Source: Motilibacteraceae bacterium (GTDB lineage Bacteria > Actinomycetota > Actinomycetes > Motilibacterales > Motilibacteraceae). Taken from it: a stretch of 64,000 bases of DNA. The stretch lies in assembly GCA_051953655.1 (NCBI GenBank), contig JBQCIO010000106.1, forward strand, positions 8,052 through 72,051. Reading direction: 5' to 3'. Both the position numbers and the translations under genes were made by a program. A model generated the notes under the pieces. The model was not told where the DNA came from and searched no databases. It worked only from the letters and a program-made list of their open reading frames with translations. This document shows, piece after piece, positions 1 through 64,000 of the stretch (position 1 is the first letter of the stretch; each line of letters starts with the position of its first letter).

Positions 1-786
1 CTCGACGCCCTTGATGGCCTGGATGCCCATCAGCGCGCCAGCGAGGCGCGCGTCGAGCCGGCGGTCCCAGTGCACGTGGCTGCCCAGGCCCGGCGGGAGG
101 CCGTGCACGACCACCTCGACGACGCCACCGAGGGTGTCGCCGTCCTTTCGGGCGGCCTCGACCTCCTCGATCATCGCCTTGCTGGCCTCGGGGTCGAGGC
201 AGCGGACCGGGTCGGCGTCGATGCGCTCGAGGTCGCCGGGCTGCGGGACGAGTCCGTCGGGGGCGTCGGCCTCGCCCAGGCTGACGACGTGCGAGAGCAC
301 GTGCGCGCCGACGGCCTGCTCGAGGAACGCGACGGCGACAGCGCCGAGGGCAACACGCGCGGCGGTCTCCCGGGCGCTGGCCCGCTCGAGCACCGGGCGG
401 GCGTCGTCGAAGCCGTACTTCTGCATGCCGACCAGGTCGGCGTGGCCCGGGCGGGGACGGGTGAGCGGGGCGTTGCGGCCCAGGCCCTCGAGCTCGGCGG
501 CGTCGACCGGGTCGGCCGACATCACCTTCTCCCACTTGGGCCACTCGGTGTTGCCGACGCGGATGGCAACCGGCCCACCGATGGTGCTCCCGTGGCGGAC
601 GCCGCCGAGGAACTCGACCGCATCCTGCTCGAAGCTCATCCGCGCGCCGCGGCCGTAGCCGAGGCGGCGGCGCGCCAGGGCGTGCCCGACGTCGGTGGTG
701 GAGGTCTGGACCCCGGCGGGCAGGCCCTCCAGGATCGCGACGAGAGCGGGGCCGTGGGACTCCCCTGCGGTGAGCCAGCGCAGCAT
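1..786 (-). CDS. aroC: chorismate synthase (N-terminal ~262 aa; 3' end runs off the left window edge)
   Basis: Absent from the ORF track because no stop lies inside the window. My reverse-complement translation from the ATG at 784-786 reads [26 protein letters not shown]...[12 protein letters not shown]...[37 protein letters not shown]...[13 protein letters not shown], the conserved chorismate synthase N-terminus and signatures. The plus-strand ORFs 11-658 and 70-891 are antisense shadows. Confidence 0.93.
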
Positions 787-880
787 GCCCGCAGTCTCCC
801 AGACGCCGACGGGCGGCTCCCCCTGCGGGGTGCGGCCCGTCTCGCTGGTCGGGACGCTGCGTCCCAGTTGCTGGTCCTGC

Positions 881-1588
881 TCAGGGGATGATGAGCCCCT
901 GGTTCAGGCACGCCTTGCCGCCGACGACGTCGCCGTACTGCACCGTGGCGCAGCTCTTGTCCAGCGCCGTCACCTTGAAGTAGGTGTCAAAGACCGACCC
1001 GACCTTGGTCAGGTACGGCGTGCCGTTGACGCCGATCCAGGCGCTCTTGCCGTCGCTGGTCACCTTGAGCAGCTGGACCAGGAACGGGGGCTTCTCCGGC
1101 TGGGCTGTGGTGCCGCCGCTCGGTGCGGGCACCGGAGCCGGGGCGGAGGTCGGGAACGGGAACGGGTTGGTCGGCGTGGTGGTGCCGCCGGTCGTCGTTC
1201 CGCCGGTGGTGGTGGAGCCTCCGGTGGTCGTCGTCCCGCCCGTGGTGCCGCCGGCGGACGGTGCCTGGGAGGGCTGGGCAAGCGGCTTGAACGGGTCGAC
1301 GCCGACGCTGGCGTCCAGCGCCTTGGGGGCCGGGGTGGCGACCGACGACGCCGAGGGCGAGGCGCTCGCGGCCGGCTTCGGCTTGGGCAGGGCCACCGGA
1401 CCGCCGGCGGGCTCCTCGCTGGAGCCGCCGGAGAGCAGGAAGAACCACGCGGCGGCGCCGACCACGGCCAGGCCGAGCACGCCGAGCAGCACGAACAGGA
1501 GGCGGTTGTCCTTCTTCGGGGCCTCGTCCTGCGGCTGCTCGGGAGCAGGCGCCTGCGCCGGCACGAAGGGGAAGGTCGTCTGGCTCAT
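881..1588 (-). CDS. pilus-locus membrane protein (single N-terminal TM, Pro/Thr/Gly-rich linker, small C-terminal beta-rich domain; possible PilP analogue)
   Basis: 235-aa ORF 11 nt downstream of pilO. It has a TM segment [23 protein letters not shown] and a low-complexity linker [27 protein letters not shown]. The C-terminus reads [32 protein letters not shown]. Function is assigned by position only. Confidence 0.55.
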
Positions 1589-1598
1589 CGTCCTGCTC

Positions 1599-2312
1599 CT
1601 ACTTGGCCGGGGCGGGGGCCGGGCTCGCGACCGGCTTGACGGCGGTGGCGGGCGTCGCGGTCGTCGGGGCGACGAACACGCGGCCGTCCAGCTGGAGGTC
1701 GAGGTCGCGGCTGGCGCTGGTGTCGGCGCTACCGGCCGAACCGGCGTCCTTGGTCTGGCCGAGCTGGAACCCGGTGACTAGGAACGAGCGCTTGAGCCCC
1801 TCGAGCTGGTTGATGAACAGCTCGACCTGCGGATAGGTGCCGGTCACGTGCAGCTGGACGGGCACCGCGAACAGCGGCGAGGCGGCGCCAGCGGCGGACG
1901 TACCGGCCGCCGCGCCCGAGGCAGGGGCGACCGGGGCGGTGGCCGCGGCCGGGGTCAGCGCAGCTGGCTGGCCCGGCGCCAGCGAGACCAGGTCGGTCCC
2001 GGCGGCCTTGGTGGCCTTGGTGAGGTCGCGCACCAGGGTGGGAAGCGCGGGGTTGTCCGGGATCCTCAGGTGGAAGTCCGCCAGCTTGGCCTGCTGGGCC
2101 GGCAGGTCCTTGGCCTGGGCCTTGAGCTGCTCGAGCTTGGCCTGCAGCTGCTGGTTCTGCTGCTGCTGGGAGACTGTTTGGGCCCGCAGGTCCGAGGCCT
2201 CACCGCGCTTGGGCGAGACGAGCAGGAACCAGCCGGCCGCCAGCACAGCGACCACGGCCAGGCCAGCGAGCAGGGACCACTGACGCATCTTGGTCATGTC
2301 AGTTCCCCGCAT
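1599..2312 (-). CDS. pilO: type IV pilus assembly protein PilO
   Basis: 237-aa ORF with an N-terminal TM (WSLLAGLAVVAVLAAGWFLLV), then a coiled coil (QQQQNQQLQAKLEQLKAQAK) and the PilO-like core LPTLVRDLTKA...VPVQLHVTGTYPQVELFINQLEGLKRSFLV. It follows pilN. An alternative start at 2297 (MTKMRQW) would leave a 1-nt gap to the pilN stop. Confidence 0.8.
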   Translation of the reverse strand: MRGTDMTKMRQWSLLAGLAVVAVLAAGWFLLVSPKRGEASDLRAQTVSQQQQNQQLQAKLEQLKAQAKDLPAQQAKLADFHLRIPDNPALPTLVRDLTKATKAAGTDLVSLAPGQPAALTPAAATAPVAPASGAAAGTSAAGAASPLFAVPVQLHVTGTYPQVELFINQLEGLKRSFLVTGFQLGQTKDAGSAGSADTSASRDLDLQLDGRVFVAPTTATPATAVKPVASPAPAPAK

Positions 2313-2979
2313 TCTGCGTGTACCGCCCGGAGAGCGCGACGCTCGTCACCGTCACGGTGGAGTCGAATTTCACCGTCGGCCGGGACAGCGTGTCGTCCTC
2401 CTCGGACTTGCTGAAGTAGGCGTCCGCGTAGCCCTTCTGCTTGGCCAGGGCGTCCAGCCAGGCGGCGACGTCGTTGTGCGCGTAGGCGACACCGCTGAAC
2501 TTGACGCTGCCGATGCCCGGAGTAGTGAGGCTGGCCTGCGCACCGGCCGCCGGGTTGGCGGCGGCAGCAGCGTCGGTGGTGGTCACCTGCAGCTGGGTCA
2601 GCCAGACGTGCGGCGGGATGGTGAGCGACAAGTCGTTGAGGTAGTACGACCAGCGCACCTCCTGCCCCATGGCCTGCTCCAGCTGCGCCTGAGCAGCAGC
2701 GACCTGGGCGTAGACCCGTGGGACGTCGGAGTACTTGGCGGTCTCGGCGTTGATCTGGGACGTGCGTGCCTGCGCCGCCGTCAGCTGGTCCTGGGCGTCG
2801 TTCACCGCGCCGGTGGCCTGCACGTAGAGCAGGCCGACGACGGCTACGGCGCCGACCACGACGGCTCCCAGACCGGCCTTGACCTTGCGCAGCCGGGCCG
2901 CCTCGGCGATCTCCGGCGGGAGGAGGTTGACCCGCGGCAGCGCTGCGGTGCGCGCCGGGGTGAGGGTGCTGGTGCTCAT
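2299..2979 (-). CDS. pilN: type IV pilus assembly protein PilN
   Basis: 226 aa. It carries the hallmark N-terminal motif VNLLPPEI, then a TM (GLGAVVVGAVAVVGLLYV) and a coiled coil. It overlaps the pilM stop by 4 nt. Confidence 0.85.
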   Translation of the reverse strand: MSTSTLTPARTAALPRVNLLPPEIAEAARLRKVKAGLGAVVVGAVAVVGLLYVQATGAVNDAQDQLTAAQARTSQINAETAKYSDVPRVYAQVAAAQAQLEQAMGQEVRWSYYLNDLSLTIPPHVWLTQLQVTTTDAAAAANPAAGAQASLTTPGIGSVKFSGVAYAHNDVAAWLDALAKQKGYADAYFSKSEEDDTLSRPTVKFDSTVTVTSVALSGRYTQNAGN

Positions 2980-4040
2980 GAAGCCGCTCCGAGGGCGAGG
3001 CCGACGGGCACCGCGGCGAGCGGGGCCACGAACTGCAGCTGGTCGTCGGACAGGCCGGTCTTGCCGACCTGCACGCGGGCGATCGGGGTGCCGATCTCGA
3101 CCGGCACCCGGGTGGCGGCCTGCAGCCGCTCGGCCAGGCCGCCGAGCCGGGAGCCACCGCCTGTGATCACCAGCCGGGCGATGGGCGCGGAGCCCGACGA
3201 CGCGAGGTAGTAGTCGAGCGAACCCCGGACCTCGTCGACCAGCTGCGAGCCGGTCGCCTCGACGACGCGGGCCGCGGCCTGCGTCTCGGGAGCAGCACCG
3301 GCGCCACCGAGCCCGAGGGACTGCTTGATGGCCTCGGCCTGCTCGGTCGGCACGCCCATGCGGTCGGCTACGGCGTCGGTGACGTCCTTGCCGCCCATCA
3401 GCAGGATGCGGACGAAGCGGGGCACACCGCCCTGGTGGACCACGATGTTGGTGACCCGGGCGCCGACGTCGACGAGGGCCTCCACCGGAGCGCCCATGGC
3501 GAGGTCATCGGTCTCCCCCATGGCACGCAGGACCGCGAAGGAGGACAGGTCCACCATCGTCGGGGTGAGTCCGGCCTTCTGGACCGCCTCGAGGCTGTTG
3601 TTCACCATCTCCCGCGAGGCGGCGACGAGCAGGCCGCGGACGAGCCGCTGGCCGCCGTCGGCCTGCAGGTCCTCCAGCGGGTGGAAGTCCAGCACCGCGC
3701 TCTCGATCGGCATCGGAACGAAGTCCTGGGCCTGGAAGCTGAGGGACTTCTTCAGCTCGTCGATCGGCAGCCACGGCAGGTCGACCTGACGGACGACCAC
3801 CTTCGCGTTGGCGACGCCGACGACGACCTTCTTGCTCGAGAACTTGGTGTGCGACCAGAGCTGCTTGATGGCGCCGGCGACGGTGTCGGGGTCGACGACC
3901 TCGCCGTCACGCACAGCACCCTCCGGCAGGGCGACCTGACCGAAGCGGTCGAGCGTCACGCCCCCCTTGCCGAACGACAGCTCGGCGGCACGCACGCCGG
4001 AGGTCCCGATGTCGAGACCGATGGCGGATCGTCCAGCCAC
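2976..4040 (-). CDS. pilM: type IV pilus assembly ATPase-fold protein PilM
   Basis: 354 aa with an actin/FtsA-like fold signature IGLDIGTSGVRAAEL at the N-terminus and LVITGGGSRLGGLAERL near the C-terminus. It lies directly upstream of pilN and pilO. Confidence 0.9.
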   Translation of the reverse strand: MAGRSAIGLDIGTSGVRAAELSFGKGGVTLDRFGQVALPEGAVRDGEVVDPDTVAGAIKQLWSHTKFSSKKVVVGVANAKVVVRQVDLPWLPIDELKKSLSFQAQDFVPMPIESAVLDFHPLEDLQADGGQRLVRGLLVAASREMVNNSLEAVQKAGLTPTMVDLSSFAVLRAMGETDDLAMGAPVEALVDVGARVTNIVVHQGGVPRFVRILLMGGKDVTDAVADRMGVPTEQAEAIKQSLGLGGAGAAPETQAAARVVEATGSQLVDEVRGSLDYYLASSGSAPIARLVITGGGSRLGGLAERLQAATRVPVEIGTPIARVQVGKTGLSDDQLQFVAPLAAVPVGLALGAAS

Positions 4041-4221
4041 GACGCTCCCCTTCCCAGCCGGCGCACGCCGTGCTGTGACCTGTCTGTCGCTTTCCCAAGG
4101 ACCGGATCGGACAGACGGGGTGGGGGCTTGAGCGTGAACGCGCTAGGTCCTTGGACCCACGATCAGCAGGAAGGGTGTCACCACCCGTTCGGCGCAGCGC
4201 TCGGGCCGCCGAGGACGACGC

Positions 4222-5028
4222 TCAGAGTGCGAGGGTGCCGAGGTAGAGGTCGGCCAGGTGCTGCCCGACGAGGATGCCCACCGCGGTGCCGGCGAGCATG
4301 AAGGGCCCGAACGGCAGGGCGGTCTTCCGGCCGGCGCGCCCCACGGCCATGAGAGCGCCGCCGACGACTCCGCCGAAGAGGAAGCCCGCGAACGCGCCGA
4401 CGAGGAGTGCGCCCCAGCCGATCCAGCCAAGGCACAGGCCCAGGACGCCGGCGAGCTTCACGTCACCGAATCCCATACCTGCGGGGTAGATGAAGGCGAG
4501 CAGGAAGTAGAAGGCGAAGAGCGCCACCGCCCCGAGCAGTGCCCGGAGGTAGTCGTCCCACCGGCCATCGACGACAGCCGGGATGAGCAGCAGAGCGGCG
4601 ACGACGCCGTAGGAGGGCAGCACGATGACGTTCGGCAGCCGGTGGACGTCGATGTCGATGAGCGCGAGCGCCACGCCGATGGCTGCCAGGTAGAGGAACG
4701 CCGGCAGCGCCCAGTCGGCCCCGATGACGGCGGCGGTGACGCCGAAGGCCACCGCGGTGCCGGCCTCGACGAGCGGGTAGCGCACGCTGATCGGCGAGCC
4801 GCAGTCCCGGCATCGGCCGCGCAGCAGGACCCAGCTGAGCACGGGCACGTTGTCGCGCGGCCGGACCGGCCTCCCGCACGCCGGGCAGTGCGAGGGCGGG
4901 CTGGCCACCGACTCGCCCCTCGGCACGCGCCAGACGACGACGTTGAGGAACGAGCCGATGACAAGGCCCACGACGGCGGCGAAGACGACGACGAACGGGC
5001 CCAGGTTCACGATCAGCACCCTAGGCAT
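4222..5028 (-). CDS. pilD: prepilin peptidase (A24 family)
   Basis: 268 aa and polytopic. It has an N-terminal Cys box (HCPACGRPVRPRDNVPVLSWVLLRGRCRDCGSPISVRYPLVE) and the catalytic Asp motifs IDIDVHRLPN and GMGFGDVKLAG. Confidence 0.93.
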   Translation of the reverse strand: MPRVLIVNLGPFVVVFAAVVGLVIGSFLNVVVWRVPRGESVASPPSHCPACGRPVRPRDNVPVLSWVLLRGRCRDCGSPISVRYPLVEAGTAVAFGVTAAVIGADWALPAFLYLAAIGVALALIDIDVHRLPNVIVLPSYGVVAALLLIPAVVDGRWDDYLRALLGAVALFAFYFLLAFIYPAGMGFGDVKLAGVLGLCLGWIGWGALLVGAFAGFLFGGVVGGALMAVGRAGRKTALPFGPFMLAGTAVGILVGQHLADLYLGTLAL

Positions 5029-5077
5029 TCCGTCCGTCGTGGAGCGCCGCCCGCCCGCAGGACACGCGGGCGGAACG

Positions 5078-6619
5078 TCACGACGTCGTCTCGCGCTTGT
5101 AGAGAATGTCCATCGAGTAGTACTTGACCTTGTTGGTCGTGTTGCTCAGGCCCCAGACCGGCAGCGGCCGGTAGTACATGGTCAGCTGGTTGTCGACCTG
5201 GGCCACGCCGCCGGCGTAGATCTGGCCGTAGTGGTCGGTGTTGTTGGCCTTGCGGATGGTGCAGGGCGAGTACAGCAGCTCATTGATCGTGCTGGAGATG
5301 CTCACCTGGTTGTCCAGGTTGATGCCCTGGCTGGTGCACGGGTGCGTGCTCACCGCGTTGTAGGGCTGGATCAGGTACAGATTCCGCGTCGTCGTGTTGG
5401 TGCTGGTGATCGTGAGCGTGTTGGAGATCGTGACGCCACCCGATGCGAACACGGCCAAGTTATTGTTCAGGCACACAGTCTTGTTGCCGCACGCGTTGTT
5501 CTTGTTGGGGTTCTGGATGACCACCTGGCAGCTCGTCAGCAGTACGGTGGGCCCGGAGAGGCTGTTCCCGTGGTCGACCATCCATTGCCCCGGTCCGTTC
5601 GAGCTGCTGCCCGAGTATCCGCAGTCGTTGTTCGTCACCACGTTCGTGTAGCCGTTGGCGGCCCATTGAGCCGCCGTGTTGCTGTCCCAGTTGAGGATCG
5701 GGAAGGCCTGGCTCGGCGGGTCGGAGACCACTCCGTTGCCGGTGGTGCACTTGCCGGGGTGGCTGGTGCACCAGCTGCTCGGCGAGACGCTCTGGGCGAT
5801 CACCTTGCCACCGATGGTGCCAGCGTCGATCTGTGCAGTGCCGCTGGAGACCTTGACGTCGCCGCTCACGGTGCTCTGCGGATTGGTCGAGTTGAACCCG
5901 GTCTTGGCCCAGGCGTCCACGTCGATGGTGCACGAGTTGGACAGCGAGATCGAGCCCTGGGCGTAGACCGACCCACGGAAGTGCTCGTTGTTCTGGCAGG
6001 CGAAGTTGCCGTTGGTGTAGATGTCCGCGTCTGGCGAGGTCCCCTGACCGTAGAGCTCGGTCTTGTTCGCGAGGGTCACCCCGGCGTCGCCGAAGATGGC
6101 CTTGTCCAGGCCCTGTGCGAAGGACGGCGTCAGGCGGACCTCGGACTCGATCGTCCGCACCGCGGGAGCCTGCCCGGCGATCGGAGTAGTGGTCGACGTG
6201 CTCTTGATCAGGGCGGTGGCAGCGGCGACGTTGGACGACGGGTTCTGCACATCACTGCAGCTGAGCTGGACACCGTTGACGTCGAAGTAGGTGACCGTGG
6301 TGGCGATGGTCATCGTGTCGGGCTTGGACTGCGTGTTCGTGACCGCCGTGGTGTCGCAGGGCAGTGTGGTGGGGTCCTGCTGCTGGATGGACGCCATCGC
6401 CACGTCCACCGCACCCTCGGCGCTGGTGATCGCCTCGCTGCGCTGCCGGTCGCGACCGGTTTGGGCGCTCTCGCGCAGCGTGAACACGAGCAGGGTGGCG
6501 ACGAACACCGAGACCAGGCCGACGATGGCGATGGCCATGACCAGGGCGACACCGTCGTCGGTGCCGGCGCGACCGCGCACCCCGACCGTCAGCCGAGCAC
6601 GCATGCTGGTTCTCCTCAT
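5078..6619 (-). CDS. PilX-N-domain pilus-associated protein (large, Ser/Thr/Asn-rich, probably a pilus tip or minor component)
   Basis: The track ORF is 5078-6640. I place the start at the ATG at 6619, which forms an ATGA overlap with the upstream stop. The N-terminus GVALVMAIAIVGLVSVFVATLLVFTL is a PilX-like hydrophobic helix without Glu5. The remaining ~480 aa are polar with repetitive beta-rich character. GC is visibly lower than the window average. Confidence 0.65.
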   Translation of the reverse strand: MRRTSMRARLTVGVRGRAGTDDGVALVMAIAIVGLVSVFVATLLVFTLRESAQTGRDRQRSEAITSAEGAVDVAMASIQQQDPTTLPCDTTAVTNTQSKPDTMTIATTVTYFDVNGVQLSCSDVQNPSSNVAAATALIKSTSTTTPIAGQAPAVRTIESEVRLTPSFAQGLDKAIFGDAGVTLANKTELYGQGTSPDADIYTNGNFACQNNEHFRGSVYAQGSISLSNSCTIDVDAWAKTGFNSTNPQSTVSGDVKVSSGTAQIDAGTIGGKVIAQSVSPSSWCTSHPGKCTTGNGVVSDPPSQAFPILNWDSNTAAQWAANGYTNVVTNNDCGYSGSSSNGPGQWMVDHGNSLSGPTVLLTSCQVVIQNPNKNNACGNKTVCLNNNLAVFASGGVTISNTLTITSTNTTTRNLYLIQPYNAVSTHPCTSQGINLDNQVSISSTINELLYSPCTIRKANNTDHYGQIYAGGVAQVDNQLTMYYRPLPVWGLSNTTNKVKYYSMDILYKRETTS

Positions 6620-7275
6620 CCCGCGGGTTCCGGGCTGCACTGGCCCGGGTCGTAGCCGTAGTTGGTGTTGCGCCCCGAGAGGGAGGACTCGATGACCGTG
6701 GACTTGCCGCGGCGGGTGTCGAGCGCCTCGAACTTCACATCGAGCAGGCGTCTGCTGTAGGCGGTGGTGGCCCCTTGCAGGGTGAAGGGAGCACCGGCGC
6801 TGGGGTTGAGCCCGCGGGCCACGATCCCCCAGTCGGTGACCTTGCCGTCGGTCTGCCAGTCCGGCGACCAGGCCCGACTACGCAGCAGGTTGGTGCCGGC
6901 GTGGTCAGGGTCGGTCAGAACCTGCCACTGCACGCACCTCTCCTCGCCGTTGGCCTGGGTGTAGACGCGCATGCAGCTTCCGGCGTTGCTGCCGGAGGCG
7001 GTGCAGGAGGCCAGTTGCGCCGGCTCGTTGGCAGGGCTGTAGAGCACGTTGCCCGAGCGAACCTGCCGGTCGATCTGCGCCAGGGCGATCCGGACCTCGG
7101 AGGCGCTGTCCGCGGTGGCCTCGAGGTCCCGGGTGAGCGTCTGCGAGCGGATCAGCGCCGTGGTGATCATCGCCAGGGCGAGGCTGAGGACGACCATCGC
7201 CACCATCATCTCGATGAGCGTGTAGCCGCCGTCCTCCCGTCCTCTCCGGCGCACCAGGCGCGTGAATGTCGTCAT
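6616..7275 (-). CDS. minor pilin, prepilin-type N-terminal cleavage/methylation domain (PilW-like)
   Basis: Trimmed from track ORF 6616-7455 to the ATG at 7275, which is preceded by GGAG. The sequence reads MTTFTRLVRRRGREDGG|YTLIEMMVAMVVLSLALAMITTAL, with Gly-1, an aromatic residue at +1 and Glu+5. Confidence 0.8.
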   Translation of the reverse strand: MTTFTRLVRRRGREDGGYTLIEMMVAMVVLSLALAMITTALIRSQTLTRDLEATADSASEVRIALAQIDRQVRSGNVLYSPANEPAQLASCTASGSNAGSCMRVYTQANGEERCVQWQVLTDPDHAGTNLLRSRAWSPDWQTDGKVTDWGIVARGLNPSAGAPFTLQGATTAYSRRLLDVKFEALDTRRGKSTVIESSLSGRNTNYGYDPGQCSPEPAG

Positions 7276-7286
7276 CTCTCCACCCC

Positions 7287-9083
7287 TCAGGAGGCCGGCG
7301 CGGCCTGGTAGGAGGACTGGGCCAGCACCGAGCCAAGGTCGGTCACCACGACGAACTGCGTCAGCGGGACACCGTTGAGCGTCACGACGTAGCGGGTGCT
7401 GGACCGGAGGACGCTCGCCCCGGTGGAGGACACCGCGCACGCGGCGGCCTGACACGGGCTGGCCCCGGTCGAGGCAGCAGAGGCCTTGGCGCTAGCGGTG
7501 ATCGTCGACTCGACGGAAACGCTGACGTAGAGCGAGGCCAGGTTGTAGTAGAAGGCGTTGACGACCGGTGTTGAGATCGAAGTGTCCGCCGTCAACGTCG
7601 TGAGGTTGAGCGTGCTGTAGCCGCTGCCGTTCCAGTAGGACAGGGTGCCGCCCGTCCGGGAGTACGCGGACGCCGGACTGCGGGTACCGGTACCGCTCTC
7701 GGCGTAGGCAGTCTCGGTCAGGCCCGAGACCTTGAAGGAGTAGTCGTAGCCGGCCGGCACGTTGTCGCCGGGCGAGGCGGCCGGGATGCGGCCGACGGTG
7801 ACGTCGCCCAGGGAGCGGGTCACCCCCGAAGTGATGCATCCGGTGCCGCTCGGCGACGGGCAGGCGCTGCCGGCCGTGCTGAGCAGGCGCGAGACGTAGG
7901 CCCTCGACGCCGCCGGCGCGGCGCCGACGCTGGCCAGCGAGAACGTCGGCAGCGACCGGACCGCCGCCGCGCCGCTGAGGTTGAGCGTGATGCTCCCGGC
8001 CGTCCCGGACGCCTGGACACTGCCGGAGGTGCACGGCTGCCCGAGCGGGTTGATCGTCGTGCCGCTGTCGTTGACGCAGCCGGTGCTGGTCGACACGGCG
8101 TAGGCACCAGCCGAGCCGGTGTCACCGGTCGTCGGCGTCACCGCAAGGGTGCCCGCGAGACCGGTCAGGGACTGGGTGCCGCTGGACTGGCTGGCAGTGG
8201 TGCCGCTGGACGTGGTCTGGGCGGTGGATGACGGGTCGGTGTCCGCACTCGCGGTGACCGCCTGGCCTCCTGAGCTGCTGGTGGTGCCGTCGGCGTAGGT
8301 GACGGCGGCCTGCGTCGTCTGCGCGCCGCCGTTGAGCTTCGTCGTCTGCTCGACGCCCACGCCGGCGGTGAGCGAGGGCAGGCTCAGCAGAGCCTTGAGC
8401 CCGTTCAGACCGCTGATCGGCTGGGTGGAGTCGACGTCGTTGGTGACGCTGATGCCCGCGGTCGACAGACCCGCCTGGCCGTTGAAGAAGGCCTGGCACG
8501 GCCCGGAGTACGGGTGCGTGGCGCTGGAGAGGCAGCCGCTCGGCGAGTAGGAGGTCGAGCGCTGCACGACCGTCTTGGTGGTGCCCTTGGTGACGTTGGA
8601 GCTCCACGACACCAGCACGGTGAGGTTGTACGCCGGATTCGCCGTACCGGCGTGGGTGACGTAGGTGCCGACCGTGTAGTTCACGCCATCCACCGACTCG
8701 GTGGTGCGGTGGGGGAACAGCGGGCTCTGATCGGCCCCGGTGGCGTAGGTGACCAGCGTCTCGCCGCTGATCCCGCCGACGGTTGGGCTGAACGTCGAGC
8801 CGCTGATGTTCGGGTCGCCGCTGGTGTCGGTGCTCTTCAGGCCGCCGGTCACGGTCGCGTAGGGCAGTGCGCGCAGCTCTTCCATGACGTGCGTGGCGAG
8901 CGCAGTCGCGGTCTGCCGCTGCTTGGAGAGCGTAACAGTGGAGAGGGTGCTCACGAAGGCGACAAGAAGGACCGCCATTACCACGAATGTGATAGCCATC
9001 GCGAGGACCGTCTCAACGAGGGTAAAACCCGCGTCTTTCCGAGCAGCGGATGGCCATTGCCTCCCTTGGGAAGTCACGCGCAA
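7287..9083 (-). CDS. large minor pilin / putative pilus adhesin with prepilin-type N-terminus
   Basis: 598 aa. It reads ...ARKDAG|FTLVETVLAMAITFVVMAVLLVAF (G-1, F+1, E+5), followed by a ~550-aa Ser/Thr/Gly-rich region (e.g. SSTAQTTSSGTTASQSSGTQS). The start is TTG 9083 or GTG 9077; the latter gives a GTGA overlap with the upstream stop. Confidence 0.75.
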   Translation of the reverse strand: MRVTSQGRQWPSAARKDAGFTLVETVLAMAITFVVMAVLLVAFVSTLSTVTLSKQRQTATALATHVMEELRALPYATVTGGLKSTDTSGDPNISGSTFSPTVGGISGETLVTYATGADQSPLFPHRTTESVDGVNYTVGTYVTHAGTANPAYNLTVLVSWSSNVTKGTTKTVVQRSTSYSPSGCLSSATHPYSGPCQAFFNGQAGLSTAGISVTNDVDSTQPISGLNGLKALLSLPSLTAGVGVEQTTKLNGGAQTTQAAVTYADGTTSSSGGQAVTASADTDPSSTAQTTSSGTTASQSSGTQSLTGLAGTLAVTPTTGDTGSAGAYAVSTSTGCVNDSGTTINPLGQPCTSGSVQASGTAGSITLNLSGAAAVRSLPTFSLASVGAAPAASRAYVSRLLSTAGSACPSPSGTGCITSGVTRSLGDVTVGRIPAASPGDNVPAGYDYSFKVSGLTETAYAESGTGTRSPASAYSRTGGTLSYWNGSGYSTLNLTTLTADTSISTPVVNAFYYNLASLYVSVSVESTITASAKASAASTGASPCQAAACAVSSTGASVLRSSTRYVVTLNGVPLTQFVVVTDLGSVLAQSSYQAAPAS

Positions 9084-9499
9084 CTCCCTAAACCAAGCCC
9101 ATTTTGAGCTTCGTACTTGAAGGTCTTATCGCGCCCCTTGGGGTCAGTAAGGCTCACACACCATGTGTCCGGTGACCCCAGGTTTGACCCTGCTCCACTG
9201 GTGGGAGCGACAGTGCCGTTAGTCAGGTTCACCATGGCGACCCATCCGCTACCGTCGCTGAGAAGTGCTTTGCCCGGACTTGTGTCGAAGTCGAGAAGGA
9301 CTGTCCCGCCGCCGTCGACGAAGTAAGTGGCGACCTCCTTTGCGAGCGTATTCACGTCAGCCTTCGTCGAGGCGTCACGCGCCTTGGCACGCTGATTGAG
9401 GAAGACCGGGATTGCAATAGCAGAGAGCACTCCCACGATGGTCAACACAACGAGAAGCTCGATGAGAGAGAATCCCGCGGAACACGCACCCTTTCGCAT
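9074..9499 (-). CDS. type IV pilin, second tandem paralogue
   Basis: 141 aa. It reads MRKGACSAG|FSLIELLVVLTIVGVLSAIAIPVFLNQRAKARD, then KADVNTLAKEVATYFVD, and has a C-terminal Cys pair (WCVSL...GLGSCA). A 120-nt sample I counted (9121-9240) is about 60% G+C. Confidence 0.88.
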   Translation of the reverse strand: MRKGACSAGFSLIELLVVLTIVGVLSAIAIPVFLNQRAKARDASTKADVNTLAKEVATYFVDGGGTVLLDFDTSPGKALLSDGSGWVAMVNLTNGTVAPTSGAGSNLGSPDTWCVSLTDPKGRDKTFKYEAQNGLGLGSCA

Positions 9500-9570
9500 C
9501 GCTCCTCACTCCGCCCTTCGGCTTTCGTTGCTTGTCCCGACTTCCTGCCGCCTTGACGACCTTGCAGAGT

Positions 9571-9609
9571 GCAGGGAGGGCTGCGCAACGTTCACGTAGC
9601 CCTCCCTGC
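9571..9609 (-). terminator. perfect 12-bp stem hairpin between the two pilin genes (attenuator / partial terminator candidate)
   Basis: GCAGGGAGGGCT (9571-9582), a 15-nt loop, then AGCCCTCCCTGC (9598-9609). It lies 27 nt downstream of the major pilin stop at 9636. There is no U-tract, which is common for high-GC actinobacterial terminators. Confidence 0.5.
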
Positions 9610-9635
9610 CGCCGTGTCAGCGCTATCGCTACCGA

Positions 9636-10091
9636 CTAGTAGTCAGTGGTGGCAACGCAGTCGGCACCGTTGACGAGGCCCGCCTGGGCCGTGTACTTGA
9701 ACAGCTGGACGGAACCCTGCGTGTTCTGGACCGCGACGCACCAGTGGGTGGCGTCAGTGAAGTGCTGCGACTTGAGCGTCACATTCGCACTCGCGGCACC
9801 GATGTCCTGAGCCGTCGCCCCCGTGGTACCAGCCGTGAGCGTGTAGCGGCCACCAGTCGTGAGGGCGAGGGTCGGCGCCGTCGTGTTGTCGACGTAGTAG
9901 GTCGCCACCTCCTTGCCAATCGTGCTGACGTCAGCCTTCGCCGCCGTGTCCTGCGCCTTCTTGCGCTGGTTCAGGAAGACCGGGATGGCGATGGCGGCAA
10001 GGATGCCGATGATGATCATGACGACCAGGAGCTCGATGAGCGTGAAGCCCTGCTCCTTCTCGTCCATGGCCTTGCGGATGCGAGCGAGCAT
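9636..10091 (-). CDS. pilA: major type IV pilin (prepilin)
   Basis: Trimmed from track ORF 9636-10433 to the ATG at 10091. It reads MLARIRKAMDEKEQG|FTLIELLVVMIIIGILAAIAIPVFLNQRKKAQD. An ATG at 10067 (MDEKEQG|F) is an alternative start. It has a C-terminal Cys pair (HWCVAVQ...GADCVATTDY), is first in the pilin block and is preceded by a long leader. Confidence 0.88.
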   Translation of the reverse strand: MLARIRKAMDEKEQGFTLIELLVVMIIIGILAAIAIPVFLNQRKKAQDTAAKADVSTIGKEVATYYVDNTTAPTLALTTGGRYTLTAGTTGATAQDIGAASANVTLKSQHFTDATHWCVAVQNTQGSVQLFKYTAQAGLVNGADCVATTDY

Positions 10092-10169
10092 TCGCGTCTG
10101 TCCTTTCCGGACCGGATCGAGTGAGCGCCACGGACCCGGTCCTTGCCCAGTCGCAGTGCGACTGACCGA

Positions 10170-10260
10170 GGCAGCTGGGCCGGCCGCTCCAGGTGGAGCG
10201 CCCCCCTGGCTTTGCGGCCCCACCTCGCGGTGGGTGTGCCGTTTCTGGCCGTGGAGCTCG
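10170..10260 (-). ncRNA. candidate c-di-GMP-I (GEMM-I, type 2) riboswitch aptamer in the pilA 5' leader
   Basis: The minus-strand reading is CACGGCCAGAAAC-GGCACACC-CACC-GCGA-GGUG-GGGCCGCAAAGCC-AGGGGGGCGCUCC-ACCU-GGAGCGGCCGGCCC. Hairpin 1 (CCCACC/GGUGGG) has a GNRA (GCGA) loop. It is flanked 5' by GGCACACC and 3' by CCGCAAAGCC. These align with GGCAAACC...GAAA...GGGACGCAAAGCC of the V. cholerae Vc2 aptamer as I recall it. A second imperfect hairpin follows immediately. This is a visual alignment only; no covariance model was run. Confidence 0.4.
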
Positions 10261-10351
10261 ATGACATCCACGATGTCGGCGCTCTTTCGGCGGCGCTTAA
10301 GCATCCGAGAACGCGACGCTACGAACCACCCTCTCGGACTAGCCCTAACGG

Positions 10352-10390
10352 CTGTGGCCCCGACCAGTCGCACGACTGACGGGGCCACAG
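10352..10390 (-). terminator. 11-bp stem hairpin downstream of pilC
   Basis: CTGTGGCCCCG (10352-10362) pairs with CGGGGCCACAG (10380-10390). The loop itself contains the small palindrome CAGTCGCACGACTG. It lies about 80 nt after the pilC stop. Confidence 0.45.
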
Positions 10391-10469
10391 GAGCGTGACG
10401 ATGAGCAGGCGTCGCTAGCGGCGATGTCCTCAAGGCGGTATAACGACCGGTGAGGCACGACCCAGCGTC

Positions 10470-11693
10470 CTACTTGATGAGGTCAAACACCTTGAAGATG
10501 GGCATGTAGAGCGCGACGATCATCGATCCGATGATCCCGCCCAGGAAGGCGATCATCAGCGGCTCGATCAGGCTGGTGAGCGCCTCAGCTGTCGCCTCCA
10601 CCTCCTGGTCGTAGAAGTCAGAGATCTTGTGCAGCATGGTGTCAAGGGCGCCGGTGTCCTCGCCCACCGCCATCATCTGCACGACCATCGGTGGGAACAC
10701 CTTGTGCTGCTCAAGGGGCTTGGTCAGCGACTCGCCCTTCCGCACGCTCTCCTGGACGTCGCGCACTGCTCGTTCCAGGACGATGTTGCCCGTCGTGGCG
10801 GCGACGATCTCGAGGGACTGCAGGATCGGCACGCCGGAGCGCATCATGGTGCCGAGGTTCCGACTGAAACGGCTGAGTGCGATCTTCCCGAAGAGCGGGC
10901 CGAAGACCGGCATCTTCAGCTTGATGGGGTCCACGACGCTTCGGACGTTCTCCTGGTGCTTGACGCGTCGCCAGACGGCCACCCCGACGATCAGCCCGAC
11001 GAGGATGACCGGACCGAGCAGTTGGAGCGAATGCGAGAGGAAGACCAGCACACGGGTCGGCGCGGGCAGGGTGCCGCCCAGCTGGGCGAACATCTTTGCG
11101 AACACCGGCACGATGAACAGCAGCATGCCGATGACAGCGATGATCGACAGGACGAAGACGACCACCGGATACGTCATCGCCGACTTGATCTTGCCCTTGA
11201 GCTTGACCTCGGCCTCGTAGTTCTCGGCGATCTGCAGCAGGACTGAGTCGAGGAAGCCGCCAACCTCGCCGGCCCGGCACATGTTGACCATGAGCGGCGG
11301 GAAGGCCTTCGGGTGCTTCGCCATCGCCGCCGAGAGCGCGACGCCGGTCTCGACGTCGTTGCGGACCGAGGCGAGGACCTTGGCCAGCTCCTTGTTCTCG
11401 GTCTGGTTGGCGAGGATGTCCAACGCGCGCAGCAGGGACAGACCGGAGTTGATCATCGTCGCGAACTGGCGCGACATGACGGCGAGGTCCTTGAGCTTGA
11501 TCCGACCACCGAGACCAGGGATCTTGAGCTCGGTGTTCACGCCGGTGTTGGCCTTGGTGATGCTGACCGGCGCGTAGCCCATCTGCCGCAGCTTGTTGAC
11601 GACCGCGGCCTGCGACTCGGCCTCGAGCTTGCCGTTGACGATCTTCCCGGCCCGGTCGCGGACCGAGTACTGGAAGGTGGCGGTGGCTGCCAT
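10470..11693 (-). CDS. pilC: type IV pilus platform protein PilC (GspF family)
   Basis: Trimmed from 10470-11960 to the ATG at 11693. It reads MAATATFQYSVRDRAGKIVNGKLEAESQAAVVNKLRQMGYAPV, has two GspF repeats (LSRQFATMINSGLSLLRAL and FSRNLGTMMRSGVPILQSL) and TM segments. The C-terminus is ...MPIFKVFDLIK. Confidence 0.93.
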   Translation of the reverse strand: MAATATFQYSVRDRAGKIVNGKLEAESQAAVVNKLRQMGYAPVSITKANTGVNTELKIPGLGGRIKLKDLAVMSRQFATMINSGLSLLRALDILANQTENKELAKVLASVRNDVETGVALSAAMAKHPKAFPPLMVNMCRAGEVGGFLDSVLLQIAENYEAEVKLKGKIKSAMTYPVVVFVLSIIAVIGMLLFIVPVFAKMFAQLGGTLPAPTRVLVFLSHSLQLLGPVILVGLIVGVAVWRRVKHQENVRSVVDPIKLKMPVFGPLFGKIALSRFSRNLGTMMRSGVPILQSLEIVAATTGNIVLERAVRDVQESVRKGESLTKPLEQHKVFPPMVVQMMAVGEDTGALDTMLHKISDFYDQEVEATAEALTSLIEPLMIAFLGGIIGSMIVALYMPIFKVFDLIK

Positions 11694-11704
11694 GCGTATC
11701 CCTC

Positions 11705-13438
11705 TCAAGCCCGGCCGGTGAGCCGGTTGAAGTCCTCGACGTGGTGGCACTTCTCGAGACCGTGCTCGTAGGTGATCTGACCGCGCCGCACCAGGTCGGC
11801 GAGGTGCTGGTCGAGCGTGTGCATGCCGTGCTGCTGGCCGGCCTGCATCGCGGAGTAGATCTGATGGGTCTTGCCCTCGCGGATGAGGTTGCGGATGGCC
11901 GGGGTGGCCATCATGACCTCGGTGGCGACGACGCGGCCCTTGCCGTCGGGCGTCTTGCACAGGGTCTGGCAGACGACGCCCTGGATGGCGCCGGCCAGCT
12001 GCACGCGCACCTGCTGCTGCTGGTGCGGCGGGAAGACGTCGATGACGCGGTCGATGGTCTGCGCGGCGTCCTGGGTGTGCAGGGTGGCGAAGACCAGGTG
12101 GCCGGTCTCGGCGGCGGTGAGGGCCACCGAGATGGTCTCCAGGTCGCGCATCTCGCCGACCAGGATGATGTCGGGGTCCTGGCGCAGGACGTGCTTGAGC
12201 GCGTTCTGGAAGGACCAGGTGTCCTCCCCCACCTCGCGCTGGTTGACCACGCAGCTCTGGTGGCGGTGGAGGAACTCGATCGGGTCCTCCACCGTCATGA
12301 TGTGGTCCTTGCGGGTCCGGTTAGCCAGGTCGACGATCGCGGCCAGCGTCGTCGACTTGCCCGAGCCCGTGGGACCGGTGACCAGGACGAAGCCGCGCGG
12401 CAGCTGGGCGAAGTTCGCCACCACCGGGGGGACGCCGAGGTCCTCGAGCTTCTTGATCTCGTAGGGGATGAGCCGGAACGCGGCGCCCAGGGCGTCGCGC
12501 TGGCGGTAGAGGTTCACGCGGAAGCGGGCCCGGCCCGGGACCGAGTAGGAGAAGTCGAGCTCGAGCTCCTCCTCGAACTTCTCCCGCTGCTTCTGGGTGA
12601 GGATCGCGTACATGACCCGCTGGATGACCGGCGGCGTCATGACCGGGTAGTCCTCGAGCTGGGTCAGCTCGCCGTGCAGCCGGATGGTCGGGCGGGTGCC
12701 GCTGGTGATGTGCAGGTCCGAGGCCTTGAGCTCGAGGACCTTCTCCAGGATCTCGTTGAGGTTGAGGTCGTCCTCGGTCTGCTGCGCCTCGGTGGAGGCG
12801 CGCGAGTACGCCTCCTCGTCGGCCTCGGACTCCTCCACGACCACCGGGCCGAGGGTGAACGTCTCCGGCTCCGGTTCCGGGACCAGCGACAGCGGCGTCG
12901 ACGCGGGCGCGGCGGCCTCGGGGGCGAGCAGGTACGACGTCGACGACGGCTGCTCGACGGGCGGGATCGTGTAGGTCTGGTCGTACGACGGCTGGTAGGA
13001 CAGGTCCTCGACCTGGCGGACCTGCGGCGCGTACGCCGACGTCTCCCCCGCCGGCTGGTAGCCGGTCTGGGCCAGCGCCTCGAACGAGGACGGCGCGAAC
13101 GGCTGGGTCTCCCCCGCCGGGTCGAAGTGCACCGCCTCGTAGGAAGGGGGCGCGGCGGCGGGCTCGGGCTGCCACGACGCGGCGTAGGACTGCCACTCCG
13201 AGCCAGCGCCCGCGGTGTAGGAGGACGCCGGCGCGCTGAGCGCGTCGTCGACCGGAGCCGCCGGCGCGGGCGGCTGGTAGCCACCGGTGGCGTCGAAGGA
13301 GTAGCTCCAGCCACCGGCGCCGCCGTCGGCGGCGAGCGGCGACGGCCCGGGCGCGAAGCCGCCGGCCAGCTGCTCGGGCTCCTCGCCCGTCGGGTATCCC
13401 GGAGTGGTCACCGTCGCATCCCCTCGTGCTCGTCCCAC
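11705..13438 (-). CDS. pilT: twitching-motility retraction ATPase PilT with a ~224-aa low-complexity N-terminal extension
   Basis: The C-terminal ~350 aa is a canonical PilT: ASDLHITSGTRPTIRLHGEL, Walker A GPTGSGKSTT, DPDIILVGEMRDLETI, HLVFATLHT, and AIRNLIREGKTHQIYSAMQ. The preceding 224 aa are Pro/Ala/Tyr/Gln/Ser-rich but keep strong G/C third-position bias. They also fill what would otherwise be a 770-nt gap. Confidence 0.88.
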   Translation of the reverse strand: MGRARGDATVTTPGYPTGEEPEQLAGGFAPGPSPLAADGGAGGWSYSFDATGGYQPPAPAAPVDDALSAPASSYTAGAGSEWQSYAASWQPEPAAAPPSYEAVHFDPAGETQPFAPSSFEALAQTGYQPAGETSAYAPQVRQVEDLSYQPSYDQTYTIPPVEQPSSTSYLLAPEAAAPASTPLSLVPEPEPETFTLGPVVVEESEADEEAYSRASTEAQQTEDDLNLNEILEKVLELKASDLHITSGTRPTIRLHGELTQLEDYPVMTPPVIQRVMYAILTQKQREKFEEELELDFSYSVPGRARFRVNLYRQRDALGAAFRLIPYEIKKLEDLGVPPVVANFAQLPRGFVLVTGPTGSGKSTTLAAIVDLANRTRKDHIMTVEDPIEFLHRHQSCVVNQREVGEDTWSFQNALKHVLRQDPDIILVGEMRDLETISVALTAAETGHLVFATLHTQDAAQTIDRVIDVFPPHQQQQVRVQLAGAIQGVVCQTLCKTPDGKGRVVATEVMMATPAIRNLIREGKTHQIYSAMQAGQQHGMHTLDQHLADLVRRGQITYEHGLEKCHHVEDFNRLTGRA

Positions 13439-13541
13439 CCGCGGCGCGGGTGCGGTCCGTCCTGAGGAGGCATCGGCGGGGGCGGGAGGCGGCTTGAGGC
13501 TCTACGCCCCACGCAGCAGGGCGAAGGACCTACGTCGACAG

Positions 13542-15257
13542 TTACACGACGACGCGGAGGATCTCGTCGATGGACGTGACGCCCTGGCGCACCTTGTCCA
13601 TCCCGTCGTTCCGCAGCGTGATCATGCCCTGCTCGCGGGCGACCTCGCCGACGGCGGAGGCCGAGGCGCGCTCGACGCAGAGCCGCTCGATCTCCTCGGT
13701 GACCGGCATGACCTCGTGCAGCGCGAGCCGGCCCTTGTAGCCGGTTTTCGCGCACACCGAGCAGCCCACCGGGCGGAACAGCTCGGGCAGCTCCTCGCCG
13801 TCCTGCCACGGGTAGCGGGTGGACAGCAGCTGCTCCGGCGTCGGCGTGTAGGGCTCCTTGCACTTGCTGCACAGCCGGCGCGCGAGCCGCTGGGCCAGCA
13901 CGCAGTCAAGCGCGGAGCCGACGAGGAACGGCTCGATGCCCATCTCGGTCAACCGGGTCACCGCCGACGGCGCGTCGTTAGTGTGCAGCGTGGAGAGCAC
14001 GAGGTGACCGGTGAGGGCGGCCTCGACCGCGATCTGCCCGGTCTCGTGGTCACGGATCTCACCGATGAGCACGACGTCGGGGTCCGAGCGAAGGATCGAG
14101 CGCAGCGCCGCGGCGAACGTCAGGCCGGCCTTCTGGTTGGTCTGCACCTGGTTGATGCCCGGCAGCCGGTACTCGACCGGGTCCTCGACCGTGATGACGT
14201 TGATCTCCGGCCGGCTGACGATGTTCATCGTCGCGTAGAGCGTGGTCGACTTGCCCGAACCGGTCGGGCCGGTGACCAGGATCATCCCGTAGGGCTTGGT
14301 GAAGCTCACCGAGTAACGGTCGTAGTTGGACGGCGAGAAGCCGAGGTCGGCCAGGTCCAGCCGTGCGGTGGAGTTGTCCAGGATTCGCATGACGACCTTC
14401 TCGCCCCACACCGTGGGGAGGGTCGCGACGCGGAGGTCGACCTTCTTGCCGTGCGCGTTCACCGACAGGCGGCCGTCCTGCGGGATGCGCCGCTCGGCGA
14501 TGTTGATGTCCGCCATGATCTTGAGGCGGCTGATGACGCCGGACTGGATCGCCTTGGGCGAGCGCATGACCTCGTGCAGCACGCCGTCGATGCGGAAGCG
14601 CACCCGCAGGTCGTGCTCGGTCGGCTCGAGGTGGATGTCGGAGGCGCGGTCCTGGATGGCCTGGGTGATGAGCAGGTTGACGTACTTGACGATCGGCGCG
14701 TCCTCGACGATCTCCTTGACCTTGGAGAGGTCGTCCTCGTCCTCGGCCTGCGCGTCGAGCACGCTGGTGAGGTCGTCGAGGTCGGAGTCCGCGCGGTAGA
14801 AGCGGTCGATGGCCGCGAGCACGTCGCCGCGGGTGGCGACGACGGCGCGCACCTCCATGCCGGTGATGGAGCGCAGGTCGTCGATGGCGAAGACGTTGGC
14901 CGGGTCGGCCATCGCCACCAGCAGCCGGCCCTCCTCGAACCCGATCGGCAGCGCGGTGTGCCGGCGCGCGACGGTGCCGGGCACGCGGCCGATCGCGGAG
15001 CCGTCGACGGCGTAGTCGGTGAGCTCGACGAAGCGCAGCCCGATCTGCGTGGCCAGGGCGGCGACGAGCTGGGCCTCGGTGAGCACGCCGGAGTCGACCA
15101 GCACCCGACCGAGGCTGCGGCCCTGCCGCTGCTGCTCCTCGTAGGCGCCGACCAGCTGGTCCTCGCTGACCAATCCCCCCTCGAGGAGGATGTCGCCGAG
15201 CTGCTTCACCCCGCGCTCCCGTCCGTCACGTCGTCCACTCCACCATCGGGCGGACAC
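13542..15257 (-). CDS. pilB: type IV pilus extension ATPase PilB (GspE family)
   Basis: It has an N-terminal MshEN/GSPII_E_N-like region (LGDILLEGGLVSEDQL...LGRVLVDSGVLTEAQL), Walker A GPTGSGKSTT, and DPDVVLIGEIRDHET. It also has a tetracysteine motif (CSKC...CSVC). The more likely start is GTG 15209 (VKQLGDILL), which has GGGAG upstream. Confidence 0.93.
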   Translation of the reverse strand: MSARWWSGRRDGRERGVKQLGDILLEGGLVSEDQLVGAYEEQQRQGRSLGRVLVDSGVLTEAQLVAALATQIGLRFVELTDYAVDGSAIGRVPGTVARRHTALPIGFEEGRLLVAMADPANVFAIDDLRSITGMEVRAVVATRGDVLAAIDRFYRADSDLDDLTSVLDAQAEDEDDLSKVKEIVEDAPIVKYVNLLITQAIQDRASDIHLEPTEHDLRVRFRIDGVLHEVMRSPKAIQSGVISRLKIMADINIAERRIPQDGRLSVNAHGKKVDLRVATLPTVWGEKVVMRILDNSTARLDLADLGFSPSNYDRYSVSFTKPYGMILVTGPTGSGKSTTLYATMNIVSRPEINVITVEDPVEYRLPGINQVQTNQKAGLTFAAALRSILRSDPDVVLIGEIRDHETGQIAVEAALTGHLVLSTLHTNDAPSAVTRLTEMGIEPFLVGSALDCVLAQRLARRLCSKCKEPYTPTPEQLLSTRYPWQDGEELPELFRPVGCSVCAKTGYKGRLALHEVMPVTEEIERLCVERASASAVGEVAREQGMITLRNDGMDKVRQGVTSIDEILRVVV

Positions 15258-15291
15258 CCCCCGACCTTGACCAGTCCTGGGCGCGAGCCCC

Positions 15292-15648
15292 TCAGTCCCT
15301 GGGCTGCAGCAACCTCGTGGCGGCGGCGAGCAGCGCCGCGGCCTGCGGCGAGGCCGCGGGCATCCGCTCGCTGCGGCCGTCGGTGAAGCCGAGCTCGACG
15401 ACGGGCTCGTCGGGCTCCGCAGCGGGCGCAGCGGGTGGTTGCGGCGCGGGCCGGCGCGGGAGCACGGCGTCGTCCGCGGATGTCCTCGGGACCGGCACGA
15501 AGACGGGTTCGGCCGCGAGGGCGGCGGCCAGCGGCGTCGACGGCGGCTCAGCCGCGCGGGATGCCCCTACCGACCGCACCGACGACGTCGGCCGTCCGGC
15601 CGCGTGCCGACCGGCGGCCCGCCGCGACCACAGCCGGGACCAGCGCAC
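15292..15648 (-). CDS. hypothetical small Pro/Ala-rich protein between the GTPase gene and pilB
   Basis: 118-aa ORF whose GTG start lies 1 nt after the GTPase stop. It has strong GC3 bias. I recognise no family. Confidence 0.4.
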   Translation of the reverse strand: MRWSRLWSRRAAGRHAAGRPTSSVRSVGASRAAEPPSTPLAAALAAEPVFVPVPRTSADDAVLPRRPAPQPPAAPAAEPDEPVVELGFTDGRSERMPAASPQAAALLAAATRLLQPRD

Positions 15649-15649
15649 G

Positions 15650-16237
15650 TCAGGCCCGCACCGCTTCGGCCTCGAGCTGGTCGAGGACGCCGAACAGCAG
15701 GGACAGCACCACGTTTTTCACCGACTCGCGGTCGGTCGCGTCGCACGGCACGATCGCCACGCTGCCGTCGACGTCGAGCGCGGCCCGTACCTGCTGCTCC
15801 ACGGCCGGGTCCAGCGACGCGGCGCGGTTGAGCGCCACCACGAACGGCACGGTGGCCATGGCGCGGAAGGCGTCGAGGATGCCGCGGCCCTCGGCGAAGG
15901 ACTCGGGGCGGGAGGCGTCCAGGAGCAGGACGTAGCCGAGCATCCCCTCGCCGAGGATCTCCCACATGAAGTCGAAACGCTCCTGCCCGGGCGTGCCGAA
16001 CAGGTAGAGGACGAGCTCGCGGTCGATGGTGATCCGGCCGAAGTCCATCGCGACGGTGGTCTCGGCCTTGCGGGCGCGCTCGCTGCCGTCGCTGGTGCCG
16101 CGTTCGGTGCTGAGCACGGTGATCTCGCTGATGGTGCGGATCAGCGTGGTCTTGCCGGCCGCGTAGGGGCCGGTCACCACCACCTTGACCGCCTGGCCGC
16201 CGTGCCGGCGCCGGGGGCGTCCCTGCCGTGCGGTCAC
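15650..16237 (-). CDS. small Ras-like GTPase, MglA/CvnD (COG2229-like) family
   Basis: 195 aa with P-loop VVVTGPYAAGKTTLI and a switch-I-like region ETTVAMDFGRI. Switch II is LFGTPGQERF; the TPGQ form replaces DxxG, as in MglA-type GTPases. The degenerate G4 motif is VVALNRA. Its GTG start abuts the TAG stop of the upstream gene (TAGGTG). Confidence 0.85.
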   Translation of the reverse strand: MTARQGRPRRRHGGQAVKVVVTGPYAAGKTTLIRTISEITVLSTERGTSDGSERARKAETTVAMDFGRITIDRELVLYLFGTPGQERFDFMWEILGEGMLGYVLLLDASRPESFAEGRGILDAFRAMATVPFVVALNRAASLDPAVEQQVRAALDVDGSVAIVPCDATDRESVKNVVLSLLFGVLDQLEAEAVRA

Positions 16238-17524
16238 CTAGAGACCCCTCACGCCGGCGATGAGACGAAGCATGAGGCTGCGGTTGATGCTCGGGTCCCG
16301 CTCGACCATCGGGGCGCGGTCGGCCGCCATCGCGACGCTGCCGACCACTCCCCCGACCGACGGGGTGCGGGTGGGCAGCGGCGGCAGGGCGGCGCGGGCG
16401 GCCGCGAGCTCGTTCTCGCGCTCGTCGGTGTCGTGCTCCGGGCGGCGCTGGGGCAGGAACGGCTCGGGGCGCGGCGGGATGACGTCGCGCTCGGACGGGG
16501 GCACGAACGGCTGCCCGACCGGCTGCGGAGGAAGGTGCGGCTCGGGGCCCCAGTCGCCGTTCCAGTCGTCGGCGGAGCCATTGGAGTCAGCAGCCTCGTC
16601 GTCCCAGACCTCGACCTGCGGCTCCTCGCCGGGGTCGTCGGGCTGCTCGTCGGGCTGGTCGCCCGGCTCGGTCCCGTTCTCGACGGCGGCGAGGTCGGCC
16701 CGGTCCGCCCGGGCCTCAGCGAAAGGGGGCGCCTCCGGAGCGGGGGCCAGGGGCACTCGCAGGGTGGGCCGTTCCAGGCCGTCGACGACGGCGAGCCGGC
16801 GGGATCGGGCATCGCCGGCGGCGGCGCCGTCGGCGGGCGCGGCCAGACCGCGGCGCTGCAGCTCGCCGAGGGCGGTGAGCACGGTGACCGGGCTGTCTCC
16901 GGCCAGCTCGACGACGTCGGCCACCGTGCGGTGCCCGTCGAGCAGCGCCAGCAGCGCCCACTCCTGCGGCTCGGCGGTCACGGCCTCGGCCACCGGGGCG
17001 AGGCGCAGCACGGCGTCGAGCGGCACCGAGGCGGACAGCGCCTCCCAGGCGGCGGCGCGCTCGCGGGCGGCGGCGACCAGCTGGTCGACCGGCAGGCCGA
17101 GCGAGAGACCCTCCGGCTCGAGCTCGTCGGCGTCGAGGGCGAACTCGCCCTCGTTCCAGTCGAGCAGGTCCACCACGGCGTCGACGGCGTGCTCGCGGGC
17201 CAGCGCCGACACGGCGTCAGAGCCCAGTGCGCCGGCGTCGAGCAGCGAGCGGAGCACTCCTCCCCCAGCACCGACCGCCACCGCTCCGGCGACGGCCGTG
17301 GCCAGGGCGGCGTCGTCGACCGGCAGGGCGGCTACGACGCGGCGTAGGAGGGTGGGGCGGGACAGGTCGGCGCTGGCGTTGGCGACCAGCCCGGCGTCGA
17401 ACCAGACCGCGCCCTCGAGGCCGTCGGCCGCGCGAACGCGCAGTCCACCGGTCTTGCGGGTGGCGGCGAGCAGCTGGAAGACGTCGGGGAGTCCGAACGC
17501 GTCCAGCGAGCCCTCGAGCTTCAC
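16238..17524 (-). CDS. DUF4388 (PATAN)-domain protein with a wHTH-like middle region, acidic Pro-rich linker and conserved-looking C-terminal helix
   Basis: 428 aa. The N-terminus MKLEGSLDAFGLPDVFQLLAATRKTGGLRVR...WNEGEFALD matches my recollection of the DUF4388/PATAN consensus. The middle region LLALLDGHRTVADVVELAGDSPVTVLTALGELQRRGL resembles the wHTH of conservon DUF742 proteins. A DE/P-rich disordered stretch follows, and the protein ends ...SINRSLMLRLIAGVRGL. Confidence 0.75.
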   Translation of the reverse strand: MKLEGSLDAFGLPDVFQLLAATRKTGGLRVRAADGLEGAVWFDAGLVANASADLSRPTLLRRVVAALPVDDAALATAVAGAVAVGAGGGVLRSLLDAGALGSDAVSALAREHAVDAVVDLLDWNEGEFALDADELEPEGLSLGLPVDQLVAAARERAAAWEALSASVPLDAVLRLAPVAEAVTAEPQEWALLALLDGHRTVADVVELAGDSPVTVLTALGELQRRGLAAPADGAAAGDARSRRLAVVDGLERPTLRVPLAPAPEAPPFAEARADRADLAAVENGTEPGDQPDEQPDDPGEEPQVEVWDDEAADSNGSADDWNGDWGPEPHLPPQPVGQPFVPPSERDVIPPRPEPFLPQRRPEHDTDERENELAAARAALPPLPTRTPSVGGVVGSVAMAADRAPMVERDPSINRSLMLRLIAGVRGL

Positions 17525-17566
17525 GGCGGCCTCGTCTGCGTGCAGGTGGGGTGGGACGGGAAGGGA

Positions 17567-18193
17567 CTACCAGGCCGGCGGCGGCGTGGGGTGCCCGTTG
17601 ACCGGCTGTCCGTTCACGGGCTGGCCGTTGAGCACGGGCGCTGCCTGCTGCGGGGCCCACTCGCCGGCCGGCCAGCCGGTGCCCGGAGCGCGGTCGGCGG
17701 TCTTCTCGGCGTAGGCGGGCTCGTAGGGGACGGCCGCGGCGGCGACGCCCTCGAGCACCTCGGCGGCCTCGTCCAGCGAGGTGAACGGGTCGTCGGCGCG
17801 CAGGGCGGCGGCCACCGCGGCGGCGGCGTGGCGGACCTCGTAGAGCATCAGACCGGTCTTGGCGCCCTTGGCGGCCACGGCCACCAGGACGGCCTCGTCG
17901 TCGGCGGAGACCAGGAAGACGGTGCCCTCCTCGGCCTCGACGAAGACCTGCGACAGGTCGCCGCGGCCCAGGCCCTCGGCGGCCCGCTCGCCCAGCGAGA
18001 GCAGCGCGGCGCTCATCGCGGCCACCCGGTCCTCGTCCATGAACGGCGGCAGCGCCGAGGCCATCGGCAGGCCGTCGAAGGTGACGACCGCGGCGGCCTC
18101 GAGCTCGGGGGCCTGCGCGAGCAGGTCACCCAGCACGCGGGCCAGCCGGGAGGCCCGGCCGGGGCCGGCAGGCAGGTCGTACGACTCGGGCAC
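17567..18193 (-). CDS. Roadblock/LC7 (MglB/CvnB-like) protein with a Pro-rich repeat tail
   Basis: Trimmed from 17567-18355 to GTG 18193, which has GAAGAGG 6 nt upstream. The core reads LARVLGDLLAQAPELEAAAVVTFDGLPMASAL...LSQVFVEAEEGTVFLVSADDEAVLVAVAAKGAKTGLMLYEV. The tail reads ...VLNGQPVNGQPVNGHPTPPPAW. Confidence 0.8.
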   Translation of the reverse strand: MPESYDLPAGPGRASRLARVLGDLLAQAPELEAAAVVTFDGLPMASALPPFMDEDRVAAMSAALLSLGERAAEGLGRGDLSQVFVEAEEGTVFLVSADDEAVLVAVAAKGAKTGLMLYEVRHAAAAVAAALRADDPFTSLDEAAEVLEGVAAAAVPYEPAYAEKTADRAPGTGWPAGEWAPQQAAPVLNGQPVNGQPVNGHPTPPPAW

Positions 18194-18322
18194 GGGGCAC
18201 CTCTTCGCTGCGCGGGGCGCACCCGTCGGCGCGCCGTCACCCCTCCCATCGGCCGGGCGGTGGCTCGTCTTGACCCTGCTGAACGGGCTACCTGCGGCGA
18301 GCGTTACAGGGGGCAAGTCCAT

Positions 18323-18418
18323 TTCGGAACGATCACGTCCCCGCGATCGATTCATGCTTACCGCGCCAGATCTGTCGCGGTAAGCAGGTAAGGACCACGC
18401 CCCCGTGATCGTTCCGAA
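18323..18418. repeat. 96-nt nested inverted-repeat element in the aroE / Roadblock intergenic region
   Basis: The outer arms are a perfect 15 bp: TTCGGAACGATCACG (18323-18337) and CGTGATCGTTCCGAA (18404-18418). The inner hairpin has a perfect 9-bp stem, CTTACCGCG (18357-18365) and CGCGGTAAG (18376-18384), with the loop CCAGATCTGT. Confidence 0.7.
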
Positions 18419-18431
18419 CGGGCCCGGGGGG

Positions 18432-19271
18432 TCAGGCGCGGGCGGCGAGGGCGCGCTCGCCGGCGGCGCGCATGACGTCGACCAGGCGACCGGTCCCGTC
18501 GGCGGGCTCCTGGCCGGTCATCAGGGCGACCTGCAGGACCGCCTGGTGGACCAGCAGGTCCAGGCCGCCGACGACGAGGCCGCCGGAGCGCTGCCAGGCC
18601 GCGGCCAGGGCGGTGGGCCAGGGGTGGTAGACGACGTCGAAGAGGGTGCGCGGCGCGATAGGCAGGGCGGCCGCCAGGCCGGCGGCGGCGTCGCCGGGGA
18701 CGGTGCTGACCACCAGGTCGCGGGCGAGCAGGCCGCTGGAAGGGTCGGCCGCCTCGGCCCAGGGGCGGACGTCCGGCCGCACCCCCAGCCGGGCCGCGGC
18801 GTCGAGCAGCTCGCCCACCGCCTCCGGCCGGCGCACGACGACGGCCGCCTCGCGGACCCCGAGGTCGGACAGCGCGGCCAGCGCGGAGGTGGCGGTCGCT
18901 CCCCCGCCGACAACGGTGGCCGACGCCGCACCGAAGACCCCGCGCTCGCGCAGCGCCGCCACCATGCCAGGGACGTCGGTGTTCGCCCCCAGCCGGCGAC
19001 CTCGGCCGAGCACGACCGTGTTCACCGCGTGCACCTGCCGGGCCAGCGGGCTGACCCAGTCCAGCAGCGGGATGACCGCGCGCTTGAGCGGCATGGTGAG
19101 CGACAGCCCGGCCCACGAGGCGTCCAGCCCGGCGAGGAACCCCGGGAGATCGGTCTCCGTCACGTCGTAGGAGTCGTAGCTCCAGTCCAGCCCGAGCTCG
19201 GCGTAGGCGGCGCGGTGCAGCACCGGGGACAGGCTGTGGGCGATCGGCGACCCGAGGACGGCGGCTCTCAC
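18432..19271 (-). CDS. aroE: shikimate dehydrogenase
   Basis: Trimmed from 18432-20594 to GTG 19271, which forms a GTGA overlap with the mltG stop. It reads [28 protein letters not shown]...SLTMPLKRAV...HAVNTVV...GANTDVPG...VVGGGATATSA. Confidence 0.9.
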   Translation of the reverse strand: MRAAVLGSPIAHSLSPVLHRAAYAELGLDWSYDSYDVTETDLPGFLAGLDASWAGLSLTMPLKRAVIPLLDWVSPLARQVHAVNTVVLGRGRRLGANTDVPGMVAALRERGVFGAASATVVGGGATATSALAALSDLGVREAAVVVRRPEAVGELLDAAARLGVRPDVRPWAEAADPSSGLLARDLVVSTVPGDAAAGLAAALPIAPRTLFDVVYHPWPTALAAAWQRSGGLVVGGLDLLVHQAVLQVALMTGQEPADGTGRLVDVMRAAGERALAARA

Positions 19272-20395
19272 TGACCCGGGTGGTCCCGCAGCCACTTCTG
19301 GAACTCGGCCACGTTCTTCTGGTGCTCGGCGTCGGTGACCGCGAACTTGGTCTCGCCGGTGTCCGGGTTGACCGTGACGAAGTAGAGCCACGGGCCGTCG
19401 GCCGGGTTGAGCGCGGCCTTGATCGCGTTCTCGCCGGGCGAGTCGATCGGGCCCGGCGGCAGCCCGTCGTGCACGTAGGTGTTGTACGGCGACTTGGAGG
19501 CGCGGTCCTGGTCCGAAGTGGTGATGCCCGGCTTGCCGGTGGCGTAGGACACCGTGGAGTCCAGCTGCAGCCGCATGCCCTTGTTCAGCCGGTTGTAGAG
19601 CACCCGCGCCACCTTGGCCTGGTCGGCCGGCGGGGCCTCCTTCTCGGCGATGCTGGCCACGGTGAGGATCTGCAGCGGGGTGTACCGCTTGCCGTCGATG
19701 GTCGCGCCGTCGCCCAGCCCGGTGTCCTGCGCCGCCTGGTCGAAGCGCTTCACCGCCGCGGCCAGCACGTCCTGCGCCTTCACCCCCGGCTTGAAGGTGT
19801 AGGTGGCCGGGAAGACGAAGCCCTCGAGGTTGCCCTTGGGCGTCCAGTCCGGCGCCCCCAGCGCGGCCGGGTCCTTGGCCGCGGCCTGCAGGTCGGTCAG
19901 CCGGATGTCGGTGGCCTTCGCGATGGCCTGCAACGACTCCTTGAGCCGCAGCCCCTCGCGCAGCAGCACCCGCTCCTGCACCCGGCTCGTCGGGTCGAGC
20001 AGCAACGACACGGCGTCGGAGGCCTTCATCTTCTGCTTGAGCGCGTAGACGCCAGGCTGCACCGAGGCGGCCTTGGGGTTGACCTTCGCCGCGTCCACGA
20101 ACGCACCCACGCTGGCGACGACGTCGGCCTTGGCCAGCGTCTGCCCGATGGCCGTGAGGGTGGACCCGCTGGCCACCTCGACCTGCACCTGGCCGGTGCC
20201 GGGCCCGGGGTAGTCCTCCGGCCCGCCGTGCGGGATCAGCCCGCGCAGGGCGTAGGCCCCGGCGCCGACCACGCCGAGCACGAGCAGCAGCACGACGAGC
20301 ATCGCGATGCCCACCGCGCGCCGCCCGCGGCGGCGGTGGCGCCGCTGGCGCTCCTGCTCCTCGCTCTCGGACAGCCCGAGGCCCAGCGAGCTCAT
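19268..20395 (-). CDS. mltG: endolytic murein transglycosylase MltG (YceG family)
   Basis: Trimmed from 19268-21619 to the ATG at 20395. It has an N-terminal TM ([21 protein letters not shown]) and the YceG core LREGLRLKE...[11 protein letters not shown]...[12 protein letters not shown]...VLYNRL...LQLDSTVSY...[20 protein letters not shown]. Confidence 0.9.
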
Positions 20396-20955
20396 CGCGT
20401 CCCTCCGTCCGTGCTGCCGGTCGTGTCGCTGTCCCCGTGGCTGCTGTGCTGGTTCCCGCTGCCGGCACTGCCCACCCCAGCATCGACCACGGTGCCGGGC
20501 GGCCGCCCGCTGCCGCGCTCGGCGTCGCGCGCGGACTGCAGGATGACGACGGCCGCGGCCTGGTCGACCACGTCGCGCCGGGTGCGGGCTGCACGCTTCC
20601 CGGTGAGGCCCGAGTCGCGCAAGCCCCGCTGGGCGGTGACCGTGCTCAGCCGCTCGTCCACCAGCCGCACCGGCACCGGCGCGAGCCGGCGGGCCAGCGC
20701 GGCGGCGAAGGTGCGGGCGTCGCCGGCCGAGGCGCCCTCGGCGCCGGACAGGTGCCGGGGCAGCCCGACGACCACCTCGAGCACCTCGTGCTCGGCGGCC
20801 AGCGCCACCACCCGGTCGAGGTCGCCGCGTCCGCGCCGGACGGTCTCCAGCGGGGTGGCCAGCAGGGCCGAGGGGTCGCAGGCCGCGACGCCGATGCGCA
20901 CCGTGCCGACGTCGACGCCGAGCCTGACCCCCCGCCGCACCTCGCCGGGCGTCAC
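20392..20955 (-). CDS. ruvX: Holliday junction resolvase-like nuclease RuvX (YqgF)
   Basis: 187 aa with [18 protein letters not shown]...[11 protein letters not shown]...VDERLSTV. It has an ATGA-type overlap with mltG. Confidence 0.88.
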
Positions 20956-20958
20956 CGC

Positions 20959-23679
<2,721 letters not shown>

Positions 23680-23681
23680 GC

Positions 23682-24050
23682 TCAGTGCTCTCCGATGGGT
23701 CGGGGCTCCTGCGCGGACGGGGGCGTCGGCAGGTGCGGACGGTTGAGCGGGGTGCCGTCGACGTCGACCGTCGCGGTGACCGGGGGCAGCGCCGGCGAGA
23801 GGCTGCCCGGCATGACCCGGGGCCGGCCGGTCTCGATGCCCAGGGCGTCGACGAGCAGGGCCTCCCGCTCGGCGGAGCCGGCGCGGACGTCGTCGGCGAA
23901 GTCGCGCACCGCGTCGCCGAGGATGGCCAGGGACTCGGCCAGGCTGGTGGCGATGCCCTGCGGGGTGAACGACTCGGCGGTCTGGGCGACCTTGCGGGCC
24001 AGGTAGATGCCGGCGGCCGCGCCCATGCCGAGCCAGAACAGCCGCTTCAC
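23682..24050 (-). CDS. small membrane protein conserved upstream of alaS (DUF6167-like)
   Basis: Trimmed to GTG 24050. It begins [21 protein letters not shown]... and is 122 aa. It has a 4-nt overlap with the upstream gene. The family name is from memory and is tentative. Confidence 0.6.
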
Positions 24051-24532
24051 GAGCCGGCCCCGTTCTGCGCGGCGGCGTGGGCCCGGGCGGCCTCGGCGGC
24101 GCTGCGGGCGGCCGCCCGCTCGGCGGCGCGGCGGGCCCGCCGCTCGGCGCGGATGCGCGCGCCGGCGGTGCTCTCGACCTTGGCGGTGCGCCGCTGGGCG
24201 ATCGCCCGCTGCACCCCGTAGGAGAAGGCGGAGACCTTGATCGCCGGACCACCCAGCCCGCTGGTGACCAGGCCGGTGAGCCCGGAGACGTTGGAGCTCA
24301 TGTCGTGCACGTCGGAGGCGATGCCCTCGGTCTGGGCCAGCGAGGCGTTGACGCTGCGCATGGCCGCGGTGGCCTCCTGCAGCGTGGGCAGCGTCTTCTC
24401 GGTGAGCTCCTCGAGCGAGCGCTGGGCCTGGGCGATGGTGCGCGTGAGGCGCAGCAGCGGCAGCGCCAGCAGCCCCACGAGCACGACGAAGGCGAGGGCC
24501 GCGATGAGCCCCGCCACCTCTCCTGCCGACAT
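24047..24532 (-). CDS. DUF948-like membrane-anchored coiled-coil protein
   Basis: Trimmed from 24047-25072 to the ATG at 24532. It reads [54 protein letters not shown] and has an Arg/Ala-rich tail. Confidence 0.65.
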
Positions 24533-24593
24533 GGGGCTTGACCCTACCGCCCGGGGCGTGGGCGGGCTGAGGGGGAAAGGGGCGGGGGCGCCT

Positions 24594-24650
24594 CGAGTGG
24601 AAGGTTGTTGCGGGACACGCTGGCGTGTCGTGACATCGCCGTTCCACTCG
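24594..24650. repeat. 57-bp palindromic repeat, copy A (degenerate)
   Basis: CGAGTGGAAGGTTGTTGCGGGACACGCTGGCGTGTCGTGACATCGCCGTTCCACTCG. The outer (GAGTGGAA/TTCCACTC) and inner (GACACGC/GCGTGTC) arms are intact and the middle arms have decayed. It ends 5 nt from the DUF559 gene stop. Confidence 0.8.
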
Positions 24651-24654
24651 TGGG

Positions 24655-25617
24655 TCACGCGGCCGAGGGGTCCCGCCAGCTCCAGCGGCCGCGCGGGCGG
24701 CTCGCAGCCTCGGCCCAGGCCGCCTTGAGCCGGGTCACCGTCCGCAGCCGATGGGCCAGGTCGAGCCCCGTGGCGCGGACGACGACCAGACCGGCGCGTT
24801 CCAGCCCTTCCTCGCGGCCGTTGTCCGCAGTGTGGCGCTCGGCCGTCCGGTGGTCTGAGCCGTCGTACTCGCCGACGAGCCCCACCTCGGGATCGAGCAG
24901 GTCGGCCAGCGCGAGCAGGTGGCCTCGCCCGTTGCGCACCTCGACATTGACCTGCGGCGCGGGGAGCTTGGCGTCGCATCGCCACAGCACCCGGAGCCGG
25001 CTCTCCCCGCGCGACCGAGTGCGCACATCGACGAGCGCGACCGCTCGCAGGACCAGAGGGACGCCTCGCCACCGTGGCCGCTGGCGTGCGTACTCCGCCA
25101 CTTCGCCGGGACTGACCCCCACATCGCGGCAGACCGCATCGAGGTCAGCGACTGCGTCGGCCAGCGACGGAGCCAGCCGGGCGACGTCGAAAGCCGTCCG
25201 AACCGGGCTGGTGATCAGCACGCCGTCGACGGTGACCACGTCGTCCGGCAGCAGGCGGCTGCGGAAGGGGCACAGCCCGGCACGACGGACGATCCGAGCG
25301 GCGGGCTCGAGGCAGACCAGGACCGGGTCACCCGGCCCACCACCACGCCGGCCGTCCAGCTCTCGCGTGCCGAGCAGCCAGGCCGCCGCCCACCCGCCGA
25401 TCGCCGTCCCGGGTACAAGCGCCGCAGCGGCCTCGAGCAGGCGCAGGTGCGGGTGGGTTGGGTCCTGACCTTCGGGGCTGTGCACCCCCCGGAACGGGGA
25501 GCGCCAGAGCGGGCCCTCGAGGTCGGTGCGGGTGAAACCCTCGGCAGTCGCTTGCTGCCGGCTCCGCGGCCGCGCGGCTGGGAGGAGCGGGAGCTGCTGT
25601 GGGGACGGAGTCCGCAT
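24655..25617 (-). CDS. DUF559 / Vsr-fold endonuclease-domain protein
   Basis: Trimmed from 24655-25941 to the ATG at 25617, because the upstream part of the track ORF runs through two palindromic repeats. The C-terminal region SRGESRLRVLWRCDAKLPAPQVNVEVRNGRGHLLALADLLDPEVGLVGEYDGSDHR...DNGREEGLERAGLVVVRATGLDL matches the DUF559 pattern as I recall it. Confidence 0.7.
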   Translation of the reverse strand: MRTPSPQQLPLLPAARPRSRQQATAEGFTRTDLEGPLWRSPFRGVHSPEGQDPTHPHLRLLEAAAALVPGTAIGGWAAAWLLGTRELDGRRGGGPGDPVLVCLEPAARIVRRAGLCPFRSRLLPDDVVTVDGVLITSPVRTAFDVARLAPSLADAVADLDAVCRDVGVSPGEVAEYARQRPRWRGVPLVLRAVALVDVRTRSRGESRLRVLWRCDAKLPAPQVNVEVRNGRGHLLALADLLDPEVGLVGEYDGSDHRTAERHTADNGREEGLERAGLVVVRATGLDLAHRLRTVTRLKAAWAEAASRPRGRWSWRDPSAA

Positions 25618-25732
25618 GAGGCCGACACTGAGCCGCCGCTGACGGACATGCTGATCTTGAAAAGCAGGCTGTTGACGGTGACGACGTGGCCCGGCCGGGT
25701 GTGGACGGTGACCGTCAGTACGGACTTCGACC

Positions 25733-25789
25733 CGAGTGGAGACCTGTTGCACGCCACGCCGCGCGTGTCGCGCGACGACCTTCCACTCG
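25733..25789. repeat. 57-bp palindromic repeat, copy B
   Basis: CGAGTGGAGACCTGTTGCACGCCACGCCGCGCGTGTCGCGCGACGACCTTCCACTCG. It has the same length and orientation as copies A and C, and starts 116 nt upstream of the DUF559 start. Confidence 0.8.
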
Positions 25790-25895
25790 AGGCGGGGCGG
25801 AGGTGAAGGGGGCAGCAGGAGCCTGGTGGCGCCCACCTCCCCCGTCACCAGCGCCTTTGACCTTCCCCAGCTCCTCGCCACCTGCCGAGGGCCCG

Positions 25896-25952
25896 CGAGT
25901 GGAGACTTGTTGTTCGACACGCCGAGCGTGTCGGACAACAAGCCTCCACTCG
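25896..25952. repeat. 57-bp palindromic repeat, copy C (best-preserved hairpin)
   Basis: CGAGTGGAGACTTGTTGTTCGACACGCCGAGCGTGTCGGACAACAAGCCTCCACTCG. It has three nested arm pairs: GAGTGGAG/CTCCACTC, TTGTTGT/ACAACAA and GACACGC/GCGTGTC. It ends 12 nt before the rarA stop. Confidence 0.85.
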
Positions 25953-25963
25953 AACCGCCCCCC

Positions 25964-27406
25964 TCAGCTCCCCCGCACCACCGCCCGCAACCGGGCCACG
26001 CGCTCGGCGAGCACGCGCTCGGCGCCGTGGTCGGTGGGGGCGTAGTAGTCGGTGCCGTGGACGGCGTCGGGGGCGTACTGCTGGGCGACGACGCCGTGGG
26101 GGGCGTCGTGGGCGTAGCGGTAGCCCTTGCCGTGCTCGAGCTTCTGCGCCCCGGAGTAGTGCGCGTCGCGCAGGTGCGGGGGCACCGGTCCGGCCAGGCC
26201 GCGGCGGACGTCGGCCAGGGCGGCGTCGATGGCGAGGTAGGCGGCGTTGGACTTGGGCGCGAGGGCCAGGTGGATGGTGGCCTGGGCCAGGGTGATCCGG
26301 GCCTCCGGGAAGCCGATCATCTGCACCGCCTGGGCGGCGGCCACCGCCACCGGCAGCGCGGTCGGGTCGGCCAGGCCGATGTCCTCGCTGGCCGAGATCA
26401 TGAGCCGGCGGGCGATGAACCGCGGGTCCTCCCCCGCCTCCACCATCCGGGCCAGGTAGTGCAGCGCGGCGTCGACGTCGGAGCCGCGGACGGACTTGAT
26501 GAAGGCGCTGGCGACGTCGTAGTGCTGGTCGCCGGTCTTGTCATAGCGCACCGCGGCCCGGTCGACCGCGAGCTCCAGCGTCTCGACGTCGAGGACCGGC
26601 AGGCCCGCCTCGATCGCCGCCCCGGCGCCGGCCTCCAGCGCGGTGAGCGCGCGCCGCGCGTCGCCCCCGGCGATCCGCAGCAGGTGGTCCTCCGCCTCCG
26701 GCGCGAGCTCCACCGCCCCGCCGAGCCCGCGCTCGTCGGCGACCGCGCGGCGCACCAGCACGCGCAGGTCGTCGTCGGTGAGCGGCTCGAGGGTGAGCAG
26801 GAGGGAGCGGGACAGCAGCGGCGAGATGACGCTGAAGTACGGGTTCTCGGTGGTGGCCGCCACCAGCGTGACCCACCGGTTCTCCACGCCCGGCAGCAGC
26901 GCGTCCTGCTGGCTCTTGGAGAAGCGGTGCACCTCGTCGACGAACAGCACCGTCTCCGGACCGCCTGCGCCGATGGTGCGCCGCGCGTCCTCGATGACCG
27001 AGCGCACGTCCTTCACCCCGGCCGTCACCGCCGACAGCTCGACGAAGCGGCGACCGGTGGAGGTGCTGACCAGGTAGGCGAGGGTCGTCTTGCCGGTGCC
27101 CGGCGGCCCCCACAGCACCACGCTCGCCGGGGCGGCCGGCCCGGCGTCGGCGGGGGCGACCAGCCGGCGCAGCGGGGAGCCGGGGCGCAACAGGTGCTGC
27201 TGCCCGACCACCTCGTCCACCGCGCGCGGGCGCATCCGCACCGGCAGCGGCGGACGGCCCGCGCCGGCCCCTCCCGACGTCGACGCCGTCGCCTCGGTGA
27301 ACAGGTCCTCGCCCACGGGCTGGACCCTACGTCGCCGCGCCCCGCGCACCGGCACCCCGCGGGGCGGACCGGACGAACCGCCCCTAGGGTCGGAGCCGTG
27401 AGCCAC
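25964..27406 (-). CDS. rarA: replication-associated recombination protein A (MgsA/RarA AAA+ ATPase)
   Basis: It contains [16 protein letters not shown], Walker [14 protein letters not shown], Walker [12 protein letters not shown], and the C-terminal MgsA domain [26 protein letters not shown]...YRYAHD. The start is uncertain: GTG 27406 would overlap the divergent gene, and GTG 27325 (VQPVGEDLF) is an alternative. Confidence 0.9.
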
Positions 27407-28579
27407 GGGGACGCCATAGCGTCAGACCTGCCCGCCGCGGTGGCGACCGCCGTCGCTCCGCTCGACCACCCGGCGGCCGTGGCCGCGCACCCGGCGGTGC
27501 AGCGGGCCGCGGTGCTCGCCCGCGTGCTGGAACCGACCGCGCAGGACGTCGACGTCGAGGGCGTCACGCGCGACCGGGTGGACCTGGTGGCCGAGGCCGG
27601 GCTGCTGGGGCTCGCCGCGCCGGCCCCCGACGGCGGCGAGGGCGCCTCGGCCGACGTCGTCCGCGCGGTCACCGAGGAGCTGTCCGGCGCCTGCGGGTCC
27701 ACCTGGTTCGTCGCCACCCAGCACGGCATGCCGCTGCAGTACGCCCTGCGCACCGAGAACGCCGCCCTGCGCGACCGCCTGCTTCCGGCCATGGGCCGCG
27801 GCGAGCTGCTGGCCGGCGTCGCCGTCTCGCACCTCCGCCGCCCTGTCACAGCCGGCGGCACTCCCCCGGTGCGCGCCCGCCGCGACGGCGACGGCTGGGT
27901 GGTGGACGGCACGGTGGGCTGGTTCACCGGCTGGGGCCTGGCCGACGTGCTCCTGCTCGGCGCCGTGACCGAGGACGCTCGCGCGCTCTTCGCGTTCCTT
28001 CCGGCCCGCGAGCAACCCGGTCTCACCCCCGGAAGCCCGATGCGGCTGGCCGCCATGGAGGCCACCGGCACCACCACGCTGCACCTGGACGGGCTGCGGA
28101 TACCGGACGCCGACGTCGCCGACCTGGCCCCGCTCGCGCCGTGGCTGGAGGCCGACGCGGCCAAGACGGCGAACGTCACGCCGGCCGTGTTCGGCCTGCT
28201 GCGCACCATCGTGCGCCGGCTGGCCGGCTGGGCCTACGCCACCGGCAGCGCCGAGGGGCTCGAGCTCGCCGCCGCCCTCGCCGCCGAGGGAGGCGGGCTG
28301 CGCAGCGAGGCGTACGGCCTGATCGACGACCTGCCGCCCGAGGCGGCCGTGGAGGACCGCCTCGCTCTGCGGGCCGCGGCGCTGGAGCTGCTCAACCGCT
28401 CTGCCGCGGCGCTGGTCGCCAGCGGCGCCGGCCTGTCGATGAGCCGGCGCTCGCCCAACCAGCGCCTCGCTCGCGAGGCGCTGTTCCACCTCATCCAGGC
28501 CCAGACCGCACCGGTGCGGGCGGCCCTGGTGCGCCGCTACGCCGACCTCGCACCCACGCTGCCCAGCCGGCCGGCCTGA
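27398..28579 (+). CDS. acyl-CoA dehydrogenase family protein
   Basis: This is the C-terminal portion of track ORF 25736-28579. It reads ...[16 protein letters not shown]...[11 protein letters not shown]...[20 protein letters not shown]...[17 protein letters not shown]. The exact start (GTG 27398 or further in) is uncertain. Confidence 0.7.
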
Positions 28580-28721
28580 CCGGCATCCCATCCGCAGGCG
28601 CACCTGCTCCGAACCGGCGTCGACACGCTGACAAACGCCCGTTGATGCGCCCGGCCTGCGCCGGCACTAGCCTTCCGCCGCCCACCCGCACCGCGCGACG
28701 GGCCAGCTGACAAGGATTCAT

Positions 28722-29960
28722 GTGACGATCGCCCCCAAGCTCGCCGCGCTGGCCGCCGGCGCCGCCCTGCTCCTCTCCGCCTGCGGCGGCTCGGGCAGCA
28801 GCGCCGCCGCGAGCAAGGCCCTGGACCCCGCCGACTGGTCATCGGTCCTGGCCGCGGCCAAGGGCCAGACGGTCAACTGGTACATGTACGGCGGCGACGA
28901 CAACCTCAACGGCTACGTCAACGGCTACGTGAAGAAGAAGGCCGCCGAGGCCGGCGTCACCCTCAACGAGGTGAAGATCAACGACACCGTCGAGGCGGTG
29001 AACAAGGTCCTCGGCGAGAAGCAGGCCGGCAAGACCTCCGGCGGTTCGGTCGACCTCATCTGGATCAACGGCGAGAACTTCGCCACCGGCAAGCAGGCCG
29101 ACCTCTGGTACTGCGGCTACCCGCAGAAGGTTCCGAACGCGACGTACTACGACTTCGGCGACCCCTCGCTCAGCACCGACTTCGGTGTGCCGGTGGACGA
29201 CTGCGAGGCGCCGTGGAACCGCGCCCAGTCCGTCCTGGTCTACGACTCGGCCAAGGTGAAGGCCGACGACGTCGACACCGTCGACAAGCTCACGACGTGG
29301 GTCGCCGCGCACCCGGGCAAGTTCACCTATCCCGCCCCGCCGGACTTCACCGGCTCGATGGCCGTGCGCACCTTCGCCTACAACGCCGCCGGCGGCTACC
29401 AGAACATCCCCGCCTACAGCCAGCAGTCCTACGACCAGCTCGCCCCCAAGGTGTGGTCCGAGCTGAACGGGCTGGAGAAGAACCTGTGGCGCGGCGGGTC
29501 GACGTACCCGAAGGACCAGCCCAGCGTCACCAAGCTCTACGGCGACGGCGAGATCGACGCGTTCCTGTCCTACGACTCCGGCTCCATCTCCGCGCAGGTG
29601 GACAAGGGCGCGTTCCCGGCCACCACCCGCGAGCTGGTGTTCGAGGAAGGCACCATCGGCAACGTCAACTACGTGTCGATCCCGAAGAACGCCGGGCACC
29701 TGGCCGGGGCGATGGTCGTGGCGAACATCCTCATGAGCCCCGACGCCCAGTACGAGAAGCTGGCCAACCCGCCGGGCTACTACCCGGCCCTCGACGTCGA
29801 CAAGCTCGACGCCACGGACAAGCAGAAGTTCACCTCGCTCAAGACCCCCGAGTCGCAGCTGCCGTTCTCCGAGCAGACGAAGAACGCCAACCCCGAGCTG
29901 CCCAAAGCGTGGCTCGAGGCGCTGGAGAAAGGCTGGACCGCCGAGGTGGAGCAGAAGTAG
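28722..29960 (+). CDS. ABC transporter substrate-binding lipoprotein (PotD/AfuA/YnjB-like class)
   Basis: 412 aa with a lipobox signal, AALLLSAC|GGSGSS. The mature domain reads GQTVNWYMYGGDDNLNGYVNGYV...VDLIWINGENF. It is the first gene of the operon. Confidence 0.85.
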   Translation: MTIAPKLAALAAGAALLLSACGGSGSSAAASKALDPADWSSVLAAAKGQTVNWYMYGGDDNLNGYVNGYVKKKAAEAGVTLNEVKINDTVEAVNKVLGEKQAGKTSGGSVDLIWINGENFATGKQADLWYCGYPQKVPNATYYDFGDPSLSTDFGVPVDDCEAPWNRAQSVLVYDSAKVKADDVDTVDKLTTWVAAHPGKFTYPAPPDFTGSMAVRTFAYNAAGGYQNIPAYSQQSYDQLAPKVWSELNGLEKNLWRGGSTYPKDQPSVTKLYGDGEIDAFLSYDSGSISAQVDKGAFPATTRELVFEEGTIGNVNYVSIPKNAGHLAGAMVVANILMSPDAQYEKLANPPGYYPALDVDKLDATDKQKFTSLKTPESQLPFSEQTKNANPELPKAWLEALEKGWTAEVEQK

Positions 29961-29982
29961 CCGAGCAGACCTAGCGCTGACC

Positions 29983-30924
29983 GTGACCACCGTGCTGCAG
30001 CCGACGGCGACCGCGACCTCTCCGGGTCCCGGCCGCCGCCGGCTGCTGCCACGGCAGCCGCTGCCCCGGCCCCTGCGCACCGCGCTGCTGCTCGCCCCCG
30101 CACTCCTCGTGGTGGTGGTGCTGTTCCTGGGCGGGCTCGTCCTGGGAGCGCTGCAGTCATTCGGCTACCAGCCGTTCCTGCCCGGCTGGCACTGGACCCT
30201 GTCCAGCTACACCGGCCTGTGGCACGACCCGGCGGTGCGCGCCTCGCTGGCCCTGACCCTGCGGGTGTCGGTGCTGGCGACCGCCGTGTCCGCGGTGCTG
30301 GCGGTGGCCTGCGCGCTGCTGATCCGCCGCACGCGGCGCGGCAGGCACGCGCTGACGGTGCTGTTCCAGTCCACGCTTCCGGTGCCGCACGTCGTCGGCG
30401 CGGTGGCGATGCTGCTGCTGCTCGGCCAGAGCGGGTTCCTGGCGCGGCTCCTGCACGTCGTCGGGCTCGTCGGCGCGCCGGCGTCCGCCCCGGCCCTGGT
30501 CGCCGACGGCTTCGGCTGGGGGATCCTCGCGGAGTACGTCTGGAAGGAGACCCCGTTCATCGGCGTCGTCGTGCTGGCCGCGCTCTCGCGCGGGGTGGAC
30601 GAGCTCGAGGACGTAGCCCGGGTGCTCGGCGCGACCGCGTGGCAGCGGTTCCGCTCGGTCACCCTGCCCCTGGTCGCGCCCGCGGTGCTGTCCGGCTCGG
30701 TCATCGTGCTCGCCTTCGCCTTCGGCTCCTACGAGGTGCCGTACCTGCTCGGCCGCACCTACCCCGCCACGCTGCCGGTCGTGGCCTACCAGCGGTTCAC
30801 CGACTCGGACCTCACCGCCCGCCCGCAGGCGATGGCCATCAGCATGGTCGTCGCCCTGGTCGCGACCGTGCTGGTGCTGGCCTACGTGCGCATCACCGCG
30901 TCGCTGCTGGGCAGGCGCTCGTGA
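29983..30924 (+). CDS. ABC transporter permease
   Basis: 313 aa with about 6 TM segments and an EAA-like loop (LEDVARVLGATAWQRFRSVTLPLVAP). Confidence 0.88.
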   Translation: MTTVLQPTATATSPGPGRRRLLPRQPLPRPLRTALLLAPALLVVVVLFLGGLVLGALQSFGYQPFLPGWHWTLSSYTGLWHDPAVRASLALTLRVSVLATAVSAVLAVACALLIRRTRRGRHALTVLFQSTLPVPHVVGAVAMLLLLGQSGFLARLLHVVGLVGAPASAPALVADGFGWGILAEYVWKETPFIGVVVLAALSRGVDELEDVARVLGATAWQRFRSVTLPLVAPAVLSGSVIVLAFAFGSYEVPYLLGRTYPATLPVVAYQRFTDSDLTARPQAMAISMVVALVATVLVLAYVRITASLLGRRS

Positions 30925-31727
30925 GGCGCGCCGTCGGGGTGCCCCTGCTGCTGCTCGGGCTGCTGGTGCCGTTCGTGCCGCTGGTCGTCTGGGCCTTCTC
31001 CGCCACCTGGCGCTTCCCCGCGCTGCTGCCGCAGCGCTACAGCCTGCGTCCCCTGCGGATCGTCTCCGACCCCTCGTCGGACGTGCTCACCGGGCTGGTG
31101 ACCTCGACGACGATCGCCGTCGTCGTCGCCCTGGTGTCCGGCGCCGTCGGGCTGGCCGCCGGACGGGCGCTCGGGCTGCACTCGTTCCGCGGGCGGCGGC
31201 TGGTGCAGTTCCTGCTGCTGGCGCCGGTGATCGTGCCCGGCATCGCGGTGAGCGTCGGGATCCAGGTCATCTTCATCCGCTACGGACTCGCCGACACCGT
31301 GCCCGGCGTGGTGCTGGCCCACCTCATCCCGACCACCCCCTACGTGTGCCTGGTGATGGCCAGCACGTTCGCCGGGTTCGACACCTCCTTCGAGGATCAG
31401 GCGAGAGTGCTCGGCGCCTCCCCCTGGCAGGTGCTGCGGCACGTCACGCTGCCGGCGGTGCTGCCGGGGCTCGCCGTGGCGATGACCTTCGCGTTCCTCA
31501 TCTCCTGGAGCGAGTACGTCCTGACGCTGCTCATCGGCGGCGGGGTGGTGAAGACGCTGCCGCTGCTGCTGTTCGCCTACGTCGGCAGCTCGGACACTCC
31601 CGTGGCGGCGATGCTCTCGCTCGTCGTGGTGCTGCCGCCGCTGCTGCTGCTGGTGCTCACCTCGCGGGCGCTCGCCGGCCGCGGCGCCGCACCGACGGGC
31701 GCTGTCGTCGGGCTGGGAGGCTTGTGA
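30921..31727 (+). CDS. ABC transporter permease (second)
   Basis: Trimmed from 30219-31727 to GTG 30921, which forms a GTGA overlap. It has an EAA loop (FEDQARVLGASPWQVLRHVTLPAVLP) and is polytopic. Confidence 0.85.
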   Translation: MRRAVGVPLLLLGLLVPFVPLVVWAFSATWRFPALLPQRYSLRPLRIVSDPSSDVLTGLVTSTTIAVVVALVSGAVGLAAGRALGLHSFRGRRLVQFLLLAPVIVPGIAVSVGIQVIFIRYGLADTVPGVVLAHLIPTTPYVCLVMASTFAGFDTSFEDQARVLGASPWQVLRHVTLPAVLPGLAVAMTFAFLISWSEYVLTLLIGGGVVKTLPLLLFAYVGSSDTPVAAMLSLVVVLPPLLLLVLTSRALAGRGAAPTGAVVGLGGL

Positions 31728-31728
31728 G

Positions 31729-32775
31729 GTGACCGGCAGCACGCACGTCGCCCTGCGCGGCCTGGTGAAGCGCTACGACGGGACGTCGGAGAACGTCGTC
31801 GACGGCGTCGATCTCGACCTCGAGCGCGGCACGCTCACCACCCTGCTCGGGCCCAGCGGGTGCGGGAAGACCACCGCGCTCAAGCTGCTCGCCGGGCTGC
31901 TCGAACCCACCGGCGGGGACATCCTCTTCAACGGCACGTCCGTCGTGGGACTCCCGGCCGAGCGCCGGCCGGTCGCCATGGTGTTCCAGAAGCCCTTGCT
32001 GTTCCCGCACCTCTCGGTCGGCGAGAACGTGGCCTTCGGGCTGCGGATGCGCCGGGTGCCGGCCGCCGAACGGCGCCGGCGGGTGGCCGAGATGCTCGAG
32101 CTGGTGCGGCTGCCCGGCTATGAGGGGCGCCGCGCCGGCGAGCTCTCCGGCGGCCAGGAGCCGCGGGTGTCGCTGGCACGCCCACTGGTGGTGGAGCCGC
32201 AGGTGCTGCTGCTGGACGAGCCGCTCTCCCAGCTCGACGCCGGGTTGCGGGTGGAGATGCGAGACCTGGTGCGGCGGGTCCAGCGCGAGGTCGGGGTGAC
32301 CACGCTGTTCGTGACCCACGACCAGGAGGAGGCTGTCGCCGTGTCCGACCGGGTGGCTCTGATGCTGGACGGGAAGGTCGAGCAGGAGGGCGCGCCCGAG
32401 GTGTTCTACGAGCGGCCGGCGTCCCTGCGGGTGGCCCGGTTCTTCGGCACCGCCAACCTGGTCCCCGGGTCGGTGCGCGCCGGCTGGTGGCAGGGACCGC
32501 TGGGACCGGTGGCCGCGCCCGAGGTGCCCGACGGGCCGGCGACGCTCGTGGTCCGCCAGGAGGCGCTGGCCGTCTCCACGGCTGCAGACGCGCCGGGCCT
32601 GCCGGCCACAGTCGTCGAGAGCCGCTACCTCGGCACGGCCTGGGACCTGCAGCTCGCCGTCGGGGGGACGACGCTCCGTGCGGTGACTCCCCCGACGGCC
32701 AAGGCCGCCCCGGGCGACGAGGTGCGCGTGTCGCTTCCCGAGGCCCACGGGCACGTCCTGGGCGGTCACCCGTGA
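31729..32775 (+). CDS. ABC transporter ATP-binding protein with C-terminal TOBE-like domain
   Basis: Walker A is GPSGCGKTT, the signature is LSGGQEPRV and Walker B is LLLDEPLS. It also has the H-loop VTHDQEEA and a C-terminal beta domain. Confidence 0.93.
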   Translation: MTGSTHVALRGLVKRYDGTSENVVDGVDLDLERGTLTTLLGPSGCGKTTALKLLAGLLEPTGGDILFNGTSVVGLPAERRPVAMVFQKPLLFPHLSVGENVAFGLRMRRVPAAERRRRVAEMLELVRLPGYEGRRAGELSGGQEPRVSLARPLVVEPQVLLLDEPLSQLDAGLRVEMRDLVRRVQREVGVTTLFVTHDQEEAVAVSDRVALMLDGKVEQEGAPEVFYERPASLRVARFFGTANLVPGSVRAGWWQGPLGPVAAPEVPDGPATLVVRQEALAVSTAADAPGLPATVVESRYLGTAWDLQLAVGGTTLRAVTPPTAKAAPGDEVRVSLPEAHGHVLGGHP

Positions 32776-33596
32776 CCCGCGCCTGGCGCGTGCTCGGCGC
32801 GGACTGGAACCACTGGCCGGACGGGCTCGACGACCTCGCTACCTGGGAGCTGCTGGCCGGGCTCGGCGTGGCCGGTGTGGAGGTGGGCGTCTACGTCGCC
32901 TCCGTCGAGCTCTCCCCGCGGCGCACCGCAGCCCGTGCCGCGGCAGCCGAACGGACCGGGCTGCCGGTGGCCTCGGTCCTGCTGTCGCTCCCGGCGGCCC
33001 GCTGGCCCGGCGGCGCGCTGACCCACCCGGGCCCGGCCGTGCGCGAGCGCCTGGTGGCCGAGGTGTCGGCGTGCGCCGGGGCGGTGCGCTCGCTGGGCCT
33101 GGACCGTCTCGGCCTATGGCCCGGCGCGGACCTCTTCGACGCCGCGTGGGAGCTGCTGGTCGGCACCCTGGCCCGGGCCCGCGACGCGGCCGCCGCGCAC
33201 GAGGTGCTGGTCGACGTCGAGTACAAGCCGGGAACGGTGGTGCCTGACTGCACCGCCGCGCTGCGGCTGGCGAAGGACGTCCCCGGCACGGGTGTGCTGC
33301 TGGACACCGGGCACGCCTGGGCGCTCGGCGAGGACCCGGCCGAGTCGGTGCGCCGGCTCGGGCCGCTGCTCACCGGTGTGCACCTGGGCGATGCGAACCC
33401 GGGCCGGTCCGACGACGACCTGCCGCTCGGGCGGGTGCATGACGTGGCCGCGCTGGTCCGCGCGCTGGACGACACCGGCTACGCCGGCACCGCGGCGTTC
33501 GACCTCTACGGCGCGGTGTCCGAGGCCGGGCAGAGCGGCGAGTCCGCGGTGGCCGAGTCGCTCGCTGCGCTGCGCGGCGCGGGGTGGGCGCCGTGA
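32772..33596 (+). CDS. sugar phosphate isomerase/epimerase (xylose-isomerase-like TIM barrel)
   Basis: Trimmed from 32487-33596 to GTG 32772, which forms a GTGA overlap. It contains VDVEYKPGT, VLLDTGHAW and GVHLGDANPG, the typical AP_endonuc_2 metal-ligand motifs. Confidence 0.75.
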   Translation: MTRAWRVLGADWNHWPDGLDDLATWELLAGLGVAGVEVGVYVASVELSPRRTAARAAAAERTGLPVASVLLSLPAARWPGGALTHPGPAVRERLVAEVSACAGAVRSLGLDRLGLWPGADLFDAAWELLVGTLARARDAAAAHEVLVDVEYKPGTVVPDCTAALRLAKDVPGTGVLLDTGHAWALGEDPAESVRRLGPLLTGVHLGDANPGRSDDDLPLGRVHDVAALVRALDDTGYAGTAAFDLYGAVSEAGQSGESAVAESLAALRGAGWAP

Positions 33597-34597
33597 GGGC
33601 GCTGGTCGCCCACGGTCCCGGCTCCTACGCGGTGCAGGAGGGTCCCGAGCCGGAGCTCGTGGCGGGCGGGCTGCTGGTCGAGGTGGAGGCGGCCGGCGTG
33701 TGCGCCGCGGACCGCATGCTCTGGACCGGCAGGCACCCGTGGGGCGAGCTGCCCTGGCCGTTCGTGCCCGGGCACGAGCTGCTCGGCCGCGTGGTCGCCT
33801 CGTCCCGCGACGACGTCGCCGTCGGCACCCGGATGACGGCCGAGGTGAAGGTGCCGTGCGGCGCCTGCGGAATGTGCCGTCGCGGACGGCCGCACCTGTG
33901 CGCCACCGGCCCGCACCTCGGCTCGGGCATCCCCGGCGCCTTCGCCGAGCGGCTGGCCCTCCCGCCGGGAGCGCTCGTGCACGCGGTGCCCGACGCGCTG
34001 CCGCGGGAGGTCGCGGTGCTGGCCGAACCCTCGGCGTGCGCGGTGCACGCCGTGCAGCGGGGCAGCGTGCAGCCCGGCGACGACGTGCTGGTGTGGGGGC
34101 TCGGCCCGGTGGGGGCGCTGGCGGGGCTCGCGGCGCGGGCCGCGGGGGCGGGCCGGGTCCGGGTCGTGGTCCGGTCGCGGGCCAAGGCGGACCTGGCGCG
34201 GTCGCTCGGGCTGCCGCCGGTGCTCCTCGACGACGTCCCTGCCTCCCCCGCCGACGGCGTCGATGCCCCCGACGTCGTCGTCGAGTGCAGCGGCGACGGC
34301 GACGCCGCGGTCCGGGCGGTCCACGCCGTCGCACCCGGCGGGGTCGTCGTCCTCTACTCGGTCTACCGGGAGCCGGTCCCCCTCGACCTCAACCTGCTGG
34401 CCGAGCACAAGGGGATCGACGTGCGCGGCGGGCACCTGGCGCCCGGCGCCTTCCCCGCTGCCGTCGCGATGCTCTCCGACCCCGTGCTCTCCGACGTGCT
34501 GTCGGAGCTGGTGACGGCGGTCCGCCCGCTGAGAGACTTCCGAGCGGCGCTCGACCCCTCGAAGACCCCGAGACTGAAGGAGGTGCTCGTCCCGTGA
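33584..34597 (+). CDS. zinc-dependent alcohol/polyol dehydrogenase (MDR family)
   Basis: It has GVCAADR, PFVPGHELLGRV and the structural Zn cluster CGACGMCRRGRPHLC, plus the Rossmann motif VWGLGPVGALA. GTG 33593, which forms a GTGA overlap with the upstream stop, is the more likely start. Confidence 0.88.
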   Translation: MGAVRALVAHGPGSYAVQEGPEPELVAGGLLVEVEAAGVCAADRMLWTGRHPWGELPWPFVPGHELLGRVVASSRDDVAVGTRMTAEVKVPCGACGMCRRGRPHLCATGPHLGSGIPGAFAERLALPPGALVHAVPDALPREVAVLAEPSACAVHAVQRGSVQPGDDVLVWGLGPVGALAGLAARAAGAGRVRVVVRSRAKADLARSLGLPPVLLDDVPASPADGVDAPDVVVECSGDGDAAVRAVHAVAPGGVVVLYSVYREPVPLDLNLLAEHKGIDVRGGHLAPGAFPAAVAMLSDPVLSDVLSELVTAVRPLRDFRAALDPSKTPRLKEVLVP

Positions 34598-35280
34598 GCT
34601 ACCCCACCGGCGACGTCCGCGACCTGCTCGCGCACGTCGGCCGTGAGGCCGTGCGGGCCGGCCTGGTGATCGGCAGCGGCGGCAACCTGTCCGCCCGCGA
34701 GCCCGGCGCCGAGGCCTGCTGGGTGACCGCGAGCGGGACGTGGCTGGACCGGCTGGACCGCGAGTCGTTCAGCCTGGTGCGCATCGCCGACGGGGCCGTC
34801 CTGGACGGCAACCCCAAGCCGTCCAGCGAGGTGCTCCTGCACCTGCACACCTACCGGCGCCGGGACGACGTCAACGCGCTGGTGCACCTGCACCCGCAGA
34901 CGTCGGTGCTGCTGGACGCGATGGGCTACGACGTCTCGCTGGTCACCATCGACCACGCCTACTACCTGCGCGAGGTGCGCCGCACGCCGTTCGTGCAGTC
35001 CGGCACCGAGGAACTGGCGGTCACCGGAGCCGAGGCGGTGGCCGACGGCGCCAACGCGGTGGTCCTGGGGCACCACGGGTGCTCGGTGCTCGGCGGCACC
35101 GTGGAGGAGGCGCACAAGCGCGCCTTCAACCTGGAGGAGGCGGCCAAGGCGACCTACGCCGCGCTCGTGCTCACCGGGGGCGACGCCTCGAAGGTGCCGA
35201 GCTGCCCCCCGGAGTACCTGGAGACGGTGCGGCGCAACGAGAACGCCGCGGCCGACGGCGGGGTCACCGCGGGTGCGTGA
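34594..35280 (+). CDS. class II aldolase/adducin-family protein (aldolase or 4-epimerase)
   Basis: Trimmed from 33292-35280 to GTG 34594, which forms a GTGA overlap. It contains GSGGNLSAR, KPSSEVLLHLHTY, VHLHP and VVLGHHG, the metal-binding His pattern. Confidence 0.85.
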   Translation: MSYPTGDVRDLLAHVGREAVRAGLVIGSGGNLSAREPGAEACWVTASGTWLDRLDRESFSLVRIADGAVLDGNPKPSSEVLLHLHTYRRRDDVNALVHLHPQTSVLLDAMGYDVSLVTIDHAYYLREVRRTPFVQSGTEELAVTGAEAVADGANAVVLGHHGCSVLGGTVEEAHKRAFNLEEAAKATYAALVLTGGDASKVPSCPPEYLETVRRNENAAADGGVTAGA

Positions 35281-36664
35281 GGTCGTCCTCTGCGTCGACC
35301 TGGGAGGCTCCGCGGCGAAGGTGAGCACGGTCGGGGCGGACGGCCAGGTGCGCACCGACGTCGTCGAGCTGCCGCTCGACCGGCAGGGGCACCGGGTGGA
35401 GGCGGACCTCGCCGCCTGGTGGGGGTTGCTGGCCGACCGTCCCTCGGTGCTGCGGGACGACGAGCAGGTGCGCGCCGTCGTCGTCGCCTCGCTGCGCCAG
35501 GGCTACGTGCTCACCGACGGCATGTCGGAGATCGCGCCGGCCGTGCTGAACAGCGACCGCCGCGGAGCGCCGGCGCTCCGCCGGCTGCGCGAGATCGACG
35601 ACCTGTACGAGCTCACCGGCCACTGGGCCGCACCCGAGCTCACCCTGCCCAAGCTGCTCGTCACCGCCGAGCGCCGGCCGGAGCTGTGGCGGCGCACCGA
35701 GCGGGTGCTGTTCCTGCACGACTGGCTGGTCTGGCGGCTGACCGGCGTCGAGGTCACCGAGGTGTCCTATGCCTGCGCCGGGCAGCTGGCCGACGTCGAC
35801 GCCCGGACCTGGGCCAAAGACCTGTTGGAGCGGCTGGGGCTCGGGACCGGGTGGTGCGCGCCGCTGGTGGAGGCCGGAACCGTCGTCGGCGCGACCCGTC
35901 AGCCGTTCCTCGGCGCCCCCGCGGGCACGCCGGTGGTGGCCGGGTGCGGTGACACCCAGCTGGCGGCGATGGCCGCGGGCGGATTGGGCGACGGCGTCGT
36001 GACCGTGGTGGCCGGGTCCAGCACCCCGGTGCAGGCCGCGACCGCGGCGCCGGTCCGGGACCCGCTGCGGCACCCGTGGCTCTCGACCCATGCGCGGCCG
36101 GACCGGTGGGCGGCCGAGACGAACTGCGGCTACCCCGGCACGATGCAGGGCTGGGGCGCTGGGCTGATGGGAGCCGCTCCGTCGGGCGAGCCCGGCGCGC
36201 GCGGTGTCGTCGCGGTCACGGGCGCGCCGGCCTGGACCGAGGAGGGCTGGGCGGTCAAGGCGCCGATGTCCCTGGTCGGGCTGCGCCCGGACACCACCGC
36301 CGCCGACGTCGCCCAGGCGCTGCTCGAGGCGCACCTGGCCACGATCCGCGCCAACGTGGAGGACCTCGAGCGGGCGCTGGGGCGGGACGCTGCGGAGGTG
36401 GTGCTGGCCGGCGGGGCGGCCGAGCGGGACCCTCGCTTCGCCACGGAGCTCTCCCGGATGCTGGGGCGGCCGATCCGGGTCGCACGGTCCGACGCGGCCG
36501 CCGCTGCCTGGCAGCTGGCCACCGGCGAGCAGCTGCCGGTGCGGGCCGAGCTGGTGGAGCCGAGCGGGACCGGGGCGTACGAGTCGTCCTACGCTCGCTA
36601 CCTCGAGGTGTGGGGGGCACTGCGCGCGGCGCTGCCCGAGCAGGACGAGGAGGCGCAGGCGTGA
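35273..36664 (+). CDS. FGGY-family carbohydrate kinase
   Basis: 463 aa with VLCVDLGGSAAKV at the N-terminus, then GCGDTQLAAMAAG and VLAGGAAERDP. It overlaps the upstream gene by 8 nt. Confidence 0.85.
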   Translation: MREVVLCVDLGGSAAKVSTVGADGQVRTDVVELPLDRQGHRVEADLAAWWGLLADRPSVLRDDEQVRAVVVASLRQGYVLTDGMSEIAPAVLNSDRRGAPALRRLREIDDLYELTGHWAAPELTLPKLLVTAERRPELWRRTERVLFLHDWLVWRLTGVEVTEVSYACAGQLADVDARTWAKDLLERLGLGTGWCAPLVEAGTVVGATRQPFLGAPAGTPVVAGCGDTQLAAMAAGGLGDGVVTVVAGSSTPVQAATAAPVRDPLRHPWLSTHARPDRWAAETNCGYPGTMQGWGAGLMGAAPSGEPGARGVVAVTGAPAWTEEGWAVKAPMSLVGLRPDTTAADVAQALLEAHLATIRANVEDLERALGRDAAEVVLAGGAAERDPRFATELSRMLGRPIRVARSDAAAAAWQLATGEQLPVRAELVEPSGTGAYESSYARYLEVWGALRAALPEQDEEAQA

Positions 36665-37635
36665 AGGCCGTCGTGACCTGTGAGCTGACGGACGAGGGTG
36701 CGCGGTCCTTGCGCGAGCTGGGCTTCGACGTCGACCGCACCGGCTGGGGGGCGACCCGGCAGCCGCTGGACGCCGCCGAGTACGCCGGCGCGGCGGCCGG
36801 CGCCCGCCTGCTGCTCACCGAGATCGAGACGGTGGGCGCCGCGGTGCTCGACGCCTGTGCCGACCTGATCGCGGTGGGCACCGCCCGTGGCGGGCCGGTG
36901 AACGTCGACATCGTCGAGTGCAGCCGGCGTGGTCTGCCCGTGCTGTTCACCCCCGCCCGCAACGCCGAGTCGGTGGCCGACTTCGTCGTCGGCCTGCTGC
37001 TCGGCCTGGTGCGGGGGGTGGTCGCCGGCGAACGGCATCTGCGCTCGGTCGGCTGGGGCGTGCCCACCCGCTACGGCGAGGAGCTGCCCTACCTGCACTT
37101 CCGCGGGCCGGAGCTGTCGCGCCTCACGGTCGGCCTGGTCGGCTACGGCGCCGTGGGCCGGGCGGTGGCCCGGCGGCTGCAGGGCGGGTTCGGCACCGAC
37201 GTGCTGTTCCACGACCCGAACGTGGAGGGATCGGTCCCGCTCCAGCAGCTGCTCGCGCAGAGTGACGTGGTGTCGCTGCACTGCCCGCGCCGGCCGGAGA
37301 CGCAGCGGCTGATGCGCGCCGAGACGTTCGCCCTCATGAAGCCGGGGTCCTGGCTGGTGAACACCGCCGGCGGCGCGTGCGTGGACGAGGACGACCTCGT
37401 CGCGGCGCTCGACGCGGGGCAGCTGGCCGGCGCCGCACTGGACGTCTTCGACACCGAGCCGCTGCCGCGGGAATCCCCGCTGCTGCGGCGGGCCGACGTC
37501 GTGCTCACCCCGCACCTGGCCGGGGCCGCCGACGACGTCGTGCGCCACCACACCGAGATGCTGGTCGGCGACGTCGCCCGGCTGCTGCGCGGCGAACGCC
37601 CGCTGCACTGCGCCAACCCGGAGGTGCTCGCGTGA
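36661..37635 (+). CDS. D-isomer-specific 2-hydroxyacid dehydrogenase
   Basis: Trimmed from 36076-37635 to GTG 36661, which forms a GTGA overlap. It contains GLVGYGAVGRAVARRL, LVNTAGGACVDEDDL, AALDVFDTEP and TPHLAGA. Confidence 0.88.
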   Translation: MKAVVTCELTDEGARSLRELGFDVDRTGWGATRQPLDAAEYAGAAAGARLLLTEIETVGAAVLDACADLIAVGTARGGPVNVDIVECSRRGLPVLFTPARNAESVADFVVGLLLGLVRGVVAGERHLRSVGWGVPTRYGEELPYLHFRGPELSRLTVGLVGYGAVGRAVARRLQGGFGTDVLFHDPNVEGSVPLQQLLAQSDVVSLHCPRRPETQRLMRAETFALMKPGSWLVNTAGGACVDEDDLVAALDAGQLAGAALDVFDTEPLPRESPLLRRADVVLTPHLAGAADDVVRHHTEMLVGDVARLLRGERPLHCANPEVLA

Positions 37636-39740
37636 CCCGCCGCCACGAGTTCGGCTCGTCCTACTACCCGGCCCACCACGACCGCGCGGACTGGGCGCGG
37701 GACCTGGACCGGATGCGGGCGGCCGGGCAGACCGTGGTGCGCACCGCGGAGCTGCTGGCCAGCTGGGACCGGCTGGAGGTCGCCAAGCACTCCTACGACT
37801 GGTCGTGGCTGGACGAGTTCTTCGACCTGGTCGAGGAGCGCGGCATGCGCATCCTGCTGGGGACGGGCTCGCAGAACCCGCCGATCTGGATGCTGGACGA
37901 GCACGACGACCTGCAGATCGTCACCGCCGACGGTGCGAGGTACCCGACCGCGGCGATGTGGTCCTGGGCGTGCAAGGAGCACCCGGCCTACCGCACCGAG
38001 GTGGAGCGGCACGTGCGCACGCTGGCCGAGCGGTACGGAGGCCGGCCCAGTCTCTACGGCTGGCAGGTGGACAACGAGCCGGGCTACCCGTTCATCCCGT
38101 GGCGGGAGCGGCAGGTCGAGCTCTACGACTACAACCCGCACACCGAGGCCGCGTTCGTGCGCTGGCTGCAGGAGCGCTACGCGACGCTGGAGGCGCTGTC
38201 CGACGCCTGGCGGTGGGACCCGACGAACCACCGGTACTCGGCCTGGACCCAGGTGCGGGCGCCGCGCGCCATGCCGATGGCCTGGGCGGTGCACACCGCC
38301 TGGCTGGACTGGAAGGAGTTCACCGCGCAGCGCCTGGCCGAGTTCGTCGGCTGGCAGGCCTCGATCCTTCGCTCGCTGACGCCGGGGCTGCCAGTCTCGT
38401 CCAACATGAACGTGTGGGGCCGCGAGGACCCGTTCCACGTGCTCATGGGGCAGGACGCGCGGCAGATCGCGCGGCACGTGGACGCCATCGGGTTCGACCT
38501 CTACCCGGGCATCGGCAAGCGGCACCTGCGCGAGCCGGGGTTCGAGGCGATGCACCTCTCCTACGCCCGGTCGGTGGCGCGGGCCGCGGGGGTCGAGCTC
38601 TGGTACCCGGAGATCGAGTCCGGGCCGCTGAACGGCTGGGTCATGGGTCCGGACCACTCGACCACGCCCGACGACATCACCCGGCTGTGCGTGGCGGTCG
38701 TCGGCGCCGGCTCGCGGCTCACCCTGTTCCAGGGCTGGCGGGAGTGGCCGTGCATCCCTATCCACTGGGGCGCGCTGGTCGACCTCGAAGGCGAGCCGAC
38801 GCCGCGCCGGGACGCAGCGGCGGCCGTCGCCGACGCGCTGTCGGAGCCGTCGGTGGCCGCGGTCCTGGCGGCTGCTGAGCCGGCCGAGCCGTCGGTCGCG
38901 CTGTACGTGGACCGGACGAACGCGGTGTCGCTGCAGGGGTTCGGCAACGGAGCCGACCTCTACGACGCGATGCTGGGCGCGTTCCGGGGGCTGCACGGCT
39001 TCGAGGTCGGCTTCGTCGACCCGTCCACGGTGGCGTCCACGTCGGCGCGGCTGCTGGTGCTCCCGCTGGCCCCGCTGCTGCCGACGTCGGTGGGGGCTGC
39101 GCTCACGTCCTACGTCCGCCGCGGCGGGCACCTGCTCGTGCAGGCCAAGGCCGGCACGGTGGACGGTCGCGGCTGGTCGCACCCGCGGCGCCCGGGTGCG
39201 GGACTGGACGCGCTGCTCGGCGTCGTGGAGGACGACGTCGACACCACCGACGAGCCGGTGCCGGTGATCCTCGCCGACGGTCGGGTGCTGGTCGGGGCCC
39301 ACCATATGCAGAAGCTTCGGGTGGTCGCCGACGACGCCGAGGTCGTCGGGCGCTTCGCCGACGGCTCCCCCGCCCTGGTCCGCCGACGCGTGGGCGACGG
39401 CGTGGCCTGGGTGTGCGGGACGCACCTGGACCTCGGTCTGGTCCGGGACGGCGCGGTCGAGAACCGCTCGTTCCTCACCGCCCTGGCACGTGAGGCTGGC
39501 GCCCCCCGGCTGTGGGACGTCGAGCCCGGCGGCGACGACCTGCACCGCGTGTGGGCCCAGGCCCGGCACGCCGACGGCCGCACCCTGGTGGCGCTGACCT
39601 CGACCGACTCCTCACCCCGCTGGGTGGCCGTGCACCTGCCCGGCGCGACGAGCGCCGTCGACGTCCTCACCGGCGAGCGCCACCCGCTGTCCGCGGTTCC
39701 GGTGCCGCCGATGGGTGCCGTCATGCTGCTGACGGACTGA
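37632..39740 (+). CDS. glycoside hydrolase family 42-like beta-galactosidase
   Basis: Trimmed from 37377-39740 to GTG 37632, which forms a GTGA overlap. It reads FGSSYYPAHHDRADWARDLDRMRAAGQTVVRTAEL.SWDRLE and has the acid/base motif WQVDNEPGY and WYPEIESGP. It has three-domain length (702 aa). Confidence 0.8.
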   Translation: MTRRHEFGSSYYPAHHDRADWARDLDRMRAAGQTVVRTAELLASWDRLEVAKHSYDWSWLDEFFDLVEERGMRILLGTGSQNPPIWMLDEHDDLQIVTADGARYPTAAMWSWACKEHPAYRTEVERHVRTLAERYGGRPSLYGWQVDNEPGYPFIPWRERQVELYDYNPHTEAAFVRWLQERYATLEALSDAWRWDPTNHRYSAWTQVRAPRAMPMAWAVHTAWLDWKEFTAQRLAEFVGWQASILRSLTPGLPVSSNMNVWGREDPFHVLMGQDARQIARHVDAIGFDLYPGIGKRHLREPGFEAMHLSYARSVARAAGVELWYPEIESGPLNGWVMGPDHSTTPDDITRLCVAVVGAGSRLTLFQGWREWPCIPIHWGALVDLEGEPTPRRDAAAAVADALSEPSVAAVLAAAEPAEPSVALYVDRTNAVSLQGFGNGADLYDAMLGAFRGLHGFEVGFVDPSTVASTSARLLVLPLAPLLPTSVGAALTSYVRRGGHLLVQAKAGTVDGRGWSHPRRPGAGLDALLGVVEDDVDTTDEPVPVILADGRVLVGAHHMQKLRVVADDAEVVGRFADGSPALVRRRVGDGVAWVCGTHLDLGLVRDGAVENRSFLTALAREAGAPRLWDVEPGGDDLHRVWAQARHADGRTLVALTSTDSSPRWVAVHLPGATSAVDVLTGERHPLSAVPVPPMGAVMLLTD

Positions 39741-39755
39741 CGCCCGCCCCCTGTT

Positions 39756-39812
39756 GCGGATCTTGCTGCACGGCCACGCTCAGGGTGGGTGCAGGAGGTC
39801 TCAAGATCCGGC
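39756..39812. terminator. nested hairpin between convergent genes (bidirectional terminator candidate)
   Basis: The outer stem is GCGGATCTTG (39756-39765) with CAAGATCCG(G)C (39802-39812). The inner stem is CTGCAC (39766-39771) with GTGCAG (39789-39794). It lies between the GH42 stop (39740) and the immunity-like gene stop (39823). Confidence 0.55.
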
Positions 39813-39822
39813 GTCGATGGCG

Positions 39823-40179
39823 CTAAGGAACCGGCTGATCGTCGACCGAGCCAGGACGCAGCCCTTGCGCCTCCTCCGGCGGAGGGCCGACGAGGAACTG
39901 CCGTTCACCTGGCTGAGGCACCAGCCACGCTGACCGGTCCCTGAGGTCGAGCGATCGCGCCGACGAGGCGAGCGGCTCTGGCACGCCGTCCATCCCCTCG
40001 CGGACATAGAGCGTGACCATCCTCTTTTCGATGAGGGACTCGATGACGTCCGCGCACTCGCCGGGAGCCGCTAGTGGGTCCACTCCGCAGGCAGACCTGA
40101 TGCGCCAACCGACCTCCCAGAGGCCGTAGAGGTCCTCGTCCGCGAGTTCCAGAATCTCGCGCTCGATGTCCTGCTTCAC
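39823..40179 (-). CDS. putative immunity protein (small acidic cytoplasmic protein)
   Basis: 118 aa. Its GTG start overlaps the toxin stop (GTGA). It is acidic (EREILELADEDLYGLWEVGW...), has no signal peptide and lies in the AT-richer segment. I recognise no family. Confidence 0.55.
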   Translation of the reverse strand: MKQDIEREILELADEDLYGLWEVGWRIRSACGVDPLAAPGECADVIESLIEKRMVTLYVREGMDGVPEPLASSARSLDLRDRSAWLVPQPGERQFLVGPPPEEAQGLRPGSVDDQPVP

Positions 40180-41363
40180 AACGCTGGATTCCCCATGAGA
40201 GGGATGGGGTCAGAGACCTCACCGTTACGACTGATACGCATATACGGCCCCTGCTTGACTGGATTCGGATCGGAGCGCTTTCCAGGCATGATCCGGATCT
40301 GCTCACCGAGGACTTCGGGATTGGAGTAGCGGATACCTAGGCCACCCTTCTTGGCATTTGTGGCCGACTTGATCCAATTCGAAGGTATCAGGCGCTCGAC
40401 GTCGGCAGGTGTGGCGCCGCGCAGACTTGCGATGTCCGCGAGATCTCGCGTCGCCTGGTGAGGTGCTCGCCCGACGCCATGCTCAGCGCCCTCTTTCGCC
40501 GACCTTTCCGCCGCCTTCTCCGCGCCCCTCGCCGCCTCCCCTCCCTTGCCGACCGGGCCGAGCACCATCCCGGCGAGCGTGCCGGCCGTGATGCCGAGCG
40601 AGTGGGTCCAGTCGCCGCCGTCGTCGCGCCAGACGTCCAGCCCGAGGGACTCCTCGGTGGTGCGTACCGGGTGGACGACCTGGTCCCACATCGCCGCCGG
40701 CAGGCCGGCCACGTTCCGAGCCCATCGCCCGCGGTCGACCAGCGCCTCGCCGGTCAGCGCCCACACGCCCTTCGCCGGGTCGACGACGGAGGACTGGAAG
40801 AAGCCGCGGAAGCCCTGGGTGGCGCGGTCCCCCGCGCTCATCCCTCGTGCGTGGGCCGGCACCTGCCCCCACAGCGTGTCCAGAGCCCGGGCGGCGGCGC
40901 CGACGGCCGTCCGGTACGCCTCCAGCGCCCGCTCGTGGCGGGCGTGCGCCGCCCGCCACCGCTGGTCCAGGTCCGCGCTGCCCGGATCCGGCAGTCCGGC
41001 GGCCACCAGCACCGCCCTGCGCTGCCGCTCGGCCTCGACGTCGGCCAGCTCCCGCGAGCACGCCGCCACCTCGGCCTGGGCCCGCTCGACCACCTGCGCA
41101 TACGCGCTGAGGGTCTCGGCCGCCCGAGCCGCCACCCCGGCCGCCAGCCCCAGCCGCTGGCCGACGTCGTCGCGGCCCGCGCCGAACGCCGTGGCCGCGG
41201 GCCCGGTCCAGACCGGGTCGGCTGTCGGCAGCGCGTCCGACGCGGCTGCAGCCAGCGACGAGACCTGCCGCAGCCGGAGCACGACCTGCCAGAGCGCCGC
41301 TGCATCCACCCGCGGCGCGGGCAACACCTCCCCCGCGTAGCCGCCCCCGACCCCTGCCCGCAC
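40176..41363 (-). CDS. polymorphic-toxin-like protein: WXG100/LXG-like helical N-terminal domain + variable C-terminal module
   Basis: 395 aa. The N-terminal ~170 aa are Ala-rich and helical, with a W-x-G turn (DPVWTGPAATAFGAGRDD) and coiled helices (AETLSAYAQVVERAQAEVAACSRELADVEAERQRR). A Gly/Ala/Lys linker follows. The C-terminus reads PSNWIKSATNAKKGGLGIRYSNPEVLGEQIRIMPGKRSDPNPVKQGPYMRISRNGEVSDPIPLMGN. The C-terminal coding DNA is about 57% G+C in the 120-nt sample I counted (40181-40300). Confidence 0.6.
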   Translation of the reverse strand: MRAGVGGGYAGEVLPAPRVDAAALWQVVLRLRQVSSLAAAASDALPTADPVWTGPAATAFGAGRDDVGQRLGLAAGVAARAAETLSAYAQVVERAQAEVAACSRELADVEAERQRRAVLVAAGLPDPGSADLDQRWRAAHARHERALEAYRTAVGAAARALDTLWGQVPAHARGMSAGDRATQGFRGFFQSSVVDPAKGVWALTGEALVDRGRWARNVAGLPAAMWDQVVHPVRTTEESLGLDVWRDDGGDWTHSLGITAGTLAGMVLGPVGKGGEAARGAEKAAERSAKEGAEHGVGRAPHQATRDLADIASLRGATPADVERLIPSNWIKSATNAKKGGLGIRYSNPEVLGEQIRIMPGKRSDPNPVKQGPYMRISRNGEVSDPIPLMGNPAL

Positions 41364-41456
41364 CCGCCCGCACCCCCGTCCCTGCCGCGACCGGACAGGA
41401 CGCTAGAGCGATCCGGCGCTCACGCGCCGAGCGCTGTCCACAGGCCGGGCCCGGAA

Positions 41457-41554
41457 GGGGTGAGGGTGAGCCTCACTCCGTCCGGGTGGCGGGAGACGTT
41501 CGGACTGAGGGTGACCCCGGTTCCTTCGCTGTGCACCAGGGTCACCCTCACCCC
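41457..41554. repeat. three copies of GAGGGTGA (two direct, one inverted) forming mutually exclusive long hairpins
   Basis: The copies are GGGGTGAGGGTGA (41457-41469), TGAGGGTGACCCC (41506-41518) and GGGTCACCCTCACCCC (41539-41554). The third can pair with either of the first two. The element lies just downstream of the reductase stop (41567) and about 100-190 nt upstream of the toxin gene start. Confidence 0.6.
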
Positions 41555-41566
41555 AACCGGTGCGAA

Positions 41567-42706
41567 CTACGGCGCGTAGGAGAGGTTCCGCGCAGCGGCG
41601 AGGAGCGTGCGAGCGCTCAATGTGCCGCGCTCGAGCCCCATGCGCACCAAGGCGTCGAACACCCGCTGGTCATCGGCGGCGCCGCGGATGGTGGCAGCCA
41701 CCAGGGCGGGGCGGCGCGAGAGCGCTGCGGTCAGCCGGACGTCGCGCAGGTGGCGACCGAGCACCCGCCGGAGCGAGGCGCGGTAGACCGCGCCGGCGTC
41801 GAGCCCGGACAACCCTTGGACCGCGGCCGCTCCGGCCAGCGCCCCGGACAGGACGGCCTCGTGGATGCCCTCGCCCGTCAGCGGGTTGACCAGCGAGAGC
41901 GCGTCGCCGGCCAGCAGCACCGGGCCGTCGGGCTGGTGGGGTCGGTGCGAGGACAGCGGCAGGTGGTGCCCGCGCCACGCCTCCCCGTCCGCTCCCGCGC
42001 CGGGCAGCAGCTCCTCGAGCCGCTCGAGCATCCCGGCCCTTGTCGGCGACGCGGCTCCGAGCACCTCGCCGTAGCCGACGTTGGCCCGGCCGTCGCCGAT
42101 GGGGAACGACCAGGCGTAGGAGGGTGTCTTCCCCTTGCCCAGCACGATGATCTGGCTGCCGGACCGCCCGGCGCTCACCGGCGCGTAGCCGCGGAGCGCC
42201 ACCGCGACGGTGCCCGGAGGGTTCGGCCCGAGATCCAGCGACCGCCGGACCGCCGAGCCCGCTCCGTCGGCTCCGACGACCACCCGCGCGGCGAGCACGC
42301 CGTCCAGCACCACCTGGTCGCCCCGCCGGACCACCGACCGCACCCGGTGCCGGACCGGGACCGCACCGGCGACCACCGCGGCCGCGGCGATGCGCGCGTC
42401 CAGCACGCGTCGCGGCACGACGTAGGCCGCCCGCGCCATGTCCCGCCGCACCGACGGCCCACCCTGCTGGCCGAGGGCCAGTTCGCGCACCGGCCGGAAC
42501 CCGGCTGCGACGTCGTGGGTGCCCAGCGCCGCGAGCAGGTCGAGCGCCTGCGGGGCGACGCCGTCGCCGCAGGCCTTGTCCCGCGGGTGCTCGGCCCGGT
42601 CCAGCAGCGCGACCCGCACCTGCGGGCGGGCCCGCAGCACGGCGAGCGCCGCCGCCGCACCGGCCGGTCCCGCGCCGACGACGGCCACGTCGAACACGTC
42701 GTCCAC
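41567..42706 (-). CDS. geranylgeranyl reductase-family FAD-dependent oxidoreductase
   Basis: 379 aa with the FAD fold motif FDVAVVGAGPAGAAAA, then DKACGDGV and LAGDALSLVNPLTGEGI. Confidence 0.85.
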   Translation of the reverse strand: MDDVFDVAVVGAGPAGAAAALAVLRARPQVRVALLDRAEHPRDKACGDGVAPQALDLLAALGTHDVAAGFRPVRELALGQQGGPSVRRDMARAAYVVPRRVLDARIAAAAVVAGAVPVRHRVRSVVRRGDQVVLDGVLAARVVVGADGAGSAVRRSLDLGPNPPGTVAVALRGYAPVSAGRSGSQIIVLGKGKTPSYAWSFPIGDGRANVGYGEVLGAASPTRAGMLERLEELLPGAGADGEAWRGHHLPLSSHRPHQPDGPVLLAGDALSLVNPLTGEGIHEAVLSGALAGAAAVQGLSGLDAGAVYRASLRRVLGRHLRDVRLTAALSRRPALVAATIRGAADDQRVFDALVRMGLERGTLSARTLLAAARNLSYAP

Positions 42707-42807
42707 CGCGGCCTCCCCTGGTCCTCCCCCACCCTGACAGGACGCGAGCAGGTCGGCACCCGAGGGCAGCCGCGGCCGTCGACGGCTGGGACCGTACAGT
42801 CGGCGGC

Positions 42808-43575
42808 GTGAGCGCCCTGCCGACGTCCAGCGAGGGCGAGGAGCTCTACGCCTCGCTGCTGCACCTCACCGACCAGGACCCCTACGTCCGCTGGCACATC
42901 TCGCCCGACCGGCTGCTGCACGTGCGCCGGCACGGGGACGCCACCGTGTGGAGCTCGCGCCGCCACGGCCCCGACGCCCCGGTGTGGCTGCAGGCGATGG
43001 GCGACCCGAACACCGTGGCCGAGCTCGTCCTCGACGTCGCCACCGACCTCGAGGCGCAGGGTCTGGTCCCCCGCGGGGCGACCCTTCCGCGTGACAGCTT
43101 CCCGCTGCTCCCCGACCACCTCCGGGGCGACCACGACGAGTGGGACTGGTGGTTCCTCACGCAGGCCCCGCCGGTGCAGCGCGGCGAGGCGCAGGTGCGC
43201 TGGCTCGACGACGTCGACCCCGCGCGCATCAAGGCCTTCCTCGAGGCGCACAGCCCCCGGCACTCGGCCAGCCCGGGTGACCCGCACGTGCAGCGGTGGG
43301 CCGGCGTCGTCGACGGCCAGGGCGAGCTGCTCGCCACCGCGGCGCACGAGGTGCTCGCCACCGCGACCCCGCACCTGGCCTCGGTGGCAACGCACACCGG
43401 CGCACGCGGGCAGGGCTGGGGCGGCGCCGTCACGGCGTGGATCAGCCGGCAGCTGCTGGCCGACGCGGGCGTGGTGACCCTCGGCATGTACGCCGACAAC
43501 GAGCCGGCGCGGCGGGTCTACCGGCGGCTGGGCTTCGTGGACCGGCACCGGTGGACCAGCATGCGCTGGTCCTGA
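42808..43575 (+). CDS. GNAT-family N-acetyltransferase with an N-terminal accessory domain
   Basis: 255 aa. The C-terminal acetyl-CoA motif is VATHTGARGQGWGGAVTAWI...MYADNEPARRVYRRLGF. Confidence 0.8.
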   Translation: MSALPTSSEGEELYASLLHLTDQDPYVRWHISPDRLLHVRRHGDATVWSSRRHGPDAPVWLQAMGDPNTVAELVLDVATDLEAQGLVPRGATLPRDSFPLLPDHLRGDHDEWDWWFLTQAPPVQRGEAQVRWLDDVDPARIKAFLEAHSPRHSASPGDPHVQRWAGVVDGQGELLATAAHEVLATATPHLASVATHTGARGQGWGGAVTAWISRQLLADAGVVTLGMYADNEPARRVYRRLGFVDRHRWTSMRWS

Positions 43576-43584
43576 CGCGGTTCC

Positions 43585-45822
43585 TCAGGAGGCGACAGCC
43601 GCGCGGGCCTGCAGGTCCGCCCCCAGCAGCCCGGCCAGGTGCGCCAGGTCCACCGGTCTGGACCACAGGAACCCTTGCCCCAGCGGACATCCCATCGCTG
43701 CCAGCACCGACGCCTGCTCCGGGTGCTCCACGCCCTCGGCCACGATCTGCAGCCCCAGGCTGCGGCCCAGCGTGACGATCGCCTCGGCCACCGCGGTGTC
43801 CTCCCCGCCGTGCTGCACCCGGTCCACGAACGCCTTGTCGATCTTCAGGACGTCGAGCGGCAGGTCGTGCAGGTACGACAGGGACGAATAGCCGGTGCCG
43901 AAGTCGTCCACGGCGATCCGGACCCCGTGCTCGCGCAGCGCGCGCAGCCGGGCGACGACGCCGGGCAGGTCCTCGAGCAGGGCCGACTCGGTCACCTCGA
44001 GCACCAGCAGCTCGGGCGCCAGCCGGGCGGCCCGCAGCGCTTCCACGACGTCGTCGACGAGGGAGTCCTCGGTCAGCTGGCGGGCAGCCACGTTCACGCT
44101 CATCCGCAGCGACCGGTCCGGCCGCTGCAGCCCTGCAGCCGTGCGGCAGGCCTCCTGCAGCACCCAGCGCCCGAGCGGAACGACGAGCCCGGTCTCCTCG
44201 GCCAGAGGCACGAACTCCAGCGGTGGCACCATCCCTCGCTCCGGGTGCGGCCAGCGCACCAGCGCCTCCAGACCCCGGAGCTCGCCGGTCTCGAGCGACA
44301 CGATCGGCTGGTAGTGCACGGTGAGCTTGCCCTCGCGCAGCGCGTGCTGCAGGTCTGCGCGCAGGTCCAGCCGGCGCATCGCCTCCTCGTGCATGCGCTG
44401 CTCGAAGACCGTGTAGGTCCCTCCCCGGCGTCCCTTGGACAGGTACATCGCGACGTCCGCGTTGCGCAGCAACGCCTCCGCGGTGTCCGTGCCCGGGTGG
44501 CCCAGCGCGATGCCGACGCTCGCCCCGACCGACACCTCGACGCCCTCCACCACGACGCCGGGGGCCAGCGCCTCGGCCAGCCGGGTGGCGCTCGCCTCGG
44601 CGTCGGCGAGGCGCACGTCCTCGAGCAGGACGGCGAACTCGTCGCCACCGAAGCGCGCGATCGTGTCGCCCGCCCGGACCGAATCGCGCAGCCGTTGAGC
44701 CACCGCGACCAGCACCTGGTCCCCGGCCGCGTGGCCGAGTCCGTCGTTGACCGCCTTGAAGTCGTCGAGGTCGCAGAAGAGCACGGCGACGTCGCCGGTC
44801 CCCCGCCGCTCCAGGGCGTGCGCCAGCCGGTCGCCGAACAGCACCCGGTTGGCCAGGCCGGTGAGCGGGTCGTGGAAGGCCTGGTGGGCCAGGCGTTCCT
44901 CCAGCGCCGCACGCTCGGAGACGTCCCGCACGGTGACCACGAGCCCGTCCACCGCGGCGGAGTCGAAGTGGTTGCGGATGCTCCCCTCCACCGGCACGGT
45001 GCTGCCGTCCGGGCGGCGGACCCGCAGCGACAGCTCCTCGCCGGCACCGACGCAGGCGCTGCCCAGCAGCGCGACGAACGTGGCGACGTCCGGGTCGTCC
45101 ACCAGCTCCACCCAGCGGGTGCCGACCAGGTGCTCGGGGTCGCGGCCCAGCACGGCGAGAGCCGACGGGCTGGCGTAGGCGATGGTCGAGTCGGCGTCGA
45201 CCACGCACACGACGTCGACGCCGTCCTCCACCAGCGCGCGGAACCGGGCCTGGCTGGCCACCAGCGCCTCCTGCTCGGCGACGAGCCGGGCCGCGGCCCG
45301 CCGGTCGCGCACGAAGCGGCGGAAGGTGAACGACCAGAGCACGGTCGCGAACAGCACGACCCCGGCGACGCCGAGCTCGGCGATCCAGCGCCAGCGTCCG
45401 GCGCGGTCGGACAGCTTGCCGTCCAGCACGTCCAGCCGCACCCGCACGTCGTTCAGCGCGGCGACGGACTGCTGGGGCGTCGCGGTGCTGAGCACGGTGG
45501 CCGCCTGCCGCGAGGGGGCGAGCAGCCGGTCGGGCACGCCCTCGCGGTGCAGGGCGTCGAGCCCGGCGACGACCCAGGCGGCGGTGGCCCCCTGGGTGGC
45601 CGGCTCGAGGCTGCCGTCGCCGCGGTGCGGGACGGCGGCCTGCTGCTGCACCCCGGCGGCCAGGCGCACGTACTCGACCTGGTCGCGCACCGCGCCGGTC
45701 GACTGGCTCACGAGCGCGACCAGGCCGCCGATCTCGAGCACGACGAGCAGCGCCGACACGGCGAGCTGCACGACGAGCCGGCGCGTCTCACCGTGGGCGG
45801 CCCCGGGCGCAGAGGTCGGCAC
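43585..45822 (-). CDS. membrane sensor PAS-GGDEF-EAL protein (c-di-GMP cyclase/phosphodiesterase)
   Basis: 745 aa with two TM segments flanking an extracytoplasmic region, then a PAS domain (FRALVEDGVDVVCVVDADSTIAYASPS). The intact GGDEF motif is ARFGGDEFAVLL, preceded by DPLTGLANR. The EAL domain has LEALVRWPHPERG, VNVAARQL and DDFGTGYSSLSYL. Confidence 0.93.
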   Translation of the reverse strand: MPTSAPGAAHGETRRLVVQLAVSALLVVLEIGGLVALVSQSTGAVRDQVEYVRLAAGVQQQAAVPHRGDGSLEPATQGATAAWVVAGLDALHREGVPDRLLAPSRQAATVLSTATPQQSVAALNDVRVRLDVLDGKLSDRAGRWRWIAELGVAGVVLFATVLWSFTFRRFVRDRRAAARLVAEQEALVASQARFRALVEDGVDVVCVVDADSTIAYASPSALAVLGRDPEHLVGTRWVELVDDPDVATFVALLGSACVGAGEELSLRVRRPDGSTVPVEGSIRNHFDSAAVDGLVVTVRDVSERAALEERLAHQAFHDPLTGLANRVLFGDRLAHALERRGTGDVAVLFCDLDDFKAVNDGLGHAAGDQVLVAVAQRLRDSVRAGDTIARFGGDEFAVLLEDVRLADAEASATRLAEALAPGVVVEGVEVSVGASVGIALGHPGTDTAEALLRNADVAMYLSKGRRGGTYTVFEQRMHEEAMRRLDLRADLQHALREGKLTVHYQPIVSLETGELRGLEALVRWPHPERGMVPPLEFVPLAEETGLVVPLGRWVLQEACRTAAGLQRPDRSLRMSVNVAARQLTEDSLVDDVVEALRAARLAPELLVLEVTESALLEDLPGVVARLRALREHGVRIAVDDFGTGYSSLSYLHDLPLDVLKIDKAFVDRVQHGGEDTAVAEAIVTLGRSLGLQIVAEGVEHPEQASVLAAMGCPLGQGFLWSRPVDLAHLAGLLGADLQARAAVAS

Positions 45823-45891
45823 GTCCTTGTCATCGGCATGCGCGACGCGAGCCTGAGCGGCAGCCGGCTCAGGCGGACCTGGTGTCGACAG

Positions 45892-46932
45892 TCATCCAAG
45901 GTCCGTCCAACGGTCAGGGAACCTGCCGGCTGCCGGCCGACACGCCTTGATCCTGGCCGGTGCGCCAGCGGTGAGGAAGCGGCCCCAGGCGACGGCGATC
46001 AGTACCAGCGCGGTTCCGGCCCAGCCGGCGGGGCCGAGCGGGGCACCGAGGAACGCGCCGAGGACGGCAGCGAAGACGGGTTCGGTGCCCAGCAGCAGGC
46101 CGACCTGGGAGGGGCGGATCGTGGCCAGGGCGCGGTTCTGCACGAGGAACGGCAGCACGGTGCAGCCGAGCGTGAGGTAGCCGAGCGAGGCCCAGCCGCC
46201 GGTGTCTGCTGGAAAGCCTCCGTGCCGGGTCGCGGGCACGAGAAGCGCCAGAGCTGCGGTCAAGGTGGCCACCAGGGCCAGTTGGATGGTGCTGTCGGCG
46301 AGGGGATCAGGTTGGCGGTGGCCGCTGCTGCGGGCGGTGAGGGACAGGTGGCCGGCCCGGGCGACAGCTGCGGACAGAACGAGAAGGTCTCCACGCCAGG
46401 TACTGCTGCCGCCGGCGCGGGCCAGCAGCGCCACGCCGGCCACGCTGAGCGCCCCGGCCCCGAGCAAGCCGCGGGGCAGCGGGACCCGCTGCAGGACCGT
46501 CTCGGCCAGCGGGGTGAGGACGACGAAGACGCTGATGACGACGCCCGCGTGCGCGGGGCTGGTGCGGACGACGCCGTAGGTCTCCAGCAGGAAGACCGCG
46601 GTGAGCGCCGTGCCGGGCAGGACGTTCGCGCGCAGGCTCGCCGCGAGGCTCACCGGCTTCCGGTCAGCCCGCCGTCGGCGCCGCGCGGCAGCCAGTGCCA
46701 GCAGCACCACGACGGCGGCGCCGAAGCGGACTGCAAGGACCAGGGCCACAGACCCGCCTTCGGCGGCGTTCCGGGCGGCCAGGTAGCTCGACCCCCACAG
46801 GGCGGCGACGAGCAGGAGCAGGCCGTCGTCCACCCGCGGCTGGCGGCGTCGGGACGTGCTGGGTCGCTGGGTGGTGGGTCGGGCGTCGGTGTAGGTCGGA
46901 GCGCCGGAGATGTCGTTCACCTCGCCGCCCAC
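45892..46932 (-). CDS. EamA/DMT-family transporter
   Basis: It has about 10 TM helices and two EamA-like halves (LLLVAALWGSSYLAARN... and ...LGCTVLPFLVQNRALATIRPSQVGLLLGTEPVFAAVLG). The N-terminal ~35 aa and the exact start are uncertain. Confidence 0.8.
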   Translation of the reverse strand: MGGEVNDISGAPTYTDARPTTQRPSTSRRRQPRVDDGLLLLVAALWGSSYLAARNAAEGGSVALVLAVRFGAAVVVLLALAAARRRRRADRKPVSLAASLRANVLPGTALTAVFLLETYGVVRTSPAHAGVVISVFVVLTPLAETVLQRVPLPRGLLGAGALSVAGVALLARAGGSSTWRGDLLVLSAAVARAGHLSLTARSSGHRQPDPLADSTIQLALVATLTAALALLVPATRHGGFPADTGGWASLGYLTLGCTVLPFLVQNRALATIRPSQVGLLLGTEPVFAAVLGAFLGAPLGPAGWAGTALVLIAVAWGRFLTAGAPARIKACRPAAGRFPDRWTDLG

Positions 46933-47025
46933 GTTCCGTGGCGGGCGAAGGCGCGCGTGCGTGGCGCAGGCGTCGGACGCACGGGCCGTCCCTCACCGAT
47001 GGGTTCTGCGGGGGCACGTGCGGTC

Positions 47026-47771
47026 CTAGTGCTCACGGAGATGCGCGTCCTCAACCGTCACGGCGGGCAGGGCGATGAGGCCGACGGCCAGGAGCAGCAG
47101 GTCCTGACCGATCATGACCGTCCACAGAGCACCACCGTGCAGACCGGTGGTGTGCAAGAGCAGGTCGAGTACCGCATGGGTCACAGCCAACGCCCACAGG
47201 GCGTTGGTCCGTAGCCGCAGCACGCTGTACCCGAAGCCGAAGGCGGCGGCTCCGACGGCCTGGGCCGCGGTGACGGCGGCGTTCTGACCGAAGAGGACGT
47301 TCGCCAGGTGAGCGGCGCCGAAGACGGCAGCGGAGAGGGCAGCGGCTCTTCCCGCTCCCATCGGGAGCGCGGCGCGAGCACGACGCCGCGGAACCACAGC
47401 TCCTCGTAGACGCCGGTGGCGATGTAGCCAACGGTCAGCACGAGCAGGGTCGACGGCTCCGGCGACCAACCCCAGGCGAGCGGCACCAGAGCCAGTGTGA
47501 CCGGGACGACGAGCCAGCGCCTCGTCCGCCACGTGCTCGGGCCAGCGGCGGCCAGGGACGACCAGCCCACCCGCCGTGCCACGGCCAGGCTCAGCACGAG
47601 CAGTAGCAGCACGACGACCAACCGGCGAAGCGTCTCGTCCGAGTGAGGCGCGACCCACGCGAGCAGCAACCCACCCGCCAGCGTGGCGCCCACGCTGACC
47701 GCGGCCAGGGCGAACACGTCCCGGACAGGGCGGCTCCGACCGGCCTCGACCTCCAGCGCGAGGCCGGTCAC
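47026..47771 (-). pseudogene. CPBP-family intramembrane glutamic endopeptidase (CAAX protease-like), split by a 1-nt frameshift near 47365-47380
   Basis: Motif 1 (YEELWFRGVVL) is in the frame of ORF 47181-47900. Motifs 2 and 3 (SAAVFGAAHL and THAVLDLL) are in the frame of ORF 47026-48123. The two frames meet in a GC run (gcgcgccgcg). The N-terminal start is GTG 47771, which forms a GTGA overlap with the upstream stop. It could be a true pseudogene or an assembly error. Confidence 0.6.
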
Positions 47772-48298
47772 GATGCCACCCGCTGGGCCCCGGTCGCGGC
47801 CTCGGCCGTGAGCGGCGCCGGACGACGTGAGCGCAGAGCCACAGAGATCGTCCGCGACAGCACCATCGCGAGCGCCATGGCGACGAACGCCGCGGTCCAC
47901 GCGTCGGCTCCCGTGATGGCGTGGTCGCGGGAGAACTCACCGACGGTGTGGGCGCCCGGGCCGGTGGCCCACTCAGCGAAGGCGATGCGGCCGCCGATCG
48001 CGACGACCCAGGCCGCGGCGTATCCGACGCCGGTCGTGGCGACGAGTCGACCGCTTCGGTCGTGCAGTCGGGTGGACGCGCCGGCCGCCACGCCCAGGAC
48101 GAGGCCCACCGCACCGAGCACACCGATCAGCAGGAGATCGTGGCCTTGGGTCGGTAGCGGCAAGAGGAAGATCGACGCCACGACGACGATGGCCAGCGGC
48201 ACGACGAACGTGCCCTGCGTGATCGGCCTGGTCCCGAGGTTGCGCGCGAGGGCCCAGGTCAGGAGGGCCAGAGACAGGATCCACTGGGCGGTGCTCAT
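47768..48298 (-). CDS. small polytopic membrane protein (DUF1453-like, tentative)
   Basis: Trimmed from 47768-48328 to the ATG at 48298. It begins MSTAQWILSLALLTWALARN..., has about 4-5 TM helices and is translationally coupled to the CPBP gene. Confidence 0.6.
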   Translation of the reverse strand: MSTAQWILSLALLTWALARNLGTRPITQGTFVVPLAIVVVASIFLLPLPTQGHDLLLIGVLGAVGLVLGVAAGASTRLHDRSGRLVATTGVGYAAAWVVAIGGRIAFAEWATGPGAHTVGEFSRDHAITGADAWTAAFVAMALAMVLSRTISVALRSRRPAPLTAEAATGAQRVAS

Positions 48299-48379
48299 CG
48301 AGAGCTCCCTTCGAGGTTGATGCCTCAAAGGTGCCGCTCAGGGCTCGCCACGGCCTCGGTGACAAAGGCCGCCGCGGTG

Positions 48380-48417
48380 GTGACCATCGGCCGTCCCCCT
48401 CTCGGCCGGATGACGTA
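48380..48417 (-). promoter_or_regulatory. conserved 38-nt upstream block, copy 1 (TACGTCATCCGGCCGA-N7-ACGGC-N5-GTCAC)
   Basis: The minus-strand reading is TACGTCATCCGGCCGAgagggggACGGCcgatgGTCAC. It lies 81-118 nt upstream of the 48298 start and immediately after the response-regulator stop. Confidence 0.6.
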
Positions 48418-48423
48418 GTGGCC

Positions 48424-49104
48424 CTACTGCAGCGTTCCGACCCCCGCCGCGTCGATCAGCCCCTCGCGCACTGCCCACATGGCGGCCTGCGTGCGGCTGG
48501 CCAGGCCGAGCTTGGCGAGGATGTTGGAGACGTGGGTGCGGGCGGTGCGTTCTGCCACCCCCAGCGTCCGCGCGATGTCGCGATTGGTCTGCCCTTCGGC
48601 GATCAGCACGACCACCTCGCGCTCGCGGTCGGTCAGGTCGGCCGCCGCGGTCCTCGGCGTCCGTAGCCCTGCCGCCAGCGCGGCGGCCGCCGCCGGGTCC
48701 AGCCGGACCTCCCCTGCCACGGCGGCACGGATCGCGGCGACCACGTCCTCAGCGTCCGAGTCCTTGAGCAGGTAGCCGGTGGCCCCGGCCGCGAGCGCGG
48801 CGCGGATGCGCGCTTCCTCGACGAAGGACGTGACGGCGATGACCTCGATGCCGGGCCACGTGGCCTTCACCTGCGCCGTGGCGTCGACGCCGTCGAGGTG
48901 AGGCATCTGCAGGTCCATGAGGACGACGTCCGGCGTGCGCTCCTGTGACGCCAGGACGCTCAGCCGGGCCAGCGCCTCGCGGCCGTCGGCCGCCTGACCG
49001 ACGACCTCGATGCCGGGTTCGGTGCTGAGGTACGACTCCAGACCTGCCCGCACGACAGTGTGGTCGTCGACGAGGAACACCTCGATCGGCTGCCCGAGAT
49101 CCAC
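48424..49104 (-). CDS. NarL/FixJ-family response regulator (REC + LuxR HTH)
   Basis: Trimmed from 48424-49188 to GTG 49104. It reads IEVFLVDDHTVVRAGL, has the phospho-acceptor region PDVVLMDLQMP, and the HTH LTDREREVVVLIAEGQTNRDIARTLGVAERTARTHVSNILAKLG. Confidence 0.92.
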   Translation of the reverse strand: MDLGQPIEVFLVDDHTVVRAGLESYLSTEPGIEVVGQAADGREALARLSVLASQERTPDVVLMDLQMPHLDGVDATAQVKATWPGIEVIAVTSFVEEARIRAALAAGATGYLLKDSDAEDVVAAIRAAVAGEVRLDPAAAAALAAGLRTPRTAAADLTDREREVVVLIAEGQTNRDIARTLGVAERTARTHVSNILAKLGLASRTQAAMWAVREGLIDAAGVGTLQ

Positions 49105-49108
49105 GCAG

Positions 49109-49705
49109 TCATTGTGGCGTTCCCGACTCGCACGTGCCAGGACGTGTGCGCCCGGGCTCAGACACGTGCAGGACGGCGTAGCGGTCACCGGGGGCCTCCT
49201 CCGGCACCTGGCGAGACCATAGGGTCAGGGTGACGCGGTGCCAGGTCGACGGGTCGATGCCGGTCACCACGCAGGTGACGCCCGGATGCCTCGAGGCCCT
49301 CGCCGCCTCGGCCCCCATCCGGTCGCTGAGCTCGATGAGCGAGAGTCCTGGGCCGATGCTGTCGACCGTTCGTGTCGCGGCGACCGGCACGACGTCACGT
49401 GCAGGCCCCTCGCAGACGGCGATGGAGTGCCAGGTTCGGATGGTCGGGCGCCCGAAGTCGTTGCAGATGCCGTCGAAGCCGGGCCCGAAGACGAACTGGT
49501 TCATCCCGTCGACCTCCGCCCACAGGTAGAAGGGCGCGTACTGGTTCACAGGCGACCCGTCGCGGCCGCGTTCGCGCATCAGGTACGCCTTGAAGCCGAG
49601 CCCCGGGAAGTCGTCGGTGCGCGACCCGCGGCTCGCCACGCGTTCGTGGATGATGCCCATGTCGTAGTCGGCGGGCAGGGTGATCTCGTACTGCATCAGA
49701 TGCAT
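49109..49705 (-). CDS. DUF4865-like protein
   Basis: Trimmed from 49109-49963 to the ATG at 49705. It reads MHLMQYEITLPADYDMGIIHERVASRGSRTDDFPGLGFKAYLMRERG. The family is assigned from memory of this conserved N-terminus. Confidence 0.6.
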   Translation of the reverse strand: MHLMQYEITLPADYDMGIIHERVASRGSRTDDFPGLGFKAYLMRERGRDGSPVNQYAPFYLWAEVDGMNQFVFGPGFDGICNDFGRPTIRTWHSIAVCEGPARDVVPVAATRTVDSIGPGLSLIELSDRMGAEAARASRHPGVTCVVTGIDPSTWHRVTLTLWSRQVPEEAPGDRYAVLHVSEPGRTRPGTCESGTPQ

Positions 49706-50094
49706 CGGTGCTCCTGAAAGGGTCGCAGTTCCTCGGTGGTGAGCGCGCAGAAAAGGTTGCCCTCCGGGTCGGCGAACACCTGCCACCGGCCCTTCGGGTC
49801 CTGCCACTGAGGAACCGCGCCGAGCGACGTCAGCCGATCGAGGTCGGCAACGTCGTCGAGTCGGATGTCGAGGTGCACGCGCCCCGGGGGCGGTGAGAGC
49901 TGTTCCGCCGGGCTGATCCACACGTGCGGGCCGTCGCGCCGGCCGAGCAGCACCGACTCGCACTCGCCGAGTGTCCCGCGCTCGATCGCCTGGGCGTCCT
50001 GCGGATCGACGGGAAGGGCGAGCACAGCGGACCAGAAGGCGGCGAGCACGGCCGGACGCCGGCTGTGGATGGTGATCGCCTCAAGATGCGACAC
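49696..50094 (-). CDS. VOC (glyoxalase/bleomycin-resistance fold) family protein
   Basis: The track ORF is 49696-50130. The likely start is GTG 50094 (VSHLEAITIHSRRPAVLAAFW...). It also contains HLDIRLDD and FADPEGNLFC. Confidence 0.7.
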   Translation of the reverse strand: MSHLEAITIHSRRPAVLAAFWSAVLALPVDPQDAQAIERGTLGECESVLLGRRDGPHVWISPAEQLSPPPGRVHLDIRLDDVADLDRLTSLGAVPQWQDPKGRWQVFADPEGNLFCALTTEELRPFQEHRCI

Positions 50095-51295
50095 GGGTGC
50101 CTCGTTCGTCGTGAGTGGCCGTCCCTGCACCCCGCGGCAGAAAGGCGTCCAGTGCCCGGATCACGAGCCCCGGCGTCTCGAGCGTCGGCATGTGCGGTGC
50201 GCCAAGGAGCTCGACGTAGGTGGACCCAGGGACGTTGTCGGCGAGTCGGGTCATCACCGCCGGCCCGGTCGAGGCGTCCTGCTCACCGCACAGCACAAGC
50301 GTGGGGCGTGGCCAACCCCGGAGTCGGCCGGCCACATCGAGCCGCGAGAAGGAGCGCCACGCCGCGGCGACCTGGCGTGGCTCACCCCGCAGTACGCACT
50401 CGCGGGCGTACCGCACGCCCCAGCCGTTCTCGGCCAACGCCTCCGGCGTGAACCACCGTGTGAGAGAGGGAGCGACCTGCGCGGCCACACCGTCGTGCTC
50501 GACCGCTTCCGCCCGGCCGCCGAAGGAGTCGAAGGCTTGGTCGGTGGTGGCGGCAAGCGTCAGCGACAGCACGCTGTCCGGGTGCCGTACGGCGAAGGTC
50601 TGCGCCACGGCGCCGCCGTACGAGAGTCCGACGACGTGAGCGCGTTCGACGCCCGTCGCCGCCATCACTTCGAGCAGGTCGTCCGCCAGCTGCGAGAGCT
50701 CAGTAGGTGCCGGCGCTTCCGTGGCGGCGCCGTGTCCGCGTAGGTCGTAGGCGAACACCCGACGACCGACGGCCAGCTGCCGGATGATCGGCTCCCACAT
50801 GCGCCAGGTGAGTCCGAGAGCGTGCAACAGGACGACGGCCGGGCCGGTGTCTCCGTACTGCGCGAGCTGGGTGGTGTGGTCCGACAGGGTCAGAGGGCGC
50901 ACCGGCACGGCGACGCCGTCGTCGGCACCCAGGCCGTCGAGCACGTCTCGCACCACGTCCAGTCCGTTCAACGCCCGAGGGAAGCCGGCGTACACCGACG
51001 TGTGCTCAGCAAGGGCTCGCAGCTCGTCAGCCGTGACGCCGTGCTGCAGGGCCGCTTTCAGGTGCACGCGCAGCTGAGGCTCGACACCGCCGAGCGCGAT
51101 GAGCACGGCGACAGTGGCGACCTCGCGGTCGCGCCAGGACAGCCGCGGGTCCGCCAGTGGTTGGCTGAACGCGCCGTCGAGCAGCCAGCGGAACATCGCA
51201 GGAGCCTCGGCCCGCAGTGAGGCCAGAGAAGTCTCGGGGTCGGTCCCGACGAGCGACCGGAAGGTGCGCGGGCCTCGCGCGTCGACGGTGGTCAT
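50081..51295 (-). CDS. fusion protein: carboxymuconolactone decarboxylase (CMD) domain + alpha/beta-hydrolase (enol-lactonase-like) domain
   Basis: Trimmed from 50081-52294 to the ATG at 51295 (404 aa). The N-terminal CMD motif is LSWRDREVATVAVLIALGGVEPQLRVHLKAALQHGVTADELRALAEHTSVYAGFP. The C-terminal hydrolase has VVLLHALG, the nucleophile elbow VVGLSYGG, and GAPHM. Confidence 0.8.
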   Translation of the reverse strand: MTTVDARGPRTFRSLVGTDPETSLASLRAEAPAMFRWLLDGAFSQPLADPRLSWRDREVATVAVLIALGGVEPQLRVHLKAALQHGVTADELRALAEHTSVYAGFPRALNGLDVVRDVLDGLGADDGVAVPVRPLTLSDHTTQLAQYGDTGPAVVLLHALGLTWRMWEPIIRQLAVGRRVFAYDLRGHGAATEAPAPTELSQLADDLLEVMAATGVERAHVVGLSYGGAVAQTFAVRHPDSVLSLTLAATTDQAFDSFGGRAEAVEHDGVAAQVAPSLTRWFTPEALAENGWGVRYARECVLRGEPRQVAAAWRSFSRLDVAGRLRGWPRPTLVLCGEQDASTGPAVMTRLADNVPGSTYVELLGAPHMPTLETPGLVIRALDAFLPRGAGTATHDERGTRVAS

Positions 51296-51405
51296 ACAGT
51301 GCCTCTCGTAGGGGGGCGATGGGCCGGCGGCTGACCTGCCGCCTGGCCTCACCAGCGTTGCGGTCGCGCGACCCGCGCACCTCGGTGCTGCGACCGGGGC
51401 GGGCC

Positions 51406-51443
51406 GTGACGTTGTGCCGTCGGCCGGTCGGCCGGATGACGTA
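51406..51443 (-). promoter_or_regulatory. conserved 38-nt upstream block, copy 2
   Basis: The minus-strand reading is TACGTCATCCGGCCGAccggccgACGGCacaacGTCAC. The 16-mer is identical to copy 1 and the spacing of the ACGGC and GTCAC elements is the same. It lies 110-147 nt upstream of the 51295 start, just after the kinase stop. Confidence 0.6.
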
Positions 51444-51471
51444 CCTGCCGCTTCCTGCGAGGTCCGCGCTG

Positions 51472-52995
51472 CTACGCCACCGGCACGCTCACCGTGACGA
51501 CGCAGCCGGCACCCGGCGCGCTGTCCACGGTGAGGCGGCCGCCGATGGCCGTTGCGCGATCGCGCATCGTCACCTGGCCCAGGTGGCCCTCCTGCACGGA
51601 GGCGGGGTCGAAGCCCCGGCCGTCGTCGCGCACCTGCACGGTCAACAGGTGCGCCGCGTCGTCCGCGCGTACCTGGACGGCGACGGTGGTGGCCGCCGCG
51701 TGCTTGACGGTGTTGTGCAGCGCCTCCAGCACCAGGCGGTACAGGTGCTCCTCCGTTCGCGGATCCAGCGCGAGTCGGCGCTCGGGACCGGCGACGGTGA
51801 TAGTCAGCCCTTCCCGGGCGCTGAGCGCCGCCGCCTGCCGCGTCAGCGCGACCACGAGACCTTCGTTCTCCAGCGCCCCGGGGCGCAGCTCGAAGATCAG
51901 CGCCCTCATCTCGGCGAGCGCACCGCGCGTCAGTGCCGCCAAGGTCTCCAGGCTGGTGGCGAGAGGGTCGCTCGGCGCAACCCCGTGGCCGGCGAGGCGT
52001 CGCTGCGCAGCACGCGCGTGCATCGTCATCGAGAACAGCGCCTGGCTGACCGAGTCGTGCAGCTCTCGCGCGAGACGCTGCCGCTCGACGAGCGTGGCGT
52101 GCGACTCGGCTGCGCCGAACAGTCGCGAGTTCTCGACGGCGACTGCGGACTGGTCGGCGATCGCCTGCAGGAACGCGCGCTCGGCCCCGTCCAGCTGGTA
52201 GTCGGCTGCGACGTAGAGCAGCAGGCACCCCACGCACCGCCCTCGGGCGCCCAGCGGCACTACGACGACGTCCTGGAACTGCATCGCCACCCACGTCGAG
52301 TGCAACGGGCCATAGCGAGGGTCGGCCTCGGCGTGGCCACGAAAGTCTCGGATGACCGTGACGTCGGTCGCCAACGTGACATTGCGGATCGGCGAGTCGA
52401 CCCCGGCGGCGTAGGCGGCTTCGACCCGCTCGCGATAACCCTCGGGAAGCCCGTCATCGCCGTAGGCGGAGAGGTCCCGCAGCTCCTCGTCCTCCCACAC
52501 CACGACGGCTGCCGCCTCGGCACCCGTGGCAGAACGCACGCTGCGGGCGACCTGACGCAGCGTCCCTTCGAGCGGGTGCTCGAGCGTCATGGCATCGGCG
52601 ATCCCGGCGAAGGCCGCGATCCGGCGTTCCAGCTGCTCGTAGGCCGCCACCTGCTCTGTGACGTCGGTGGCGGTGACGAGAAGGCCGCGGGCCCCGCTCT
52701 CCAGCTCGATCGGGGCGAGGACCAGGTCCCAGTGGATCGCGGAGCCGTCCTGACCGGTCAGCGAGACTCTACGACGCCCGACGTCCGCGGAGGGCGCGCC
52801 AACCGCAGAGAGCCACCGACCGTCGAACCGGCTCCCGAAGAGCCCAGCCCACCCCGGGCTGCTACGCAGCACGCGGCCTTCGGCGTCGAGCAGAGCCACT
52901 GCTATCGGCAGATGACTGACAAGGCATTCCCACGACGGCAGCACCTCAGCGACACCGTGGCTTCGCGAGGGGGTCTCAGCCACCCAGTGGTCCAT
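51472..52995 (-). CDS. sensor histidine kinase (PAS + GAF + HisKA_3 + HATPase_c; cytoplasmic)
   Basis: Trimmed from 51472-53460 to the ATG at 52995 (507 aa). It has a PAS-like region (LPIAVALLDAEGRVLRSSPGW), a GAF-like middle, the H-box ERQRLARELHDSVSQALFS (the NarL-partner HisKA_3 type), and the ATPase motifs EALHNTVKHA and DDGRGF. Confidence 0.88.
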   Translation of the reverse strand: MDHWVAETPSRSHGVAEVLPSWECLVSHLPIAVALLDAEGRVLRSSPGWAGLFGSRFDGRWLSAVGAPSADVGRRRVSLTGQDGSAIHWDLVLAPIELESGARGLLVTATDVTEQVAAYEQLERRIAAFAGIADAMTLEHPLEGTLRQVARSVRSATGAEAAAVVVWEDEELRDLSAYGDDGLPEGYRERVEAAYAAGVDSPIRNVTLATDVTVIRDFRGHAEADPRYGPLHSTWVAMQFQDVVVVPLGARGRCVGCLLLYVAADYQLDGAERAFLQAIADQSAVAVENSRLFGAAESHATLVERQRLARELHDSVSQALFSMTMHARAAQRRLAGHGVAPSDPLATSLETLAALTRGALAEMRALIFELRPGALENEGLVVALTRQAAALSAREGLTITVAGPERRLALDPRTEEHLYRLVLEALHNTVKHAAATTVAVQVRADDAAHLLTVQVRDDGRGFDPASVQEGHLGQVTMRDRATAIGGRLTVDSAPGAGCVVTVSVPVA

Positions 52996-53082
52996 CCTCG
53001 ACTCCCGACTCGTGCCCCTGCACCGACCGAGCCTGCCATGCCGGTCGGCGGCGCGTCGACGCCTTGCGCCTGGTCCGTCTCG

Positions 53083-53095
53083 GTCATCCGGCCGA
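53083..53095 (+). promoter_or_regulatory. third, inverted partial copy of the locus motif (GTCATCCGGCCGA)
   Basis: It is a 13/13 match to the core of copies 1 and 2 but on the plus strand. It therefore has the same orientation relative to the plus-strand yciI-like gene (start 53211, 115 nt downstream) and lies 88-100 nt upstream of the divergent kinase start. Confidence 0.5.
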
Positions 53096-53210
53096 GCTGC
53101 TGGCGACGTATCCGCAGGGACGGGTCGAGCCATCCCGCCGAGGTGACGACGCGCGCAGCGGGAAAGACTGGGCGACGCGCAGATCATCCGACGACAGAGG
53201 AGTCCGCAGC

Positions 53211-53537
53211 ATGTCAGCCGAAAGCACGTCACCGGCCCCTGAGCTCTTCTCGGGAACCGCCTTCGTCCTCCTGGTCGACTACCTCTTTCCGTTGTCGCGG
53301 ATCGACCAGCTGCTGGACGACCACCGCGCCTGGCTGGACGGCCACTTCGCCGACGGCACCTTCCTGGTCTCGGGTCCGCGGGTTCCTCGCGTCGGCGGCA
53401 CGATCCTGGCGACCGGTACGTCGCGCGACGACCTGGAACGCAGGATCGCGTCCGATCCACTGGTCCTGGCGGGTGCGGCCCGCTACGAGGTCGTGGAGTT
53501 CAGCCCCACCCGCGGCCCCTACGCCACGGTGGCGTAA
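53211..53537 (+). CDS. YciI-family protein
   Basis: Trimmed from 53064-53537 to the ATG at 53211, which has AGAGGAG upstream. It is 108 aa and reads ...FVLLVDYL...HRAWLDGHFADGTFLVSGP...GGTILA...DPLVLAGAARYEVVEF. Confidence 0.7.
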   Translation: MSAESTSPAPELFSGTAFVLLVDYLFPLSRIDQLLDDHRAWLDGHFADGTFLVSGPRVPRVGGTILATGTSRDDLERRIASDPLVLAGAARYEVVEFSPTRGPYATVA

Positions 53538-53690
53538 CCGACGTCGTCGAGCCACCCCGCGCGGGCCGGGCGAATCCCGACACTGCTGACCGCTGGCCGG
53601 ACATTGTGGACAGGCCTACCAGGGCCATCCCCTGGTCGTTCACCCCTCGACCGATGTCGCCCTGTGCGGTCTGGCCCCCGACAGAACGGC

Positions 53691-56069
53691 TCAGGCGACG
53701 ACCGGCCGGCTGGCGGCCACCTGCCCCTGGCCGGGCAGCTGCGGCAGCGGCGACGGGCGCTCGTGCCGGGCCTGGTGCACGGCCACCGCGGCGCGGTGGT
53801 AGTCCTCCAGCTCGGCCACGAACGCCGGGTCGACGTAGCGCGCGCCGTCCACGGCCGGGCCCTGGGTGCCCTCGATGACCGCGACGACGTCCTCGCCGGA
53901 CAGCGTGAGCTGGGTCTCCAGGGCGTGGGTGACCGCGAGGACCTCGCGGCGGTTGGCCCGCAGGATCTCCGACGTCCTGTCGTAGAGCTCGCGCAGCTTG
54001 GCCTCGATGGCCTCGCCGGTGGCCGAGTCGTAGGGCAGGTCGCCGAGGTCGACGCCGGAACGCAGCTGCACGCCCATGTTGTGCGCGCGCAGCGTCGAGC
54101 CCATCGCGTGCGAGAGGAAGGCGCGGGTGACGATGGCGGTGGCGTTGGCCATGTCGCCGCCGACGCCCTGGGTGTGGTCGCCGTCGTAGAACAGCCGCTC
54201 GCCGGCAAGGCTGGCCAGGAAGGTCATGACGTCGACCTCGACCTCGCTGCGCCACTCGACGAAGCGCTCCTCCACCGGGATCGGGGAGACGAAGCCGCCG
54301 GTGTCGCCGCGCCGCTCGATGGTGGCGGTGTCGATGATCGAGGACTTCTGCAGCCGGTACATCACGACCGCGTGGCAGGCCTCGTGCAGCGCCACGCTGT
54401 GCCGCTCGCGGTCGACGTAGCTGAAGCCGTCGGCCAGGCCGTGCTCCTTGAGCGAGCGGGCGCGCAGCACGTCGGCGTAGGTGACGGTGTGCCGCCCGTC
54501 GCGCATGGCGGTGATGAGTGCCTCGTTGACGACGTCCTTGATGGTGGCACCGGTGGCGTAGGGCGTGATGGTGGCCAGCCGCTCGATCTGCGCCTCGGTG
54601 AGGTCGTGGTCGACCCGGTCCAGGTAGTTCCGGTAGGTGACGACCCGGCCCTCCTTGGTCGGGTAGCCCACCCGGTAGATCCGGTCGATGCGGCCCGGGC
54701 GCAGCAGCGCCGGGTCCAGCGAGTCGGGCATGTTGGTGGCCATCACCACGAGGATCCGGTACTTGGGCGGCGGCTTGGGCCGCATGCCGAGCACCTTGCG
54801 CAGCGAGCGGTTGAGGAACCCGCGCGGCTTCTTCAGGCCGGACAGCTCGGTGAGCAGCGCCTGCAGGGTGCCGTCGAACGAGCCGCGCCCGCCGTTCATA
54901 CCGCCGGGCATCACGAACTCCGCCTCGGCCCGCGCCATCTCCTGGCGGGTGAGGAAGTCGCGGGTCGGCGCGGAGACGTAACCACGGCCGCCGCACGCGT
55001 GCTCGTCCACCCACGGCGCCGGGCTGCCCATGGCCGCGGCCACCTTGCGCGCGTTGGCCACCGCGCCGCCGCGGCTGCCAAGGGTGTCGGCCTCGTCGAA
55101 GAACACGATGACGCCGCCGTAGCGCAGGGCGAGCTTGCGCAGCTTCCGGAACAGGCCCTTGACCTTGAGGACGCCGACCCCGAAGAACATGTTGATGAAC
55201 GCGCCCGGGTCGACGAAGACGTAGGGCTTGCCGGTCTCGCCGGCCATCGCCTCGGCCATCAGCGTCTTGCCGGTGCCCGGCGGTCCCCACAACAGGATCC
55301 CGCTGGGCACGTAGCCGCCGGCAGCCTCGATCTTCTCGGGGTCCTCCAGGAACACGACGTTCTCGCGAACCTTCTCCAGCACGCGGTCCTGGCCCCACAC
55401 GTCGGTGAACCGGGTGCGGATGTCGTCGGGCATGTAGGTCTCGACGCCGCCGCGGCTGAGGAACCAGAAGATGCCGGCGAACTGCAGGATCCCGAACAGC
55501 AGCGCGAAGGCGAGCTGGAAGGCCAGCGGCAGCGCGGAGTAGACCTTGGTGGGCAGGCTGAACAGGGCGCGCACCGGGGACTGGTGGGTGGCCTTGCCGA
55601 GCACGACCGCGAGCAGCACCACGAACAGCGCGAGCTTGAGGGCCCGGGCCAGCCGGTAGCGGTTCCAGTCGTCGATGCGGTGCGTCAGCCGGTCGGTGCC
55701 CGCGAACAGCCGGTTCCAGCGCCGGTGGTAGCGGGCGGAGCGCTCGGCCACCAGGAAGTGCAGCTGGCGCAGCACCTCCAGCCCGGCCAGCAGCAGCAGC
55801 CACCAGTAGGTGGTGGCGGTGGCGGGCAGCGCCGCGACAGGCGACTCCAGCCCGAGGGACTGGTCGTACTCGTACCACCACAGCACGCCGACGACGACGG
55901 CGAGCAGGAGCAGCAGCTTGGTGCGGTCCCACAGCGCGAGCTTGGGCCGGGTCGGCCGGTCCTCCAGCCGGGGGCGCGAGCCGACCGGACCGGTGTCCGG
56001 CGCGGCCAGGCCGGCCAGCGGGTGCTGCCCCTGCTCCGCCGTGGCCGTGGCGCTCTCGTCGTCGCTCAT
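53691..56069 (-). CDS. atypical FtsH-family AAA+ zinc metalloprotease (4 predicted N-terminal TM helices, insertion in the AAA module)
   Basis: Trimmed from 53691-56168 to the ATG at 56069, which has AGGAG upstream (792 aa). Walker A is [13 protein letters not shown] and Walker B is VIVFFDEADTLG. About 90 aa lie between Walker B and the sensor-1 region ILVVMATNMPDSLDPALLRPGRIDRIY. The M41 motif is ALHEACHAVV (HExxH), and downstream is GERLFYDGDHTQGVGGDMANAT. Confidence 0.8.
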   Translation of the reverse strand: MSDDESATATAEQGQHPLAGLAAPDTGPVGSRPRLEDRPTRPKLALWDRTKLLLLLAVVVGVLWWYEYDQSLGLESPVAALPATATTYWWLLLLAGLEVLRQLHFLVAERSARYHRRWNRLFAGTDRLTHRIDDWNRYRLARALKLALFVVLLAVVLGKATHQSPVRALFSLPTKVYSALPLAFQLAFALLFGILQFAGIFWFLSRGGVETYMPDDIRTRFTDVWGQDRVLEKVRENVVFLEDPEKIEAAGGYVPSGILLWGPPGTGKTLMAEAMAGETGKPYVFVDPGAFINMFFGVGVLKVKGLFRKLRKLALRYGGVIVFFDEADTLGSRGGAVANARKVAAAMGSPAPWVDEHACGGRGYVSAPTRDFLTRQEMARAEAEFVMPGGMNGGRGSFDGTLQALLTELSGLKKPRGFLNRSLRKVLGMRPKPPPKYRILVVMATNMPDSLDPALLRPGRIDRIYRVGYPTKEGRVVTYRNYLDRVDHDLTEAQIERLATITPYATGATIKDVVNEALITAMRDGRHTVTYADVLRARSLKEHGLADGFSYVDRERHSVALHEACHAVVMYRLQKSSIIDTATIERRGDTGGFVSPIPVEERFVEWRSEVEVDVMTFLASLAGERLFYDGDHTQGVGGDMANATAIVTRAFLSHAMGSTLRAHNMGVQLRSGVDLGDLPYDSATGEAIEAKLRELYDRTSEILRANRREVLAVTHALETQLTLSGEDVVAVIEGTQGPAVDGARYVDPAFVAELEDYHRAAVAVHQARHERPSPLPQLPGQGQVAASRPVVA

Positions 56070-56092
56070 GCTCGCTCCTGCCCTGATTCCGC

Positions 56093-56887
56093 TCAGTCCC
56101 GGATCCGCAGCGACGTCGCGACGTCGTCGATGACGCTGCGCTGCTCCTGCCAGCAGGCGACCGAGCACCGCACCCGCAACGTGTAGGCCTTGTCCTTCTT
56201 CTGGTCGACCACCACCGTCTGGTCGATCACCATCGGCTTCTCGCCGCCGAGCTGGACGACCATGACGTCGCGCGCCCCGACCCGGCTGCCGCCGGACAGG
56301 TCGGTGTCCTTCACGACCCCCAGCACGAGGCCGGGCAACGAGGTCTGGTGCAGCACCGGGCCGCCGGCGAAGGCGGGGCCGGAGGAGCGGCCGGCAAGGG
56401 CGGTCGCACTGGTCGTGGTGGTCGTGGCCGGAGTGGTCGTGGCGGTGCCGGAGGCCGCGGTGAGGTCAGCGGTGAGCGCGTCGGTGACCGGCACGAAGGC
56501 GTCACGCGCGGTGTCCGGGGTCATCGCGGCGGCGTCGGCGGCGCTGAGCGGGTAGACGCGCACGAGCACCACCGGGTGGTCGGTGGCCTCGGGGGTCAGC
56601 ACGTCGGCCGCATCGGTGCCGCGGCGCGCGGCGTAGGCGACCTGGTAGTCGACCGTCACCTCGGGCAGGCTGCCGGCCACCTGCTTGTTCGCCCTGGCGA
56701 CGGCCCGCTCCAGGTCGGCGGCGGTGTACTGCTGCCAGGACCAGGGCACCCGGAACGCCATGCCGGTCCCGGTGTTCGACGACACGCGGTAGGAGGGCGC
56801 GGCGCAGGCGGCCAGCGGCACCACGGTGGCCGCCGCGGCGACCCACGCCGCGCGTCGCACCGCCCCGCCGCGTGCCCGAGCGGACAC
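56093..56887 (-). CDS. hypothetical lipoprotein
   Basis: This is part of track ORF 56093-57040. It has a lipobox, AATVVPLAAC|AAPS. The likely start is GTG 56887 (ATG 56968 is possible). It has a Thr-rich linker (TATTTPATTTTTSAT). I recognise no family. It lies 24 nt upstream of the FtsH-like gene. Confidence 0.55.
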   Translation of the reverse strand: MSARARGGAVRRAAWVAAAATVVPLAACAAPSYRVSSNTGTGMAFRVPWSWQQYTAADLERAVARANKQVAGSLPEVTVDYQVAYAARRGTDAADVLTPEATDHPVVLVRVYPLSAADAAAMTPDTARDAFVPVTDALTADLTAASGTATTTPATTTTTSATALAGRSSGPAFAGGPVLHQTSLPGLVLGVVKDTDLSGGSRVGARDVMVVQLGGEKPMVIDQTVVVDQKKDKAYTLRVRCSVACWQEQRSVIDDVATSLRIRD

Positions 56888-57076
56888 CCACCCTCCAGCT
56901 CCCGCCCCGGCCCCTGCGGCCTCGCGAGGATCTGAGTATGGACCGCGCCGCGGTGATCCGCCCGCCATCCGTCCGAGCGTTGGACAGCCGCTGCGCGGGG
57001 CGTCTGCAGCACCCGGACGGCCGAACGCCCACCGCGACACGAGGTCGCGATGGGCGTCCAGGCCGATGCGCTCGGT

Positions 57077-58876
57077 TCAGTTGCGCTGGTCGTCCGCCAG
57101 GGTCTCGCGGTCGGGCCGGAACCCGCCCGGCGCGTGCCCCTCGGGCTTGGCGTCGATGCCGGCCTCCTTGCGCTGCTCCGGCGTGATCGGCGTCGGCGCG
57201 GAGGTCAGCGGGTCGTAGCCGGCCCCGGTCTTGGGGAACGCGATGACCTCGCGCAGCGAGTCGGCCCCGGCCAGCAGCATGCAGACCCGGTCCCAGCCGA
57301 AGGCGATGCCGCCGTGCGGCGGCGGACCGTACTGGAAGGCGTCGAGCAGGAAGCCGAACTTCTCCTGCGCCTCCTCGGAGGTGAGCCCGATGACGTCGAA
57401 CACCCGCTGCTGCATCTCGCGGCGGTGGATACGGATGGATCCGCCGCCGATCTCGTTGCCGTTGCAGACGATGTCGTAGGCGTAGGCCAGCGCCTCACCC
57501 GGCGCGTCCTGGAAGCGGTCGGCCCACTCGGCGTTGGGCGAGGTGAACGGGTGGTGCACGGCGGTCCAGCCGCCCTCGCCGTCCTCCTCGAACATCGGCG
57601 CGTCGACGACCCACAGGAACGACCACTGCGACTCGTCGATGAGCCCGCAGCGCCGGCCGATCTCCAGCCGGGCCGCGCCGAGCAGCGCGAGGGCGTCGTT
57701 CCGCTTGCCGGCGGCGAAGAACACCGCGTCGCCAGGCTGGGCGCCGACGTGCTCGGCGACCCGGGCCCGCTCGTCGTCGCTGATGTTCTTGGCCACCGGG
57801 CCGGTCAGCTCGCCGTCGGGCTGCACCAGGACGTAGGCAAGCCCCTTGGCGCCGCGGGCCTTGGCCCAGTCCTGCCAGCCGTCGAGCTCCTTGCGGGTCT
57901 GCCCCGCACCGCCGGGCATGACCACCGCGCCGACGTGCCCGCCGGACTCGACCGCCGCGGCGAACACCCGGAACGGCGTGGCCTTGAAGAACTCCGTGCA
58001 GTCCACGAGTTCTTGTCCGAACCGGTTGTCCGGCTTGTCGCTGCCGTAGCGCGACATCGCCTCGGCGTAGGTCAGGCGCGGCATCTCGCCGATCTCGTAG
58101 TCCAGGACGCCCTTCCACAGGGCGCGGACCACGGCCTCGCCGACCTCGATGACGTCGTCCTCCTCCACGAAGGACATCTCGATGTCGAGCTGGGTGAACT
58201 CGGGCTGGCGGTCCTTGCGGAAGTCCTCGTCCCGGTAGCAGCGGGCGATCTGGTAGTACCGCTCCAGGCCGCCGACCATGAGCAGCTGCTTGAACAGCTG
58301 CGGCGACTGCGGCAGGGCGTACCACTTGCCCGGCTGAAGGCGCACCGGGACCAGGAAGTCGCGCGCGCCCTCCGGGGTGGAGCGGGTGAGGGTGGGCGTC
58401 TCGATCTCGACGAACTCGCGCTGGGCCAGCACCTCGCGGGCGATCCGGCTGACCTCGCTGCGCATCCGGATGGCGCGGGCCGGACCCTGGCGGCGCAGGT
58501 CGAGGTAGCGGTAGCGCAGCCGCACCTCGTCGCCGACCTCGAGGTGCTCGTCGAGCGGGAACGGCAGCGGCGCGCTCTCGGACAGCACGTCGAGGGTCTC
58601 GACGACGACCTCCACCTCGCCGGTGGGGATGTTGGCGTTCTCGTTGCCCTCGGGGCGGCGCTGCACGGTGCCGGTGACCTTGACGCAGTACTCCGCGCGC
58701 AGCTCGTGCGCGGTGTCGGCGTCGCGGACGACCACCTGCACCACGCCGGAGGCGTCGCGCAGGTCCAGGAAGGCGACCCCGCCGTGGTCGCGGCGGCGGG
58801 CGACCCAGCCGGCCAGGGTGACGGTGGTGCCGGCGTCCTGCGCACGCAGGGAGCCGGCGGTGCGGGTGCGGATCAC
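57077..58876 (-). CDS. aspS: aspartate--tRNA ligase
   Basis: 599 aa. It reads [31 protein letters not shown] and contains [23 protein letters not shown] and GGGSIRIH. Its GTG start overlaps the hisS stop (GTGA). Confidence 0.96.
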
Positions 58877-60228
58877 GAGCTCTTCTTCTCCTGAGTCTCC
58901 CCGACCCTGCTCACGAGGGCCGGCACGGCGGAGTCCAGCGGCACGGCTTCCTGCTCGCCGGACGCGAGGTCCTTGACCTGGGCGTTGCCGCCCTCGAGAT
59001 CTCGCTCGCCGAGCACGAGCGCGAACCGGGCGCCGCTGCGGTCAGCCGCCTTCATCGCCCCCTTGAGCCCGCGGTCGCCGTAGGCGACGTCGACCCGCAC
59101 GCCCGCGCGGCGCAGCTGCGCGGCCATCACGACCACCCGGTCCTTGGCCGCAGCGCCCAGCGGCACCAGGAAGACGTCGACGCGGCTCTGCTCCCCCACC
59201 GCCAGGCCCTCGGCCCGGCAGGCCAGCAGGGTGCGGTCGGTGCCCAGCCCGAAGCCGATGCCGGAGAGCGACTGACCGCCCAGCTCGGCCATCAGGCCGT
59301 CGTAGCGCCCGCCGCCGCCGATCCCGGACTGCGAGCCCAGGCCGTCGTGGACGAACTCGAAGGTGGTGCGGGTGTAGTAGTCCAGCCCCCGCACCATGCG
59401 CGGGTTGAGCACGTAGGCCACGCCGAGGGCGTCGAGGTGGGCACGCACCGCCGCGAAGTGCTCGGCGCATGCCTCGCACAGGTGATCGAGCATGAGGGGG
59501 GCGTCGGCGAGCTGGCGGCGCACGTCCTCGCGCTTGTCGTCGAGCACCCGCAGCGGGTTCAGCTCGGCGCGAGCGCGGGTGGCCTCGTCCAGGTCCAGCC
59601 CGCGCAGGAACTCCACCAGCAGCTCGCGGTAGGCCGGACGGCAGGCGGGGTCGCCGAGACTGGTGAGCTCGAGCCGGTAGCCGGTGAGGCCGAGGGAGCG
59701 GTAGCCCTCGTCGGCGATGGCGACGACCTCGGCGTCCAGCGCCGGGTCGTCCACACCCACGGCCTCCACGCCGACCTGGTGGAACTGGCGGTACCGGCCG
59801 GCCTGCGGGCGCTCGGCGCGGAACTGCGGGCCGGCGTACCAGAGCTTGACCGGCAGCTGGCCGCGGTCCAGCCCGTGCTCGATGACGCCGCGGATGACGC
59901 CGGCGGTGCCCTCCGGGCGCAGGGTGATGGACCGCCCGCCACGGTCCTCGAACGTGTACATCTCCTTGCTCACGACGTCGGTGCTCTCGCCGACGCCGCG
60001 CACGAACAGCCCGGTGTCCTCGAACACCGGCAGCTCGGCGTAGCCGTAACCGGCCCGGCGGGCCGGGCCGGAGAGCGCCTCGCGCACCGCGAGGAACGCG
60101 GTGGACTCGGGCGGGAAGTACTCCGCGACGCCCTTGGGTGCGCGGAACTGCGCCGACTGGGTGTGCTGCTGGGGCTTGTCGACGCTCGGCGCAGCGGTCT
60201 GCTCCGGAGCGGTCGCCTGCTCGGTCAT
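58873..60228 (-). CDS. hisS: histidine--tRNA ligase
   Basis: Trimmed from 58873-60873 to the ATG at 60228 (451 aa). It contains [51 protein letters not shown] and GGGRYDGL. Confidence 0.95.
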
Positions 60229-60230
60229 GC

Positions 60231-60947
60231 TCACAGTCCTCGGGTGGGAGCGGCCGGGGCGCCCTCCCCCTCCTGCAGCTCGCGCAGGAACGGGTTGGTG
60301 GCGCGCTCGCGGCCGATGGTGGTCCGGTCGCCGTGGCCGGGCAGGACGAGGACGTCGTCGGGCAGCGGCAGGACCTTGGTGGCCAGGCTGCGCAGCATCG
60401 TCGCGGTGTCCCCGCCCGGCAGGTCGGTGCGTCCGATGCTGCCCGCGAACAGGACGTCGCCGGAGAAGCACAGCTGGCTGGCCTCGTCCGCGCTCGCCTG
60501 CTCGCCCGGCAGCCGGAACATCACCGACCCCCTGGTATGGCCGGGGGCGTGGTCGACGGTGATCTCCAGCCCGGCCAGGTGCAGCACCGCGCCGTCGTCC
60601 ATGCTGCGGACGTCGTCGGGCTCGCTCCAGGTGAGCTGGCCCATCATCGCCTGCAGCTGCGGGCCCATGCCCTTGGCCGGGTCCGCAAGCAGCTCGGCGT
60701 CGTCGGGGTGGATGAAGGCCGGCACGTCGCGGGCGCCGCAGACCGGGGTGACCGAGAAGGTGTGGTCGAGGTGCCCGTGGGTGAGCAGCACGGCCACCGG
60801 GCGCAGCCGGTGCTCGGCCAGCACCGCGTCCAGCTGCGGGACGACCTCGATGCCGGGGTCGACGACCACGCACTCCTCACCGGCACCGGGAGCGACGACG
60901 TAGCAGTTCGTGCCGAACGCTCTGGCGGGGAACCCGGCGACGAGCAC
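60231..60947 (-). CDS. MBL-fold metallo-hydrolase (glyoxalase II-like)
   Basis: Trimmed from 60231-61070 to GTG 60947, which has GAGG upstream. It reads [21 protein letters not shown] and has the metal motif [12 protein letters not shown], then HAPGHTRGS and LPGHG. Confidence 0.85.
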
Positions 60948-61125
60948 GCGTACGACCTCGCTGTCCGTGACGGCCCGCCTGCGCTGGGGCGGCGGGGAAG
61001 GGGGCGACCGACCGTCCGAGCCTACCGGCGCGGCGCGAGCCGGGGCGAACGAGAACGAGCCGCTGCGCACCTAGACTGCCCAGACCGGCGGCCGGGACCT
61101 GCCGGCGTGCGTCGAGGAGGGGTAC

Positions 61126-61923
61126 GTGGCGAGCAAGGACCGCGAGCGCGAGCTCGCGCGGGCCAAGTTCGAGCGCCAGCAGGCGCGCCGGGCCGAGCGG
61201 GCCCGCCGGCGGCGGCGCAACAACATCGTGGCCGCGGTGGCCGGCGTCGTCGTCGTCGCCCTGGTGGGCGTGGTCGTCTACGCCCTCAACCGCGGCTCGG
61301 ACACCACCACCACCCCCGCGGCGGCCGGCTCCCCCTCGCCCAGCGCCGCCTCGTGCACCTTCACCGCGGGCGGCACCCCGGCCAAGGGAGGCAGCGCGCT
61401 GGGCCGCCCGGCCGACGGACCTGCCGGCAACGAGCCGGGCTACACGGCCACGCTGGACACGAATGTGGGAACCATCGCGTTCACCGCGCTCACCGACAAG
61501 GCGCCGTGCGCCACCCGCAGCTTCGCCTACCTGGCCGGCAAGAACTACTTCGACGGCACGCCCTGCCACCGCCTCACCACCAGCGGCATCTACGTGCTGC
61601 AGTGCGGCGACCCCAGCGGCACCGGCTCGGGCGGGCCCGGCTACAGCTTCGGTGACGAGAACCTGCCCACGGCCTCGGGCAGCACCGCGGTCTACAAGGC
61701 CGGCACGGTGGCGATGGCCAACAGCGGCCCGTCCACCAACGGGAGCCAGTTCTTCCTGGTCTACAAGGACAGTCCGCTCCCGCCCGACTACACGGTCTTC
61801 GGCACCATCACCCAGGGCCTCGACGTCGTGACCAAGGTCGCGGCGGCAGGTGTCGCCGGGGGTGGCGGAGACGGGGCACCGCAGGACAAGGTGACCATCA
61901 AGACCGTGTCGATCTCCAAGTGA
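61126..61923 (+). CDS. membrane-anchored peptidyl-prolyl cis-trans isomerase (cyclophilin type)
   Basis: 265 aa with a basic N-terminus, a TM (IVAAVAGVVVVALVGVVVYAL), and the cyclophilin core FDGTPCHRLT...LQCGDPSGTGSGGPGYSF.DE...GTVAMANSGPSTNGSQFFLV. Confidence 0.9.
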   Translation: MASKDRERELARAKFERQQARRAERARRRRRNNIVAAVAGVVVVALVGVVVYALNRGSDTTTTPAAAGSPSPSAASCTFTAGGTPAKGGSALGRPADGPAGNEPGYTATLDTNVGTIAFTALTDKAPCATRSFAYLAGKNYFDGTPCHRLTTSGIYVLQCGDPSGTGSGGPGYSFGDENLPTASGSTAVYKAGTVAMANSGPSTNGSQFFLVYKDSPLPPDYTVFGTITQGLDVVTKVAAAGVAGGGGDGAPQDKVTIKTVSISK

Positions 61924-61949
61924 CGATCTCGAAGGCGTGAGGACGAGCG

Positions 61950-63179
61950 TTGAGCACTGACGAGTGGGGGCGGGTCGACGAGACCGGCGCCGTCTGGGTC
62001 CGCACTTCCGCCGGCGAGCGGTCGGTCGGCTCCTACCCGGGCGCCACGCCCGAGGAGGCGCTGGCCTACTTCGGCCGCAAGTACGACGAGCTGGCCGGGC
62101 AGGTCTCCCTGCTCGAGCAGCGGGTGCGGGGCACGGACCTGCCGGCCAAGGAGGCCACCGGGCTCATCGACAAGCTGCGCGCCGCCGTCACCGAGGCGCA
62201 CGCGGTCGGCGACCTCGACGGCCTCGCCGCGCGCCTGGACGCGCTGCGCCCCATCGTCGCTGCCCGGCAGGCCGAGCAGGACACCGCCCGGAGCAAGGCG
62301 CGCGAGGCGGCCCGCGAGCGCAAGGAGGCCATCGTCGCCGAGGCCGAGCAGCTGGCCGAGTCCACCCAGTGGAAGTCGACCGGCGAGCGCCTGCGCGCGC
62401 TGCTGGACGAGTGGAAGGCCGCCCCGCGGCTGGACCGCAAGACCGACGACGAGCTGTGGAAGCGGTTCAGCGCCGCCCGCAACGGCTTCGACAAGAAGCG
62501 CCGGCACCACTTCGCCACGCTCGACGCGCAGCGGGACGAGGCGAAGGCCAGCAAGGAGGCCATCGTCGCCGAGGCCGAGGAGCTGTCGACGTCGACCGAG
62601 TGGGGCGCCACCGCGTCGCGCTACCGCGACCTGATGACCCGCTGGAAGGCGGCCGGCCGCGCCGGCAAGAGCGAGGAGGAGGCGCTGTGGCAGCGCTTCC
62701 GCGCCGCGCAGGACGTCTTCTTCGCCGCCCGCTCGGCCACGTTCGCCGAGCGCGACGGCGAGCAGGCCGAGAACCTCAAGGCCAAGGAGGCGCTGGTCGT
62801 CGAGGCCGAGGCGCTGCTGCCGGTCAGCGACCTGCGCGCGGCCCGCGCCGCGCTGCGCGGCATCCACGAGCGCTGGGAGGCCATCGGGCACGTCCCGCGC
62901 GACGCCCGCCCGCGGATCGAGGGCCGGTTGCGCGCCGTCGAGGACGCCGTCCGCCACGCCGAGGAGGCCGAGTGGCGACGCACCAACCCCGAGGCCCGCG
63001 CCCGCGCCGAGGCCACCGTGGCCCAGCTCGAGGACTCCATCGCCAAGCTGGAGCGGGACCGCGACACCGCCCGCGCCGCCGGCCAGGACCGCAAGGCCGC
63101 CGACGCCGAGGCGGCCATCGAGGCCCGACGCAGCTGGCTCGCCGAAGCCCAGAAGACCCTGGCCGAGTTCACCCGGTGA
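61950..63179 (+). CDS. DUF349 repeat protein
   Basis: 409 aa with a TTG start. It has repeated about 75-aa helical units with the W..W/LW.RF motif (LLDEWKAAPRLDRKTDDELWKRFSAARNGFDKKRRHHF, LMTRWKAAGRAGKSEEEALWQRFRAAQDVFF, and IHERWEAIGHVPRD). Confidence 0.85.
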   Translation: MSTDEWGRVDETGAVWVRTSAGERSVGSYPGATPEEALAYFGRKYDELAGQVSLLEQRVRGTDLPAKEATGLIDKLRAAVTEAHAVGDLDGLAARLDALRPIVAARQAEQDTARSKAREAARERKEAIVAEAEQLAESTQWKSTGERLRALLDEWKAAPRLDRKTDDELWKRFSAARNGFDKKRRHHFATLDAQRDEAKASKEAIVAEAEELSTSTEWGATASRYRDLMTRWKAAGRAGKSEEEALWQRFRAAQDVFFAARSATFAERDGEQAENLKAKEALVVEAEALLPVSDLRAARAALRGIHERWEAIGHVPRDARPRIEGRLRAVEDAVRHAEEAEWRRTNPEARARAEATVAQLEDSIAKLERDRDTARAAGQDRKAADAEAAIEARRSWLAEAQKTLAEFTR

Positions 63180-63374
63180 CCCCGCCCCTCCCGCTGGTGA
63201 TCATGCACAAGATGTAGATCACCTCGCCGGCACCGGCGTCCTCCGACGCTGCCCGCCTCCTCGAGGGAACCGATCGAGCCGCTGCGACGACGAAGGTAGG
63301 GACAGACCGACCTCCCTCAGGGGGGCACCGAGCAGCGGGCCCGAAGGTTGGACCCGCACGGAGCCGGGAGCGGC

Positions 63375-64000
63375 ATGACCCTTTTCACGCACGGACGTCC
63401 AGACCTCCGCCACGGCCGGGCAGGCCGGCGAGCCCGGCGGCGCGGGCTTCCCGCGGCGGTCGGCCTGGTCCCCGCCCTGGCCCTGACGCTGGTCGTCGCG
63501 CCACCGGCGGCCGGCGGCCGGCCAGCACCCGCGCACGCGGCGGCAGCGGTCCGCACCGAGCGGCTGGCCGGCCAGGACCGCTATGCCACGGCCGTCGCCG
63601 TCGCTCGACGCGCCTTCCCGGACGGGGCGTCCACCGCGGTGCTCGCCGGCGGCGAGAGCTTCCCCGACGCGCTGTCCGCGGCCCCGCTCGCCGTCGCGGT
63701 GCACGCCCCGGTCCTGCTCACCGCGCACGACCGGCTGCCCACCAGCACCCGGGACGAGCTCGAGCGGCTCGGTGTCTCCCGCGTTCTCGTCCTGGGCGGT
63801 CCGGGCGCGATCAGCCCGCAGGTGGCCGATCAGGTCGCCAGGCTGGCCACCGTGGAGCGGATCGGCGGGGCGGACCGGTACGCCACATCGCGGGACGTGG
63901 CCCGGCGCCTGGGCCAGGAGTCCGACGTCGCACCGGCCGACGCCATCGTCGTCAGCGGCCGGGCCTTCCCGGACGGTCTGGTGGCCGGCGCCGCCGCCAC
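63375..64000 (+). CDS. secreted cell-wall-binding repeat (CWB2-type) protein, N-terminal part; continues beyond the right edge
   Basis: Absent from the ORF track because no stop lies in the window. My translation from the ATG at 63375 reads MTLFTHGRPDLRHGRAGRRARRRGLPAAVGLVPALALTLVVAPPAAGG...RLAGQDRYATAVAVARRAFPDGASTAVLAGGESFPDALSAAPLAVAVHAPVLLT...RIGGADRYATSRDVARRL...AIVVSGRAFPDGLVAG. That gives a signal peptide and at least two G.DRYAT / FPDAL repeats. Confidence 0.75.
   Translation, partial: MTLFTHGRPDLRHGRAGRRARRRGLPAAVGLVPALALTLVVAPPAAGGRPAPAHAAAAVRTERLAGQDRYATAVAVARRAFPDGASTAVLAGGESFPDALSAAPLAVAVHAPVLLTAHDRLPTSTRDELERLGVSRVLVLGGPGAISPQVADQVARLATVERIGGADRYATSRDVARRLGQESDVAPADAIVVSGRAFPDGLVAGAAA

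Follow-up and report, generated by a model that had tools for sequence, protein, structure and literature searches.

At a locus in the genome of a Motilibacteraceae bacterium, the 3' end of a gene for a 395-residue protein and the small gene downstream of it form one exchangeable cassette, replaced in place at a locus that is otherwise collinear with that of a sister genome. To judge from its sequence and distribution, this cassette is very probably a polymorphic toxin-immunity pair, in which the C-terminal tip of the larger protein is predicted to be toxic and the 118-residue product of the smaller gene is predicted to neutralize it. This level of confidence applies to the toxin-immunity reading, and not to the export route or the activity of the tip. 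A further proposal, held tentatively and with a little less than even confidence, is that the tip and its acidic partner of ∼110 residues represent an undescribed family that spans many phyla and uses two active-site chemistries, and that here an antibacterial effector of ESX type (T7SSa) has taken up the tip; novelty here was judged against Pfam, NCBIfam, and the PDB, while PT5 and the Tox1-24 families of PMC13483458 were compared by description only.

The window, that is, the whole 64,000-nt stretch of DNA that was analyzed, covers positions 8,052-72,051 of the forward strand of contig JBQCIO010000106.1 (assembly GCA_051953655.1), and the features discussed below are collected in Table 1. 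A first-pass annotation, made from the letters alone, had recognized in it the signature of a polymorphic toxin system, and this claim is largely supported by the swap of the tip, by the many scaffolds that carry it, and by the gene linked downstream: unrelated tips occur on a shared N-terminus, the tip occurs on unrelated scaffolds, and the putative immunity gene covaries with the tip.

Table 1. Features of the predicted toxin-immunity locus (positions are those of the window)
Feature	Position	Strand	Basis or remark
Putative toxin gene, 395 aa	40176-41363	minus	GTG start 41363, TGA stop 40176-40178; ORF call
N-terminal WxG helical domain, residues ∼20-166	40866-41306	minus	AF2, Foldseek, Pfam, hhalign
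WxG turn motif, W52-T53-G54	41202-41210	minus	family alignment and AF2 model
Conserved middle region, residues 167-268	40560-40865	minus	conserved across P0001-P0006
Ala/Glu/Lys/Gly linker, residues 269-303	40455-40559	minus	DNA alignment with L011
C-terminal putative toxin tip, 92 aa, residues 304-395	40179-40454	minus	tip profile, AF2
Putative immunity gene, 118 aa, GTG start	39823-40179	minus	overlaps toxin stop
Swapped cassette, tip and putative immunity gene	39823-40454	minus	nonhomologous to sister-genome allele
22-nt remnant, CGCCATCGACGCCGGATCTTGA	39801-39822	minus	just past immunity stop; sequence reading and alignment

The most direct evidence for the exchange comes from a sister Motilibacteraceae genome in which the same locus (L011) is collinear by blastn, with 85-88% identity on either flank. 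The gene order FAD_binding_3, toxin, downstream gene, GH42, and 2-Hacid_dh onward is common to the window, L011, and a further locus (L025). As the earlier annotation had foreseen, relatives exist that share the N-terminal domain and carry other tips: five proteins (P0002-P0006) are 58-77% identical to the window protein over the N-terminal ∼290 residues and end in an RNase A-like tip (PF18431), the profile of which matches 5e3e_B (CdiA-CT/PF18431). In two of them (P0002 and P0004) this tip sits at exactly the same position of the orthologous locus, and the RNase A-like tip is therefore a functional alternative allele of the window tip. In the sister allele it is followed by a gene for 303-304 residues that is unrelated to the 118-residue protein.

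Fine DNA alignments with L011 place the junctions of the cassette at 40454/40455 and 39822/39823. The upstream junction falls at the linker codon Q303: homology is kept, a 24-nt indel included, through AEHGVGRAPHQ and is then lost at once. On the other side it returns directly past the stop codon of the 118-codon gene, where the remnant listed in Table 1 matches the last 22 nt, TGA stop included, of the gene for 304 residues that follows the RNase A-like tip in the other allele.

Base composition tells a similar story. The estimates of a window above 70% GC and of about 57% over 40181-40300 proved accurate (0.727 and 0.567), and so did the impression that both the 3' part of the toxin gene and the following ORF are lower in GC, with values of 0.59 for the final 92 codons (vs 0.73 for the window) and 0.67 for the 118-codon gene (GC3 0.80); the cassette as a whole has 0.63. 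Codons 1-275 of the toxin gene have a GC of 0.78 and a GC3 of 0.94, to be compared with 0.59 and 0.65 for codons 300-395, and a GC as low as that of the tip occurs in only 0.86% of the 291-nt windows across the 64 kb. The third-position values, taken together with the replacement in the sister genome, bear out the earlier description of a compositionally foreign and swappable tip. At the DNA level the cassette shares only 69-73% identity with the other tip and immunity loci sampled, which excludes a recent transfer from any of these.

The tip itself, estimated earlier at 80-90 residues and found to be slightly longer (92), is basic (pI 9.9). Its profile matches at least 599 protein clusters (50% identity level, E≤1e-3), and the match is C-terminal in every one of them. 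The carriers are varied, and include proteins with RHS_repeat/DUF6531, SpvB and FG-GAP, PrsW and PT-TG, PT-HINT, Trypsin_2, WXG100_2, or T7SS_signal domains, from Actinomycetota, CPR, Alphaproteobacteria, Cyanobacteria, Gemmatimonadota, Bacteroidota, and Chloroflexota. The AF2 model of the tip (pLDDT 86) has an alpha-alpha-beta4 topology, and conservation is highest at Gly and Pro positions. Conserved residues, basic and aromatic in the main (R345, R357, K370, Y374, R376, and S378), form a set on adjacent strands, and the subtype found in the window has no conserved His or Cys. Positions 357/359/370 are R/M/K in 61 of 135 sequences and hydrophobic/E/H in 41 of them; that is, R357 and K370 of the window subfamily give way to E359 and H370 in a sister subfamily.

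The statement that this domain belongs to no assignable toxin family has stood up to every search. Neither the toxin, the tip, nor 74 diverse tips gave a significant family in Pfam, NCBIfam, PADLOC, or PHROGs, and the full 395-residue protein had no match in a PDB sequence search. The suggested structural search was run with Foldseek on the tip model and found no fold match: none in the PDB or BFVD at E≤0.001 (best TM-score 0.38), and no RNase, nor any RelE, barnase, colicin, or HicA neighbor, among the top 50 PDB entries. The literature search returned nothing matching the sequence motifs or PF21725. Two candidate relatives were considered and set aside. Lin0431 appeared in a PDB profile search (E 0.005), and its match was fragmentary and out of order and was judged spurious. 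HicA was considered on the strength of a likeness, seen by eye, of 'GKTPEEIDKIMKEKGW..GGGTRY' to its N-terminus; hhalign with an E. coli HicA sequence gave a probability of 0.3%, the HicA_toxin model was touched by three of the 74 tip members at E≥0.07, and HicA was absent from the Foldseek list.

What accompanies the tip is equally informative. The downstream ORF had been described as acidic and as overlapping the toxin stop, and both features are confirmed: the 118-residue protein has a pI of 4.3 and a net charge of -11.5, and its GTG (40179-40177) overlaps the TGA of the toxin (40178-40176) in a GTGA, the toxin gene ending ...AAT CCA GCG TTG TGA. The same 4-bp overlap occurs in three other loci (L001, L002, and L003). 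The protein is devoid of a signal peptide and matches nothing in Pfam, NCBIfam, PADLOC, PHROGs, or the PDB, where a profile search with the immunity family was empty as well; ten homologues, scanned likewise, gave no significant family. The homologues share the motif 'ilEL.xEDxYG.WE', and 13 of 14 have a pI of 4.3-5.1.

The idea of a cognate small immunity-like gene gains weight from its genomic company. A homologue follows directly 3' of the tip in 10 of the 12 genome loci scanned, drawn from eight or more phyla, as well as in four additional metagenome contexts; the loci that have it belong to Actinomycetota, CPR, Alphaproteobacteria, Cyanobacteria, Gemmatimonadota, and Bacteroidota (examples beside the tip are L001, L002, L003, L007, and L013). 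From the sequence comparisons, then, the downstream gene travels with the tip rather than with the N-terminus. Could the pair nevertheless be a decayed low-GC insertion with a chance ORF behind it, functionless today? At one homologous locus (L018) the tip is truncated and the partner gene is missing, and the atypical GC content would fit such an origin, but in the window both ORFs are intact, the residues that are invariant in the tip family are all retained together with the partner motif, and the identical toxin protein, recorded as a hypothetical protein in a Motilibacteraceae MAG, occurs on seven contigs from several sequencing runs. Its start is also kept in two homologues (P0002 and P0006). 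We regard decay as extremely improbable.

Another possibility is that the pair serves within the producer, as a toxin-antitoxin or phage-defense module whose N-terminus is a regulatory or sensor domain. Tips free of a delivery domain (92-101 residues) do occur with the partner, in conserved chromosomal contexts (L003-L006, on 16 contigs, L017, and L020), and therefore the pair can also exist as a nonsecreted two-gene module; moreover, a 4-bp gene overlap is found in many toxin-antitoxin operons. Yet most carriers of the tip are secreted scaffolds of the Rhs, SpvB, PT-HINT, or WXG type, the toxin gene precedes the partner gene, and the replacement of tip and partner as alleles at a single locus is a hallmark of competition toxins. 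Nor does the locus look like a type II toxin-antitoxin system: the tip follows a 300-residue WxG N-terminus, the partner has no detected DNA-binding domain, and both PADLOC and PHROGs are without a match. A module of this kind is thus improbable, if less so than decay, and a toxin for use against competitors, with its immunity protein, is the reading we carry forward.

How would such a pair work? The acidic immunity protein would bind the tip inside the producer and block it, whereas the tip would enter a competitor cell and act in its cytoplasm. If the tip is toxic, this site of action has a high probability, because the immunity proteins lack a signal peptide. The basic tip, its acidic and signal-less partner, and the switch between Arg/Lys and Glu/His together suggest a cytoplasmic and possibly RNA-directed toxin. 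A more precise proposal, metal-independent attack on RNA or some other phosphate-rich substrate, is less likely than not, and is put forward because the tip has no conserved His or Cys, because of the set of R345, R357, K370, Y374, R376, and S378, and because R357/K370 is exchanged for E359/H370.

Set against this is a cytoplasmic tip that is not a nuclease at all, and that would act on a protein or nucleotide by modification or sequestration, or have no catalytic activity; candidates for its target include the translation apparatus, an enzyme of cell division or of cell-wall precursors, and NAD(P). Fold and sequence searches tie the tip to no RNase family, the domain is small, and it is most strongly conserved at Gly and Pro. 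There is also the precedent of PT5, a toxin family with a similar range of phyla that caused cell rounding and not nucleic-acid damage (bioRxiv 10.1101/2021.10.19.465003). On the other hand, toxins that target nucleic acids typically pair a basic tip with a strongly acidic immunity protein, and the two-state switch resembles alternative catalytic sets and not a binding surface. We consider the prospects of a non-nuclease to be about even.

The remaining part of the protein should explain how the tip is delivered. Its N-terminus had been described as helical with a W-x-G turn, and this holds: VWTGPAATAF is found at residues 51-60, contains the sole WxG of the protein, and in the AF2 model (pLDDT 75-95) occupies the turn between helices 1 and 2 of a helical hairpin, the helices being 21-43, then, after the WxG loop, 55-121 (a long one) and 130-166. 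W52 and G54 are invariant in the six members of the family (P0001-P0006).

As for its relatives, the Pfam PPE profile aligns with the window protein over nearly its full length (positions 20-164 of 165), with E 0.0079 and 16.7 bits, short of the cut-off of 26; it is touched by four of the six family members, all below threshold (best E 3.7e-5). T7SS_signal (PF21725) gave E 0.1 and 12.9 bits (cut-off 27), LXG and WXG100 gave no Pfam match, and the N-terminal domain reached none of the curated thresholds of PF06013, PF04740, PF00823, PF21725, or PF25547. The best Foldseek match is PPE4 (6uuj_E; probability 1.0, TMt 0.57, 23% identity, E 0.25), with PPE15, EspB, and EsxA also among the top matches, the E-values being 0.25 or worse and the alignments to PPE4, PPE15, and EspB having 22-24% identity. 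The N-terminal family was also compared by hhalign with P0130, a protein that combines T7SS_signal (E 5.6e-12) with the same tip as the window toxin: the probability is 93.5% (E 2.2e-7, 187 columns), and the family HMM scores 22.6 bits on it. The same method found no kinship to two other tip carriers, P0110 (WXG100_2) and P0037 (PrsW/PT-TG), and in a metagenome scan with the N-terminal alignment as the query, 544 pattern matches yielded no confirmed one. The domain thus appears to be a WxG helical domain distantly related, at levels below family thresholds, to T7SS substrates. The resemblance to WXG100/LXG-type domains claimed at first therefore stands for the WxG helical bundle and its subthreshold relatives among T7SS substrates, and does not extend to LXG, which is not detectable.

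Between this domain and the tip lie two further regions. The middle one, which contains a WALTGEAL motif and has no Pfam match to PT-TG, is alignable with P0130 as far as residue 249, and AF2 confidence is low across it. A Gly/Ala-rich hydrophobic helix (residues ∼253-272) starts in it and extends four residues beyond; it is the top Kyte-Doolittle segment of the whole protein. The middle region may be a pretoxin or translocation region. The flexible linker noted in the first-pass annotation follows, at residues ∼269-303.

Because no T7SS genes were found in the window, the export route is one that we infer. Core genes of this system had been reported as missing, and indeed none was found among the neighbors annotated out to ∼9 kb on each side, nor among ten large ORFs tested in other parts of the window; the annotated flanks of the sister locus (∼9-10 kb) have no T7SS gene either. 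The toxin gene is not flanked by a small partner gene of the WXG100 or Lap-like type, the 203-nt spacer upstream of it contains no small partner ORF, and the N-terminal region has no YxxxD/E, the only such motif of the protein being inside the tip, at residue 346. These observations could mean that the toxin-immunity reading is right and the route is not type VII, the protein being released by a system not recognized here or by lysis, or anchored at the surface via the helix at 253-272. That every match to a T7SS-substrate family is below threshold, and that many other scaffolds deliver the same tip, would agree with it. Against it, the N-terminus has no detectable relatives other than T7SS substrates, a result on which three independent methods concur (Pfam with PPE, hhalign with P0130, and Foldseek with PPE4, PPE15, EspB, and EsxA). 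Furthermore, actinobacterial T7SS loci are usually unlinked to toxins of this type. A different route is accordingly rather unlikely in our estimation, and export by a type VII (ESX-type) system, as predicted from the N-terminus, is somewhat favored.

If the ESX assignment is true, the locus would be a clear natural case of the recruitment of such a tip by an ESX-type protein in a nonmycobacterial actinobacterium. Polymorphic toxins with antibacterial activity have been studied in depth for T6SS, CDI, and the firmicute T7SSb; the antibacterial substrates of actinobacterial ESX-type systems are still mostly predictions. The locus offers a compact and testable case, with a protein of 395 residues, a clean natural allele swap, and strains that co-occur. 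The pair of tip and putative immunity protein spans CPR bacteria to Bacteroidota with neither a database name nor a structural neighbor, and once its target is defined, hundreds of "hypothetical" C-termini of Rhs and WXG proteins could be annotated along with their immunity genes. The two-state residue switch provides ready hypotheses for active-site mutants, and knowledge of the target would add one more entry to the known toxin activities.

The closest general parallel is with polymorphic toxin systems, a subject reportedly treated by Zhang, de Souza, Anantharaman, Iyer, and Aravind in Biology Direct in 2012. Like these, the locus has a constant N-terminal region, presumably for trafficking, a variable tip, a downstream gene predicted to confer immunity, and cassette exchange, and its tip is common to scaffolds of the Rhs, PT-HINT, PT-TG, SpvB, and WXG types. 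The difference is that the tip and the immunity protein match no model in Pfam or NCBIfam, the Ntox, Tox, and Imm families there included. The protein has no RHS match, in contrast to Rhs/YD-repeat toxins, in which RHS repeats and an Rhs core with a DPxGL cleavage motif precede the tip, and to many other carriers of the tip, and the tip has no sequence similarity to the CdiA-CT/RNase A-like tip (PF18431).

RelE and YoeB, small metal-independent RNase toxins, differ from each other in having Arg/Lys or Glu/His at the same positions. The tip resembles RNases of this type in being small, basic, and alpha+beta, its helices preceding a sheet of four strands, and it shares with them Arg/Lys or Glu/His subfamilies, a subtype (that of the window) with no conserved His or Cys, and an acidic inhibitor. 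It differs from RelE/YoeB and BECR RNases in having no Foldseek or profile similarity to them, and the likeness is one of functional analogy only.

With PPE, EspB, and T7SS_signal domains the N-terminus shares a predicted helical bundle with the WxG at the hairpin turn. It departs from PPE and EspB substrates in the lack of a PPE tripeptide, a PE-type partner, and an N-terminal YxxxD/E, and from PPE proteins in that it ends in a tip of antibacterial toxin type and not in a PPE C-terminal region.

The last comparison is with the W10XG toxins of Firmicutes described in the Pandoomain paper (PMC13483458), which combine W10XG, PT-TG, a linker, and a novel tip. The window protein is actinobacterial, for which the T7SSa/ESX type would be expected; it has a canonical one-residue W-x-G in place of a 10-residue insert, and it is without a PT-TG match, a Lap-like partner gene, or a nearby T7SS gene. 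The two also have features in common. Both have a helical WXG-type N-terminus that was missed by standard annotation because its scores are below Pfam thresholds; in both, ∼260-300 conserved N-terminal residues and a disordered linker lead to a new toxin tip; and in both a downstream immunity gene encodes a protein with no signal peptide, from which a cytosolic target was proposed for the W10XG toxins (PMC13483458).

The toxin gene (395 aa) and the 118-aa gene that follows it share one orientation and overlap: the junction reads ...CCA GCG TTG TGA, and the GTG start of the second gene lies across the TGA stop of the first, exactly the "GTGA" of the first-pass annotation. The toxin has a single WxG, W52-T-G54, within VWTGPAATAF. 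Composition sets the 3' part of the locus apart. The first-pass values, a counted 57% or so GC at 40181-40300 and above 70% by eye for the window, agree with the computed ones (0.567 and a mean of 0.727), and segment GC and GC3 confirm that the C-terminal module and the downstream gene are GC-poorer. Only 0.86% of 291-nt windows across the whole 64 kb are as low as the tip (residues 304-395); the GC-poor tail is genuine, beyond chance fluctuation. Three more GC-poor patches (291-nt GC ≤ 0.62) adjoin a type IV pilus/T2SS-like cluster, and the 520-aa and 598-aa ORFs beside them have no Pfam match at E ≤ 1e-5.

Coordinates and composition of the features discussed in the text
Feature	Window position	Strand	GC	GC3	Source
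Toxin ORF, 395 aa	40176-41363	minus			ORF call
Toxin codons 1-275			0.78	0.94	
Tip codons 300-395			0.59	0.65	
118-aa ORF	39823-40179	minus	0.67	0.80	ORF call
Tip residues 357, 359	40286-40294				
Tip residue 370	40253-40255				
Tip tail, residues 386-395	40179-40208				
Exchanged unit	39823-40454				fine alignment
22-nt remnant	39801-39822				
Second strain-variable block	45861-53685				
GC-poor patches	5057-5738, 8815-9732, 10230-10777				
T2SSF	10473-11960				
T2SSE	11708-13438, 13545-15257				
520-aa ORF	5081-6640				
598-aa ORF	7290-9083				

Searching 5.8 billion proteins through a word index returned an identical protein, recorded as hypothetical in a Motilibacteraceae MAG, and two kinds of relatives. 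Five homologues (P0002-P0006) have the first ∼290 residues in common with the toxin at 58-77% identity, but where it has its tip they carry an RNase A-like (CdiA-CT) domain, Pfam PF18431; these are the N-terminal relatives with different tips that had been anticipated. In four others (P0007-P0010), similarity is confined to the last ∼95 residues: in one the tip is preceded by an Rhs core ('...YTYANNNPVTFSDPTGL'), and the N-termini of two resemble signal peptides.

P0002 lies in the sister MAG GCA_051954955.1, and the gene order around it is that of the window: acetyltransferase, FAD_binding_3, toxin, downstream gene, GH42, 2-Hacid_dh, FGGY, aldolase II, ADH and AP_endonuc_2. P0004, on a short contig, likewise lies between FAD_binding_3 and GH42. 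By blastn, window and sister locus are collinear over 45860-40539 (85.5% identity) and 39822-33001 (88.2%), and a stretch lacking homology separates these blocks. Fine alignment carries the upstream homology through the Ala/Glu/Lys linker, a 24-nt indel included, to codon Q303 (window ∼40455); downstream, it restarts at the first base past the 118-aa stop codon. What was exchanged is thus the tip together with the 118-aa gene, an in-place replacement that agrees with the swappable tip first proposed. Directly 3' of the 118-aa stop stands a 22-nt remnant, CGCCATCGACGCCGGATCTTGA, which matches the final 22 nt, with stop codon, of the sister allele's 304-aa downstream gene. This remnant, together with the RNase A-type tips in the other alleles of the locus, suggests that the window cassette displaced an RNase A-type one. 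The window allele was assembled from SRR31761938, -986 and -993, the sister allele from SRR31761982; these neighbouring accession numbers are consistent with co-occurring strains.

SRR31761993 also yielded P0005, a divergent paralogue (N-terminus 58% identical) with an RNase A-like tip and another gene context. At its locus (L026 3418-4395, L027 2598-3575), the 325-aa gene in the "immunity" position matches PF18431 RNAse_A_bac, so that RNase A-like domains are present in both the toxin and the next gene. A second strain-variable block lies between the FtsH and PAS-GGDEF-EAL genes: 7.8 kb in the window, 1.25 kb in the sister (L011 3503-4752: a 100-aa gene and YidC). Judged by eye, the products of the window version include a membrane protein with multiple passes, a response regulator of LuxR type, a sensor resembling PAS/GAF proteins, and small enzymes; no mobile-element gene was recognised among its genes.

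How widespread is the tip? A profile built from eight tips and scored against 1.84 billion representative proteins matched 599 clusters at E ≤ 1e-3 and 275 at E ≤ 1e-10, and in 131 of 154 re-scored matches the tip ends within 3 residues of the protein C-terminus. Upstream of it stand RHS repeats with DUF6531, SpvB with FG-GAP, PrsW with PT-TG, PT-HINT, Trypsin_2, WXG100_2 or T7SS_signal, and a consensus built on 95 carriers of middling size has an Rhs-core motif ahead of it. When one genome per species was scanned, the tip turned up in Dermatophilaceae, three CPR lineages, two Alphaproteobacteria, Gloeobacterales, two Gemmatimonadota, Kordia, Chitinophaga and a Dehalococcoidia MAG. The first-pass annotation could not assign the tip to a toxin family, and this stands: no Pfam or NCBIfam model matched it in the window protein or 74 diverse members, and Foldseek with its AlphaFold2 model (mean pLDDT 86; two short helices, then four strands) returned nothing at E ≤ 0.001 from PDB (best TM-score 0.38) or BFVD. 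The tip is a large, mobile family without a name.

The 118-aa gene travels with it. Homologues lie directly 3' of a tip-bearing 159-aa protein (L001) and of an Rhs-core protein (L002), each with a 4-bp overlap, and of P0007 (L007, L013); a more distant one follows a stand-alone 101-aa tip (L003-L006). In the genome scan, a 104-128-aa ORF with the N-terminal motif 'ilEL.xEDxYG.WE' is immediately 3' of the tip in 10 of 12 loci, the exceptions being L018, with a truncated tip, and L022. The family has no match in Pfam, PDB, PADLOC or PHROG and, by inspection, no member has a signal-peptide-like N-terminus; 13 of 14 members are acidic (pI 4.3-5.1), set against a pI of 9.9 for the window tip. Following the tip, signal-less and acidic where the tip is basic, the partner has the features expected of a cognate immunity protein whose site of action is the cytoplasm, in line with the immunity-like role first proposed.

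Some of these loci deserve a word of their own. In CPR (Paceibacterota, Saccharibacteria), the tip ends ∼2,080-aa proteins (L014 10-6264, L016 25-6249), and the partner gene begins 2-9 nt past their stop. The Gemmatimonadales tip (L018 5052-5927) stops short of the conserved 'PIPLxGNP' tail, has no partner gene downstream and is probably a decaying copy. Sixteen contigs keep the stand-alone pair (in L003, tip 5001-5306 and 117-aa partner 5303-5656) in one constant chromosomal setting, where there is no delivery domain and an Unstab_antitox gene lies 2 kb off; here the pair may be a cassette left orphaned or may serve in a TA-like role.

Another question is what the tip does. Every position that is invariant among 135 representatives is a glycine or a proline. 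There is no conserved His or Cys, and the polar residues that recur are R345(K), N348, E354(D), Q355, R357, K370, Y374, R376(K), S378 and N392. Positions 357/359/370 co-vary between two states, R/M/K (61/135, the window's included) and hydrophobic/E/H (41/135), with few intermediates. RelE (Lys/Arg/Tyr) and YoeB (Glu/His) differ in a like manner inside one RNase fold. Together with the basic charge of the tip and with a partner that is acidic and signal-less, this RelE/YoeB-like switch makes metal-independent attack on RNA, or on some other phosphate-rich target in the cytoplasm, the favoured activity, if a tentative one; structure and profile searches of the tip gave no support for an RNA-directed activity. 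The best-conserved stretch is the tail 'PIPLxGNPxL' (G391, N392 and P393 ≥95%). Across all scaffold types the protein almost always ends 0-3 residues past it, a pattern suggesting that function depends in some way on the C-terminal tail being free.

As for export, AlphaFold2 is confident for toxin residues 20-166 only: helix 21-43, a loop with W52-x-G54, a long helix 55-121 and helix 130-166. The best Foldseek match of this domain in PDB is PPE4 (6uuj_E, probability 1.0, target TM 0.57, 23% identity), with PPE15, EspB, PPE41 and EsxA also near the top of a list where no E-value is better than 0.25 and BAR-domain helices are interspersed. Pfam PPE matches four of six family members below its gathering threshold (best E 3.7e-5; window protein E 0.0079, over 20-164 of 165 profile positions, also sub-threshold), and T7SS_signal matches the window protein at E 0.1, again below threshold. 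By hhalign, residues 49-249 align (93.5% probability, E 2.2e-7) to P0130, a 399-aa protein that shares the tip and in which the T7SS_signal domain is significant. These three independent lines, each weak, point to type VII secretion substrates. On the other side, Pfam gives no LXG or WXG100 match in the N-terminus, the toxin has no YxxxD/E motif outside the tip, and the 203-nt spacer upstream holds no partner gene. Nor did the annotated flanks, or the ten large ORFs checked from other parts of the window (type IV pilus/T2SS-type ATPases, platform protein, AlaRS, MgsA, FtsH, AspRS), include a T7SS core gene, in agreement with the first-pass annotation. Of the proposed WXG100/LXG resemblance, the helical fold, the WxG in a loop and a faint PPE/T7SS_signal kinship survive; LXG or WXG100 membership finds no support in Pfam. 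On this balance, the domain is most aptly placed, as a sub-threshold member, in the T7SS-substrate helical superfamily, and the export route would be type VII.

Collectively, the alternative tips, the in-place swap, the mobile tip and the co-travelling 118-aa gene indicate that the polymorphic toxin reading was essentially right: judged from sequence, the locus would be a polymorphic toxin with a cognate partner gene, of a known kind whose definition it matches on all features examined. Its value lies in an unusually clean natural cassette swap with junctions at base level, in a probable actinobacterial ESX-type antibacterial effector, and in a widespread family pair, predicted to be toxin and immunity, without name, structure or known activity. 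The tip may or may not equal PT5 (bioRxiv 10.1101/2021.10.19.465003) or one of the 24 new tips that, with cytoplasmic immunity proteins, were described for the nearest architectural analogue, the W10XG + PT-TG + linker + novel-tip class of Firmicutes (PMC13483458). The likeness extends to annotation: in that class (PMC13483458), as in the window toxin, the WXG domain goes unannotated at standard thresholds because its scores fall below them.

What the first reader, a model, noticed from the sequence alone, without database searches (positions are those of the whole stretch)
48380..53095. Shared 16-nt motif (TACGTCATCCGGCCGA) with a conserved downstream architecture in all three promoter regions of a split two-component locus
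An identical 16-mer occurs at 48402-48417 and 51428-51443 (minus sense). In both cases the same arrangement follows: N7-ACGGC-N5-GTCAC, which gives a 38-nt block.

A 13-nt core copy (GTCATCCGGCCGA) occurs inverted at 53083-53095. Relative to the nearest downstream start codon, each copy has the same orientation and a similar distance:
- about 103 nt to the DUF1453-CPBP pair;
- about 132 nt to the CMD/hydrolase-VOC-DUF4865-response regulator operon;
- about 115 nt to the yciI-like gene, and about 88 nt to the divergent histidine kinase.

A 16/16 identity at matching positions in three local promoter regions is very unlikely by chance. The simplest reading is an operator for the NarL-type response regulator encoded here (autoregulation plus a small local regulon). 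An alternative-sigma promoter element is also possible.
Basis: seen in the sequence. Interest (0 to 1): 0.6.

Follow-up and report, generated by a model that had tools for sequence, protein, structure and literature searches.

The report
Response-regulator box in three promoters
The repeated 16-letter motif is most likely the docking site of the locus's own LiaR/VraR-like response regulator, at a fixed distance upstream of three local promoters; the same site-plus-promoter unit accompanies this uncharacterised two-component system in Actinomycetota and Chloroflexota.

Summary
TACGTCATCCGGCCGA is exact at 48402-48417 and 51428-51443 (minus strand). Its 13-nt core is at 53083-53095 (plus strand). 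The 5.0-Mb genome holds only one other exact 13-mer, in unrelated DNA.

Each copy heads a unit of about 100 bp with fixed spacing:
- the box;
- 42 nt later, CCGA;
- 27-28 nt later, a -10-like NANNNT hexamer;
- 7 nt later, a purine, the predicted start of transcription.

The box therefore sits about 98 to 83 bp upstream of that start.

The unit is absent from the seven closest held genomes, which also lack the kinase. It recurs next to orthologues of this regulator and kinase in many Actinomycetota and Chloroflexota MAGs and in Planosporangium thailandense, usually upstream of a DUF1453-like membrane protein and a CPBP protease.

The box fits the LiaR/VraR frame T-N4-C-N4-G-N4-A. The regulator's recognition helix is nearly identical to LiaR's and is invariant across phyla.

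Structured RNA is not supported: no covariation, no consistent fold stability, no conserved promoter upstream of the box.

Binding, the transcription start and activation are inferred, not shown. Verdict: a new member of a known kind, of moderate interest.

The parts
48401..48418 (-). Box copy C (CTACGTCATCCGGCCGAG; 16-mer at 48402-48417). It starts 6 nt after the regulator's stop codon and lies upstream of the DUF1453-like/CPBP pair.
   Evidence: Conservation falls to background immediately outside the 18-mer.
48381..48394 (-). Copy C, intermediate block 1b (ACGGCCGATGGTCA). It is a partial inverted repeat of the box's 3' part. Its role is unknown.
   Evidence: weak conservation, at most 0.7 bit per position; resemblance to the inverted box is only about 1.6 SD above control offsets.
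48354..48361 (-). Copy C, proximal block CACCGAGG (CCGA at 48356-48359), about -40 to -33 from the predicted start.
   Evidence: CCGA is present at +42 to +44 in every site found without requiring it.
48328..48333 (-). Copy C, predicted -10 hexamer CACCTT. The predicted transcription start is A at 48321, giving a 23-nt leader with GAAGGGAG as ribosome-binding site before ATG 48298.
   Evidence: inferred from conservation; no transcript data.
51427..51444 (-). Box copy B (16-mer at 51428-51443). It starts 28 nt after the kinase's stop codon and lies upstream of the CMD/hydrolase-Glyoxalase_6-DUF4865-regulator operon.
51380..51387 (-). Copy B, proximal block CACCGAGG (CCGA at 51382-51385).
51354..51359 (-). 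Copy B, predicted -10 hexamer AACGCT. The predicted start is G at about 51347, giving a leader of about 52 nt before ATG 51295.
53079..53096 (+). Box copy A (CTCGGTCATCCGGCCGAG; 13-nt core at 53083-53095). It points to the YCII gene and lies 87 nt from the divergent kinase's start codon.
53131..53143 (+). Copy A, proximal block CATCCCGCCGAGG. Its first 11 nt match the box's CATCCGGCCGA in 10 of 11 positions.
53164..53169 (+). Copy A, predicted -10 hexamer AAGACT. The predicted start is at 53175/53176, giving a leader of about 35 nt before ATG 53211.
48424..49104 (-). Response regulator (REC + GerE/LuxR helix-turn-helix), the presumed box-binding protein.
51472..52995 (-). Histidine kinase with PAS-GAF-HisKA_3-HATPase domains. 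I saw no membrane segment on reading its sequence.
50081..51295 (-). CMD + alpha/beta-hydrolase fusion, first gene of the box-B operon.
49696..50094 (-). Glyoxalase_6 (VOC) protein.
49109..49705 (-). DUF4865 protein.
47768..48298 (-). DUF1453-like membrane protein, the most common box-driven gene in other genomes.
47026..47771 (-). CPBP (Rce1-like) protease gene, read in two frames here (apparent frameshift).
53211..53537 (+). YCII-domain protein, driven by box A.

Best explanation
Each copy is the upstream activating site of a complete regulator-dependent promoter unit of about 100 bp.

The 16-18-bp box (C-TACGTCATCCGGCCGA-G) is the primary binding site for a dimer of the locus's LiaR/VraR-like response regulator. 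It lies about 98 to 83 bp upstream of the predicted start. The conserved sCCGAyG block lies at about -40 to -33, where a -35 element would normally be. The -10 hexamer has the form NANNNT, followed 7 nt later by a purine start.

When the soluble PAS-GAF kinase phosphorylates the regulator, the regulator bound at the box, probably with further copies extending over the intermediate and proximal blocks, recruits RNA polymerase to a promoter that has no recognisable -35 element. In this genome that would switch on three units:
- the DUF1453-like/CPBP pair;
- the CMD/hydrolase-Glyoxalase_6-DUF4865-regulator operon, which is positive autoregulation;
- the YCII gene.

Shown: the sequence architecture, its conservation, its co-occurrence with the two-component system, and the LiaR-like reading head. 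Inferred: binding, the transcription start, activation rather than repression, and the role of the proximal blocks.
For: 1. Specificity. The unit occurs only three times in the genome.

2. Co-occurrence.
- In a 401-genome class sample the pattern occurs in the own genome and in G051, G165, G169, G205 and G342. These are exactly the five other genomes with a DUF1453 orthologue of at least 61% identity.
- Two lone hits look like chance, and the reversed-pattern control gives 0 everywhere.
- The seven closest held genomes have neither the kinase nor the motif.
- The usual context is regulator-kinase-[box]-DUF1453-CPBP. In Chloroflexota the box-driven membrane-protein gene lies next to a regulator orthologue of 53-58% identity.

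3. Box anatomy.
- Conservation is sharply bounded to 18 bp and is about zero in the 20 nt upstream.
- The 16-mer fits T(X)4C(X)4G(X)4A, the LiaR consensus frame. In that frame the C and G are read by Lys177 of each LiaR monomer (PMC4482077).
- Natural variants with up to 2 changes (CATaCGG, CATtCGG, CAatCGG, TcgGTCAT) all keep T1, C6, G11 and A16.

4. Protein.
- The DNA-binding domain's best solved relatives are the enterococcal LiaR DNA-binding domain (4wt0; further entries 4wu4, 4wuh, 4wul) and VraR.
- The helix ERTARTHVSNILAKL compares with LiaR's LKTVKTHVSNILAKL.
- The helix is identical in all 13 orthologues checked, across two phyla.

5. Promoter.
- An A-N3-T hexamer lies 27-29 nt after CCGA (27 or 28 in 42, 29 in one) in 43 of 44 non-redundant sites, with 18 different hexamers. 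Roughly 10% would be expected by chance.
- The base 7 nt later is a purine in 37 of 43 sites and A in 25 of 43, against a 13% background for A.
- In L045 the DUF1453 ATG sits exactly at that +7 position with no ribosome-binding site, as in a leaderless mRNA.

6. Precedent. LiaR and VraR bind a conserved primary site upstream plus a less conserved second site. VraR R1 is at -75 to -50 and R2 at -46 to -26. The LiaR primary site is at -76 to -52. The E. faecalis liaXYZ consensus is at -99 to -84 (PMC6612188, PMC7191749, PMC4482077).
Against: - There is no binding, footprint or transcript data. The genome is a soil MAG and no RNA runs are listed.
- The box is only weakly palindromic: 3 of 8 symmetric pairs.
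- Its centre, about -90, is roughly 25 bp further upstream than the LiaR and VraR primary sites mapped relative to a transcription start.
- The idea that blocks 1b and 2 are degenerate copies of the box is weak statistically, about 1.6 SD above control offsets.
- Most of the sites compared were collected with a pattern that required the 16-mer and CCGA. The invariance of those letters in that set is therefore by construction. Only about 10 sites were found independently of the motif.
- The kinase gene itself has no unit pointing at it.
Confidence: 0.72

Rival explanations
1. A cis-regulatory RNA leader, riboswitch- or attenuator-like. The box, the CCGA block and the later blocks would be conserved RNA segments transcribed with or after the upstream gene, and they would control the downstream gene.
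For: - Exact 16-nt conservation across phyla and a fixed orientation and spacing are typical of RNA motifs.
- Some leaders fold well: L076 has z = -3.7 and L083 z = -4.0.
- In several leaders the block I read as the -10 can pair with the ribosome-binding site.
- The box-to-CCGA region shows a slight folding tendency, mean z = -0.57.
Against: - The RNAalifold consensus over 23 leaders is -4.4 kcal/mol, with 4 invariant pairs and no covarying pair.
- The z-scores of 12 leaders range from -4.0 to +1.6 (mean about -0.9), and the folds are not shared.
- No Rfam family matches, even at E up to 10.
- There is no conserved promoter signal in the 20 nt upstream of the box, which often starts 6-30 nt after a stop codon.
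- A conserved -10/start signal lies downstream of the box and CCGA blocks, including one leaderless case.
Confidence: 0.07
2. A promoter for an alternative (ECF-type) sigma factor. GTCATCC would be the -35 element and CGTTGAT/CGATGG (block 1b) the -10 element, giving a long leader.
For: GTCA.. followed by CGT./CGA. about 18-19 nt later loosely resembles ECF promoters, such as the ECF41-type TGTCACA-N16-CGTC (from my own knowledge).
Against: - Block 1b is poorly conserved, at most 0.7 bit per position, and is replaced by other sequences in Chloroflexota.
- The 18-19-nt spacer is long for ECF promoters.
- No sigma gene appears among the genes called in the three neighbourhoods listed in full; the constant neighbours are the regulator and the kinase.
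- All 16 box positions are conserved, not two short elements.
Confidence: 0.07
3. The box is a protein-binding site, but not an activating site for this regulator. It could be bound by another factor, or by the regulator acting as a repressor or roadblock. It could also serve as an insulator or terminator between adjacent genes.
For: - Two of the three copies directly follow a stop codon.
- The site lies far upstream, about -90.
- An earlier scan note on another Chloroflexota genome describes regulator site + terminator + -10 cassettes.
Against: - Copy A lies in a divergent intergenic region with no gene ending upstream.
- No terminator-like site is found.
- The only genes that always accompany the box are the regulator and kinase.
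- The promoters lack a recognisable -35 element, as activator-dependent promoters do.
Confidence: 0.12

Closest known systems
LiaR-dependent promoters of Firmicutes (B. subtilis PliaI; E. faecalis liaXYZ and liaFSR)
   Same: - A NarL-family regulator with a nearly identical recognition helix.
- A 16-bp site in the frame T(X)4C(X)4G(X)4A.
- My ungapped comparison with the PliaI box ATAcGACtcccgGTCtTAT (quoted in PMC7191749) gives 10 of 16 identities, of the form TACGnC..CCGG.C.
- The site lies well upstream of the promoter, with additional less conserved protected DNA.
- The targets are small membrane proteins, and the system regulates itself.
   Different: - The kinase here has PAS and GAF domains and no membrane segment that I could see on reading its sequence. 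It is not an intramembrane-sensing LiaS, and no LiaF partner is seen.
- The box sequence and its right half differ.
- The targets differ: DUF1453-like and CPBP proteins, CMD/hydrolase, YCII.
- The hosts are high-GC Actinomycetota and Chloroflexota.
- NCBIfam equivalog models all score below their cut-offs.
S. aureus VraR at the vraSR promoter (R1/R2 sites)
   Same: - VraR is the best full-length solved relative (5hev, E = 4.6e-50).
- VraR uses a conserved upstream primary site plus a less conserved proximal site reaching the -35 region, which needs the phosphorylated dimer (PMC6612188). This matches the layout of the box plus the CCGA block at -40 to -33.
   Different: - R1 lies at -75 to -50, whereas the box here lies at about -98 to -83, with an about 40-bp gap to the proximal block.
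- The resemblance of the proximal block to the box is not significant statistically.
DosR/DevR and NarL operators
   Same: The same protein family, with GerE-type helix-turn-helix dimers that read guanines through a conserved basic residue (PMC4482077).
   Different: DosR boxes are 20-bp palindromes and NarL uses 7-2-7 heptamers (from my own knowledge). Neither sequence resembles this box.

Membership tests
Operator of a NarL/LuxR-family (LiaR/VraR-type) response regulator | A cognate regulator with a GerE-type helix-turn-helix is encoded nearby and co-occurs with the site. | tested here: met
   the regulator lies in the locus, and the motif is present only in genomes with the orthologous locus.
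Operator of a NarL/LuxR-family (LiaR/VraR-type) response regulator | Site of dimer size (16-20 bp) fitting the family frame T(X)4C(X)4G(X)4A. | tested here: met
   the conserved stretch is 18 bp with sharp edges. T1, C6, G11 and A16 are present in all copies and in all natural variants with up to 2 changes. The frame is taken from PMC4482077.
Operator of a NarL/LuxR-family (LiaR/VraR-type) response regulator | Two-fold (inverted-repeat) symmetry of the half-sites. | tested here: inconclusive
   Only 3 of 8 symmetric position pairs are complementary (T1/A16, G4/C13, C6/G11), read directly from the sequence.
Operator of a NarL/LuxR-family (LiaR/VraR-type) response regulator | The regulator physically binds the site. 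| not testable with these tools
   This needs EMSA, footprinting or DAP-seq.
LiaFSR / VraSR cell-envelope stress system | An intramembrane-sensing kinase (two membrane helices, HAMP domain) with a LiaF/VraT partner. | tested here: not met
   the kinase has PAS-GAF-HisKA_3 domains and I saw no membrane segment on reading its sequence. The LiaS model scores 96 bits against a cut-off of 450. No LiaF-like gene appears in the conserved neighbourhood.
Bacterial sigma-70-type promoter (actinobacterial form, -10 TANNNT) | A at position 2 and T at position 6 of a hexamer, with a purine start about 7 nt downstream. | tested here: met
   43 of 44 sites have the hexamer, and 37 of 43 have a purine at +7.
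Bacterial sigma-70-type promoter (actinobacterial form, -10 TANNNT) | A mapped transcription start. | not testable with these tools
   No RNA runs hold this DNA.
Structured cis-regulatory RNA (riboswitch or leader) | A conserved secondary structure supported by covariation. | tested here: not met
   4 invariant pairs and 0 compensatory changes; no shared fold; no Rfam match.

The most novel reading that the evidence does not exclude
The two-component pair, its invariant 16-bp site and a rigidly spaced promoter unit of about 100 bp form one portable regulatory module. That module has moved between Actinomycetota and Chloroflexota and captures different membrane-protein and small-molecule-enzyme genes in each host. 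The fixed 42-nt and 27-28-nt spacings would then reflect an unusual higher-order regulator-DNA complex spanning about -100 to -35, for example a tetramer or wrapped DNA, rather than a simple dimer site.
Probability: 0.25. Interest if true: 0.55.

Novelty: new member of a known kind. Interest (0 to 1): 0.35.

Why it matters
It gives a testable regulon and binding site for a widespread two-component system that has no name and no literature. The system pairs a PAS-GAF kinase with a LiaR-like regulator and occurs in soil and freshwater Actinomycetota and Chloroflexota.

The target genes belong to families of unknown or poorly known function: DUF1453-like, CPBP, DUF4865, YCII and a CMD-hydrolase fusion. 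Linking them to one signal offers a way to study what they do.

The sharply defined box and its fixed spacing also make a compact inducible-promoter part for high-GC bacteria. The mechanism itself is conventional.

Tried and rejected
- **Rfam.** A scan of 47000-54500 at E up to 10 gave only two weak, unrelated hits.
- **Structured RNA.** RNAalifold on 23 leaders found no covariation. Twelve single folds gave no shared structure, with z from -4.0 to +1.6. Region-wise z-scores were -0.57 and +0.14. Two shuffle scripts timed out.
- **Close relatives.** The held order has only 8 genomes. None has the kinase orthologue or the motif, so orthologous intergenic alignment within the order was impossible.
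- **Weaker copies in the own genome.** A bipartite scan and an nhmmer profile found none.
- **E. coli-type promoter and terminator scan.** Nothing was found, as expected at 74% G+C.
- **Blocks 1b and 2 as degenerate copies of the box.** The resemblance is only about 1.6 SD above control offsets, so I do not claim it.
- **ECF/SigK-like reading.** I considered CCATCC-N16-CCGAAT (recalled from memory). The spacing does not fit: 48 nt lie between TCATCC and CCGA.
- **Coding readings.** A leader peptide or a C-terminal extension was rejected, because the three copies follow different genes or no gene.
- **Literature.** Searches for the motif, for DUF1453 with 'response regulator', and for DUF4865 returned no papers.
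- **RNA-seq.** No runs were found.

Full report
**1. The observation**

The region was read directly. TACGTCATCCGGCCGA is exact on the minus strand at 48402-48417 and 51428-51443. On the plus strand, 53080-53095 reads TCGGTCATCCGGCCGA, which has the exact 13-nt core.

Four matches with up to 3 mismatches occur in the window, against 0.82 expected; no shuffle reaches four. The window is C106:8052-72051 of a 5.0-Mb, 74% G+C assembly of 369 contigs. The runs that hold it are soil and rhizosphere metagenomes, so it is a soil MAG.

The exact 13-mer occurs four times in the assembly: the three local copies and one on C193 with no further resemblance.

- kinase with PAS-GAF-HisKA_3-HATPase domains, 51472-52995 (-);
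- CMD + alpha/beta hydrolase, 50081-51295 (-);
- Glyoxalase_6, 49696-50094 (-);
- DUF4865, 49109-49705 (-);
- REC-GerE regulator, 48424-49104 (-);
- a DUF1453-like membrane protein, 47768-48298 (-);
- a CPBP gene, 47026-47771 (-);
- YCII, 53211-53537 (+).

**2. More than a 16-mer**

An ungapped comparison of the three copies shows a second block, C(A/G)CCGAGG, exactly 40 nt after the 13-mer in all three. A genome-wide scan for the bipartite pattern and an nhmmer profile of the whole unit both return only these three places. In this genome the element is therefore strictly local.

**3. Relatives**

The held order has eight genomes. None has the kinase orthologue or the motif. By contrast, the regulator has many homologues of 70-92% identity across the class.

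Three loci were fetched through regulator homologues, so they were not selected on the motif:
- L035 is an Angustibacter MAG with the same gene order as the window.
- L036 and L037 are two other MAGs. L037 reads DUF1453, REC, regulator, kinase, then a motif before a small ORF; L036 has the REC-regulator-kinase core with DUF1453- and DUF4865-like genes downstream of it.

All three carry cTACGTCATCCGGCCGAga followed 42-43 nt later by CCGA.

A scan of 185,579 species genomes for the 16-mer plus CCGA gave 47 loci. About 38 are real; the rest lie in coding-looking DNA with no further blocks. The real ones come from Actinomycetota MAGs, from Planosporangium thailandense, and from several independent Chloroflexota MAGs (Limnocylindria, Chloroflexia).

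In about 35 of the 38 real loci, a regulator and/or kinase homologue lies in the 8-kb piece held. The usual order is regulator-kinase-[box]-DUF1453-CPBP. In Chloroflexota the box precedes an unnamed membrane protein of about 150 aa, whose gene lies next to a regulator orthologue of 53-58% identity. Other box-driven genes include a CPBP protease and a PF13796 'Sensor' membrane protein.

A search free of motif bias used DUF1453 homologues in 401 genomes of the class. Every orthologue of at least 61% identity has the box with 0-1 change. More distant paralogues instead have CTCCACCC-N-GGGTGGAG palindromes, evidently the operator of a different regulator.

Searching the same 401 genomes for the motif returns exactly those five genomes plus the own genome. 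Two further lone hits look like chance. The reversed-pattern control gives none.

**4. RNA or DNA?**

Rfam has no match. Several results argue against a structured RNA:
- RNAalifold on 23 leaders gives -4.4 kcal/mol, four invariant pairs and no compensatory change.
- Twelve leaders folded singly give z-scores from -4.0 to +1.6, and the folds differ.
- The box-to-CCGA stretch has only a slight excess stability, mean z = -0.57.
- Information content is about zero in the 20 nt upstream of the box, so there is no conserved promoter that would transcribe it. Conservation starts abruptly at C-4 and ends at G+13.

I therefore set the RNA reading aside, at about 7%.

**5. A promoter downstream**

In 43 of 44 non-redundant sites an A-N3-T hexamer lies 27-28 nt after the C of CCGA (29 nt in one site). 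Eighteen different hexamers occur, for example GACGCT, CACCCT, GAGACT and TACGGT.

The base 7 nt after the T is a purine in 37 of 43 sites and A in 25 of 43. The background frequency of A is 13%. These letters were not part of any search pattern.

A at position 2 and T at position 6 are the two defining positions of the actinobacterial -10 element TANNNT (established knowledge). In L045 the DUF1453 start codon sits exactly at the +7 position and has no ribosome-binding site, as expected for a leaderless mRNA.

With this start, the 16-mer spans about -98 to -83 and the CCGA block about -40 to -33. No -35-like hexamer is conserved. The predicted starts are 48321, about 51347, and 53175/53176.

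**6. Who binds the box?**

The regulator's best solved relatives are VraR for the full length (E = 4.6e-50) and the enterococcal LiaR DNA-binding domain for the C-terminal domain (4wt0; further entries 4wu4, 4wuh, 4wul). Its recognition helix reads ERTARTHVSNILAKL, against LKTVKTHVSNILAKL in LiaR.

LiaR-type sites follow T(X)4C(X)4G(X)4A. The C and G in that frame are read by Lys177 of the two monomers (PMC4482077). Here that residue is Arg.

TACGTCATCCGGCCGA fits the frame exactly: T-ACGT-C-ATCC-G-GCCG-A. The natural variants found keep all four frame positions and vary mostly in the central four or in the first spacer: CATaCGG, CATtCGG, CAatCGG and TcgGTCAT.

The helix ERTARTHVSNIL.KLGLASRTQAA is identical in all 13 orthologues checked. 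This includes Chloroflexota proteins only 53-58% identical overall. An invariant reading head thus matches an invariant site.

LiaR and VraR provide the precedent for the layout. Each binds a conserved upstream primary site plus less conserved adjoining DNA, and VraR's R2 site reaches the -35 region (PMC6612188, PMC7191749, PMC4482077).

**7. What remains uncertain**

- The box is only weakly symmetric.
- It lies about 25 bp further upstream than the LiaR and VraR primary sites that were mapped to a transcription start.
- The intermediate block (CGGCCGTTGAT-like) and the CCGA block are conserved. Their likeness to the box is not significant overall, although copy A's CATCCCGCCGA matches the box in 10 of 11 positions.
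- Binding, the transcription start and the direction of regulation are inferred.
- The kinase gene has no unit of its own. The regulator gene is inside the box-B operon, which implies autoregulation of the regulator.

**8. Membership and novelty**

The regulator is LiaR/VraR-like in its DNA-binding head. The system is not LiaFSR or VraSR: the kinase has PAS and GAF domains, I saw no membrane segment on reading its sequence, no LiaF partner is present, and all NCBIfam equivalog models score below their cut-offs.

I found no literature on the motif or on these DUF families in this context. I did not test it.

Verdict: a real, specific regulatory element. It is a new member of a known kind and of moderate interest.

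Noticed in passing
window 47026-47771 (-): The CPBP (Rce1-like) gene downstream of the DUF1453-like gene is read in two frames. The N-terminal part lies in the frame of 47181-47771 and the C-terminal motifs (FGAAHL, HAVLD) in the frame ending at 47026. The Angustibacter orthologue (L035) is one 244-aa ORF. This is either a frameshift or an assembly error in this MAG.
   Followed up: partly
loci L092-L102 (upstream of distant DUF1453 paralogues): DUF1453 paralogues of 35-48% identity in other actinobacteria are preceded by one or two palindromes such as TCTCCACCCGTGGGTGGAGA or GTCCACCCTGGGGTGGAC. This looks like the operator of a different regulator controlling the same protein family.
   Followed up: no
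L076:3583-3675: Two boxes lie back to back about 76 bp apart. One exact box points to a 223-aa membrane protein. A weaker one (TACGTCATCCAGACGG, with its own CCGA and -10) points toward the regulator-kinase operon. L050 and L060 have the variant TACGTCAATCGGCCGA; in L050 it lies upstream of the regulator gene. Autoregulation therefore seems common.
   Followed up: partly
L045:5482-5612: The DUF1453 orthologue here appears to be translated from a leaderless mRNA. Its ATG lies 7 nt after the -10-like GACGCT, and there is no ribosome-binding site.
   Followed up: partly
L036, L037: In several relatives a single-domain receiver (REC-only) protein is encoded directly upstream of the regulator gene. 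It is absent from the window's locus.
   Followed up: no
window 48298-48330 and orthologues: The ribosome-binding region GAAGGGAGCTCCCGATG contains the perfect palindrome GGGAGCTCCC. It is conserved in most DUF1453-type leaders. Its meaning is unknown.
   Followed up: no
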